64,000 bases of DNA, taken from assembly GCF_964204645.1 (NCBI RefSeq), contig NC_134027.1, forward strand, positions 16,152,485-16,216,484, given 5' to 3'. The notes under the pieces are model-generated. The model saw nothing but the letters and a program-made list of their open reading frames with translations. It did no database searches and was not told the DNA's origin. The stretch comes from Tubulanus polymorphus (Eukaryota; Animalia; Nemertea). Position numbers and translations under genes: made by a program. Numbering within the stretch: the first letter of the stretch is position 1; every line of letters begins with the position of its first letter. Below, in pieces: positions 1 through 64,000 of this stretch.

Positions 1-1524
1 TCGGTCGATGATAAAGCACCAAAGACACCTGAAACTGTAAATATTCGCCGTAGCGAACTTGAAGGAATGGAGCGAATTTGGTGTTCGTACCCAGGACTAA
101 ATGTGGTATCCAGAGTCGTACAAGCTAAAGTCATGGACACACATTTGCGACGTATATGTCATGTTAACGATTATTACTCCACTTTGAAAAAAGGAGAAGG
201 TAGACGTGATATCCTGTGTACAGTCAATTACAGAAAAGGCTGCCCATCACCGGTCGTTCAATTTTCAGTCACACGCGCAGTCGATCTCGGAACTTTGACT
301 GTCAACTGTAAACATCGGGAAGCGATACATAATTACGACACTTATTTAAAGCTAAAGGCCAAAACTCCCTATAATGTGGACAATTACTTTTGCTATAGAT
401 CAGACGACGACAATGGTATTAGTATAAGTCGAATAATGACAAATTATGAAATAACGAGCGGTGAAGCTAAATGTACGTACCATTTACCCAACGAACCGAG
501 ATTAGATCCAGGTAGTGGATTTTCATCAGCAGATCTACCCGGAGTCAACAGGTACGATAAAGTCAACAATCTACCAAGAGATTCTTGTATCGTATGGAAT
601 CCCCGAACAAATCACCCAATTATGTCAAGTAACCAATTCATAAACATGTATGCTGTAAATAAAAACTTACCCATCAACAAACAGGTGCACTCGCACACGG
701 AATCTACCAAGTCTGAAACGTTCGGAAAATTGATCACATCACCAAACGCTGGCATGCAAGTCGATTGTCTACTACCCGAAAAATTTAACAAAGACGGCTC
801 TGTTCCATGTACAGGAGATAATGTACCAAACGAACAAACACGAACATTGGTTGACGGAACAGCGATAAGTCTATACGCGGTCCTTCGAGTTGGTTCAAAC
901 GATGCCATACCCCCTATGGAACTCAAAATAGCCAGCATAGATCACTATGGCACAGATCAAAAATGCCAAGTCAATAAAGACCTACTAGAAGGTTACAACA
1001 TGACCGAAGTTGGCGATGTGGGATTATATTGTAGCAACGTACCCATGAAACACGACAACATCAACGTGATACTAAGTGTGCAAATTAGCGACAGACTCAG
1101 TAAGACTAAAATTTTCATGAACAATAAACGATATACGATTGGATATCAATGTATGATGGGTGAAGGAGCTAACAAAGTCGAGAGTAAAGAATTGACTTAT
1201 ACCACACTTTCGGTATACAACTCTAGAATTGAAAATTTGATCACGAAACATGAAATGAAACCAAACCCAGATTCTAAACTACCCCAGCCACATGGTAAAA
1301 CGACAGTTCCAAGATATGAACCCGCCAAACACAAACATGCCGGCATACATCATGGTGAGATTCCAGATTCGTCCAGCCGTGTTCATGCAAAAGATCATTC
1401 CGGACGCACAAGGAACATTATTATTATCGGTTCTTGCTTAGGCGGAGTTTTGTTGATTGCAACTGGTGGATTTGTGTTTTATATTGCGAGAAGAAATCGT
1501 AGAATGTCAAAATTGAACAAATAA
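1..1524 (+). CDS. Type I membrane glycoprotein, Cys-rich beta-rich (possibly Ig-like) ectodomain; 5'-partial
   Basis: Frame is open from base 1 through the 67..1524 ORF; C-terminal TM helix IIIIGSCLGGVLLIATGGFVFYI followed by basic stop-transfer RRNRR; NxT sequon (NMT); AATAAA overlaps the stop; no introns. Confidence 0.75.
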   Translation, partial: SVDDKAPKTPETVNIRRSELEGMERIWCSYPGLNVVSRVVQAKVMDTHLRRICHVNDYYSTLKKGEGRRDILCTVNYRKGCPSPVVQFSVTRAVDLGTLTVNCKHREAIHNYDTYLKLKAKTPYNVDNYFCYRSDDDNGISISRIMTNYEITSGEAKCTYHLPNEPRLDPGSGFSSADLPGVNRYDKVNNLPRDSCIVWNPRTNHPIMSSNQFINMYAVNKNLPINKQVHSHTESTKSETFGKLITSPNAGMQVDCLLPEKFNKDGSVPCTGDNVPNEQTRTLVDGTAISLYAVLRVGSNDAIPPMELKIASIDHYGTDQKCQVNKDLLEGYNMTEVGDVGLYCSNVPMKHDNINVILSVQISDRLSKTKIFMNNKRYTIGYQCMMGEGANKVESKELTYTTLSVYNSRIENLITKHEMKPNPDSKLPQPHGKTTVPRYEPAKHKHAGIHHGEIPDSSSRVHAKDHSGRTRNIIIIGSCLGGVLLIATGGFVFYIARRNRRMSKLNK

Positions 1525-1717
1525 ATAAATGAAATAATTGTATTTATAAATATGTTGTTATGGTTACTTTGTTATTGCACAAATTTACAAGTCCAGAACT
1601 GAAAATGTTACAAGTCCGAAAATAATTTCGTAACCCCAGCACAACTGTCCGCTTATTTCTCCTCTCGTATCCGTAACCTTAGTTCTCCTCTTGTAACCCG
1701 GTGAGAAATTAAGATGA

Positions 1718-2624
1718 ACGGGTGTGGACATTTCTCATAGTTAACTAAAAAGTCAAAGTAACCTCAAGGTTACCATGTAAAATTAACTTAACTTGAACTC
1801 TAAAACTGGGGTTGGAATTAACTTTTTGTTAACCGGAGGTTAACTTTTTTGTTAACTTCTGGTTAAGTGACTGAATGCAGATTCAGTGAATCATGTTGAG
1901 AACAAATTCCAGGAATCAGTTCTGAGATTTCCCCTGTACAAATTCATGCGGTTGTGGGAAAGCAATATGCTGTGCAGCAATATCCATAAAAAAGTTTGCC
2001 ACCTCCCTAGCATGGCCGATCACTGTTGGTTTAGCGTAGCCAACAGCATATCCCACTTGTCTATGGATTCCCCCAGATGCCAAATAATGCAAGAATGTTT
2101 TCACCATTTTGTTTGAAGCTACAACACTAGGCTCACCATTTCCTATATGGTTCTCAACTCTCCAGCGATGGAAGACATCCACAAGGTGGTCAAATTGTTC
2201 TCCATCCAAGCGCAAATGTCTTTCAATGGGTTCATCAGTATTAAGCTGCAGTCCTAATGTAGTTTTCTCTCCTTCTAAGAGCAAAAATCTGGACCATTGC
2301 CACATCAAACATGGCTAAAATCTCAACCTTCAGATTTGACCTCCCTCCTAGTTAACCAAAAGTTAACGACCAGGTCGTTAACAGATTATGTACATGGCTT
2401 GCAATGTATTTTTCATAACTTTGACAGATTTCCTGGATTTAACTTGACCAAAAGTTAACTTTCTGTCAGATAGACTAAACTATCAGTCAAATTAACCAAA
2501 CTGTGGAAGTTAACTTTTAGTTAACTGGCTGTTATGTCAAGAGGTCATTTCTGGGTGTTAAGTTAACTTTCTGTTAACTGCCATGGTTTACTTTTAGTTA
2601 ACTATGAGAAATGACCTCACCCGT
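1718..2624 (-). mobile_element. Internally deleted PIF/Harbinger DNA transposon
   Basis: 33-bp TIR ACGGGTG(T/A)GG(A/T)CATTTCTCATAGTTAACTAAAA at 1718-1750 and 2592-2624; many internal GTTAAC sites; encloses a transposase fragment. No clean TSD seen. Confidence 0.8.
1916..2308 (-). pseudogene. Harbinger (HARBI1-like) transposase N-terminal HTH fragment, DDE domain absent
   Basis: LRLDGEQFDHLV...TFLHYLASGGIHRQVGYAVGYAKPTVIGHAREVANFF...IAFP follows the Harbinger N-terminal pattern and ends where the catalytic domain would begin. Confidence 0.75.
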
Positions 2625-3374
2625 CTATTCCTGTTCTTTATTGACTTTACAATTTGGCATATGAGCCGCATACAAAAATTTCAAATGTTCTAGTTGTCCA
2701 TGAAGTGTTTCTACTTCATTTTTCAGATTTTCGTTTTCGGTAGTAAGTTTATCGCTCTTATCTTGTAGTTCATTCAATTTATCCACTTTTCGCTGTCGAC
2801 ATTTAGCCGCAGCTGCACGATTTCGTTCACGTCGATCAATATCCTTCTCCGTGTAAGTTTTTATCTTTCCGACAATGCGACGTTTAGCAGTTGGCAAATA
2901 GCCTGGATTATAGATTTCCTCTTCGGTTAAGGTCTTTTCTTTTTTAATACTAACGTCTACCACCGGCGATAGACTTGGCGGCTCCAATTCTGCTCGCGAA
3001 ACAGAACCACAAATTTTAACTTCCACCGGTTTATGTTGGTCAAGTGGTTGGCTCACATTATGTATATGTTTGTTCATGAAATCCGAGTAGGTTGGTGGTA
3101 ACCTTTCAAAATGTATTGGTGTGGGAATCGAACACGACTGACTTGGCTGTGGCTCTGTTGACATGGGTATTGTCGTTGGCACTGGAATTGGAAAATCGGT
3201 AGGCGGCGATTTTAACGTTTCCATTACTATGGGTGAATCCTCACGCTTTGGTGGTGTTTCCACACTTTGTTCTTTTGGTATTGTGTTCATTAAGACAGAG
3301 TCAACGTATTTGACCCACCTGTTTACGTCCATCTTTAACATAGAATGAAGGAAGGAGGAAGTAATCACATGCAC
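2625..3374 (-). CDS. Intronless AP-1 family (Fos/ATF-like) bZIP transcription factor with Pro-rich N-terminus
   Basis: Basic region RRERNRAAAAKCRQRK, leucine heptads, Fos-like tail LKFLYAAHMPNCKV. The true start may be a downstream Met. Confidence 0.88.
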   Translation of the reverse strand: MHVITSSFLHSMLKMDVNRWVKYVDSVLMNTIPKEQSVETPPKREDSPIVMETLKSPPTDFPIPVPTTIPMSTEPQPSQSCSIPTPIHFERLPPTYSDFMNKHIHNVSQPLDQHKPVEVKICGSVSRAELEPPSLSPVVDVSIKKEKTLTEEEIYNPGYLPTAKRRIVGKIKTYTEKDIDRRERNRAAAAKCRQRKVDKLNELQDKSDKLTTENENLKNEVETLHGQLEHLKFLYAAHMPNCKVNKEQE

Positions 3375-3506
3375 AAATACAAATAGTGTCCGAAAAAAAT
3401 TCTCCCCAACAGAAAAATCTCACCCGGAATTTTTCTAACATGTAACAAAAAATATATTATACAAGCCGGACTATTTGGACACAACATTTCAATTCTAACC
3501 ATCAAA

Positions 3507-6500
3507 ATGGATAGACTGCTCAAAGATGGTTTTTGCAATTGGATCAATAGTCAATGGTTATTTGACTTGAAAAGATCAGAAAGTCAATTTTGTATCGCTC
3601 AGAGAGATGTAGAGGAGGAAAAGTTTGAAAATGTCGTGAAAAGGTCTTTGGTGAAATTTCAACGAGACTTGGATATGCTTCTAGCATTCATCCACTTGGA
3701 TAAAATAGCCAATGCCAACCAATGGATGGTAGACTGTGTTGTAAAGGAGATCTTGGTATTGGAAGAAAATATCCAAGAGTTAATGGAAAAACGACAAAGT
3801 TTCAAAGTCTCCGATAAATTACCCTTGATGAGCCATTTCGAAAAATATCATTTTACAGACGATGGTGATAAACATCAATTGTTCGGTAGAATCGACAACC
3901 TGGACATTGAAAAACATCTGATTGCGCATTTGAGAAATCTGGCCATTTATATCATGAACTCTACCCAAAGTTTAATTTTACATTGCTACAAGAAAATATG
4001 GGTCGATGACATGCAACAAGATAGCGGGAAAATGAATGAGGACTACTATTGGGATGAAGACGAGTCTAACGAATTGTTTATTACCCCGCTGTCAAACAAC
4101 AACAAGGGAAGGTACTACGTGGTGTCTATAGCTCACATGCTGAGATGTTATATGGATACGTCGCCATCTGTCCAAGATTTAGGGAGTTATCTTCAAGTAG
4201 CAATGACTCCTAAATGGACTAACTTGTGCGATAATTTGTTGATAGACCGACTCTCATCTGTACCCTTCTCGATGTTGGATCAAAATGCGATCGATGTCAC
4301 AGACGGTGAAATAAAAAAGACCGATTTTATACCAGCAGTCCTTCTTTGGTTTAAAGACAAGTATGAAAATGACGATAGTACCCCAGCAAACGCGTTTAAT
4401 GAATTATCGAGAGAATTTGCCGACTTTAAAAAAAACAACCAAGCCCAATCGGTGTTGAACAACATAAGTCCGGGAGCGTTTGCCTACATGTACATGTCTG
4501 GCTTTATGCTACAGCGATTGGACGAATATGGGTGGATCAACATATTGAACGCAGATTACACCGAGTTACTCAGAGCTCTACGATCTGTTGAATTTACAGC
4601 CAAGTTTTGTGCCGAGTACAAGCACGGAGTTAGTTTTATCGACACAGGTAATCTGACTCTGCTCGGTGAACATCCTTCACTCGTTCAATCAATGATACCC
4701 CAACAGCAATATTTGCTCATGTGTGAAACAGTGAAAAATTTAGCAAATCGAAAAGCCAAACACGATCTGAAATGTCTACGGACTAGATGGATACCATCTT
4801 GGTGTGATGCGATGAAATCGTTGCACAACAAGGAACAAAATACCCCGGTCACCTGCATTTGTGACAACCAACCGTCTGAACCATCAGCGACACGCGAAAA
4901 AGAAATGCACAGCGATAACAGTGGATCGGTGTTATGTGGCTACATTAAAGATACAACAAGTCACATTCCGTACAATCAAAGAGTTAAAATGTTTCACAAA
5001 GACTCTACTTTGGCAAAATTTGCCAAGTGCCTTATGGGTACAATTGATGACACACGAAGTATCGACACATCTAATTTGACAGTAGGTGCCCTTTTGGACT
5101 TGTTGCATTTCTTTGGCTTGTGCAATTTTTGGAAGCGTAATTTTCTATGGTATCATGCATCGATATCTTTGCTGCAGATACTCGAAGGTCGAAACTTGGA
5201 CGGGGTCGATAGAATTGTGTTGACTCAGAATACAAGACAGAATGGTTGCGGTTCAAATGAAATCATTTTACCCTGGAATGTTTTTGTGGGTTGTCAACAC
5301 CCCAAAGACTCAATTACTAGATGCATACCCCCCGCGACAAAAACACAAAGTCCCATCGCCATCGACTTTCTCTATATTCCTTTGAACATATCCGATCTAC
5401 GCGCTCTATACGATTACGATAGCAGAGAGACTGGTGGGGAATATTTGAAAAAAATGACTGGTGTGGCCATGGACGGCGATCAACAAGGGCAGGTGAATGA
5501 AAAAGAATGTGCGATGGTAGAGTTTCTATCTAGAACCATAGAATATTGCATTCTATATGATAAGGAACTTGTCAGATCACCTATGGATGCGATAGAAAAT
5601 TTACTTTATCGTCTACACCCATTGGCTGATGATCACGAGACCAAGTCCAAATATACCACTCTTCAAACAGTAAGAACAGTGGGAAGACAAGATGTAACTT
5701 ATACCGATGACAGCGATGTGTCAGAAGGTGATGATAATAGAATAAACTTGTACTACAATTCCTACCCAAAATCACAAATTCAAATTCAACAGGACAATGA
5801 GGAAACTGTAGAAGGCGGTGGTGGTTACTTTTTCCACACGCTAGCTAGACCTGTATTAATTCTGTTGATGCAAGAAATACCCGATTCAAGATTTGTTGCA
5901 AGTTTGGTAAAAAAACTGACCCCGTATGTAGCAGGTATACAATCGACAAACACACACATGACAGAACAATTGAAAATTAACAACAGCGAAAATTTCCTAC
6001 AAATGATGCTGGACTTTGTCCACGGTACGAAAAAAGATGAACATTTATTCACCAACCCTAACTCACCAAGCGCTACTCTTACCCAATCAGGTCGTGTGTA
6101 CGAAAATGTAGTTGCAAACACAGTTGCGCACCATTTGGCTCCGATCATGGCTACTTGGACATATTACTTTTTACACGGACTTGGTAAAAAGTTCTGGTCC
6201 GCGGTGAGAACATGTGTAGAAAAATCTAGCGGCAACGCGGGATTAGGCGCGATTAACGACGTCAGTGTCCAAGAAAGTTATAACCTTGGCACGAAAGAAA
6301 AATGTACCCTAGATAAGTGTACGAATAAAAATGTTCTGTACTCTCGTGGAATAGGCATGGTGACAAATTTTCAATCTACACCGATCGAGACTTGTCCGTT
6401 TCATGATAGAGACAGTGGCATAATTCAATGTGGATTGCACAAGAAAATCGACCACTCTTACATGTTAAAAGGTAGGCTAATAGACGAAATGAAATTTGCA

Positions 6501-6596
6501 ACAAATGTCTGCACAAGAAACTTGGTCAAGGTTTACACAAAAATTTCTACATTAGAAATGATAGCCAGTACACAAGTGATTCTATGCGACTCCTAA
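3507..6596 (+). CDS. Large intronless hypothetical protein (1029 aa) with C-terminal Cys/His cluster
   Basis: Uninterrupted 3.1-kb ORF, divergent from the bZIP gene; CTLDKC...CPFH...CGLH near the C-terminus; family not recognised. Confidence 0.8.
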   Translation: MDRLLKDGFCNWINSQWLFDLKRSESQFCIAQRDVEEEKFENVVKRSLVKFQRDLDMLLAFIHLDKIANANQWMVDCVVKEILVLEENIQELMEKRQSFKVSDKLPLMSHFEKYHFTDDGDKHQLFGRIDNLDIEKHLIAHLRNLAIYIMNSTQSLILHCYKKIWVDDMQQDSGKMNEDYYWDEDESNELFITPLSNNNKGRYYVVSIAHMLRCYMDTSPSVQDLGSYLQVAMTPKWTNLCDNLLIDRLSSVPFSMLDQNAIDVTDGEIKKTDFIPAVLLWFKDKYENDDSTPANAFNELSREFADFKKNNQAQSVLNNISPGAFAYMYMSGFMLQRLDEYGWINILNADYTELLRALRSVEFTAKFCAEYKHGVSFIDTGNLTLLGEHPSLVQSMIPQQQYLLMCETVKNLANRKAKHDLKCLRTRWIPSWCDAMKSLHNKEQNTPVTCICDNQPSEPSATREKEMHSDNSGSVLCGYIKDTTSHIPYNQRVKMFHKDSTLAKFAKCLMGTIDDTRSIDTSNLTVGALLDLLHFFGLCNFWKRNFLWYHASISLLQILEGRNLDGVDRIVLTQNTRQNGCGSNEIILPWNVFVGCQHPKDSITRCIPPATKTQSPIAIDFLYIPLNISDLRALYDYDSRETGGEYLKKMTGVAMDGDQQGQVNEKECAMVEFLSRTIEYCILYDKELVRSPMDAIENLLYRLHPLADDHETKSKYTTLQTVRTVGRQDVTYTDDSDVSEGDDNRINLYYNSYPKSQIQIQQDNEETVEGGGGYFFHTLARPVLILLMQEIPDSRFVASLVKKLTPYVAGIQSTNTHMTEQLKINNSENFLQMMLDFVHGTKKDEHLFTNPNSPSATLTQSGRVYENVVANTVAHHLAPIMATWTYYFLHGLGKKFWSAVRTCVEKSSGNAGLGAINDVSVQESYNLGTKEKCTLDKCTNKNVLYSRGIGMVTNFQSTPIETCPFHDRDSGIIQCGLHKKIDHSYMLKGRLIDEMKFATNVCTRNLVKVYTKISTLEMIASTQVILCDS

Positions 6597-8585
6597 CTTC
6601 TTGCCATGGCAATCTAACCCAGCAAGCCGTTCTTAAATGGCTTACTCGTGAAAAGAAAACGAAGCAGCCGACTACAATTAAAGCATACATCTTCACCATC
6701 AAAAACCGGTTGATAAAGTTCATACGTTATGTGAGTATAAATTCGATTAACAATGCTTGTTACTGACCCGAAAGTGTATACTGATACTTCCTATTAACAG
6801 CACGGCGTGGAGAAATGTCGAATGACGGAGGTCGGGTTAAATCAAGTAATTGCGGAGTTAGATCGCATGTGTAAGTCCATGGGAAAAGAATATAAGAGGC
6901 GGCTCTATGAGGTTCATGATGCGCAGCGAGGTGAGTTTTCATGCTAGATATATAGTGCTTTCGAACGAATATAAATCTTTCATACAAATAACCTTTTTCT
7001 ATACCCATGAAGGCCACCTTCTTGACGCCGCTGATATTAAAAAGATTTTGCAATGCGAAATTTCGGACACTGCTGTCAAACTCTTAACCGCCGAGAATTA
7101 TGGAGTAACTCCAGAAGAGTACCGTCTCGTGAGGAACTTTCTATTGTTCGCCGTAACAATGTTGGGGGCTAGCCGACCCTCGCTTACAGTCGGTATTACA
7201 TACAACAGGATTAAACGCGCGAAATTCGAAGAATCAACAGGGCTGCATACCATCAAGGTTGTTATGCATAAAACTACGTCAACACATGGTGCTGGATATA
7301 TCCACTTAGAGCGAGTCCCGTTTACCTATCTTGAGACATTTGCGAGGAGATTTTGCAGGGATAAACCCGATGCTACTATATGGCGCATGACGGTACTCTC
7401 CTTCCACCGAATTATCTGAACAAGTATGTACATGAATTATCGTTAAACTTTGTATCAACACATTATAGTTGCACATGAATTATCGTTAAACTTTGTATCG
7501 ACACATTATAGTTGCACATAAATTATCGTTAAACGTTGTATCAACACATTATAGTTGCACATGAATTATCGTTAAACTTTGTATCGACACATTATAGTTG
7601 CGCATGAAGTATCGTTAAACTTTGTACTCCGTCACTACCCCAACAAGTATGGACCCATTTAAATCATTGTAGAGCATGAACTAAAATATTGTTTTTCAGA
7701 CCATTACGAGCGTTTGTTCAGCTTACAATACCGGACAAGCACGTGACACCAACGCTTCTTCGAAAATCGATAATGACTGCTATGAGTGATAGCGACGACA
7801 AAAGCCTAAAACATTTGGCCCGGTACATGCTTCACAATCCAACCACAGCCCAGCGCTACTACGACCTGGACAAAGGACCTCAAAAAACGATGGACGTCAG
7901 AAAAACCTTCCACAAATCCCTAGCGGTATGTACAAGTATAGAGACTTTGTGTAATTCAGTTGGTTCACCCATCTATACCATGTTTTTCTTGTAGATGGGC
8001 TCCGGCGTTTTTACAGCAGGACCGTCGTGTTCGCAGCCAGCTCCATTGGCAGAGCCAGCTCCATTGGCAGAGCCTCAGGCGAGTTCGCAGCCGGCTCCAT
8101 TGGCAGAGCCTCAGCCAACAACGAATAATTCTGACTCAGCACCTGAACCAATGGAGGCAGAGACTTCACCTCCACAAGATGTAAGAACGTTAACATTTCT
8201 ATTCCACATGATTCACAGTTCACAATAATCATTCATGTTACTGTCCTTTTCAGCATAATTCAAGTGATGATGAGCGTGGAGAAAGGCCGGTAGATATTCC
8301 TGTAAGTTCATCCACATAGGTTTCACTGAGTTCACTGTTTCCAACTAGTTTCTACATCATGATTCATCCGTATTTGTTCTTCTCTTATAGTCCATGCCCT
8401 GTCGAAAAAGAAAAAGATACAGCGACGAGGAAAAGAATCAAATCGCGAGTGCCTTCCGCTACTATGTACCAGCAGAAAAAATTCGAAAAATTGCCCGTAA
8501 GAACGAAGACATAAAGAAAATCATCAAGGCTTACCCAAACGGCGTCGAAAAGCTCAGACAATATTTGAGAAATTTCGATAAATAG
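6584..8585 (+). CDS. Seven-exon tyrosine recombinase/integrase with one apparent frameshift near 7365-7380
   Basis: Exons 6584-6730, 6801-6930, 7013-7423, 7700-7925, 7995-8180, 8254-8301, 8391-8585 have GT-AG ends and matching phases once one frameshift in exon 3 is allowed. Catalytic pattern GASRPS (R), HKT (K), TLLRK (R), MLH (H), TAQRYY (Y); C-terminal basic helical domain RKRKRYSDEEK. Confidence 0.82.
7431..7625 (+). repeat. 43-bp tandem repeat, about 4.5 copies, in recombinase intron 3
   Basis: Unit CATGAATTATCGTTAAACTTTGTATC(A/G)ACACATTATAGTTGCA at 7431, 7474, 7517, 7560 and 7603 (partial). Confidence 0.95.
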
Positions 8586-8798
8586 ATTTTCAATTCTGTG
8601 GAATTTCGTTTCGTTAAATATACCTTCGATTAGAATAGAATTTAATTCTTACCATATTTATTCTTGTGGTTGACGAGGAGTATAATTCATGCGAGGAAGG
8701 ACGAGGATGCATCAGGAGACTTAGTATTTATTAAGGATGACTTGGTGAAGAGGATCGCATGCGAAAACAAGATCCACTACAAAGAGAAGAAAGCTTGT

Positions 8799-8871
8799 AA
8801 AAAAAGTATTATTTTGGGATTCGAACCTGATTGCCTTAAGCATGACCCTATCACTTTGGCTTATGGGCACG
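8799..8871 (-). ncRNA. Putative tRNA-like Pol III small RNA, copy 1
   Basis: Minus strand: A-box-like TAAGCCAAAGTG, B-box GGTTCGAATCC, then a T7 terminator. Confidence 0.45.
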
Positions 8872-11396
8872 TATCTCTTGTCTCAAATCTAACATATTTA
8901 CCCCTACCCTATCACTTTGGCTTATGGGCACGTGTATCCCAAGTAATATGTAATATTCTTGGGCTTGGCGAAGAGGGTGACAAGCTAAAAACGAGGAGAC
9001 CATCACTAAAACACGATACATCATCAAAATGAAGGTTTGTAAGCATGTTAGGTTTGAAAAAAAAATTGAATAATTTCGGGACTCGAACCTGACTAGCGTA
9101 ACCCTGACCCTATCGCTTTGGCTTATGGGCACGTATCTCTTGTCTCATATCTAACAATATTTACCCGTACCCTATCACTTTGGCTTATGGGCACGTATCT
9201 CTTATCTCTAGCTAACAACGTGTTTTAAGAAAATTTGCTCAAATTCAAACGTCCGAGGCTAAGCTTCAGGAGGTCGTACAGACTATTCGTCTCCGGCCCT
9301 TTGTTGGCCATCTTTGGGTGCCCAATGCTAAAATGTTGAGCAGTTTAACTGAACCCTTATAGAATACGCTACAAGGGCCTAAAAGTGGCCTTCGGGCGCT
9401 AGGGTTAAGCTTCCGAGTCTCTTTGGCTTATGCGCACGCGTAACTTTGACATTTTTTTGAACGAAATTTTAATGCCTTGGGCCCGTGTCCAGAGCGCTCA
9501 ACATCGGTGCGATCGAACCCCTGGCCAAAATCGATATTATAGAACCCTGGTCCATAGCCCTGTGTACCGGCCTATAGAATCCTGTCGTTGTCTCCCTGCT
9601 TTTAAGGGGATTTCTAGACCCCTAAACATGCATCATTGCGTTCGGTCATATAAGGCACTTTTTTTTTCAAGCGTCCACGGCGCCCAAGCCCTGGGGTCTA
9701 CCCCCTCGTGCCGCATATCCACGGATTCAGAATGACCCCCTCTATCTTCTAATATCTCTTTTTAACCGTTACGAGGTCGTTGATTTAAACGTGGTCGCGA
9801 AATATCGCTTTTTCGGGCCAAACTATTTATCGACCCCTTAACGCCCTACCCATATCTAAAACCGACCTTTTTCTCGTTCAGGGCGTTAATAGCTACCCGC
9901 TCCCGAAATTTCGAGTCGATTGGAGCAATTCTAAATTTTGAAAATTTTAGGGCTATTTTTTCGAAATTTCCATCGCTCATATCTCCGGAAGTATTTGAGC
10001 CAGGGGGCCAAATCTTTCAGAGGACATACCCTTAGGGCCCTTAAGTACGGGCACCGAGTTTCAAGTCTCTAAGTCCAGTACTTACGGACTTAGAGAAATT
10101 TAAAAAAATCGCTCGGCTTATGCGCACGTCCGACCTTTTTTTTTTGGGGGGTCATAACTCCGGAACCGCTTGACCGATTTTCGAATTTCCGGTCTCAAAA
10201 TGAAGAAAAAGACTTGCTCTTTCAGATTCAATATTCAAATCAATCCCCTAATTAGCCCTAAAGAATTACCCCTACCCCTAAAGTTCGTAGCAAGTCGGTG
10301 AGATGGTGGTAGGGAACAACTAGCCCATAATTTTCGAAATAATATACAACAAATTTTTTTTTTCTAAAATGACTCTGGAGTCTTTATTTCTGGTCGTAGA
10401 GCCTTATTACCGGTTGGGTCGGATGAGGGACTCAAAACTCTAACTGCTCACGTTTACAGACCTAAATTCGGTGCAGGGAGTCCAAAAATATAGGACTTCC
10501 AAGATTTTGACAGATTTTGACATGGCTTATGTGCACGCGAAAAAAGGAATCCAAAAAGGAATCGCCATATATCTCAAAAACTATAAGTCGGATCGTAAAA
10601 ATTCTTGCACCACGCGATTCTACATGCTCGAAATAACGGTACTAGGATGTTTTTTTGAGAAAATAACGACTGATAACAGCGTGCTCATAGGCCAAATTAG
10701 GGATATCATTAACGATAACCCTGAGCTGGGGGTTTCCTTACTTCCGGAGACGTTAGAGGAGATCCGAAGCCTGGAAAACTATCTTTGGGGTCCCATCAAG
10801 GTCCTGGCAGTGCTCGAATTTCGATAATAGGTGGCGTTAAGGACGTTCCCAAAAGCCAAATCATGGATATGAGACTTCACGAAAAATGATATAACTTTTT
10901 TTTGGCTAATAATATTTACACGAATTTATGTTTCCCGTATTCTAAGGAAAATTTTCTACGTCCCTGATACCATTAACATCACTTTCGAGCAAAAAAAAAA
11001 ATTCAGAATTTGACTTTGTCATTTTTTGGACGAAATTTGGTTTTGAGCTAAGGGGTATCCCATTGGGATCCCCTTACTTGCGGTTGGTCTAGACCCTCAA
11101 AAACACCCCCTATCCAATGATAGGAACGACTTCTATCGACCCTATGAGTTGTATGCCGATCTGGGTCCCCTAAGTGCCCGAGGCCCATGGGCCAATCCGG
11201 GCCTCTATTTTAAAGCTTTTAAAGTCTAACGTTCACATAAGCCACTTCGGAAATTTATCAAACATATACGTTCTCATAAGCCATGCACGCGTGCTCATAA
11301 GCCTATGCACGCGTACGCATAAGCCACTTGGCTTATTTGCACGCGTGGTCTCAGGGTTGTTCGGCTTATATGCACGCGTGTTGGTATATGTGCACG
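8846..11396. repeat. Dispersed subterminal motif GGCTTATGNGCACG
   Basis: Forward copies near 8858, 8919, 9120, 9182, 9425, 10115, 10524, 11330, 11363; inverted CATAAGCC copies near 11236, 11275, 11296, 11318. Confidence 0.8.
9057..9133 (-). ncRNA. Putative tRNA-like Pol III small RNA, copy 2
   Basis: Minus strand: TAAGCCAAAGCG, B-box GGTTCGAGTCC, T9 terminator; same ends as copy 1 with a different middle segment. Confidence 0.45.
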
Positions 11397-11427
11397 TAAA
11401 ACTCGGAAAAAAACACGATGACTTTGG

Positions 11428-11439
11428 CCCTAACCCTAA
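11428..11439 (+). repeat. (CCCTAA)2 telomeric repeat at the junction between the virus-like element and the retroelement
   Basis: CCCTAACCCTAA directly precedes the 5'-truncation point of the Penelope copy. Confidence 0.9.
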
Positions 11440-13149
11440 CCGAAACAGAGGCAGTTCTATCTGCTTCCCAAAATCCATAAAGAACGCGAGAAGTGGACGG
11501 TACCCGATCGCGTACCGCCGGGGAGACCGATCGTCTCCGACTGCGGCTCCGAAACCTACGAAATTTCGGAATGGATCGACTACTATTTGCAGCCGATCGC
11601 CCGCGGTCACCCGTCGTACGTCAAAGATACCAACCACTTTCTAGATATTTTGGCCGGTAAACAATTTAGCGCCGATGCGTTACTCGTCACCATGGACATC
11701 GATTCGCTCTACACCAACATCCCCCACGAAGAGGGTATCGCCAGCATCCGACAAGCTCTCCGAGATAACCCGAACCCGGGACGCCCGGATGCCGAGCTGC
11801 TGAAACTACTCGAAATCAGCCTGAAGAAAAATGACTTTAACTTTAACGAAAACACATATTTACAGGTAAAAGGTACCGCAATGGGTAAGCGTTTTGCTCC
11901 TTCTTATGCCAATATCTTTGTAGCCGAATGGGAAAAAGAAGGTCTGTCCAGAAGCGAACTCCAACCATCGCTATACGCTCGGTTCATCGACGACATCTAC
12001 ATAGTTTGGGAACACGGCCGCGAAACGTTGATGCAATTCATCGACGTCCTACAAACAGTGAGCCGATCCATCAAACTCAAGTTCGAAATCAGCGACACCA
12101 GCGTCAACTTCCTGGACGTAACCACTTTCAAAGGCCCGCGATTCGAGACAAGTGGCACAGTAGACACCAAAGTCTACTTCAAACCAACCGATTCGCATCA
12201 ATTACTACATCGATCCTCGTTTCACCCTAAACACACATTTTCCGGTATAGTTAAAAGTCAAATTCTCCGGTTCCGGCGCATCTGCAATAACGATTCGGAC
12301 TTACACGCAGCGTCCGGAACCGTCCTTAAAGTACTCAGAGGTCGTGGCTACAAAGACCGCGAACTGCGACACATCAAAAGCCAAGCTCTACGGCACCACG
12401 CCGAACGAGATCTACGAGAACAACAACGGGCCGACGAACCGCCGAAAAAGCGTTTACCGCTTATCTTACCTCACTCCGAAGCCAACCGAACCCTAGCCCG
12501 TAACATCCGAACCAGATTTACGGAACTGGCTACGGCCACCGGCCGGTCTGACGAGGTAACCACGGTCACCGCCTACACCAAGCACAAGAGTCTCAAAGAT
12601 CTCCTAACTTCGTCGCAGCTCAAACCCACGGAGCCACCCCCTCCCCGAGTCCCCTCTTCACCGCATCGTAACAGAAATACTTCCGTTGTTTCCAATTCTT
12701 CTATTTCCAGGTCTACTCAAAGAACTCCGTCAACCCGACGTCGAGGCACCGAGAAATGCAGAACACCGAGATGTCGTACGTGTCCACTCGTCCGAGAAAC
12801 AACCGTTTGCCGCAGCCACAACAAAATGCACGCGATCCGCAGCACAATTAATTGCGCGACCCGTGAAATTGTATACTGCATCGAATGCACCAAGTGCAAC
12901 ATGCTGTACGTCGGCCAAACCGGAATGTCTCTACGAGAACGCGTCACTCATCACGTCTCACGCATCAGAACGAAGAATTCGACTCCAGTCTCGGACCACT
13001 TCAACCAAGTCGACCACACCCGCGAACACTTTCGGGTGTACGGTCTCCAACACCTACCAGGCTCCACGAGACCGATCCGCGAAGCAGCCGAACAAGACTG
13101 GATACGACGACTCGACACGAACACGCCCCGAGGCATGAACGTCCCGTAG
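11440..13149 (+). pseudogene. 5'-truncated copy of the Penelope RT-GIY-YIG ORF (pseudo-LTR)
   Basis: Begins mid-RT at PKQRQFYLLPKIHK; same protein sequence as the downstream copy. Confidence 0.92.
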
Positions 13150-13561
13150 ACCGCCTCACTACAACAATTAACTCTCACTACTTTTTTACAGGGATAACCC
13201 GCTGCCCGTGCACTAGTGGGGTCTCCAAACCTTCGGTTTGGTCCCCTAACCTCTATCTCTAAACCTAACCTTAGCCCGTGCCAGGTTTCCCTCGTAAATT
13301 ATCTTAACTGATTAATTATTAATCATCAATCTATTTGCAGAATCATCCTCCGTCGCCTGAAGCAGAAACCCGCTCAGAGACAGAGTACAAAACAAACTCC
13401 AAGATCACAAGCTCCACAGGAATCATCAACCTTTTATCTTTTAATTAGTTCTCTCTGCTTTACTTTGAAAACTCAATCGAAATTCAGTAAGTAAGAAGAC
13501 AGACCAAATATCAGAAACAGTTAGAAAAATAAACAAAAGCGCGATATCGGGAACCGAACCC

Positions 13562-14086
13562 TAACCGCTAGTACAGACTGGTTGCCTGTCCCAGGACGAT
13601 AGAAACCGGTAACCAGTCCACCGCTATTATCTATTTCGAAAATATGCGTCAGCACTGAGATTATATCATAGAAACACCCGAAAAGTATTAATTAATCTAT
13701 TATAAATTTAGAAAGAAAGGGAATCTAGAATAGGTAAGAATATACTCAATTACTAAAACGGCGCGCCTGATCGGGACTCGAACCCGCGGCACCCGAATTA
13801 AGCTCCGGAGAATACTCGGGAACCGTACCCGCCGCTCCGAAATTAACCGCTAGTACTGACGGGTTGCCGGTGCCCCGCGTTAGATACCGGTAACCAGTCC
13901 ACCGCTCTTATTTATTTTGAAAATATGCGTCGGCACTAAGATTATATCGTAGAAACATCTGAAAAGTACTATTGTATCCGTCAAAGATTCAGAATTAAAA
14001 GGAATCCAGAATAGGTAAAAAACATTTAGAATAGAACTATTCAATTACTAAACGGCGCCTGGTCGGGACTCGAACCCGCGGCACCC
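13562..14086. repeat. Diverged ~285-bp direct duplication in the Penelope non-coding region, each copy with an antisense B-box
   Basis: TAACCGCTAGTAC...CCGGTAACCAGTCCACCGCT...GAAAATATGCGTC occurs twice; TCGGGACTCGAACCCGCGGCACC near 13770 and 14062. Confidence 0.8.
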
Positions 14087-15444
14087 TAATTAACCTCCGT
14101 TTAATCTATAACGTTCGGTCGGGGACCTAACCCGCTACGTCCTAATTAACTATTATCGTATCTACGCGCCAACTCTTGGAACATACTCTATATAGATCCG
14201 GGTGTCAAGTTTCAAATTTCTCTAAAACAGACAGTTTATTTTCGGATAACAATTCTAATGAGATCGCTCAAAAGTATTAGTAGCTATATTCAAAAACCGC
14301 ACTATAGGTTGTAGAAGTATAAGAAGTTTATAGGATAAATAATAGTCCACGGACATCAATCACTGTTTACAAGTCACTCATAATTAGTGACCGATCGGCC
14401 ACCTGCGCCTCTTGACTAATTATCCGACTCAATTCTATACAAAATCGCAGTTACGACGCCTTCAAACTCATCAGTTTTTCTCAAAGAACACAGCCCAATA
14501 TTCCCGATTCAAAAAGAGTTTTATATCACGTATATATTTCAACCTTCGGATTAAAGAAGAGATCATAGTGTTTTTGAACCACTCAAACTACGCAAGCTTA
14601 AACCGATTTACTGAATACCCGCGCTCCGGTCTGAATATATTTGTCACATGTTCAAGTTCACATAGCTTTACTCGATCCTAATAACTCTAAATAAGCGTAG
14701 TTTATCTAATAGAATTATATTTAAGAACTTAGAATTAAAACAGACGTATTAGTAAGACATTTCTATCAAAACTCGTCACCAATAATTAGGGCTAATTAAC
14801 CACCCGCGCTCACTCAGTAATTTAGATCTTACGGGTTATAACTTCCTACTAAATCGCCGACGCCGCGCTGTCTAATTCATCCAATTTTCGGTAGAATACC
14901 GCGTAGATATTTCAAAATCCGCTCTTAAAAGCTTTAGAATACGGAGAAAACTTGATTAACTAAGAACCGGATTTCACCATTTACGACTATTTAGTATACA
15001 CGCGTATATCGGAATACGCCTCGGCCGCGCACCGCTAATTAACGCATCTAAACTAATTAGGAATTAAGCAATTTTGAAACTGAACTCGGACATATTTCGA
15101 ATATTCCGGTTCACGTATATTAATAATACATATTCTAGATTTCTCTTTATAGAAAACACCTTGAGTATTTATTAGGTTATATCGAAATAAACTTTTCAAT
15201 TCTATATTAGACACGCCGTTCTTTAGATCTTTAGAACTATACATCAAAGCAAACTATTCAACAGCTAGATCAAGGGCCATAATTAGTGCTGTTTTCTAGT
15301 CACTCTGGATCAAAGGCATAATTAGTCAGACCCCTAGTTTGTCTATTAGCTTGATCACAGAAGTACAATTAGTCTAGATCACAAGGTCTCATATGGTCAC
15401 TTAACTTCTAACTCAAATACTGTTCACTTGTTGCGCGCTGCGTG

Positions 15445-15452
15445 TATAAAAA
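15445..15452 (+). promoter_or_regulatory. TATA box of the Penelope internal promoter
   Basis: TATAAAAA about 26 nt before an Inr-like TCAGC and just upstream of the hammerhead and ORF1. Confidence 0.55.
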
Positions 15453-15488
15453 CCCGTGTCTAATCCTAGTTCAGCATGATTCCTGCAC

Positions 15489-15526
15489 TGACACTGACGA
15501 AGGCAACCTCGCCGAAATATCTGTCA
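15489..15526 (+). ncRNA. Minimal type I hammerhead ribozyme
   Basis: Stem I TGACA/TGTCA, core CTGACGA (15494-15500), stem II GGC/GCC, GAAA (15514-15517), palindromic ATAT stem III, cleavage triplet ATC (cut after 15521). Confidence 0.85.
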
Positions 15527-17041
15527 ATGGAGCGATCTACTCGAAAGAAGAAACGACCACCAGCTGAGAAGACCAGCGAGGGCGGAGGACGCCCTGAGCG
15601 ACACCAGCAACCCGGGATGTCGCCGAAAAATTACTATAGAGCTCTTCAAGTGGCGCACCACCTTGCCCAGTTGAGCTCTGGTCCGAAAGCGATTCGGAGG
15701 AAGAAGGACCATCTGAAGATGTTCCTGCGGCCGGCGGCTTGCACCGAAGCAGTAACGGTGCAGCTGCACGCTGCCGCGGACGTCTGGATGGAGACAGTTT
15801 CGAAAGAGCTGACCATCCATTACGCTGCCACATTTGTTCAGCTAATGGGTGATCCTCTGCCGGACTGTCTATCAGCACAGGATGTCGCCCTGACATGGGC
15901 CCGGAGGAATTTCGGCTCCCGTCTGAGCCCCGGAACGATCCGGCTTTTCAACATCGCGCTGGATTTGCGGTCGAAATTCCGCGGTCAGGCTCTGTCTGAC
16001 AAACTCAGAAATGTCCTATCTAACCCACCTTCTTCCCCTTCTCATTTCAGGTCACACCACCAGGAGGCACCACCGGAGCCGAAGATTCGTCCGCCGCCGA
16101 GACCGAGCCGGAAGATTCGAAAGCCCGCGACGCCGAGGACGCCTGCACCAACCGCAGCCGCGCCCACCGCGCCCACCGCGCCCACAGCGCCTCCTTCTTT
16201 TTCTGATTCCAGGTCACCGAGAAGCTACGCGGATGTCACCAGGACGCCACCAACCAGAATGGCGCCACCACCGAGAAGTCCGATGCCGACGCCGCCGCCG
16301 CCACCAAGAAGTCCGACGCCACCGAGAAGTCCGACGCCGCCGCCTCGAAACCCGACGCCGCCGCCGCAGAGAACGCCGACCGCACCAACCAGCAGTCCGA
16401 CGCCGTCTCTCTCTTCTTCTCTTTCCAGCTCTCCGTCTCATTACAGGTCACCAGGGCGCCTACTGCCAGCGCGAAGTCCGACGCCAGCACCGAGACCGAT
16501 GGCGCCCCAGGAAGTTCGCCGTCATCCGAATACGGGTCGGAAGAAACAGGATTGGAGTCTGCCACCAACCCGGCGACCCATTCTGGTGATTGGTGACTCA
16601 AATCTGAGTAACATCACATCAAGCCGCCGTCCGGATGACGTCCAGATCGAGAGCTTCCCCGGCTGCAAGATAGCTCATCTCGCCGACCTGATCGATGCTG
16701 TACCGGAGCGCCGAGATCGCCCGGATACGGTGATCATCAGCGTCGGAATCAACAACCGCGACAACAACTTCGAAGCGACCGCCAAGAAGACCACACAGCG
16801 CCTGATCAACGCCGCAGTCAAGAAGTATCAGCACTCGTTCGTCCACTTCGTTCAACTTAACACGACCCGCGAACACCAGCAGTTCGCCCGGAAGTTCAAC
16901 GAATTCCTCGAGATTCACGACGACGTCACCGCGATACCACCCATCGATGATCGACGCTTCAGAGTTGTTGGAGACGGGATCCACTGGAACCGTGGTACAG
17001 CTAACACCCTGCTGGACCACTGGCTCAGTGGTTTAAACTAA
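15527..17041 (+). CDS. Penelope ORF1: helical N-terminal domain, Pro-rich linker, SGNH/GDSL esterase
   Basis: SGNH blocks LVIGDSNL, FPG, SVGINN, DGIHW with intact Ser-Asp-His. ATG 15527 lies just after the ribozyme cut; ATG 15476 lies before it. Confidence 0.88.
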   Translation: MERSTRKKKRPPAEKTSEGGGRPERHQQPGMSPKNYYRALQVAHHLAQLSSGPKAIRRKKDHLKMFLRPAACTEAVTVQLHAAADVWMETVSKELTIHYAATFVQLMGDPLPDCLSAQDVALTWARRNFGSRLSPGTIRLFNIALDLRSKFRGQALSDKLRNVLSNPPSSPSHFRSHHQEAPPEPKIRPPPRPSRKIRKPATPRTPAPTAAAPTAPTAPTAPPSFSDSRSPRSYADVTRTPPTRMAPPPRSPMPTPPPPPRSPTPPRSPTPPPRNPTPPPQRTPTAPTSSPTPSLSSSLSSSPSHYRSPGRLLPARSPTPAPRPMAPQEVRRHPNTGRKKQDWSLPPTRRPILVIGDSNLSNITSSRRPDDVQIESFPGCKIAHLADLIDAVPERRDRPDTVIISVGINNRDNNFEATAKKTTQRLINAAVKKYQHSFVHFVQLNTTREHQQFARKFNEFLEIHDDVTAIPPIDDRRFRVVGDGIHWNRGTANTLLDHWLSGLN

Positions 17042-17073
17042 GTATTAGTGAGACCAACGGGTCCACTATTGGT
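17032..17073 (+). promoter_or_regulatory. -1 programmed ribosomal frameshift signal
   Basis: T_TTA_AAC is in the ORF1 frame immediately before TAA; 7-nt spacer; stem TAGTG/CACTA (17046-50/17064-68) with inner GACC/GGTC, or a pseudoknot ACCAA/TTGGT; the -1 frame is open into RT. Confidence 0.78.
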
Positions 17074-19497
17074 GAGTTAAATCAACCGGAATTAACCAAT
17101 GCTTCTCTGATTTCTTCCATTTCCAGGTCCGACGAACACGAAGAACCGGCACCAAACCAAGCGCGACGCGATCCGGTCACCGCTCTCGGGAGCCCGGTGG
17201 TCAACCTCACACGTTCACTCCGCCTAAGTCCGGCGCAACATCAGCTACTCCGAAAGGGCCTCACTTATTGCCCGACTCCAAAAATCGGTTCTGATGCCGC
17301 CGCGACCGAGCGCACCAAGGGAGTGTGCCGATTCAACCGGCTAGTGAAACTCGACCATCACTTCCGAGACAAACCGGACCGCGAGGCTCCGCGTTTCCGT
17401 CTGCCCAGCAGTTGGGCTCCGGATGAAATAGAACCAGTAATCGCCGGGTTCTGCAACGACGCGCACGAATTGGCTCAACAAACCAGGGATACGCGTCGCG
17501 TAAATGATAACCTCACTAAACAGGAACGCGAAGCCCTCCAGCAGCTGCGTGACAACACTAATATTGTCATCAAAGCCGCCGATAAGGGTTCCGCTACGGT
17601 TATCATGGACCGCGACGACTACGTCCACGAAGCCATGCGCCAACTAGCCGATCTCGAGTATTATCAGCCGCTGCAGCAACCGATCTTCGAACAGACCGGG
17701 GAAGAAATTCGCGAAATCATCGAAAATATGGCTCGACGAAAAATCATCCCGCTAAAAACCGCCGAATATCTATTACCGCCCGATAATCCGAAACAGAGGC
17801 AGTTCTATCTGCTTCCCAAAATCCATAAAGAACGCGAGAAGTGGACGGTACCCGATCGCGTACCGCCGGGGAGACCGATCGTCTCCGACTGCGGCTCCGA
17901 AACCTACGAAATTTCGGAATGGATCGACTACTATTTGCAGCCGATCGCCCGCGGTCACCCGTCGTACGTCAAAGATACCAACCACTTTCTAGATATTTTG
18001 GCCGGTAAACAATTTAGCGCCGATGCGTTACTCGTCACCATGGACATCGATTCGCTCTACACCAACATCCCCCACGAAGAGGGTATCGCCAGCATCCGAC
18101 AAGCTCTCCGAGATAACCCGAACCCGGGACGCCCGGATGCCGAGCTGCTGAAACTACTCGAAATCAGCCTGAAGAAAAATGACTTTAACTTTAACGAAAA
18201 CACATATTTACAGGTAAAAGGTACCGCAATGGGTAAGCGTTTTGCTCCTTCTTATGCCAATATCTTTGTAGCCGAATGGGAAAAAGAAGGTCTGTCCAGA
18301 AGCGAACTCCAACCATCGCTATACGCTCGGTTCATCGACGACATCTACATAGTTTGGGAACACGGCCGCGAAACGTTGATGCAATTCATCGACGTCCTAC
18401 AAACAGTGAGCCGATCCATCAAACTCAAGTTCGAAATCAGCGACACCAGCGTCAACTTCCTGGACGTAACCACTTTCAAAGGCCCGCGATTCGAGACAAG
18501 TGGCACAGTAGACACCAAAGTCTACTTCAAACCAACCGATTCGCATCAATTACTACATCGATCCTCGTTTCACCCTAAACACACATTTTCCGGTATAGTT
18601 AAAAGTCAAATTCTCCGGTTCCGGCGCATCTGCAATAACGATTCGGACTTACACGCAGCGTCCGGAACCGTCCTTAAAGTACTCAGAGGTCGTGGCTACA
18701 AAGACCGCGAACTGCGACACATCAAAAGCCAAGCTCTACGGCACCACGCCGAACGAGATCTACGAGAACAACAACGGGCCGACGAACCGCCGAAAAAGCG
18801 TTTACCGCTTATCTTACCTCACTCCGAAGCCAACCGAACCCTAGCCCGTAACATCCGAACCAGATTTACGGAACTGGCTACGGCCACCGGCCGGTCTGAC
18901 GAGGTAACCACGGTCACCGCCTACACCAAGCACAAGAGTCTCAAAGATCTCCTAACTTCGTCGCAGCTCAAACCCACGGAGCCACCCCCTCCCCGAGTCC
19001 CCTCTTCACCGCATCGTAACAGAAATACTTCCGTTGTTTCCAATTCTTCTATTTCCAGGTCTACTCAAAGAACTCCGTCAACCCGACGTCGAGGCACCGA
19101 GAAATGCAGAACACCGAGATGTCGTACGTGTCCACTCGTCCGAGAAACAACCGTTTGCCGCAGCCACAACAAAATGCACGCGATCCGCAGCACAATTAAT
19201 TGCGCGACCCGTGAAATTGTATACTGCATCGAATGCACCAAGTGCAACATGCTGTACGTCGGCCAAACCGGAATGTCTCTACGAGAACGCGTCACTCATC
19301 ACGTCTCACGCATCAGAACGAAGAATTCGACTCCAGTCTCGGACCACTTCAACCAAGTCGACCACACCCGCGAACACTTTCGGGTGTACGGTCTCCAACA
19401 CCTACCAGGCTCCACGAGACCGATCCGCGAAGCAGCCGAACAAGACTGGATACGACGACTCGACACGAACACGCCCCGAGGCATGAACGTCCCGTAG
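17032..19497 (+). CDS. Penelope ORF2: reverse transcriptase, Zn knuckle, GIY-YIG endonuclease
   Basis: IKAADKG, YLLPKIHK, GRPIVS, DIDSLYTNIP, GTAMG, RFIDD, CRTPRCRTC, VYCIECTKCNMLYVGQT. No ATG before the RT N-terminal region; frame is open from the slip site. Confidence 0.95.
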   Translation, partial: FKLSISETNGSTIGELNQPELTNASLISSISRSDEHEEPAPNQARRDPVTALGSPVVNLTRSLRLSPAQHQLLRKGLTYCPTPKIGSDAAATERTKGVCRFNRLVKLDHHFRDKPDREAPRFRLPSSWAPDEIEPVIAGFCNDAHELAQQTRDTRRVNDNLTKQEREALQQLRDNTNIVIKAADKGSATVIMDRDDYVHEAMRQLADLEYYQPLQQPIFEQTGEEIREIIENMARRKIIPLKTAEYLLPPDNPKQRQFYLLPKIHKEREKWTVPDRVPPGRPIVSDCGSETYEISEWIDYYLQPIARGHPSYVKDTNHFLDILAGKQFSADALLVTMDIDSLYTNIPHEEGIASIRQALRDNPNPGRPDAELLKLLEISLKKNDFNFNENTYLQVKGTAMGKRFAPSYANIFVAEWEKEGLSRSELQPSLYARFIDDIYIVWEHGRETLMQFIDVLQTVSRSIKLKFEISDTSVNFLDVTTFKGPRFETSGTVDTKVYFKPTDSHQLLHRSSFHPKHTFSGIVKSQILRFRRICNNDSDLHAASGTVLKVLRGRGYKDRELRHIKSQALRHHAERDLREQQRADEPPKKRLPLILPHSEANRTLARNIRTRFTELATATGRSDEVTTVTAYTKHKSLKDLLTSSQLKPTEPPPPRVPSSPHRNRNTSVVSNSSISRSTQRTPSTRRRGTEKCRTPRCRTCPLVRETTVCRSHNKMHAIRSTINCATREIVYCIECTKCNMLYVGQTGMSLRERVTHHVSRIRTKNSTPVSDHFNQVDHTREHFRVYGLQHLPGSTRPIREAAEQDWIRRLDTNTPRGMNVP

Positions 19498-19590
19498 ACC
19501 GCCTCACTACAACAATTAACTCTCACTACTTTTTTACAGGGATAACCCGCTGCCCGTGCACTAGTGGGGTCTCCAAACCTTCGGTTTGGT

Positions 19591-21105
19591 CCCCTAACCT
19601 CTATCTCTAAACCTAACCCTAACCCTAACCATCTAAAACCTTAACCCTAACCCTCTAATCACTAAACCCTAACCCTCTAAACACTAAACCCTAGCCTCTA
19701 AACCCTAACCCTCTAAAACCTAAACCTCTAAACACTAAACCCTAACCCTCTAATCACTAAACCCTAACCCTCTAAAACCTAAACCCCTAACCCCGTAAAC
19801 CCTAAACCCTAACCCTCTAAAACCTAACCCTGTAAACCCTAAACCCTCTAAAACCTAACCCTATAAACACTAAACCCTAACCCTCTAAACACTAAACCCT
19901 CTAAATTCTCTCTAAAACCTTATCCCTAAACCCCCATTGAAACCTAACCCGCTAAACACTAAACCCTAACCCCCTAAACCCTAACCCTCTGAACACTAAA
20001 ACCCGCTAAAATCTAACTCTCTAATCCCTGAACACTAAACCCTAGCCCCCTAAGCCCTAGCCCCCAAAACCCTAACCCTCTAATCACTAAACCCTAACCC
20101 CGTAAACCCTAACCCTCTAAAACCTAACCCCGTAAACCCTAACCCTCTAAACCCTATAAACACTAAACCTCTAAACACTAAACCCTAACCCTCTAATCAC
20201 TAAAACCTAACCCTCTAAACACTAAACCCTAGCCCCCTAAAACCAAACCCTCTAAAACCTAAACCTCTAAACACTAAACCCTAACCTCTAATCATTCAAC
20301 CCTAACCCTCTAAACACTAAATCCTAGCCCCCAAAACCCTAACCCTCTTAAACCTAAACCTCTAAACACTAAACCCTAACTCTCTAAACACTTACCCTCT
20401 GAACACTAAACCCTAACCCTCTTAACACTAAACCCTAGCCCCCTAAACCCTAACCCCTCTAAAACCTAACCCCGTAAACCCTAAACCCAAACCCTCTAAA
20501 ACCTAACCCTATAAACACTAAACCCTAACCCTCTAAACACTAAACCCTAACCCTCTAAACACTAAACCCTAGCCCCCTAAACCCTACCCCTCTAAAACCT
20601 AAACCTCTAAACACTAAACCCTAGCCCCCTAAACCCTAACCCTCTAAAACCTAAACCTCTAAACACTAAACCCTAACCCTCTAAACACTAACCCTCTGAA
20701 CACTAACCCTCTTAACACTAAACCCTAACCCCCTAAACCCTAGCCCCCTAAACCCTAACCCCCTAACCCCGTAAACCCTAAACCCTAAAAACCACTAAAC
20801 CCTAACCCTCTAACTCTCTAAACCCTGAACCCTCTAATTGCTCTCTAACCCTTTGAACACTAAACCCCCTAAACCCTAACCCTCTTAACCCTAACCCTCT
20901 AAACACTAAACCCTAACCCCCTAAACCCTAACCCCTAAACCCTAACCCTCTAAAACCTAAACACTAAACCCCTGAACACTCTAAACCCAAACCCTTTAAA
21001 ACCTAAATCTATAAAATTTAACCCTTTAAAAACTAAACCCTAACCCCGTAAACCCTAACCATATGAAACCTAACGCTCTAAACCCCCAAACACCACTCCT
21101 CTAAT
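19591..21105 (+). repeat. Degenerate interstitial telomere-like array
   Basis: Mosaic of CCCTAA, CCCTAAA, CTCTAAA, CACTAAA, CCCTAG and CCGTAAA units over about 1.5 kb; perfect CCCTAA repeats only at the left edge. Confidence 0.92.
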
Positions 21106-21221
21106 ATAATGGGAAATAAATAGTTCGTTGCTTTGTTTATATAGAATCGCAGACAATAACGCGATTCTTTGCGATCTAATTTTAAAATAAGCTTAGCAGT
21201 CCGGTACTCGTTATATTAAAG

Positions 21222-22823
21222 GTATTTGAAGAAAAAGAACGAAAGTGGATTAAACATGTGTGCGAAACGAAGGGGTGTAGGGAGGGGTACGTCACTATCG
21301 ATGGCAATGAAAAGCTTCATCGGGCAATGTGTGCAGCGGATAGCCAAGTACATTTTGACGATACAAACTCAATCAGAACAATCATAACATGTCAGAATGA
21401 CCCTTCATATGGCGGGAAACACAAACCCTCGTCAAGGTAGGTGTCAGCTCTGATCACTTCAACTCTTACGATGAATTCTCGATGATAGTTTATTTACGGG
21501 CGTAGGCTATAACATGCTCGTACATTTAGGTTGCCCTATCATTGAAAACATCAGCAAAACGTATACCTGTTAATTTAAAGTTACTTAATATCAATAGGTT
21601 CTGTAACGAACATAGACCAATGGAAGAGAAAAAGCTGACAGACAAACCCAATAAAGACGACCATACAAAACGACCTGAAAGACAGACGCGGATTCCATTA
21701 TATCTCAAAGGTACATGAAAATTAACGCTAGGTTTATACTCATAGGGTCAGCGACAATTCAAGATGTTTTTGATTTATATTTTTAATTACAATCTGTTAC
21801 TATTAAAGAATATATTTAAATGTTTGCATGTATATAAATATAAATTCAAGGTTAATTCAATACAACCTAAGAACATATTTAATATTTCAACCCTCTAGTA
21901 ACCCTCTAATGACAATACTAATCCTATGACTTCACTGACCATGTAATGATACTGAACATGTGACACTCTCGAACACAAGAACCCTCTCTTATGCTCCAAC
22001 GCTATTGACAATATAACCCTATTACCTTCCCTGACACAACAACCCTATGATCCTATGACCCTCTCTGACCCTACGTTTAACTATACCCCCAGTATGGTTA
22101 TGGTCAATGTCAGGGATTTACTTTAAACAATGATTCTGACCCTGTAAACAGGGTTTTATTTCTTTCGTTGCGATTCATATAGTAACGAAATCGATATTGT
22201 TTACAGATTATGTACACGATGTTAAACGTGCGCGAAATATGTTACTTGTGGATGAATCCGTCGCTGAATTAGGATGCAAAGATAGAGTACAGAAATTGAA
22301 TAAGTTTTACTCTACTACTGCCGGTATGTTTGCTGCGATAAAACCTTGTGGAATCGTCGTCAGAATGGTTGAGATGTTTTCGCATGAAAGTATAACACAG
22401 GCTTTCCTTTTCTTACATGAAACATATGTGAGAAATGGATATAAAGATTACTTGAGATACGTCGGTTATGATCGTTGCTGTGAGTTGCATCCATTTTTGT
22501 GCCGACTAGCCAAAGACGGTGTTGTTGAAGCATCCGAATTGTTGGAGAACACCAAGTTTTTGGTGGATATTTTCCATGTTGTGAAACACACGAAGCCTAC
22601 ATGCATGCCTCTCGATGGGCCTCAATGTAAATACCATCCTAATTTAGATGCATTTCAAGATATCGCCGGCACGAATACAGAAAGTTGCGAACAGGGTTTC
22701 GTTCGATTGAATCGATACAAAGCGGCAACTAGATACATGACCAGGAATAAAAGGAAATTATTTTTCAACTTGATTAATAATGACTTTACCGAGAGACTTG
22801 AAAAAAGATTAAAACTTGTATAA
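21222..22823 (+). pseudogene. KDZ (Kyakuja-Dileera-Zisupton)-type transposase with CxC6-like cluster; 3' exons only
   Basis: Phase-compatible exons 21222-21436, 21598-21710, 22207-22823; motifs HVCETKGC, TIDGNEKLHRAMCA, RFCNEH, KPCGIV, HESIT, YDRCC, VDIFHVVKH, NTESCEQGF. No start exon found. Confidence 0.78.
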
Positions 22824-23448
22824 AACATGTGTAAAACGCGTTTCACACCGTATGTTTATTACTTTTCTAAACTGATAAAGATATTAGTATAAACGAGGAG
22901 ATTTTTCTAAGCTTTTGGCTACATATTCCAATGGTCGTTTTATTGAAGCTTGAGACCTGAAATTTGATAGAAAAATGTTGTATTATACAGAACTAGTAAC
23001 ATGTTATGTTATGTTGTAATCACAGCAATGAGATTTGCTCATTATAGGTTATTTTAGCTGATGTTTGTCTCATTTCAGCCCAACATTAATGAAGGAGTTG
23101 ATACCCGGCATTACTTTTTCCGAATCCTTATAGTTTCTGAAATATTGAACTGTAAACTGTCTAATAGGGGGGGGGGGGGGGGGGGTTACAAAGCTAATCC
23201 CGCTAAAACCAATTTCAAACGTCTTCTCTGGGATTAAAGATGTAGTTGACACGAAAATAGATGTGAATATAAACTTAAATCATAGCTCCAATGAAAATAT
23301 ATATATTCCCATTGTAATGTTACGATGTAAATAAGGATATACTTTTGAGATATTTTCAAGAAATGGTAAGTGGATAAGTAACTTCAGTTTAAATTCTAAT
23401 GTGTACCGGTAATTATATTCGGATGGGCAAATATATAAACAGATACAC

Positions 23449-26400
23449 TTACTGTTGTTCCAAAGGCACTTTTGATGCTGACAAGCTGTTAACATACTCT
23501 GATCTTGTCACTTTCAACGAAGTTAACATCTCATCTTCTATGTTTTCCGTTTTGAGAAAACTTATCTGAAAAGAGATCAATCATAATTGTATATCAATAT
23601 ATATGTACAGAGAGGAATGAAAGGGTCATAAATATTTTAATGGACCCATGTATACAAATATATTGTGTTTGTATATCACGCGACAAACTGAAAGAATATT
23701 TTTTGCCTAGAACTAAGAATTGTTTAAAATGCCTACCTTATCAGTAGCAATGTTTATGGTGCCGGCATTTCGGTTCTCAAGCATTTGGAATATTTCTTTA
23801 ATCTTATTCTTCCCCCCATTTACTTTGAATGCCGACTTCTTTTGCATCGCACTCATGATTACCTCTCTCCCTTGATTTAATATGACAATTTTCATGAGTC
23901 GTTGGTTCGTTTCGGTGATACCTTTAGTAAAACAATATTTAGATAATTGTTTGACGTATACGAAATAGTCGATGCGTGTACAAATGAAAAGCAAAAAAAC
24001 AAAATCTGGATTTTCCCGGAAAACTCAATCTAAAAATCTTATAATCTTTCTATTATGAGACCAAAAATGAAAAATAGTGGTTTTTCTCGGGAAATGCACA
24101 TCTTTATATCCCTCTAGTTATCATATAGGCCTATAGCTCCCATTTTATGTTGCGGTACCGTGGAATTCCGCGTAAACATAATTATTCTAACATAATTATT
24201 TTTATCAAGACATTATATTAGGACGACTGTCGAAATTAATTTTTGCTTTTATTCAAAAGCCGATAAGGCTAGCCTGTATACCTATATACCTGTACAAATA
24301 TAACATATTTTACATTATTCTACCGATTGATAATCTATTAGTGAAAGTTACACTTTTACCATTAATCTAGTAGTTTAAAAAAACAACAAATACGTGCGTT
24401 TTCATAATTGATAATCATTTACCATCGTATGTTTTACAGTCATTTTTAATAATGAAGCTTCAATTTGTACAACCTACTACGCTTCTTCAATTACACAAAA
24501 TCTACTCCGGAATGAAGGCCAGTATACGCCAAACGTGATTTAAGTTCAGGACACTGTTACAGGATCCGATTGACCGATTGCCCGGGATAAGCATATTCTC
24601 AATAAGGCAAGTTAGTGTCAATAGTTCTATCGATTAGGACGAGGTACCTTTTCTACAGCCAGGGTTTGATGTAGCCTACGTCTTAAATTTTTTGACCGTC
24701 CATGTGGAGTAGTCCCGAGTGCATCGTCGACATAATGTTACATCACTCAGAAAAGTCCAAGGTGACTTGTGAGGAACTGTTATTGCGTTTATCTAAGTAA
24801 CGTATCTTACCATCCGGGATTAAGACTGGCGGCGAATCATTTTCCATTCCCACCACAGTCGCGACATGGTCAATGCATAGCGAAACAATTTCTACCGAAG
24901 CCCTGATCACTTCCGATCTGATTGTGTTCCTCTCGTGATCAAGCTGTTCATCATCACCGTCATAGAAGATGTTGAATAGTAGTTGTATCGCTGGGCAAAG
25001 ACGAAGTACCTGTCCCTTGCCTTTTGAGTAAAGCGCTGTTAATATGAAAGCAATATCAAATTAATTTTTCTTTAATGATTTTGTGGTAATATGTTAAACC
25101 GTAAAGTATGATCAATATTCAAATCGTATAGAACACTTGCTGATTAATTTGCTATGACATTATCATTTGCAAGTAGGTGAATTTGTTATTTTCTTTGTTT
25201 TCAACAGCTGGAAATACCTGAAGACTTGAAAGTACTCCTCGCTACTAAAATATAACTATAATATAATTTATTAGATTTAAACTCACCACTTAGCAGGTTG
25301 TTGGCCAAACAATTCGATTTCAATTTTTGTTGAAATTTATCATAAATGTCCGAAACTTCGTTATCTGTATCTGTGTCTATTCTGTACAAGGTCACATCAT
25401 TGTCACCGTTGTGCAGTACTTGTTTACTGAATGCCTCGCCTACATTTAGTGAAACATTTATAAATCAAAAATTTGAAAAATATAGGAGGTACTTTTTAGG
25501 ACTAGAATAAAAACATATAATGATCTTAATAAAAAACAAATTTTTTATTTTCAATACGTAAAAATACACTTCCAAGTAAAGAGTTAATTTAGAATTTTCA
25601 AAAAATATAATGAAAACTAATTGAACTATTACAACGATTTAGCAATTCACGATATTCCGCTCCAAAACACGTTTTGTGCGATGAGGAACAAGTGACCAAC
25701 ATCAGTCACGAATCAGAACATTAAACTGACCCGTTTCCCGTCTACATAGCAACATTTCATAAAACCGGCAACTATCTATTTACTTACATAAACGCTCAAT
25801 GAAGACATCTCCGGTATCATCGTCCGTACACTTTAAATCTTCGAATGTGTTGAATTTCGGCTTAGGAAATAACCAAAGAAATCTTGATGTGAGACCTTTG
25901 TCAATATTTTGCTTCTCCGTTATTAATGAATATGCCGTACTTGGCTGTGTCATCCCAAATATCGATAGGCCGGTGGTTTCCATTGTAAAATTAGCTTTTT
26001 CACCAACTGTAAAATAGATACCGGCATTATTATCTTTTATGTTGAGCATGTTTATGTTAAAAATGAGAATTTCTAACAATACAACCGGTGGGTGTCTACA
26101 AAATTGGCGTAGCCAATGTTCTTGTTGTTAGTAAATTTTGTGTATCAATAGACAAATGGTTACTAGTGGGCTCATGTGTTTTGATTATGTTCAATGACTT
26201 TAATAGGTGGCAGCTTCCCTGGCCTGGACACTGAGAGGTGACGACTATTGACTTGTTGCCGCGATCTGGACTGGTCCGGACACAAGTATGATTTAACTTT
26301 TATATGGTTTATCTTATTTATTGAATTGAACCTGCAGTGAATAGGCTTAAATTATTTGGATGAATCCAGAAATGACCTTACCCGTTTTCCTTGTCCAGGA

Positions 26401-27776
26401 ATTACCGTTATACATTTGTAATATTCTTGAAAATTCGTTTGTTTCTAACAATCCCTTGCTTCCGCTGTATATATTTATTTGCGTTAAGAAATTTGTTAAT
26501 TCATCTTGTAGGGCAAATGCTTTTCCGTTGTTTTCGGCCATCAAGGCGCCCATTTTTTCAAAACTTTGATCGTCTAATGTCCAGATAACAGATTTAACGT
26601 CTGGTCTTGACTCTTCCACCTTGTTTTTGATCATTTTTAGTACTTTACTCATCAGCCTATACACTGTTGACTTCCCTGACCCAGTCGGGGTGCAAACGGC
26701 AAGCCAGTTGATAGCCGGTTCTTCCCACATGGTGTTTGAAACTTTGACGATCGCGTTACTACATATATATGATGATATGCCTAATAACCCAAAAAGTACT
26801 GACGAATCGGGTACGTTCATCTTATCTGCAAGAAATTTACAACCCTGCAACAAAATAAAATAGAATCATTTTTTTAGAATTACTTTTTGTTATAGGCCTA
26901 GGCCTATAATGAAATGAACTTCATAAAATATTATTCTAATACTGTTATACTTTGTTCAGAGGTTAGGGCTCAACCGCATTCCTAAATTCACGAGAAAAAG
27001 GTTAAATATTCATTGACTTGAATATGGAAGAAATGTATCTTTTTATGATTTATACCCTAGAAATTTATTGCTCAATTTCTTGTAAATTATATCCTAGCTA
27101 TTCAATGACAAGGGTTAAATTTTCAAATTCCTGGAGCGGGGTGTTTTTGAGTCATGCAGGGCATGTTTTTGAGAAAAATTATAGGTTACCAGGGCTGTTA
27201 GGAAGTCTACTGACTAAAAAATCTAATCAATAATTAGGCCTAGACCTAGCCTTAGATCTATAGGCCAACCATGTTGACGATATTAATGATGACTATTTCC
27301 GCGATTTAAATTATTGTTGTTATGAAATAGGCTTAGCCTAACTAGAAAACCGAAGAATAATTTTGTATGAAATAATGGTAATCTCTTTGACGCGACGGGT
27401 AATACAGGCGGACTCTGTGTTGGTATAAACAGACAAATAAGAGGCCTCTACAGGGACACATTTACGTCATTTCAAACGGTGAAATGGTTAACGACTTCCA
27501 CTACATATTTATTAAATAGACCTATTCCAACTGCATAATGTAGACAATAGTGCGGCATACATAGCCATTGAGCTATATATCCATACGATGCAAGGAAATA
27601 GCATATGTTATGGAAAAGGTGCATGAATTACGAATTAATTCTGTTGCTAAATGCAGGCCTTAAGTATTTGATATGGTTGGCTAAAGTTTACTTACCTCTT
27701 CCAGCTTCGTTGGGAAAACATTCCAGCGTATTTCTTTCTCCCAACATTTATTTAAATAAGCTAATCTAGATTCCAT
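23449..27776 (-). CDS. Multi-exon DUF3987/YfjI-like P-loop NTPase
   Basis: Exons 27776-27696 (MESRLAY...), 26844-26382 (WEEP...PTGSGKS, QDEL, YNG..W.RKT), 26006-25788 (GMTQP, GLTSRFLW), 25439-25287, 25035-24811 (KGKGQVLRL), then less certain exons near 23735-23940 and 23449-23566. Confidence 0.75.
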
Positions 27777-27919
27777 GTTGAAATGATTGAATGGGATCAG
27801 CTTTTTATGTTTTGATGATAAAAGTCGTTGTGTTACTACGCAACAAATGACTGTTCCCTAAATAAATTAGTTAATTTCCGTGGTAACGGATCAAAATCCT
27901 TATAACATTATTCACTGTA

Positions 27920-28352
27920 CACGATTTTTGGAATGAGATTTCCAGAAATTTCCAGAAAAATCCGGAATTTATTTTCCGGAATTCCATTTGACCCCCCCCC
28001 TGCGATAATGAGATTTCTAGAATTTTCCGGAAATTTCTGGAATTATTTGTTTAAATTGTAACACCACGATTTTTGGAATGAGATTTCCGGAAATTTCCAG
28101 AAAAATCTGGAATTTATTTTCCGGAATTCCATTTGACCCCCCCTCCCTGCGATAATGAGATTTCTAGAATTTTCCGGAAATTTCTGGAATTATTTGTTTA
28201 AATTGTAACACCACGATTTTTGGAATGAGATTTCCGGAAATTTCCAGAAAAATCCGGAATTTATTTTCCGGAATTCCAAGTGACCCCCCCCCTGCGATAA
28301 TGAGATTTCTAGAATTTTCCGGAAAATTCTGGAATTATTTGTTTAAATTGTA
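27920..28352 (+). repeat. ~146-bp tandem repeat x3, rich in TTCCGGAA palindromes
   Basis: Units start CACGATTTTTGGAATGAG at 27920, 28065 and 28212. Confidence 0.92.
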
Positions 28353-31300
28353 AGACCCCTCCTTAGATTTTTCCGGAAATTTCTAAATGATTCCGGAAAT
28401 TGAGAGAATGTCAGAAACCGCACCATTATGCACGATCGTCATCGGTGTCATCACCAACATCGGAGGGAAAGGGTTCTTCGTCTTCAACTTCAGATCCTGT
28501 TTCAGTGACAGTAAATAAATCCATTTCTGTTTCACGAAGAAACGACATGAAAATGGCAATAAGCGAATACATCAATTTCCAGCATTAATTCCACGATACT
28601 GTCCCAGAGAGACTCTACGTACAGAACTGAAAGATACAAACAGTAAAAAGTCTCTAAATCTACATGCAACTCGATGGTGCTGCCATCTGCAAAATATGCG
28701 AACTAAAAGTTTACTTTGAGATGCACTGCTCAAAAGCATCTTAAATTATCTTTTTAAATCAAACTAATACAAGAGTGACAACATTAAGGTTCAAACTAAC
28801 AAAGCAATTGCTTACCGAAACATTTCAACCACAAATAACGAGTCCACACGTTGAAATCTAACCCGGATCTTCGAATGCTCATCGCGTTGCGAAAACGAGC
28901 TAATTACCGCAGTAAACCGATTCTTCTCCGAAACGATGCGGAGCAATTTGACAATAACAATCACATTTTGCCACATGTCATAATATTTTCACAAGAATGA
29001 TTTAAAACAACGTATTTTAAAACGAATGAACTTTATTTTGATTCTTGTAACAAATTAAGAAGCTGCTCTCCTACTACGAAATAATCGTGCGCCATGCGTA
29101 GATAAAATCAATAACACAGCTCCTACTACGAAATATGCGTGCGCCATGCGTAGATAAAATCAATAACACAGCTACTCTCATACACACACACACATACACA
29201 GCGCTGTTTATCGCCTGACCCACGTACACAGTATATATAGCGACGCACTCATCCACCGCGCGCGTGCATATAAATTCTCCACCTATTCAATTCTGTTCTA
29301 CCAAGTCATCATATTGTGTTACAACGCGCTGGCGGGTGGAAAATCGGACATCGCCGAAAAAGGAAAAAAAATCGGAATTTTGTATACCCGATCGTATCGT
29401 CGGAATTTCTTCACGCAAATCGGGAGGATTCCGAATAATTCGGGAGGGTTGGCAGCCCTAAATCTATGAAAAAGTAGGAAATTATTTTGCCCTAGTAATA
29501 AAGTGGGCTAATTTAAGCAATTAAACATCGACTTTATCCTAAAGATTTTACAACGATTCCAAAAATGTACTTGGTGAGGTTGAATGGTAAATCCGTTACA
29601 GGATCTCAAACAATGGAACGATGAACTATTTTTCAAATTGTACATTTTGTCTTTAATAGTTATCTTTGATACTTGATTTCAAATGTTTGTAGTAACCCAA
29701 AGAATTCCATTGCAATATTCTTTGAGCAATAAACAAGAGACAAACAACTATCTACCTTAATTTCTGAACCTTATTACCCATAGTGGTATCCTACCACATT
29801 TCAGAAGGTGAATTCTTCATTTCTATAAAAATGTAATTTAAACAATTTAAACCTGAGAGCTGGACTATTTAATGGCTCAAGACATGCCTAAGGGTTTGTG
29901 GAATATACAGACACACACTCAATGAGATAGTGAACTGATGTCAGGTACCTTCGCTGGCACAACAATTATTATACTTAAAATCAAGCGAGCTCCGTTGCAC
30001 TATTTAAAATTCAAAGAACCCAGGAAGAAAGACACTAAATATTTGGATGGATATATGAAAGCTGTGGGTACTGGTGTGTAATGGGTAGTGTAGTGTGATC
30101 TGTGTGCATTTGTGGCCAGCACATAGATCACATTGTTAACTGGGGTTTGGTCCAGGGCTCGCGAGATTTTCAACAACACGGAAGTAACGTGTAATAAATG
30201 ATGACTTGAATTGCATGACTACCTACCACCCCTCATTATTGTTGGAAAACTAAACGTTCCGCACTGACTACAAATTAGTAATAACATTTTAGAAATGGCC
30301 AGAATTTTAACTTAGGTTCTATCTCATTTTTATTTTACGATTGGGATTGGTATAATTTTTTTCAACGGCCGTTAAGGCTTCATGTTTCGTCTGCAATTCA
30401 CTGCAAATAGTTACGCAACTACGCACATTTCAGTGTTTTTGGCAGCTGTACACTCAATCGGCACCGTTCGTGACTAGCTTCACTGCGGAATTATCATTAA
30501 TTTACATCGCCATTTCACATCATCAACTTATATTGTGCCTTAGAACCCTAACAGCCGAAATAATTGAAATGCACACACGATTTCTATCAGTGAAAATTGA
30601 GAGAGTGGCCAATCCCGGGCGGAGTGGGGCCGATACGTCCAGTACCCGTATGATTAGCTTATTGCATTGCGACAAACGAATCAATGGGCCATATAAGGCC
30701 ACATTTTTGGCAAAATAATGTATGCATAACTTTGTTTACAGCGAGGTTCTGAATGAATATTTTATATACCCATTAATAATAGTCATAGATCATTATTGAT
30801 GTTTCATTTATATTTTTATCTCCTGCAGTTTACACAGTTCAGACTTCATATGCAAGTAATAGATATAAACGATCTAACTTGCAGAAATGCTTAGCTCCAA
30901 AATGCTGATTTGTCAAATATTAGACGACGTAAATAATCCATAATCGAACTCATTCGAGATATTATATTTAAGTACTTAACTAATTAAAAACTCCTTTCAA
31001 TGTGGACTGTAGAATGTATTGGGATCCAGACATGAAGATAGCGAGGACCAAGTTAGGTACAAAATGTACCATAACTGCATCTTTAGGTCCTGACATGACA
31101 GTGGTCTAAATCGTGTATTTACTCAGTCATTTACTCATTATTTAACGCATACTACATCATTTATTTCAACTATTACAAATTCATCAATGAGGTTTCAAGA
31201 TATATGCATGGATAATAATATCTTCCTAAATGTAAAAGGTAAAAGTGACCTGTGCGTTGGTAAGCTCACAGGAACATCGCATTTTCTTTGTTCGAAATGA

Positions 31301-31603
31301 ATTCAAATGAATTTCTCCCCAAGGTAGGAAACACACCACAAGTGGTAAGAACAATATTTTCCTCAACCAATAGCAAGAAATATTTTAATACAATTGCGTA
31401 CGTAGATACTATTTTTCAGCTTTATTGAACCAGCCAAAATCCCGCGAAAATGTGGCCCAGGTCCACCCTCCCCTGGTGGGGATACGAACCTGATGGAACC
31501 GAGACTGCCACTGCGCCGAATACTGTCTAATTAGAACTTTACTGGCCAATAAGAAATCTGGTTTCACTTTTTCCAGGTATTTTCGTATATCCATGTATTT
31601 TTC

Positions 31604-31921
31604 CTAAGCGACCATATAAACCTGTCCATGTACCTGTGCATTCGGGCTTATGTCGCAGGGTTTAATGATGGGGCTGAGTCTAGCGATGCTATCAGGTCCG
31701 CACCCCTGCCAAGGGAGAATAGCCAGACACAGGGCGGAGTCAAATTTTGGCCCCACATAATTGAGAGTACATTCACATCTAAATCCCTCATTCGTCGAAA
31801 ACGATGCCGTTGCAAGCAATGTGAGTCCATTCCAGCTTGTTTCATTTTGGTATGTCTCAATACGTTGCCTAATCAGTTGCCCTAGATCATCATATAGAAT
31901 TGAAGACGAACAACATCCCAT
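31604..31921 (-). other. Possible small ORF or pseudogene with N-terminal MGCCSS
   Basis: 105-aa ORF with a myristoylation/palmitoylation-like start in locally higher-GC DNA; family not recognised. Confidence 0.25.
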
Positions 31922-34900
31922 TCTTTACAAATTAGTTCCATCACTCGCTGTAATAAGACAATTAAAAATCGGTTGATATACATATATTTCCAAGGGATAC
32001 TATCTTTTTTCCAACATCTCATTATTTCCACATCCCAATGAACAGCTCATTAGTCACATTTCTCAGTGTCACATTTCTCAGTATCCCATGTCTCATTCGC
32101 CCAACAATGTATCCATCAATTACAGTGTCATTGAGTATATCAACAAATATGAATGCTCTCATTAAAGCTTATGTGGTTTGTGTGATGTGAAAGCTCCAAG
32201 TTCCTAGTGCTCAATCCAGAGAAAAATAATACCACATCTGATTTCAGCTTTTGAAATTACTCAAATCTTTTTTCGAGCTTACACAGAGTATATGCCATCA
32301 AAACTCAACCTATTGAGAAACAGTATTGAAAGCTAAAATAGTTAATAAGATTGTTCACATCCATATACAAATCACCCACTTTAAGTGTCGATAAAGGACT
32401 TTGGATATTGGTACCATGTTGTGGAATCAAAAATTTGGTCATAACTTGACCACCACGCCGCTTGCGTTGTTCTCACAATAACATATCATATGGTCCTTTT
32501 TATTTCCCTGCACCCCACAAAAATCCTAGATCTGCCCCTGGATAAATCTATTCTACTTATTTCTAACAATTACTAGGGTTGCATAGCAACTACTGTGAAT
32601 CTACTGACATCGGCGCAGACATGGTGGACGTCTTGGACATTTTAGACGTCTCGATTAGCCTGGTGGACCAGGTCATCAGCAGACATGGCTACATAATAAA
32701 GTCGAATAAGTTGCTGAATAAGTAGCCGGCTTCACATTCTGAATAAGTAGCTGAACCAGGAACAAGTGTCTGGTTCCTGGTTCGAAACTAATATTCTGAT
32801 TAAGTAGCTGAATACAGATCAAGTGTTCTGTAGCAACGCTGAAACTACTGAAATTGGCACAGACATGGTGGTAATTAAGACATCTCGATTAGCCAGGTGG
32901 CCGAGGTCAGGTTAGCTAGCTCTTATTACCAAACATGGTGGTTGTTTAGACGTCTCGATCGGACACGTCTCGGATGGTGGTCGAGGTTAGCTCTTATCAG
33001 TAGACATGGTTACGCAATCGTGTCTACCTGTCTGGAATATAGTCGAATAAGTCGCTGAATGAGTAGCCAGCTTGATATTCTGAATAAATTGCAGAAACGG
33101 AAACCAGTTCCAGGTTCTTGGTTCGAAATTAAAAACCGCACATAACTGTGTGGAACCAATTAACTCTCATTTCAACAAAAACGATGCCAAACTTTGTCGA
33201 CTGCCTCTCTAAAAACTGGCGCCATCGTCTATTACTTTCTTCAAAGAATGAATATATTTTGTAGTCAAAATAAAACAATGACAAGACAAAGCCAAGCTAG
33301 GACTATAGAAATTGCCAATATACTATGTTCGAGATACCAAATTAGATAGCCGACTCCATAATAGTCCTCACAAACGAACACACTATAAGCGAACTAAGGA
33401 CGGCACGGATTTCAAATGCATTGCTCGCCATTTTGCGACTATCCATAATAACGTCAGAGGTGCCGAAATTCCCGGAAATTCCGAGAATTTCCCGTATTCA
33501 CATCGGGAACACAAATATAGGTCCCAACACAAGTAACTGAAAGAAAGCGAAAAATTTTCGATGTTTTTCGCATTTTCTTGAAAAATATTGAATCATTCGT
33601 TCGAAGCTTACCGGCCTGACCTCCGCGCATCAATTGTACTTGCTTCACAATAAAAGACGACCCGTAAGCATAACCCCTAAATTTTGTGCCGCGATTTAAC
33701 ATACTCTCGGCGGACTGCCAACCAACCGCCATAACATAGGTAAACCAAAATAATTTTGTCTTTTATCGAATCAACAGTGATATATTCTTCTCTGCTTTTT
33801 TGTTCAGCACGTCAACTCATCAGACAGGGTTCATAGCCTCAAGACCTACCAAAATTCAAGGCCATTTGAGATGCACATTCAAGGCTGTCTCCCCCATGAA
33901 AAACATTTTAACGGCAATATATCCAAACTTCGTCCATTCAAAAAAAAATCCAAACAGGGTTCATAGTGCCACTGCTGACCTGAATTCACTGATATTTACC
34001 GACACAGCAAACAACAGCAACTTTAAGAAATTTGATAATTTTGAGCCAGTGACCAAATGCCAACACTAATGACTTTTTAATAAGTTGAAGTACAGATTTT
34101 CTTGGAAATATAACGGAAAAAATAAGTGTGAAAGCTGTATTGGGTTGAATTGAAATGATGGGAGAGAACTTACTTTTTGCAAATAATTATGATGGAAATA
34201 TCAAGTAAAAAAATTGTTTAAAAAAATCAAATCTGATGAAATCACCAACCAGATGTTTTGGCGGAATTTCGGAGAGATTCATCTCCGTAAAAAGCGCCTA
34301 TACATGCAGTAATAAAACAAAACTGAATTATGATTCATCATGAACATACATAGTACTGGGTTTTCCCCAATGACTCAAACAGACACCTACTGTACAACAT
34401 AGGTCTCCAAGGATAAAAATGAAATCAATACTATTTATATACCATGCAGTAGACATCGTCACGCTGTATTCAAAATTTCCAACGTTACAATAACAATCAT
34501 AAATCTACGATTTGCGACATTTTCGAAATTCAAGGCCCTAAAATCAATTTTCAAGACCAAAGTGCAGAATTCAAGGCCTCTCAGTGAGGCGTAGGAATAC
34601 GATGTTTAGGAGGGTTGAAATTCAATAGGCCCAAGCCCACTCTGTGTGGATGCTAGGCCGACGCATAGACATACATAGGCTTACTAGGACAGGAGGAAGC
34701 AGATTTAGTAGAATACATGTATTAGTGATTAACTGGTTCTTTCTTGCAATGATCGATCACAATTATCAATGATATTTTATTGGCAAAAATAAAGATTTTT
34801 TTTGGAAATTTTGTCTGAGCGGACGACTTTTTAAACCAGACTTTTCATTTGAGTTTTTCATCATTAATGAAACTGGTATTATATCGATTCCTGATGACTA

Positions 34901-35389
34901 AAATTCAACTCGGCATAAGTCGTAGTCCTCGGGATTGACGATTTTACTACAACCTACATGCCGTACGAGTAACGTGTAAGTCGTATTTATACAAGTTATC
35001 TGTAAGTCTTGGTTTTATACGAATTCCGCGAATAACCCGTGAAAATAAGATATACACGACGGCCAATTAAGGGATTTCTATGACAATTGATGCACATGTA
35101 CGTGGATATGAATACAACAAACCCATCACATAATTAGTTCCTGATCTGACCACTAGGGGGCATAAATTTCGGAAACCAATTTAAGCATCCCTTTTTCGGG
35201 TGTAATTCAGTAGTACCGGCAAAATTAGTTTATACAACTGCCACTTGGGAATGGTAAAAATACCACATCTTCAATATTCTCAATGTCATTTCCCCCAAAT
35301 TTGGTACATTAGTACTTTGCGCGTAGTAGCCCTTGTGGGTGAACATATCTGTCACCAGCTGACGCCTAGGTGGCGCTCCTTCAGAATTG

Positions 35390-35940
35390 CAGATAATGAC
35401 ATATGCGTAAATTATAGAATCTTTAAACTTAAATATGATTATGAAAACTATTTATCCGTTGTACCGAACCACCTCATGTATAGTCTCGCTGAATTTCGGA
35501 TCGGTAGCCGTAAATTAGATGCCAACAAACTTAGCAATGTAAGTATTGATAGAAACGAACGTATTTGTACATATTGTAGTCTTAACAAAATCGGTGATGA
35601 ATTCCATTTTCTTTTTGAATGTTCCAAACTAAACAATATACGAAGAGTTTTCTTAACACCTTTTTATGTAATTAGACCCAACACTTTTAAAATGTCACAA
35701 TTACTTAATGCTGTAAATAACAATATATTAATTAAACTCGCTAGATTTGTAAATGCTGGTCTCAAGCTACTTAAGTCAAGTTCATGTATACATATCTGTT
35801 ATCTCTATTATTATTCTATTCTATGTGTATCTCTGTTTTCTTGTTTTTAAGTTTTGTAAATTATAAATTTTATTGTACAAATTCTTGTAACCTCTATGTA
35901 CCAATGTTTGGTTAGTGCAAATAAATAAACCTAAAAAAAA
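35390..35940 (+). mobile_element. 5'-truncated non-LTR retrotransposon 3' end (RTE-X-like)
   Basis: YRIFK...ENYL...FRIGS...ERICTYCSLNKIGDEFHFLFEC C-terminal CCHC motif, then 3' UTR, AATAAA and an A-tail at 35919-35940. Confidence 0.8.
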
Positions 35941-38042
35941 GAACGTTATGCACGGATTTCGGTGACATTTTTGCACGCATCCTTGTACATCTTTTCCAGC
36001 AAGGCATAAACCTGTCATCGCTGCTTTGCAGCTATATTTATTATTTCATTTCCACTCTCCAGCCAAATCTCTTTCATAAAATGTAACTCCTCTCAGATTC
36101 GACTACTAACAGCTTATAAACATTATTTTCAATTCCGGTAAATTTGTCCGTCTGGCCATTTCGAATTTGCATATAGCAATTCATCATGAATTAATCCTGC
36201 GTATTTACCGGGTCTAAACAGCGAACAAGAATGTCACAAGGATTTGTCATCCATTGATAAAAGTGCATCCCGAAATGCCCACAAATTACCTGACGATGTT
36301 GAGCGTCAATTCATTCGTAAATCACGGTTTCAGACAAACATCAGTCCGGATCCGTCATTTCCCATAAACTGTTTCATCTATCCGTGATTCAAAAATGTGC
36401 TCGTTCGCAAAAAGCCGATTGTTTGACAATGAAGGTCGTACAACTCGGGAATTCGTTATGTTTATGAGCTCCATTATTTTAATGCTCTTTAGCAACTATG
36501 AACATGAACTGGAATAACTAAATCCGGTGCGCAACAAGTCTCGTATTAATGAAACGACATGGCAGATGGTTGAAATCATTTTCGGCTTGAAAAACAATTT
36601 TTTCTAACAACCAGAGCTGCCAACCTAGATTTTATCTTTTGCTGAACACATGTCCAAGTTTATCAGTATTTTCAAAAAATGTCCTGTAATGCCCTATTTT
36701 CAAATCAGAGGATGTTTTATAAAGGATTTATATGTTTTATGTTAATAAAGGACCATGGGTCCAGTAGGATCAACTGAGTAGGTTTTAGTTTTGAGCACAA
36801 AAATCGATTTGTTCTTGGATTGGCAATTACGTATAAACAGCTGATAAAGATGGAATCATCATGGTGCACTGTGTAGTAAGCATGTTCAACTTTGATATAT
36901 ATGGTAATGGGTTTTCCCTATGAGTCACAAGTACGTGGTAGAACAGTTCTCTATAATGATGTCACTGGGAAAGCCTTTCTACAGAGATTTGATCGATATC
37001 AATTGGGATTGTTATTTATTGTTAAAAGTCAATAATTGTGTACACAAATTGACGGTGCTATTGGCATTGATGCCAATGTTGGCGATGATGACATTGTTGA
37101 CAGTATTAACAATGTTGACAAATTGTCTTTTCAGTGACGCATATTAATCGCAAAGATACAATGCATCCCCTGCACTACTTAATCAGAAACGAGATGAGCT
37201 AATAAGTCTACAAACAGATAAGCATTAGTAAAACCAGGGACAGCTAAAGATTGGCATACTTTATTGTTGAACTGGGTGAACACAGTTAGATCACCCTTAA
37301 GCACACCTTACCTTACAAGATTTTTGAATAGACTTCCACAATCTTAGATGATCACATGGAGGATTGGGGCAGGAATCAAGTCAGAACTAAGAGCAACAAG
37401 GGTGGCACAAATGGTGTCATAATGCATGCCATGTTGTCCAGGCTGGATACAAGGTCACTATGATCTTTGCTTAAAACAGAGTTATACTGATCCTGGCACT
37501 TGGATTTAGTTGCCCATTTCCCTGTTAGATCTATCAGGAATGCAAATCCCAGACAGGGGCATAATGCACTGATCAGAAAGTAGTATGGGAAGGATCAAAG
37601 TTCCTGATAGGCTGAGCTAGAAAATGGTTGCATCTCTTAGAAACTCCAGAAATTTGTGTGTATGGAAACGTGGGGATTACGATGAAACATGAGATACATT
37701 TTAAGAGTTAGTGACAAGGATAACATGGATGAAAGTGACTTTGAGAGAGAGAGACGGAGACATTATTCGAAATGTTCCATGAAAAGATTAACTCCTGACA
37801 AGAACATGTAATGCGCAAGCTAATCTATAGAATGTATTATATGTCATTATACTTAGCATATCAGTATCTGATTCAGATCAGTAGCAGTTTCATTTTAAAT
37901 AAGGGCTTGCCTGCACTAAAGCTTTTACTCTGGTATAATCAATCTTTTAATTTTCTAAGATATGTATCTTTCTAAAAGAGAAAACCAGAATTAACCACTT
38001 AGTGTCATACATTACCTGTAATTAGAACAATGGCAGACTCAA

Positions 38043-39018
38043 CTAGGCCCAAATGCCAACATCATCCTATCAGTAAATTAAAAACAATATCATATTCTTT
38101 TAATTCTTTTAATCTGTAGATATTGGGTTTTAATCTTAATATCATAGTAGATTAGAAACAGCTCCACAGTGAGCAAACTACATCGATGAGCAAGGAAAAA
38201 TACTTTTCTTCAATTCAAATACCTGCTGAGAAGAGGATTTCTTTAATTCATCAAGTTTCGATTCATTACTTGTTCGTATATCATCAACATTCTTCTCATT
38301 ATGTAGAAGTTTAACTCGATTTTGTGTCTTGGAATAAAATATAATAACATAACATTAAAAAAAAGAATAACAAAAGAACATGAAAGATACAAAACATTTC
38401 AATGTCATGATTATACAGATAATTACAAGTTCTTTTAGTTGTTTTTGAAGTCGCTCCTTATCAACTTTGAGTTGTCCAGCTTCTGACGCGGATTTGGGTT
38501 CTATGGTAGACATTTCTAATAAAGCCAATGTAGCATCCTTTTCACTGATTGCTGCAAGTATTGCTTCTTGTCTATAAAAAATATCGATATTGATCAGGTA
38601 TTATCATCTGATATCACGGAATTGCAGAATGTTTTGGAAATCCCCAGAATTTATCAGTTTTATATTCACACGATATATCAACCGTGAAATTTCTTTTGAT
38701 TGAATTCAAAATGTTTCCATTTAACCAAAATATTCAAAAAATGTAAATCACATAATCATCAAAAGATCTACTAATACATCAATACGTTTTTCTGCTATTC
38801 TTTTCGGCCATCTTCCCCATCTTTTCTGATACCGATCCCAGCTAGTAGCATACATACTTCATTTCATAAACTTCCTCTAACTGCTTACGGCGTTCAGCTT
38901 TAAATTGACTTAGTGTATTCTCCTTTTCTTTCAGATATTCAGTTAATGAATGCAGTTTATTTTGTTGCTCTGAGTTCATTCTTTCCAAAGTGTCTATTTC
39001 AGATTGCTGAGCATTTAT
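38043..39018 (-). CDS. ERC1: ELKS/RAB6-interacting/CAST family protein, last four coding exons
   Basis: Exons 39018-38858, 38571-38427, 38327-38223, 38066-38043 splice to ...AERRKQLEEVYEMKQEAILAAISEKDATLALLEMS...TQNRVKLL...DDVGIWA*, the ERC signature with the IWA PDZ ligand. An invertebrate gene would be co-orthologous to ERC1/ERC2. Confidence 0.92.
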
Positions 39019-39647
39019 CTAAAAATATATCAAAATCACTAGTGGGACCTGCATTAATTTGAAGTTCATGGTGGTAAAAAGTATGCATAGAATACAATAT
39101 GAAAAAAATTTTATATACATCAAGATCTACCTCCAACCTAGCGCTGAAAAAAATCGGTAACCCTAATCTTATGCAAAGAGATGTGTTCTATGATCAAGGT
39201 CAAGGTAAATTAAAATCCATTGATATTTTTCTAAAAAGAAAACATATTACATATCTATGCACCAGCACAACGAGGAAACTAAGTTGGCTGCAAATTGTTT
39301 TTAAAATTGACTGATCTAAAAACCTGTCCGGCATGTGAGAGATCTTGCCCAAAGTATACCCATCAATGGAAAATGGTAAACCATTAGTAACCTACAGGTG
39401 TTGCAAGAACATAAGGCCAAAAATAAAAAAAGCTTCCTACGCCAATATGTCCTCGCTTTACCCATTCAAAAACAATCTAAATAACTTTAACAGATTTTTG
39501 TGCCACTGCCAATCCAATCTCACTGACAATCACATACCATGTTAGTAACTATAAAACATTGTCTTCGTCATCAATATTTTTTTGCAACTTGTGAGAGATC
39601 AATATAATTAATAGTATATGATCGGGGTTGAAATCTCAGCTTGCCTA

Positions 39648-40106
39648 AAGCCTAGCCTACATTGACACTGCGATTGGAGACAACTAGTGGCCGGGAAGTT
39701 TTCAACACATGAGAGCAACTGGCTGGATTCAATCAGTTGCTTGAACGTGTTGCTGTGAACTAGCTTATGACTGGTTAGCGTCTATCAATCCCCAGTTCCA
39801 GCCAGTTGCTCATGTTCTACTTTTGAACAATTAGTTGTACTAAGTTTCTGTCATATCCGTTGATGGGAGCGCTCCATAATCAACAACGCATGGTTGCAAC
39901 TGACTAAAACAAAACAATCTTGTCATGTGACTTGAGATCCCCTAGTGAATATTTGCTAGATAACACATCTCAGTTGCGCGCTATGGACCCAGCGACCGGC
40001 ATGAGCCACGCAGTTGCCGGTTATTACTAGATTTTCGATGCGAGCGAGATACTCGCTCACTTGCAACTAGTTTGCTCCAGTCACTTTTTCGATGTATGCT
40101 AAGCCT
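39648..40106. mobile_element. Probable MITE
   Basis: Imperfect TIR AAGCCTAGCCTACATTGA / TCGATGTATGCTAAGCCT with repeated CAACTG/CAGTTG motifs inside. Confidence 0.45.
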
Positions 40107-40788
40107 AATAATTCACCCCAGTTTTTAGGGTGAAGAGTAATGCCCGTCCAAAACTGCAAGCGATGATTGCACATTGATTTGGCCTTATTCAAATTCAACA
40201 AGTTCTACAAACTAGGTCAAGTACTTGTGTTCATAGCTCCCGAGTCTCTAAGCATTATTGCAAGGCGTTAGATTTGATCAGCGCATGCTAGTACGATCAA
40301 TATCTGTATGTATGTATTCTGTGATACACAGCAAGTATATTGAGTGTCGGAGTATATAACCAAGATTTTGAGGGTTTCGTCTTTGAACGCCCATAACTAC
40401 TGAACAAAGCGTCGGATTTTAATGAGATAAAGTCCTTCTGAGGCAAATAGCATTGAATTTTCACACGTGTACTTTTGGACAGTTAAAGATCTCAATGATC
40501 CAAACTACCTTTCCGCTATGTCAGAACATCAACAAGGTAAATTTCTAAAAGAGATATCCTGAGACACATTGACCTGCTTTCAGAGTTCTACATGCACGAT
40601 ATTATATGAGACAATGCTTTGAATGGAAATTAAAACGATCCACAACCAATAATTGTCCTTTTTTGGAGCTTTACACAAAGAAATTTTGAAAATGAAATAG
40701 TTACTAATTTCTAACATCAGGTGGCAGTTTTGGAAGGACATAGGAGTAATAGGGTATATGTCTTAACATACCAGAGGTCGAAACGTCA

Positions 40789-43700
40789 CCCCTGCGAAGC
40801 TGGCTCCCGGTTCCCGGTTCCTTATTGGTTCAGCTCCCGATTCAAAATGCTTTTGAACCGGGAGCCGAATCGGGAACCGGGAACCGGGAGCCGGCTACTG
40901 GTTCAGCTCCCGATTCAAAATGTGAAGATGGCTACTTATTCGCCAGGTGGCGCTGGTATACACTATGCCGTAGTCCAGACATTTTACGTAACTATGTCTA
41001 CTCTGCTGATAAACAAACTCGACCTCGACCTTGACAACAAATCGCCAGGTGATGGCGCGAGCCAATCCAGACGTCTAAACACGATTGCGTATGCGACCGC
41101 GAGAGCGGTCAGCTGTATGTAGCTATACGTCAGTAAGCTGCGTCTATTAATAACATAACTTTGTGTATTGCTCGGTCGTTTTTCTCGTCACCGAATCGAC
41201 TTCTTCATATGTTATTCGCCTCTTTAATCATTTAATCAATAAACCATCGATTGTTCCCGAGCTATAGGGTATTGATTAGTCAGCACTGAAAGGGTTAACA
41301 AGAGAGAAAGTTTCTAACGAAAGTTATCGAATCCCCAAGAAAACAATATCTGCAAGCCCATGAAATTGTAAGATATAAAATAAACAGACGCTTTCTGCCT
41401 TCCGTATAAATCACCCTTCATGCAGGGTAAATCCATTGTCAAAGATGAAAAAACATTCTATTTTCCTATCTATCAAATTCCATAGAAAACATAAAAGAAC
41501 ATTTTTCTCATCCCTAAACCGAAAATAGCTGGAAATGAGAGCGCACACAAAATTCTAATCCAATAGTTACCACGGTTGCATGGTAAAACAGTGAGACCAC
41601 TAACATTGGCGCAGAGATAAGATGGTTGTTTAGACGTCTCAATTGCAAAATGTGAAGCTGGCTACTTATTCGATTCGACTCAATTGCGGACAGCAGGTAA
41701 ACATAATTACGTAACTATGTCTGCTGAAATGAGTGCAACCTTGACCTCGGCCACCAGGCTAATCGAGACGTCTGAATTAACACCACGCGTGTGACGATTT
41801 CTTCCCGATTCAAAATCATTTCGAATCCGGAGCCGAATCGGGAACCGGGAACCGGCTACTGGTTCCCGGTTCCCGGTTCAAAACCATTTTGAATCGGGAG
41901 CCGAACCGGGAACCGGGAACCGGCTACTGGTTCGGCTCCCGATTCAAAATGTGAAGCTGGCTACTTATTCGATTCGACTCTATTGCGGCAGCAGGTAAAC
42001 ATAATTACGTAACTATGTCTGCTGAAATGAGTGCAACCTGACCTCGGCCACCAGGCTAATCGAGACGTCTGAATTTAACAACACGCGTGTGACTTCAATA
42101 TACACAGTTACTATGCAACTATATTCTATACTATAAGCGGCTAAGCCATAGCGTATTAACTTTGTAGCGCGTAATCTCCGTTCGTGTGGCTTCGATTACG
42201 CGTTGAGTGGTATGGATTGAAAGAGGATGGTCTGATCTGTGTTTACGAATAGATTTCGTGCCGATACGATAAAGTTTAGGTAGACTTTTCTACCATTAAG
42301 TTTGGACTTTCCGCGTGACGTCACTGCGCGCGATGATGAAAACAAACATTTGCGCGATGTGAGCCTCAGCTGTTGCTCGTTGACTACAGAGACGCCGGTG
42401 ACCTAATTTCATTTTGTCTGCCTACAGAGACGCAGATGACGTCAATTCTGGGGAATGTAATAGTGGAGAATACTGCGATGTGAGCATCATCGTTCTGATA
42501 CGAGAAAGATGTACTGCATAATTTGTTATATGTTGCTAGTTCTTCTGCCCTGGGCCCGGTTTAGGTGATAATTCTAATGGAAAATTCTTAATTCGGGTTA
42601 GTTAATTGGTTTACCTTTGTCAGCGATATGAAGTTGGCTATTGAAATGTGTATTGAAATATTGTCAACATATTTGAAAATCATTTTCAATCGGGAGCCGA
42701 ATCGGGAACCGGGAACCGGTAGCCGGTTCCCGGCTCCCAATTCAAAATGTGAAGCTGGCTACTTATTCGATTCGACTCTATTGCGGACAGGTAAATGTTA
42801 TGATTGCGTAACTATGGTGTCTGCTCTCAAGTGCTAGCCGCAACCTTGACCACCAGTCGAGACGAGGCCAATCGAGACGTCTAAACACATCGCGCAACCA
42901 GATGTGCTGACCGCGAGCGTTGCCCGGAGCGTTGACATGCACTTTGACTCAGCAACTCATAATATCTTCTTTTATTCATTGAAGGTTTTGTGAAATAAGC
43001 GAAATCCTCGGAAATTTCTTTCCTTTTCAAAACTGCCAGCTGCTGCTACTACGTCATCATTCCGATATGAGTGTATGAAGCTACGAGATAGATTGTACGC
43101 GTGACTTGTGATATGTAGTTTTTCCCACAGCCAAATGGGTTAATGCCCTGGGCCCGGTTTAGGTGATAATTCGAATTGAAAGTGCTTTATTCTAGTTAGT
43201 GAATTCGATGATTAAATCTCTTTCACAAACGCTAATTAGGGAAAAGTGAATTAATTGTAATTATCTCCGAAGTTAATTCCAAATTAATTATTGCATTATT
43301 CCTATACGATGAAAAAACTATCATTAATGAAATGACCAGCCCCGTCGCTAATCATGCACACCGGAATTAGGGGGAGCTTAAATTCCCGTTCGTGAAACCC
43401 GACCCTGGTGAAAATGCGATCAATAAGATCAAAATTGTGACATCGTCAAATAAACAGGCGTTCGAACGAGACGTCCGCCCACCGTCTGAATCACCTACAT
43501 ATACATACCTATAGTCGCCTTTTTTGTTGAGTATTATATTTTCCGTAAATATTATAACACACTAGGAAACGAAAACATGTGGATAATTTGGAAGAAAGGG
43601 TTGTATTGTAGGTAAATATATTCATATGTATTCTAATCCAATGGTTACTGTGGTTGCATAGCAACTGTGAAACTACTGAAATCTGCACACGCAGACGTCT

Positions 43701-46700
43701 CGATTAGCCTAGTGACCGAGGTCAGGTTAGCTATCGCTTATCTCAGGCGAGACATGGTTACGTAAATACGTCCGGACTGAGGAATATCGTATACTCGCGC
43801 CATGTGAGAATAGAAAACCTGGAAAGAATGAAATGTCCGGCTGTCAAAAGGTAATAGCAGAGCCGTCGGAAGGAATTTTTAAGTGGCGAGGCTTATTTCT
43901 GAAGGGGGTTTAGGGGCCCTCCCCTAGAAAAATTTTGAAAATTCAATCGCCGGAGATGCGTTTTGGGGCCATTTCTCGGTCTCATTCACAGAAGCATGAG
44001 AAGCCGTGAGCCAACCACCTAGTACAGAGAACGACGAGCTGCTACGCGGTACAGCGTGCTTTAGAAAAATATTTTGTTAAGCAAAAAAGTGGGGCGGCTT
44101 TGGCCGCCCCTGTTCCGACGGCCATGAATAGAGATGTTATACGAGAGGTCATCGGTTGGTTTTTCGATGTATTTGATGATGCGCTGTAACTTAAACCATA
44201 GCGCCGAATCGATTTAGGGTGTTTTAGTAAAAAAAGTCGAATCGGAACAGTTTTCCAACCTATTACTATCAACGGAATTCCTTTGTAAAAGTACATAATT
44301 TCAAAATTTTTGATATATCTCGAATATCGTTGATGAGTCATATATAATGAAGGTCGAAGGTTTAGAGGGTCGATCTATTGGAATTTTAAAGGCATAGTTA
44401 TATAATTTCTGGAATGAAAAAAAATCAAAGTTTGGAACTTAATGATAGTGAAGTTTCAGCATGTCTCCTTTACAATGAAGGATTCAATCCGCGATGTTGA
44501 TTCTACTTGCTTAAAGGGCACATGTACAATTAATAGAATATCATGTCATACTTTTTCTATGAAGTAATATGTTCACAAGTTATAATATACTACTGATTAT
44601 CATTTCAGTCATTTCCTGAAATACTATCTACACTGTATCTAGATGTGTGCAGGTACGTGTTCCTGACGTCATCTCTGTTGAAAGCTTACTGTTTACTCAG
44701 TTTCTACTCATTTAAAAGGGGTATTTAAGATTTTTTTAATTAATGATTTCTAAAGAATTGTTGGTGCCATCGTATATGATATGATAAACATATATGTTAG
44801 TGGGTGCATCATATAGCCGTGATATATAAGAGGGAACAAATTATGACTATCAATTGTATACGTATTGGGCTAGAGAGCGCATACGTGCTTAGGTTTATCA
44901 CCGACATACCGTGAAAAAATCAACAGTGAGTTTGGTGAACTGTGTAAACAAAGTGAAGAATAAATGAACGACGCATTTATAAGTAATCAATCCTTTGCGA
45001 AATAAGCATTGCGTTTATCAATCACGAAAAGTACAATTCATTGGCCATGTGGCCAAAAGAAAAAACGTTTGAGACGCTGAAGCAAGAGTTTCGGTGGGCT
45101 GCAATCAAACCCAGGCAAGTATGGCGCCAGAGAGGCGATCCGATGTTTATTGGACAGTGTCTGTCATCGAGAGGATTTCCGAGGTTGCGCCAGACGTGAT
45201 GACACAATCAACTGGGACTATCGTAGCTACGTCACCAAGCAATGATGCTGACCTACTATTTAGTCGGAAAAGCTGACCGTGTGAAGAAATTGATATCTGT
45301 TATCACTCATCACCGCTCAATGAGATACACGTGAGAATCCCATCTGTTGCTGACGCACTGTTGCCGGGGCACCGCTCCAGGGGAAATTAGTACGTATGAT
45401 CACAAATGTGAAAATGCAGTGTTAAGTATTATAGCAATACAACACGACAAGTTGAGTCGCTGTATCGCTTTTCTAGCAATCAATAAATGCTCCCTATTGT
45501 GCGTACTGATCACGCCGCTTAAAGCGTATGTATGTTTCAATGCGCGAAATTAAATAGTTCCATTGTCACCTAATTTTACTTTGCTTTCCGGAAGAAATTC
45601 AGATGTGTCGTTACTTTTACGCAAAGAGTGTAAACATGTAACAATTAATTATTGGAAACAATACGATAGTTTTGTGCTTGAAGATAAGATACTGCCCGAG
45701 CGCATCAATCGACTGCGCTTTACTACAAGTATTCAAATAGGCCTGCAACTGCTGTATCGAATCGATGATGAGTGTTGCATTGCATTTATCTCTCTCTAAA
45801 TCGCAAATTTTTCTCTGGCTTTGCGCATAGTTTATTTCAAGTAGTGAGAAAAAATGGTACGGTCAGCTTCGGTGCTACTGATGTCGATTTCTATTCTTTT
45901 ATCTCATCATTCCAGAGAGCAGTGGAAATATGTAGAGATTTAGGGGGATGAGGGTTATTGAGGCTTGGGTCACATAATTTTTCTGAGATCGGTAGATCAC
46001 ATTTTGCGGCCGTAAAAGCGCTGCGAACCGTAAAAGCGTTCATTGTTTGTGTTTTCCCGATCTCCGTTTACCTTCGGTGTACATGTTTTATATATAAGTG
46101 AAACACGGTAAATCGCAATGCCGGGTATTGATGTGCAGTCGCGGCCATGGCCATGTTTCAGAAGGTACCGGTATTATACCACGGAATATAAATGTTCTAA
46201 ACTCGAAAGGGGGGACACCTTTAGATGTATATGAATCCATCGGGTAATATGTAAATAGTATGTTCCGTAAATAATGTTTGTTATGTTTTAAGATACGTTT
46301 TCATTTACCTCCTAAATGAATGCTGTTTTTCCTCCTCCATATACCATAGAAGTGATTGGAGTGTAATGAATATTCGTATTCGTATTAAAAGTATTGAGAG
46401 CAATCTGTTCGAATAGTATTAAAACATGTGTGTAACTGAAGCTTTTATATATATATATATATATATACGTTTTTATGTGCGCTCTCATTTCCAGCCATTT
46501 TCGGTTTAGGGATGAAAAAATGTTCTTTTCTATGGAATTTGATAGATAGGCGGGCAGAAAGCATCTGTTTATTTTATATCTTTCAATTTCATGGGCTTGC
46601 AGATATTTACTTCTTGATGAGGGGATTCGATAACTTTCGTTAGAAACTTTCTCTGTTATTAAGGGCTCGAGAACAATCGATGGTTAATTGATTAAATGGT

Positions 46701-47132
46701 TAAAGAGGCGAATAACATATAAAGGTCGATTCGGTGACGAGAAAAACGACCGAGCAATACGCACGTTCTTAAACCAAGATATTAATAGACGCAACTTAAT
46801 AAACTCCTGATGTAAAGCTACAGCTGACCGCTCTCGCGGTCGCATACGCAATCGTGTTTAGACGTCTGGATTGGCTCGCGCCATCACCTGGCGATTTGTT
46901 GTCAAGGTCGAGGTCGACTTTATCAGCAGAGTAGACATAGTTACGTAAAATGTCTGGACTACGGCATAGTGTATGCCAGCGCCACCTGGCGAATAAGTAG
47001 CCAGCTTCACATTTTGAATCGGGAGCTGAACCAGTAGCCGGCTCCCGGTTCCCGATTCGGCTCCCGGTTGAAAAGCATTTTGAATCGGGAGCCGAATAAG
47101 GAACCGGGAACCGGGAGCCAGCCTCACAGGGG
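40789..47132. mobile_element. Foldback/Mutator-like non-autonomous element with 650-750-bp TIRs
   Basis: 40789-41546 is the inverse of ~46476-47132; flanked by the 11-bp duplication TCGAAA(C/G)GTCA, which is single in the uninterrupted right arm. Confidence 0.75.
43858..44126. mobile_element. hAT-like MITE with 5-bp TSD
   Basis: TIR CAGAGCCGTCGGAA / TTCCGACGGCCATG with AATAG on both flanks. Confidence 0.72.
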
Positions 47133-47356
47133 TCGAAAGGTCAAGCTCGCAAAAAATTTACTTTTAAAAATTTACTTAAAATGTATTTTTTACTCACTCA
47201 ACTTTTCAACCTCTGATATGAAAAGACATATACTCTATTACTCTAATAATTTCATATATATGAATATCATTTGTATGAATATCATATATATATATGAAAA
47301 TCAATTATATATGTTAATTTAAAAAGTGTGAGCAAAGTGTGAGAAAAAGTAACGAG

Positions 47357-47675
47357 TAAATATAGCTGCAAAGCAGCGATAACGGGTTTTCTGCTGTCTT
47401 AGAATCCTGTTCATCGGTGGATTTCGACAAAGCATTTGATAAGGCACAACATCAGCCATTACTAACTGAACAGGCTATTAGGAAACAGTATCAATGATAG
47501 GTCGCCCAAATAGCTCAGCAGTTATCTCTGAACGAAAACTTATAGCCAAAATCAACGGAACGCCTCATCTTGGAATAAGTCGGTCTAACTAGTGGAGTCA
47601 TGCTAGGTAGTATCCTAAGTCGTCTACTGTTTAATGTCCTGACAAATGACATACACAGTAATCAAAAATATACCG
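47357..47675 (+). repeat. Repeat head carrying a decayed CR1/L2-type RT fragment; second copy at ~50570-50884
   Basis: VDFDKAFDKAQH...TSGVMLGSILSRLLFN remnants behind AAATATAGCTGCAAAGCAGCGAT in both copies. Confidence 0.65.
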
Positions 47676-48242
47676 CAAATCAATTGTGACAAAGTATTGA
47701 TGCGAATGACCTATTTAGTTCATCGACCATGTACCGAACACTATTATTGTGCCCCAGCATTTGGGGTCATTCTACTTGAACCCCAACATTCAATATGTCC
47801 ACCAGATTCTGGTGATGATAAAGTCATTTTAATTTTTCTGCCAACTTCATTTCTTCTTTCATATTCATCTAACATTAAACATCATTAAGTATGCGTCCCC
47901 TTATTGAAATTAGGTTAACTATCTCAATATATCGATGTAACTAGGAAGACCTTATTAAAAATGTCGTGATTTTTATGTCGACTTTTTGCGACATTGTCTC
48001 AATAAATTGCCATACGTATCACGACATTTTAGCTAAAGGAGTGATAATTATGTCGACGGTACGCGGTTATGTTGAGATACAGACGTCGACATTGTTGAAA
48101 GGCGTGATCCGTATAACGATTTATCGTGATACTAACACGATATATCGACTTAATTATGTCGATAAATCGCGATATATCACGTTTGTTCGACATAATTTCG
48201 TCGTGATAAAAGGTCGCGACGGTTTTGTACGGGTCCTATATA

Positions 48243-48652
48243 TACGGAAGTAAGGAAGCGATAAAGGGCCTCGAGTTGTCGCGTTCCAACTCGACAAAGT
48301 CGCCATATTTATGTCGACATATCGCGATATATCGCTTCAAGTCGACATGAATATGTCGACATATTGTGACGTTTTGACGACATATTTCGTTTTCTCAACC
48401 ATTTTCATCGCAACAATTTGACATATTCATGACGACTTAAAACTCAGTCGCCATATCACTGGCGACCTCATCTTACATTTCGACGTGTCTTCAAATGACG
48501 GCTTATCCCGTGGAAAATGGGCGAAAAAGCGAAATTTGTCGTGAAAACGTCACGATATGTCGACATATTCATGTCGACTTGACGCGATATGTCGACATAA
48601 ATAACGCGACAACTCGAGGCCCTTTATCGCTTTTGACATATAAGCTTCCGTA
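48243..48652. mobile_element. MITE-like inverted-repeat element rich in GTCGAC
   Basis: AAGCGATAAAGGGCCTCGAGTTGTCGCGTT is inverted at ~48603-48632; outer TACGGAAG/CTTCCGTA. Confidence 0.65.
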
Positions 48653-48854
48653 CATCTTTAGAAAAAGAAATAATATGTGATCTTTCATTAAGTAGGATCA
48701 CTTGAATGATCGCTTTAATATCACTTTAAGAAAAAAAGAATCTGCCAAAATGACCTTAATATTCGACACTATCAGATTAATCGACTTCAAAATAGGAGAA
48801 AGCATAAGTCTTTATTACGTTATTAATTGGCCTAATTATTCAAAAGCTAATAAA

Positions 48855-49250
48855 GTGGGCGACAAAACCAAAAAAATTAATTGTCGCGGGCGATAAAACT
48901 AAAATAATCAATTGTTGCGGGCGATAAAACCAAAATAATCGATTGTCGCTGGCGATAAAACCAAAATATTGAATTGTCACGGGCGACAAAACCAAAAAAA
49001 TTAATTGTCGCGGGCGATAAAACCAAAATAATGAATTGTCGCGGGCGATAAAACCAAAATAATGAATTGTCGCGGGCGATAAAACCAAAATAATGAATTG
49101 TCGCAGGCGATAAAACCGCGACAAAAAAAAATTGTCGCGGGCGATAAAACCAAAATAATGAATTGTCACGGGCGATAAAACCAAAATAATGAATTGTCGC
49201 GGGCGATAAAACCAAAATAATGAATTGTCGCGGGCGACAAAACCAAAATT
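48855..49250 (+). repeat. 31-bp minisatellite, array 1
   Basis: Unit AAAACCAAAATAATGAATTGTCGCGGGCGAT. Confidence 0.95.
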
Positions 49251-50957
49251 ATTGTTTTGTCGTTTGGTCATAATGTCGCCCTCATTTGCATATACGTGTT
49301 TTTTTTACGCATGGCCCTTATCAGCCACCATACTAAAGCCTTAAGGTCGCGTAAAACTCGATAAACACTTCAAGCGACACAGCGAATGATCTCCTTTCCC
49401 CCACAGCGAACGCTTAACCTAGTAGAGGCTACTAGCCTATGCAGGCCTATGTATATGCGTAGGCCTAACATCCGGACAGATTGGTCGTAGGCCTATTGAA
49501 TAACAACCCACCTAAATATCGTAAATTTTGTTTTGAAGTTCAATCCAATGAGTCCGTTAATAAACACAACAATTATACTGTGTTTGTTTGGGACAGTAAA
49601 GCTGAGTACCGGTAGGCCTAAAGCCGCATCAAACTCGATAAACACTTCAAGCAACACAGCGAAAGGTCCCTTTCCCCCACAGCGAAAGCTTACTTCGAAT
49701 GTCAAGTGCGAGTCCAGCATACGGAAAGGATTGTGTTATATACTTGTATTTAGTAAATACCTTGTGCATTTGACAAAGATCGGTAAGTACTGTAGGAAAT
49801 ATAGAGTACTGATGGTATTTATATAGAGGTTGAAGCCCGCGGCCGAAAAAAGTAATATATTCTTTTATTTTCATACCTCGTCGACATAACAGCTTTTCTC
49901 CGCTATATCTCTTCGGCGTGTTTCATTTAGGCCTACGACTCCCCGGTACACTTATGATTTATCTTAGTAAATACACGGTTAATTTGATAATGAAAAAAAG
50001 GTATTGCTAAACTAACTGCTTGACGCCCGCAGCCAAATCACTGGTAGTAACAAATTGATTTGTACTCGATTTGATTCTCATGATGAGGTGAAACTCGCAG
50101 CTGATCCCCGGAACGACGATGTAGTAACACACGTCGATTCGTCGATGTTTACGGCTCGACAGTGCTTTTAAAATCTAATGTAGTAAATTTCCTGTATATC
50201 GGTAATACGATTTGATGAGGAAAATGGGCTATTGTTAAAATTAGTTTTTAAAAACCGCAACAGAATGTGCAATCTTTGGGTAATAAATTTGTTAATTTAT
50301 GCTTGAATTGATAACTGATGTGACAAGAAACGTGCGGTAGATTTCGGAAAGAGGACTTAGAAAACATGTCGGCTCTTTGAATGGGGCTCAATTTTCGATG
50401 TTTACAGCCCGACAGTGCTTTTGTAACGATGATTCTTCAAAATACGCACGGGGTATTTGTAGATCGAAGTGAGCTGAATGATATCAGACGGATTGTATCG
50501 ACAACAGCGGCAAGGTAACAAAGCCTTTGTTCTTATAGTAAAAATAGTGTGGAAGAAAATAATAATAATAAATATAGCTGCAAAGCAGCGATAACGGGTT
50601 TTCTGCACAGTCTTAGAATCCTGTTCAACGGTGGATTTCAACAAAGCATTTGATAAGGCTCAACATCAGCCATTACTAAAGAGGCTATTAGGAAACAGTA
50701 TCAATGATAGGTCGCCCAAATGGCTCAGCAGTTATCTCTGAACGGAAACTTGTAACCGAAATCAACGGAACGCCTCATCTTGGAATGAGACGGTCTAACT
50801 AGTGGAGTAACGCAAGGTAGTATCCTAAGTCGTCTTCTGTTTAATGTCCTGACAAATGACATACACAGTAATCCAAAATATACCAGACCGAGTAAATTTC
50901 CAAAACGACCTTACCACACTGTTCGACCAAAAAACTTAATGTTCCGACAAAACCACG

Positions 50958-51250
50958 GGGACAAAACCAAAATTATGAATTGTCGCGGGTGACAAAACCA
51001 AAATATTGAATTGTCACGGGCGACAAAACAAAAATAATGAATTGTCGAGGGCGATAAAACCAAAATAATGAATTGTCGCGGGCGATAAAACCACAATAAT
51101 GAATTGTTGTGGGCGTTAAAACCAAAATATTGAATTGTCGCGGCAATAAAACCAAAATAATGAATTGTCGCGGACGACAAAAACAAAATATTGAATTGTT
51201 GCGTGCGACAAAACCAGAATAGTGAATTGTCGCGGGCGACAAAACCAAAC
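50958..51250 (+). repeat. 31-bp minisatellite, array 2
   Basis: Same unit as array 1. Confidence 0.95.
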
Positions 51251-52500
51251 TAGGGGTCCAGGGACACCATGCTCACTTGGGAAGTGGTTTCAAATGCTCA
51301 ACAAAACCCACCACAATCATAGAACATGTGAGCAGCTATGGTTTTGTAATTGATTGTGATAACAAAATATGCCTCGTTACCAATTTAATATGGAAATACT
51401 AAGTTATTCTACTATTCAACGCCCCTGGTGACCATATGCAAAACCCAATGACCTTAAAACTCACCACAATTGTAGTACATGTCATGAAATACAACTTTGC
51501 AATTGATCATAGTTACAAAATATGCCTAGGTACCAATCTAATAAGGAAATACTAAGCCATTCTACTATTCAACGCCCCCTGGTGACTATATGGAATAACT
51601 AATGTCCTTAAAAACTCACCACAATCATAGACGATGTCATGATCTACAACTTTGCAATGGATCATGGTAACAAACTATGCCTAGGTACCAATCTAATAAG
51701 GAAAAACTGAGCTTTTCTACTATTCAACGCCCCCTGGTGACTATATGGAATAACTAATGTCCTTAAAAACTCACCACAATCATAGACGATGTCATGAACT
51801 ACAACTTCGCAATTGATCATGGTAACAAAATATGCCTTGGTACAAATAAAATATAGCAATACTAAGTTATTGTATTATTCAACGCCCTCTGATGGCCACA
51901 TACTAAAACCAATGACCTTGAAACTCACCAAAATCATAGAAGTCGTTATGGGCTACAACTTTCCAATTGAATATAGTGACACAATATGCTTAGGTATCGA
52001 TTTAATGTGGAAAAACTTTTTCCCACCTACGAATGAGTACTGATGACACCAAGATGGCCGCCAATTGCGTCATAATTGGCTGATCAAAAATACCTGTCCC
52101 AGGTATAAAACATCCCTCTCTAAGGAATACCCATCAGCAATTGCAATGAGAAATGGCAAACCAGTAGGAAGCTACAGGACCTAGAATTCTGGCCAAAATT
52201 GACATTTTTGGGCACTAAAAAGGTCATAGGACGGCCATCTTGAGTCAGATCGACCCAATTTTCTTATGCTGATGGGCCTTTGGTAGATTCAAATATAAAC
52301 GAAAGATCAAGGTAATTGATCAAAGCGTCTTCAAAATTTCCCATCGAAAATACTTAAAAAGTGTTGATTTTGGCAAACAACAATGGCTGCCAGTCGGCCA
52401 TCTTGAATCTGACAGGGCCTGTTTTTGGGCTGACGATGTGTCTAGGGTAGATACATGTATGAACCAAATATCAAGACATTACCTTGAAGCGTCTTCAAAA
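51250..52500 (+). repeat. Interspersed non-autonomous repeat with ~128-bp subrepeats; further copies at ~54735-55665 and ~61590-62420
   Basis: Shared CACCTACGAATGAGTACTGATGAC...CAAGATGGC block and repeated TATTCAACGCCCCCTGGTG. Confidence 0.85.
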
Positions 52501-52559
52501 CTTCCCAAAATAACTGGACGGACGGACGGACGAAAAGTGAACACAATAGCCCGCTGAAA

Positions 52560-53532
52560 AAGAATTGTCGCGGGCGACAAAACCAAACAAATGAATTGTC
52601 GCGGGTGATAAAACCAAAATAATGAATTGTCGCGGGCGACAAAACCAAACTAATGAATTGTCGCGGGCGACAAAACCAAACTAATGAATTGTCGCGGGCG
52701 ATAAAACCAAACTAATGGATTGTCGCGGGCGATAAAACAAAAATATTGAATTGTCGCGGGCGATAAAACCAAAATAATGAATTGTCTCGGGCGATAAAAA
52801 CCAAAATAATGAATTGTCGGGGCGACAAAACCAAAATAATGAATTGTCGCAGGCGATAAAACCAAAGTAATGAATTATCGCGGGCGATAAAACCAAAATA
52901 ATGAATTGTCGCGGGCAACAAAACCAAAATATTGAATTGTCGCGGGCGACAAAACCAAAAAAAATTGTATAAAAACAAAGTATAAAAAGAAAATAATGAA
53001 TTGTCGCGGGCGTCAAAACCAAAAACAAGAATTGTCGCGGGCGACAAAACCAAAATAATGAATTGTCGCTGGAGATAAAACCAAAGTAATGAATTGTCGT
53101 GGGCGATAAAACCAAAATATTGAATTGTCGCGGGCGACAAAACCAAAAAAAGAATTGTCGAGGCGACAAAACCAAAATAATGAATTGTCGCGGGCGATAA
53201 AACCAAAATAATGAATTGTCGCCGGCAATAAAACCAAAATAATGAATTTTCTCACGCAACAAAACCAAAATAATGAATTATCGTGGGCGATAAAACCAAA
53301 ATATTGAATTGTCGCAGGCGATAAAACCAAAATATTGAATTGTCGCGGGCGACAAAACCAAAAAAGAAAATTGTCGCGGGCGACAAAAACAAAATATAAA
53401 ACCAAAATAATGAATTGTCGAGGGCGACAAAACCAAAATAATGCATTGTCGCTGGCGATAAAACCAAAGTAATGAATTGTCGTGGGCGATAAAACCAAAA
53501 TAATGAATTGTCGCGGGCGACAAAATCAAAAT
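52560..53532 (+). repeat. 31-bp minisatellite, array 3
   Basis: Same unit, about 30 copies; downstream flank ~53560-54560 duplicates ~49270-50560. Confidence 0.95.
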
Positions 53533-55680
53533 CATTGTTTTCTTGCGTTATTTTAGTTTTGTCGTAATGTCGCCCTCATTTGCATATTCGTGTTTTTTTA
53601 TCTTATCAGCCACCATACTAAAGCTTTAATGTCGCGTAAAACTCGATAAACACTTCAAGCGACACAGCGAACGATCTCCTTTCCCCCACAGCGAACGCTT
53701 ACTCCGAATGTCAAGTGTGATTCCACCATACGGATAGGAGTGTGTTTTATACTTGTATTTAGTAAATACCTTGTGGATTTGACAATGATCGGTATGTACT
53801 GTAGGAAATATAGAGTATTGATGGTATTGATATAGAGGGCCGCGGCCGAATAAAGTAATATATTCTTTTATTTTGATACCTCGTCGACATAACAGCTTTT
53901 CTCCGCTATATCTCTTCGGCGTGTTTAGTTTAGGCCTACGACTCCCCGGTACACTTATGATTTATCTTAGTAAAAACACGGTAAATTTGGTAAAGAAAAA
54001 TAGGTATTGCTAAATTAACTGCTTGACGCCCGCAGCCAAATCACTGGTAGTAATAAATTAATTTGTACTCGATTTGATTCTCAGAATGAGGAGAAACTCG
54101 CAGCTGATTCCCGGAACGACGATGTAGTGACACACGTCGATTTGTCGATGTTTACGGCTCGACAGTGCTTTTAAGTAGTAAATTTCCTGTGTATCAGTAA
54201 TATAATTTGATGAGGAAAATGGGTTAGTGTTAAAATTAGTTTTTAAAAACCGCGAAAGAATGTGCAATCTTTCGGTAATAAATTTGTTAATTTATGCTTG
54301 AATTGATAATCGATGTGACAAGAAACGTGCGGTAGATTTCGGAAAGACGACTTAGAAAAACATGTCGGCTCTTTGAATGGGGCTCAATTTTCGATGTTTA
54401 CGGCCCGACAGTGCTTTTGTAACGTTGATTCTTCAAAATTCGCACGGAGTATTTGTAGATCGAACTGAGCTGAATGATATCAGACGGATTGTATCGGCAA
54501 CAGCGGTAATGTAAAAAAGCCTATGTACTTTTGACAAAAAATGTGTGGAAAAAAAAATAATAACATTAAGAAACACGCGAATCTCAATAGGGTTTTCTGT
54601 GATGTAACAGAAAACCCTAATAATCACGCGGATATCAATAGGGTTTTCTGTGTAATAACAGAAAACCATAATTAACAAGTTGCTAAAAAGGAACGTGTAA
54701 TTAACGAGTTGGGGAAACGGTCGATTTTAATGAAACTAGGGGCCCAGGGGCCCACTTGCGAAGTGGTATCAAATGCTCAACAATCTAACAATTTCAAAAC
54801 ATAACGCCCCCTAGCGACCATACACAAAAACCAACGACCTTGAAACCCACCACAATCATAGAACATGTCAGCAGCTATGATTTTGTAATTGATTGTGATA
54901 ACAAAATATGCCTCGTTACCAATTTAATATGGAAACACTAAGTTATTCTACTATTCAACGCCCCCTGGTGACCATATGCAAAACCCAATGACCTTAAAAC
55001 TCAAAACTCACCACAATCGTAGTACATGTCATGAAATACAACTTTGCAATTGATCATGGTAACAAAATATGCATAGGTACAAATATAATATAGAAATACT
55101 AAGTTATTGTATTATTCAACGCTCCATGGTGGTCACATACAAAAACCAATGTCCTTGAAACTCACCAAAATCATAGAACACGTCATGGGCTACAACTTTC
55201 CAATTGAATATAGTAACACAATATGCTTAGGTATCAATTTAGTGGGGAAAAACTTTTCCTCACCTACGAATGAGTACTGATGACACCAAGATGGCCGCCA
55301 ATTGCGTCATAATTGGCTGATCAAAAATACCTGTCTCAGGTATAAAACAGCCCTTTCCAAAGAATACCCATCACAAATTGCAATGAGAAATGGCAAACCA
55401 GTAGGAAGCTACAGGACCTAGAATTCTAGCCAAAATTGACATTTTTGGGCGCAAAAAAGGTCACAGGACAGCCATCTTAAGTCTGATCGACCCAATTTTT
55501 CTCATGCTGATGGGTCCTTGGGGGATTCAAATGAAATTGGGGGATCCAAAATGAACGATCAAGGAAATTGATCAAAGCGTCTTCAAAATTTCCCACGAAA
55601 ACTTCAAAAATGTGTAAAACGTGCTGATTTTGGCGAACAACAATGGCTTAAGTCCCAAGTGGGCTAAAAATTACTAATAA

Positions 55681-56245
55681 ATGAATGAACAGATACTCAA
55701 TTTCAAAGATTTTGATTTACATGAATTAGAAAAATATTTTACAATTAAAAATTTTATTCCTATTAAAGATTTGATTAAAACTGCACGTTTTCGTTTACAA
55801 GTGAATAATATTACTGAATTAATGTTTAAAATTTATCATCTAATGATAGAGTTATTGAGTGAAAAAGATAAAATCTTAATCAATACAATAATTCCAAAAT
55901 TCACAATATTTAATGAAAAAGATAAACATTTAGCAATTACAGATGAAATCCCATCACTTTTAAAATAAAGAAAATTCAGTTAAATCATTATTTATACACT
56001 TACGTTATTGCCCTTTCAGAGAATATTATGTAATGTTTTTCAGAGTAGAAGACAAAAGGTTTATCCCAGACATTCCAAATGAAAAATCATTCAAAGATGT
56101 GGGAATTCAATGTAATTTAGACAATAAAATTGATACACCTAACTAGAAATATGAACCTAATGAAGAAGGGTTATGTAATTGTGGAAAATATTATACTCGA
56201 AGCAATAAATCGCACCATCTTAAATCAAAATATCATAACTCAAAT
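55681..56245 (+). pseudogene. AT-rich viral-type ORF remnant with CxCG..H..S..H zinc finger; inverted paralog at 60378-60849
   Basis: MNEQILNFKD...KDVGIQCNLD...CNCGKYYTRSNKSHHLKSKYH, disrupted differently in the two copies. Confidence 0.55.
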
Positions 56246-57159
56246 AAAATAATTCAACTCTAAATAAATATATTTCATTTCAAAAATATCCAAAATAAGA
56301 TATTTCAAATAACTTGTTAATTTTTAAATTTTTTTCTTAAATAAATGAATGAGAATGGTTTCATTCCAACTGGAAAAAGTGATTTAAAACATTATCTTGT
56401 AGCAGGAGGGTTAATTTTAGCCGCATTATACTTTTAATATGAAAATATCAATAAAGATCTGATTAATGAAAATATGAAATTGAGTAACAAATCAAAGAAA
56501 TTAAATGGAAATAATCATGGAAATAATAACAAGAGGCCCATGGGCCTTGAAGCATTGGTAGATTATACTGTGGTATTAAGTGGTTATAATGTTTTACATC
56601 TGCAGGCAAATCTTCTATGACGATATTGATTGGGAGGACCACAGACTTAAAGGTCTATTTGTCTAGTACGATTTTATTCCTGAAAATGAATTTATTTTCT
56701 GCCGAACGATTTAGCCTAGGCTATTTGTACTGTTTAACCTCATTAATGCGATTCTCTTAAAAAGATGAAACTAGTTTATTCTGATGTTTTCCATCATGTT
56801 CCAGCCAAGATATTTATATCAATCAAGATTTGGATACAAAAACCAATTTTTACGCATGAACTGTTAGGCCCCACTGAATAATGAAAACAAAAACAGAATG
56901 ATTTTTCTGAATGCAATTGCAAGACCCTCTGATCTCAGACCTCCAAGCTCTGATGCATACGTACGCATGCAAAACGTTGCAGAGAGCGATGTCGGCGTTG
57001 GTGTCACTGAGGCCGACTGGTGATTGTTTGTTTGTCTTTTTGTTTGTTTGGCTTTACGTACGTCGTTTGGATCATGGTTTCCCAAGACTGTTCCTATTGG
57101 ATTGTTCATATAACCTCACGAGGGTACGGCCTTTGAAGTGTTGCCCGCACACTGTTCGC

Positions 57160-57246
57160 AGCCAGCAGGACTCGAACCCACTTGTCACTCAGCATTGATA
57201 GTGGATTCAACAGCATCACGCCTTATCTCACTGAGCTACCGAGGCC
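57160..57246 (-). repeat. tRNA-derived SINE-like head
   Basis: Minus strand GGCCTCGGTAGCTCAGTG (A-box) ... GGGTTCGAGTCCTGC (B-box); no proper cloverleaf. Confidence 0.6.
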
Positions 57247-60200
57247 GCTCGATTCAATTCCAAAAAACTACAGCAGCGGCAAATAACCATCGCAATATTG
57301 CAATTTACGACAAACAACGCGTAAATTCAATCACTGTTGTTTAACGCATGGAAAAGATAATAAAAGGTATTTTTTCCCGGCGCGCATTACAAAGCGAATC
57401 TCTGCCGAGTGCGTTAGAGGGTGCTACCGCCTTATGAGTGCGCAGCAGGTGGGTAGGGTGTCCTAAAGTGAAAACTTATATTAGAATATAGCCGAATCGA
57501 ATTATGCAATGTCAGTCAACTGATTGATGATACAACATGGTTGTTCTCAGCGTACTTAACAATGATATTTTCCTCCAATAAACAACTCTGGTAAAATTGA
57601 ATAAAATGATCTATCTTTATTGGTGATATCGTATCATGGTGGTAGCTTATCGTTTCGTGTCATCATGAAATGGTTTTAACTTTAGTAAAGGCGTTCCCAC
57701 ACGATCGTTTCAGTCACGAGTAGGCTGCCGTTCCACTGCTCTAGAATTAATCTCAAATAATCCCATGGATACTGATAGTTGGAATAACAGTGATATCCAA
57801 ACACTGCGATATTTATAAACCGGAGGTACATAATTTATGTTTTTCTATTCAGAAGAGGCTGTTCCCCATTCTTTACTGCCAATGTCAATGCGGATATATC
57901 GCTACGCGATTGTTTAACCTGCTCTCATCTACCAGATAATGAACGAGAAAAATGCGATCGAATAACTTTTTGGACCATTAAATCAGAAATCTGGCGACGC
58001 TATGTTGTGGGGAATAATTGAAACATTTTTTTAAGTCATTTTCAGCTGTTTCTAATGTTTTACGTGAACGGAGTGACAATTTGAAGTTACTATGAAAATG
58101 AGAAGAGTCGGCGCTATTTTTTCGTACTACTATTTTCGATCCATTTTACTAGCATTGGCATGAGGTCAACCAATGCTAATAAAAACGTTATTGAATCAGA
58201 TTATTGAATTAATCTAATAAATAAATGAGTGAAAATATATTAAATTTATTACACCTTATATACAGAAATCAAAAGGATATCAAATTAATTATTATCGTAT
58301 CTGGAATGGTTTCTGTTTCAATTTACTCATTAAAACAGTTATTAGAATTCTATGATACTTGTAAAATTAAATACGATGAATTAAATGATAATATCAATTA
58401 TATTTCAGATAGAATGAATGATATTAAGTGTTGTGAAATATGTAACCAAAAAGTATGTCAAGAGCCCCAGGGGGGCACTATGGTCAGCCTGTCAGCTTTC
58501 CATAAAATGGCAAATGATGATGCATTCTGTGGGTTAAATTTGTCAAAATACACTCCCAGCTCAGAGTCAATACCTAATAATTCACACAATACAATCGTAG
58601 AATACAAATGTAGCACAGACAGCGACTGGATCTGGCAGGAACAAATACCTCAGATAAATCTTTTTCCTTGGTCTTACTGATTTTAATGCGGAATAGAATT
58701 GAATTTTCTGAAATTTTCTCAATAAAACAAAATTGAATTGGATTTGATATTTTTTCAAAGAATAAAATTTGAATGAATTTGTAGTTCGAGCACATGGCTA
58801 ATTAGCATATCAAGGTCATCTATCCGATTTTAAAAAAAGCTATTTTTCCCGGACTTTGCACATTGGTCAATGATATTTTCTGTAGTGCTGATAAAAATGT
58901 TCCTCCCAATAACCAAATCAACTAAAGCTTTCACAGAAATCGATCTTGAAACACAATTTTAGATCTGAAAATAAAACCCGGAAGTAAAACAGTAGACGAT
59001 ACCGCGGGTTCACATGAACACCTGCTGATTTCTGCGGCTAAGCCAATCATAGAGGAGTCTTTGCTTTCTGATTGGCTTTTCAAAACCAATATTTTTGTGA
59101 TCAGATATTCGCAAAAGCTCATATAAATTTTAACAAGGCTTTCTTTCATTTTTTCTAACTACTTATAAAATAAAGATATATTCTTTATGTACTTAAAGTA
59201 CTAAGACTACTAAAGACGATAAAGATATTGGTAACTTATTCAAAGGTAAGCTATAAACATTTGAAAATAGTTTTAATATAATTTATATTTAGAATAATTA
59301 TTAATAATCATAAAATAACTTAAAATCAAACTCATACGGTTTTTTAAATAAAAAACATATATAAATTATATATGTTACACTCGTATCATTCATCCAATTC
59401 TTCCAATTCATACACTCGTACACAATTCTAAATTCTATGAATCATAAGATAAATATCATATTCTTTATAATTTAGAAAAACAATAAAATGATACTAGAAA
59501 CTACTAGCAGTTAAAGTTATTGTTTCTATTGCTCACTGGATTACTTTTCATTTAAATAGATTCAATTAGAAAAACAATAACTTAACTTAGTTAGTATTAT
59601 ATAAAGTAACTTATTATAATTCTTATTGATTTCTATTCAATTCATGTTAACATTAAATTATTTTACATTTAACTAGAATTCAATTTGAAAACAATAAACT
59701 AACTAATATCGGTCTTGTATTATTCTAGTTAAATGTAAAGAATTACAATATCATATATGAATTAATTAAAAAACTTAATTTGAATTATATAATTCATCAT
59801 TTATTCGTGAATATATCTAAGATTTCTTAAACTCATATCATTTTTATACTTTTTATTACATATTTCTCAACACTTAATATCATTCAATCTATCTGAAATA
59901 TAATTGATATTATCTTTTAATTCAGAGTATCTAATTTTACAAGTATCATAGAATTCTAACAGCTGTTTTAATGAGTAAATTGAAACAGAAACCATTCCAG
60001 ATATCATAATAATTAATTTGATATTCTCTTGATTTCTTTAAATAAGGTGTAATAAATTTAATACATTTTCACTCATTTATTTATTGGATTAATTCACTAA
60101 TCTGATTCAATAACGTTTTTATTTATATGATTGTTTCCATTTAATTTTTTCAATTTCTTACTTAATGTCATATTTTCATTAATCAAATCCTTACTAATAT

Positions 60201-63200
60201 CCTCATTAGAAAATAAAGCGCAGCCAAAATTAAACCTCCTGCTACAAGATAATGTTTTAAATCACTTTTTCCACTTTTTTTTAAAAATTTAAAAGTAATT
60301 TGAAATATCTTATTTTGAATATTTTTGAAATGAAATATATTTATTAAGAGTTGAATTATTATATTTGAGTTATGATATTATGATTTAAGATGAAGTGATT
60401 TATTGTTTCGAGTATAATATTTTCCACAATTCTTTTCAGGTGTATCAATTTTATTGTCTAAATTACATTGAATTCCCACATCTTTGAATGATTTTTCATT
60501 TGGAATGTCTAGGATAAACCTTTTTTCTTCTACTCTGAAAAATAATACATAGCATTCTCTGAAAAGGGCAATAACGAAGGTGTATAAATAATGATTTATC
60601 TGAATTTTCATTATTTAAAAGTGATTGTATTTCATCTGTAATTATTAAAGGTTTATCTATTTCAATAAATGTTGTGAATTTTGGAGTTATTGTGTTGAAT
60701 AAGAATTTATCCTTTTCATACAATAACTCTATCATTAGATGATAATTTTTAAACATTAATTCAGTAATAGGAATAAAATTTTTAATTGTAAAATATTTTT
60801 CGAATTCATGTAAATCAATATCTTTGAAATTTAGTATTTGTTCATTCATTTATTAGTAATTTTTAAAATTAAAACCGACCGTTTCCCAAACTCGTTAATT
60901 ACTTGTTACTTTTTTAACAACTCGTTAGTTACTCGTTACTTCGTTAATTACTCGTAACTTTATCTCACACTTTTATAGTTAATATATATAATTGATTTTC
61001 ATATATATGTCATTCACATAAATGATATTCATACATATGAAATTATTAGAGTAATAGGGTATATGTCTTTTCAGAGGCTGAAAGGTTGAGTGAGTGAAAA
61101 ATAAAAATAAATTCGAGCGTGTGAGAATTTATTTTTATTTTTTGTGTGCTCGACCTTTCGACCTCTGGTATGAAAAGACATATACCCTATTACTAATGGG
61201 ACCAGCATAGATGAGCAGCTTAAAAGATTAAAAACGAATTTCATTATTTAAAAATCTAAAATCTAAAATAAGTTTCGATCTCTCTCTAAATTAGACTAAC
61301 AAGGTGTGAATAAATCTGACCGGGACCTGTGAATAAATTTGACCCGGGAAAATAGTGGATGTACACTACCTGGCGTGCTGATATTTTTTCGGTGTTTAAA
61401 TGATGCTTTTTTTCAAACAAAATAAACTCTGGGGGTAGCACTTATAAACTTATACAAGAGCCCCAAGGGGCACAATGGCCAGCCTGTCAGATTTGCTTTT
61501 TATAAATGATGTAATCTGTGGGTTATATTTATCAATATACACTCCCTGCTCAATATCATTTACATAGTAAAATCGTGTGTTAACACAGACAGCAGGAACG
61601 AATGTAATATAGAAATACTAAGTTATTGTATTGTTCAACGCCCCTGGTGGCCATATACAAAAACCAATGAGCTTGAAACTCACCAAGATCATAGACCATG
61701 TCATGAGCTACAACTTTCCAATCGATTGAGTTAGCAAAATATGCATAGGTACGAATGTAATATAGAAATACTAAGTTATTGTATTGTTCAACGCCCCCTG
61801 GTGGCCATAAACAAAAACCAATGAGCTTGAAACTCATCTCGATCATAGAACATGTCATGAGCTACAACTTTCCAATTGATTATAGTAGCAAAATATGCTT
61901 AAGTATCAATTATGATGTGGAAAAACTTTTTTTCCACCTACGAATGAGTACTGATGACCCCAAGATGGCAGCCAAGTGCGTCATAATTGCCTGGTCAAAA
62001 ATACCCTCTCGGATATAAAAGATCCCTTTCCAAAGAATACCCATTACAAATTGCAATGAAACATGGCACACCATTAGAAAGCTACAGTACTCAGAATTCA
62101 GGCCAAAATTGACATTTTTGGGAACAAAAAAGGTTACAGTACGGACATCTTGAGTCCGATCGACCCAATTTTTCTCACGCCGATGGGCCCTTGGGGATAC
62201 AAATATATACGAATGATCAAGGTTATTGATAAAAGTGTCTTCAAAATTTCCCTCGAAAACTTCAAAAATGTGTAAAAAGTGCTGATTTTGGCGAACAACA
62301 ATGGCTGCCAGCCGGCCATCTTGAATCTGACAGGGCCAGTTTTTGGCCTGAAGATGTGTCTAGGGTAGATACACGTATAAACCAAATATCAAGACATTAC
62401 CTTGAAGCGTCTTCAAAACTTTGGAACTCTCACGAACTATCTAGATGGTTATCTCTCGACCTAAATAGCTTCAAGAGCCATCTCAAAACAACTTTGTTCC
62501 ATGCACCATACCATTAACTCTCGGAAAGCGAATTGTATTTAACATTTTTTTGGCAGAATAAAATTTGATTGAATTTGCAATTCGGGCACATGGCTAATTA
62601 GCATATCAAGGTCATACACCGATTTGGTAAAACCTTTTTTGTCGCGAACCTTGCGCAATTGTCAAGGATGAATTTTCTGTAGAGCAAATAAAAATTCCTC
62701 CCAAACACCAAATCAACTAAAGATTTCATAGAAATCGATCTTGAAATACAATTTTAAATCTTAAAATAAAACCCGGAAGTAAAACAGTAGACGATACCGC
62801 GGGTTCGCGTGAACACCTGATTTCTGTAAACGAAATGTTGGTTGTGACAAAATTGTTCAGACGGTTTTAGGTGGTAATACGTAGGCTACGGAAACGTAAC
62901 GACCATGGTCGACCTTTTCGATGAAATCAGGCCTATGTGATATCCAAATTTTGACTTTTTTATTCTCCAGACCTCCCTGATATAGAAATAAAAAATTGTG
63001 GTGGTACGAAAGTGCAATCACAGCGCCGACGGGGACAGCGCCGTGTCAGAGATCGGCGGAGTGAAAATTGAGGTGGACGAACACGAAGAAGTAGGCTATT
63101 GCGCTACTTGAATCACGAAAATTCCTGGCGCGGCCCCCGACGCTTTTCGTTGATTAAGTAATAAAAATATCATGCAATGGGTTTTCACAATCTACCGCTG

Positions 63201-64000
63201 GTATTTACCGGATTTCAATAAGAAGCCTCATCAAGCAGTTTGTGTTACAAAACTCCTTATAGATAATCTTAAAGTTATTGAAAATAAAGAAATGTATCAG
63301 ACATTTTCGATTTTCTTCACACCTGATTATGATCTTTAGGGAGAGAGTGAAGAAGCCTACAATTATATAAAATAAGCATTTAAAAGTGAAACCATCAGAC
63401 TGTGAGTAGGTGATCATTATTTTCAGATGCAGGACCTAATAGTGTGACCTAGACTAGCATGTGAAGGTTTACCCATTTATATTTTTGGGAGAAGATATAG
63501 CAAGAACGAATAACATTCTGAAATAAAAATTCACATTTATCCCATTACCCGTTTTTGATTTAATCCATATGAGTAACTACTCCAAAATATAAAAATTTGA
63601 ATCGTTAAAAACTTAGATTAGCACAACAATAATTTGCAAAAGGCAAAGCGGTTTACCTTTGCGATATCTAGAAGAACGTACAATTACAGCTGTGGGAAGC
63701 ATGACACCAAATTTGATATTGGCCTTTTTGCATTTTTTTTGTATTCAGCAAAAACAAAACTAGGAAGAAAAATAAACAGTCCCAAAATTCATATTTAAGG
63801 ACTACCGGCTCATTTTCTTCCTGATCACCCAAAGCTAGCATTTGTGGCAATATTTTCATTTAAATCGCGTTCACACGACGACTAGTTAGACTGGTCTAAA
63901 ATGGGTCTGTACCTGTTCCCATCTGGTGAGCGTTCACACAGCGTTTTGACATGCCGTGATAAAATCACCTGTCACCGGGCCCACAAGATGTCACCATCTG

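Follow-up and report, generated by a model that had tools for sequence, protein, structure and literature searches.

The telomere-inserting nimaviruses (majaniviruses, pemoniviruses and clopoviruses) combine the genes of a large DNA virus with a tyrosine recombinase and a fixed end beside a telomere motif, which in them forms long (TAACC)n tracts (PMC10871703, PMC7016691; here and below, the account follows the accessible parts of the papers cited). Nimaviral integrases have been acquired several times (PMC10871703, PMC7016691), and reads of clopovirus and others that cross the motif end to end are taken as episomes or concatemers (PMC10871703). Marks of the group are nimaviral/naldaviral core genes (PIFs, DNA polymerase) and, in recombinases of its telomere clade, a C2H2 finger and a SAM-like domain. 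A first-pass annotation of the locus described here had drawn on nimaviruses as carriers of multi-exon tyrosine recombinases, some of which enter telomeric repeats. Telomere-inserting nimaviruses do exist, but in what is accessible of that work the multi-exon recombinases are reported for viruses that insert into 28S rDNA and not for the telomere-inserting ones (PMC10871703). In Teratorn, a fusion of piggyBac with an alloherpesvirus, one locus combines viral DNA with a mobilising module of different history, the module being a DDE transposase (PMC10175614). Cryptons encode a eukaryotic tyrosine recombinase, are free of long terminal repeats, have a 4–6-bp terminal segment and are proposed to form a circular intermediate (PMC3212892). 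Phaeovirus insertions in the alga Ectocarpus have a recombinase near one end, direct repeats at the right end and an inverted repeat around a short CC core (PMC13236599). HHV-6, Marek's disease virus and acipenserid herpesvirus 3 (AciHV-3) adjoin telomere-like repeats and themselves carry terminal repeat arrays (PMC12031113, PMC7016691); in AciHV-3 a Penelope-like element lies between virus and repeats, and the accessible part of that paper contains no mention of a recombinase or integrase (PMC12031113). BelcheriHV-1, integrated in the lancelet, is far less polymorphic than its surroundings, and the accessible part of its description mentions neither an integrase nor a link to telomeres (PMC12373286).

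The locus considered here occupies the first 11,439 bases of a 64,000-nucleotide stretch of the Tubulanus polymorphus genome (NC_134027.1), which we call the window. With the telomere-inserting nimaviruses it shares large-DNA-virus-like genes, a tyrosine recombinase-like gene and a fixed end beside a telomere motif, but the motif is the hexamer CCCTAA and extends over only 10–14 bases, no nimaviral gene was detected and three genes of the window match no viral family. Like Teratorn, it brings together a virus-like block and a putative mobilising module with separate histories. Unlike Teratorn, the module is a tyrosine recombinase-like gene, any functional fusion is hypothetical, and 1–11439 contains neither an ORF nor a Pfam match for a piggyBac transposase. 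The likeness to Crypton lies in the class of enzyme, the lack of long terminal repeats, the short terminal segment and a proposed circular intermediate. It differs from Crypton in its 2.8-kb motif-rich end, in its apparent CCCTAA targeting and in that a Pfam search with five recombinase exons (E up to 5) listed neither DUF3504 nor GCR1_C, the window itself being without a left end. Recombinase and right-end direct repeats are placed as in the phaeovirus insertions, which differ in their algal host and CC core. As in HHV-6, Marek's disease virus and AciHV-3, virus-like DNA adjoins telomere-like repeats, and as in AciHV-3 a Penelope-like element intervenes, but the end described here is array-free and is accompanied by a recombinase-like gene. 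The low polymorphism of the virus-like part recalls BelcheriHV-1. The locus would work like the telomere-inserting nimaviruses and be built like Teratorn, as an analogue rather than an established member of any of these groups.

A composite locus

Compact genes, a recombinase-like gene and a motif-rich end are all present, as the first-pass annotation had reported in proposing the end of one virus-like element, but 1–11439 is a broken composite and not a single intact element end. The reading that we prefer, at a probability of about one half, is that a recently spread virus-like block was cut at 6576 and joined to an older, multi-copy family of recombinase elements that insert at CCCTAA (Table 1). 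Detailed comparison covered four of the 12 sequencing runs that share the stretch (X1, X5, X6 and X7, with X2–X4 and X8–X12 left out); X7 consists of raw reads from another individual of organism A, and X5 of contigs from organism B. Besides X7, the organism-A samples S1 and S2 share the stretch, with word shares of 0.43–0.88, and no RNA run with the stretch was listed. Rfam gave no match over 1–22000.

Table 1. Features of the composite locus and the repeats that adjoin it (window coordinates)
Feature	Position	Strand	Details
Virus-like gene block	1..6576		Continues leftward and, in other copies, rightward; 87% coding; X1 and X5 contigs
Predicted type I membrane protein	1..1524	+	507-aa frame, open at 5′, start outside window
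907-bp insert	1718..2624		~40-bp inverted ends (90% alike), 129-aa ORF
Fos/Jun-like bZIP gene	2625..3441	−	ORF 2625–3341, PF00170 E 1.3e-13
Large protein, unnamed family	3507..6576	+	C-terminus cut here; relatives 999–1162 aa
Block/cassette junction	6576..6577		X7 reads, X5 contig, X1 contig end
Spliced tyrosine-recombinase-like gene	6577..8585	+	Six GT..AG introns of 69–276 nt; likely 5′-cut
Recombinase-like gene exons	6577–6730, 6801–6930, 7013–7423, 7700–7925, 7995–8180, 8254–8301, 8391–8585	+	Splice joints predicted
Non-coding right end	8586..11422		~13 GGCTTATGNNCACG-type motifs, both orientations, densest in final 200 bases
Five-base spacer	11423..11427		4/5 positions differ in X7
Two perfect CCCTAA repeats	11428..11439	+	First ten bases common to X7 junction
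Partial-tandem Penelope-like retroelement	11440..19617	+	5′-cut copy and full copy, 99.8% alike; RVT_1, GIY-YIG
Degenerate CCCTAA-like array	19615..21085	+	55 of 245 possible hexamers perfect; longest perfect run 2

The virus-like block and its cut edge

Over 1–6576 the X1 contig differs from the window by two letters and the X5 contig by 31, so that the organism-B sequence is 99.5% identical, and in X5 a single contig carries the block to a length of at least 23.5 kb. Copies this alike occur in runs that give no trace of the commonest local repeat of organism A, which suggests horizontal movement and provides the strongest argument for a viral nature. The block likely moves between hosts as a virus does. 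The initial description of this left part as virus-like thus holds in that the block acts as mobile, virus-like DNA; no viral hallmark gene was seen within the window.

The same description had called the genes intronless. The frames exist (1–1524, 2625–3341 and 3507–6596), but the label is uncertain because the bZIP gene may carry a predicted 91-nt GT..AG intron, with a possible six-codon first exon at 3441–3424 (3333–3441, minus strand). The closest PDB entry to the bZIP protein is c-Fos (E 1.8e-7). In the membrane protein a single hydrophobic helix is located near residue 473, close to the end of the frame, and no match was found in Pfam, NCBIfam, PDB or viral contigs. The 907-bp insert, with its short transposase-like ORF, is fixed within the block of organisms A and B (X1 and X5 contigs); the ORF, tentatively Harbinger-like by its motif, has no match in Pfam or NCBIfam.

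The large protein had been regarded as an orphan of 1029 aa. Its frame is present as described (3507–6596), but the gene stops short at 6576, where other copies continue. A search of 1.84 billion proteins gave four clusters of homologues (best E 1.2e-85), all of them from JGI/IMG or Logan contigs and none with a name. P0001, P0003, P0004 and P0006 represent an unnamed family of ~1000–1160 aa, encoded on short metagenome and Logan contigs and 20–32% identical to the large protein, which may mark a group of large DNA viruses that is still undescribed. No match to the large protein was obtained in a word-indexed search, Atlas, Pfam, NCBIfam or PDB, or in viral, metagenome or genome contigs; its folds were of low confidence (pLDDT 33 and 35) and uninformative, and BFVD gave none at E 0.001.

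The cut is visible both in the protein and in the DNA. All four full-length homologues, from six fetched, have a C[VI]GD motif near the C-terminus that is absent from the large protein of the window. After 6576, 12 X7 reads and the 23.5-kb X5 contig depart from the window into the same letters, the contig running 13 kb further, and the X1 contig stops precisely at 6576 with no loose letters, in the manner of a branch, which implies two continuations in the X1 sample. Because the X7 reads and X5 contig continue otherwise and the motif is missing, the ORF is read as cut at this point, and the overlap between the supposed orphan and the recombinase gene is therefore the junction in this copy. Gene overlap through compact packing is accordingly rejected, the overlap having been created by the 6576/6577 join.

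Unequal divergence across the junction

Between 6300 and 11475, 98 places differ in X7, nearly all of the 40 listed being present in every read, and just two of the 40 best-supported run differences lie in 1–6576. The part 6577–11422 is ~2% variable between individuals and has diverged sister copies; X1 contains a sister stretch of the cassette part that is 92% identical. X5 covers the block at 35x but has no depth between 6699 and 11800, and in X6 the block is found in pieces at up to 5.5x and the cassette at no more than 2.2x, contigs demonstrating presence only and the absence of the cassette from X5 and X6 being suggestive. The X5 word share is 0.34, against 0.333 expected for the block alone. 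As the cassette tracks organism A and is the more diverged, it was likely resident first, and likely present in organism A before the block.

These observations bear on the view, closest to the original annotation, that block and recombinase form one element, namely that both are native parts of an endogenous large DNA virus that integrates at CCCTAA, the copy in the window having lost at least 13 kb from its interior. Block and cassette do occur together in each of the three organism-A samples with the stretch (S1, S2 and X7), block and end are of similar depth in X7 (11–24x and 19–26x), and an integrase near an end with direct repeats is also the arrangement of phaeovirus insertions (PMC13236599) and nimaviruses (PMC10871703). 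We nevertheless consider a single virus somewhat unlikely, since X5 (35x) and X6 (pieces) carry the block without the cassette, the cassette varies far more than the block, and in no listed read or contig is an uncut block linked to the cassette. A single intact element is unsupported, the two parts being joined by a break at 6576/6577.

The recombinase-like gene

The spliced gene at 6577–8585 is likely, on the basis of sequence, to be a tyrosine recombinase-like gene. Residues of the superfamily occur in order (R 7174, K 7270, R 7761, H 7833, Y 7860) and at fitting spacings (R to H 24, H to Y 9), with T in place of H in the HxxR motif (T-x-x-R) and with the first R and the K placed by eye. 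A profile was built from 13 E. coli recombinases, with 1000 core shuffles and 240 stop-free window frames as controls. Exon 7701–7925 scored 7.9 bits against it (best shuffle 6.6, best other window frame 3.6), its R, H and Y sitting on the profile columns HxxR, H/W and Y, and the X-joined recombinase core scored 5.6 bits, a value exceeded by one of the 1000 shuffles; the R/K exon gave no alignment to this profile. Atlas recognition 2608 had a lead of 0.93, with PF00589 on 28% of its members (rank 7). Single exons yielded no integrase match in Pfam, PHROG or NCBIfam, and homologue searches with the exons were empty. A Med5 match to one exon was under its cut-off and was set aside.

The gene begins at the 6576/6577 junction and has a frame break near 7385 (the exon sum is indivisible by 3) that is lacking in X7 and X1, and the window copy cannot make recombinase. 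Of the multi-exon tyrosine recombinase first annotated here, the six introns and the catalytic-type residues survive, but the copy is frame-broken and likely 5′-cut, and its overlap with the preceding gene is the junction. The third intron contains a 43-bp tandem repeat of 4.6 copies (7430–7626).

The right end and its CCCTAA motif

The right end was correctly recognised as a genuine element end. It is motif-rich over 2.8 kb: GGCTTAT is found 13 times in 8586–11422, never in 1–8585 and three times in the 42.9 kb of right flank. The motif pattern is absent from viral contigs. X7 depth reaches 45–72x over 8275–9850, and X7 reads jump back by ~1 kb at 8641–9664 and 9904–10933, which reveals tandem ~1-kb units in other copies.

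Where ~16 X7 reads cover 11406, 14 reads depart after 11422. Beyond that point they have five bases, four of which differ from the window, then a stretch identical to 11428–11437 and then non-telomeric DNA, so that both junctions seen consist of end 11422, five variable bases and CCCTAACCCT. The ten-mer would be found at a fixed place by chance with a probability of 4e-7 by composition, or 2e-4 at the motif frequency of the window. The register of the end to the CCCTAA motif is thus fixed (n = 2/2 junctions), and it is a short motif, rather than an array, that serves as target. An X1 contig, 9844–11441 with two other letters, ends directly after the CCCTAA repeats, which implies another continuation there.

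Two earlier placements were rejected. An end at 11427 is contradicted by the copies, which share an end at 11422 and vary over 11423–11427. An end that abuts a telomere array, as the first-pass annotation had obtained by removing the Penelope-like element, does not accord with the two perfect repeats of the window, with the degenerate state of the array or with the ten motif bases, followed by non-telomeric DNA, in X7. That annotation had proposed asking whether all copies meet CCCTAA at the same base, non-telomeric sequence at variable positions being counter-evidence; the position is the same in 2/2, but the flank in X7 is non-telomeric. Compared by eye, the X7 letters past the motif agree with the reverse-complemented right end in 10 of 14 positions, and the X7 junction may for this reason be an end-to-end join, or equally a host site.

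It could be argued from the same junctions that the ten CCCTAA-type bases belong to the end of the element itself or to an end-to-end join, that the Penelope-like element brought or seeded the array, and that telomeres are not targeted. Consistent with this are the non-telomeric DNA after the ten bases in X7, the presence of just two perfect repeats in the window, the non-telomeric 7-mers common to the array and the Penelope 3′ end (for example CTCTAAA, 33 times) and the order virus end, Penelope, telomere-like repeat and host at several sturgeon herpesvirus junctions (PMC12031113). Such an origin is distinctly improbable, however, in that the five bases preceding the motif disagree at four places in copies that are otherwise ~98% alike, which a crossover spacer fits better than point change. 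It is more improbable by far that the 6576/6577 join is an assembly chimera, or the block non-viral cargo of the host or of a giant transposon, for although the tables give departures only, with no spanning read among those listed, and neither a hallmark gene nor a named large-protein homologue was seen, the X1 contig end at 6576 needs two continuations and the block hardly changes between organisms that bear different labels and lack the host repeat.

The Penelope-like element and the right flank

The Penelope-like element at 11440–19617 is a host repeat that lies outside the recombinase element. Its depth is ~40–47x that of the virus-like block in X7 and X1 (~790x and ~3000x in the Penelope bin) and 0 in X5 and X6. 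The family is recently active; its 3′ end is CCCTAA-like and has 7-mers in common with the array next to it, and it has a proline-rich upstream ORF of 521 aa with a weak GDSL/SGNH match (E 0.057). It is possible that 11440–21085 represents an endonuclease-bearing Penelope element that targets telomere motifs; endonuclease-bearing Penelope elements are described, with one exception, from animals only (PMC8557442), so that the element points to an animal host. The hexamer points to a non-arthropod. Perfect (CCCTAA)2 runs occur in the window at 11428 and 19617 alone, both outside the end at 11422. Two orders of events are conceivable: telomerase may have healed the Penelope 5′ end before the element inserted, or Penelope may have arrived after the element.

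Directly after the array is a Kyakuja-Dileera-Zisupton transposase fragment (21200–22823; PF18758, E 3.2e-11), followed by a split DUF3987 gene on the minus strand (24743–26865; PF13148, E 3.3e-11), interleaved satellite arrays of 31 bp and ~155 bp (48857–55233) and an AT-rich region (58225–60849; 22% GC at 59–61 kb) with two short ORFs that have no convincing Pfam match.

A proposed route of assembly

In the preferred reading, of a virus-like block joined to an older recombinase family, the recombinase would bind the right end and its subterminal motifs and excise a circle, which would then recombine with a short telomere-type motif across the five-base spacer, a match within the spacer not being required. 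The coupling sequences at the crossover of Tn916-type elements likewise need not match. Virus-like DNA would have come to lie beside or inside the recombinase element, either by a Teratorn-like capture or by stacking at a CCCTAA-rich site. A later deletion would have removed the intervening DNA, cutting both the large-protein gene and the recombinase gene, and the Penelope-like element would afterwards have used the same CCCTAA motif.

It is likely that an enzyme guides DNA into telomere-like repeats outside crustaceans as well, the enzyme not necessarily being the virus's own. The initial proposal, a virus-like element that integrates in TTAGGG repeats, survives in its core, the placing of a recombinase end beside a telomere motif. 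It does not survive as an intact virus end that meets a telomere array. A bolder and tentative version, which we think unlikely, is that a large DNA virus, as yet undescribed, infects non-arthropod animals, still passes from species to species and has captured a spliced tyrosine recombinase cassette that targets TTAGGG-type motifs, as a recombinase counterpart of Teratorn, in which case the X7 junction would be a circle or concatemer join made up of the right end, a 16-base core with the telomere motif, and a right-end-like stretch.

Significance

In the Creative Commons literature, searched by titles and the starts of abstracts, we found nothing on recombinase elements that target TTAGGG motifs in a non-arthropod animal, and recombinase-guided insertion into telomere repeats is in print there only for crustacean nimaviruses and their pentamer. 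TTAGGG is the telomere repeat of most other animals. If true, a TTAGGG-type version would extend recombinase-guided insertion to that repeat, and would offer for study a site-specific recombinase from nature whose spacer of five bases varies. The block marks a probably viral protein family that is known only from unnamed contigs, and the visible difference in age between virus and integrase makes the capture of an integrase testable.
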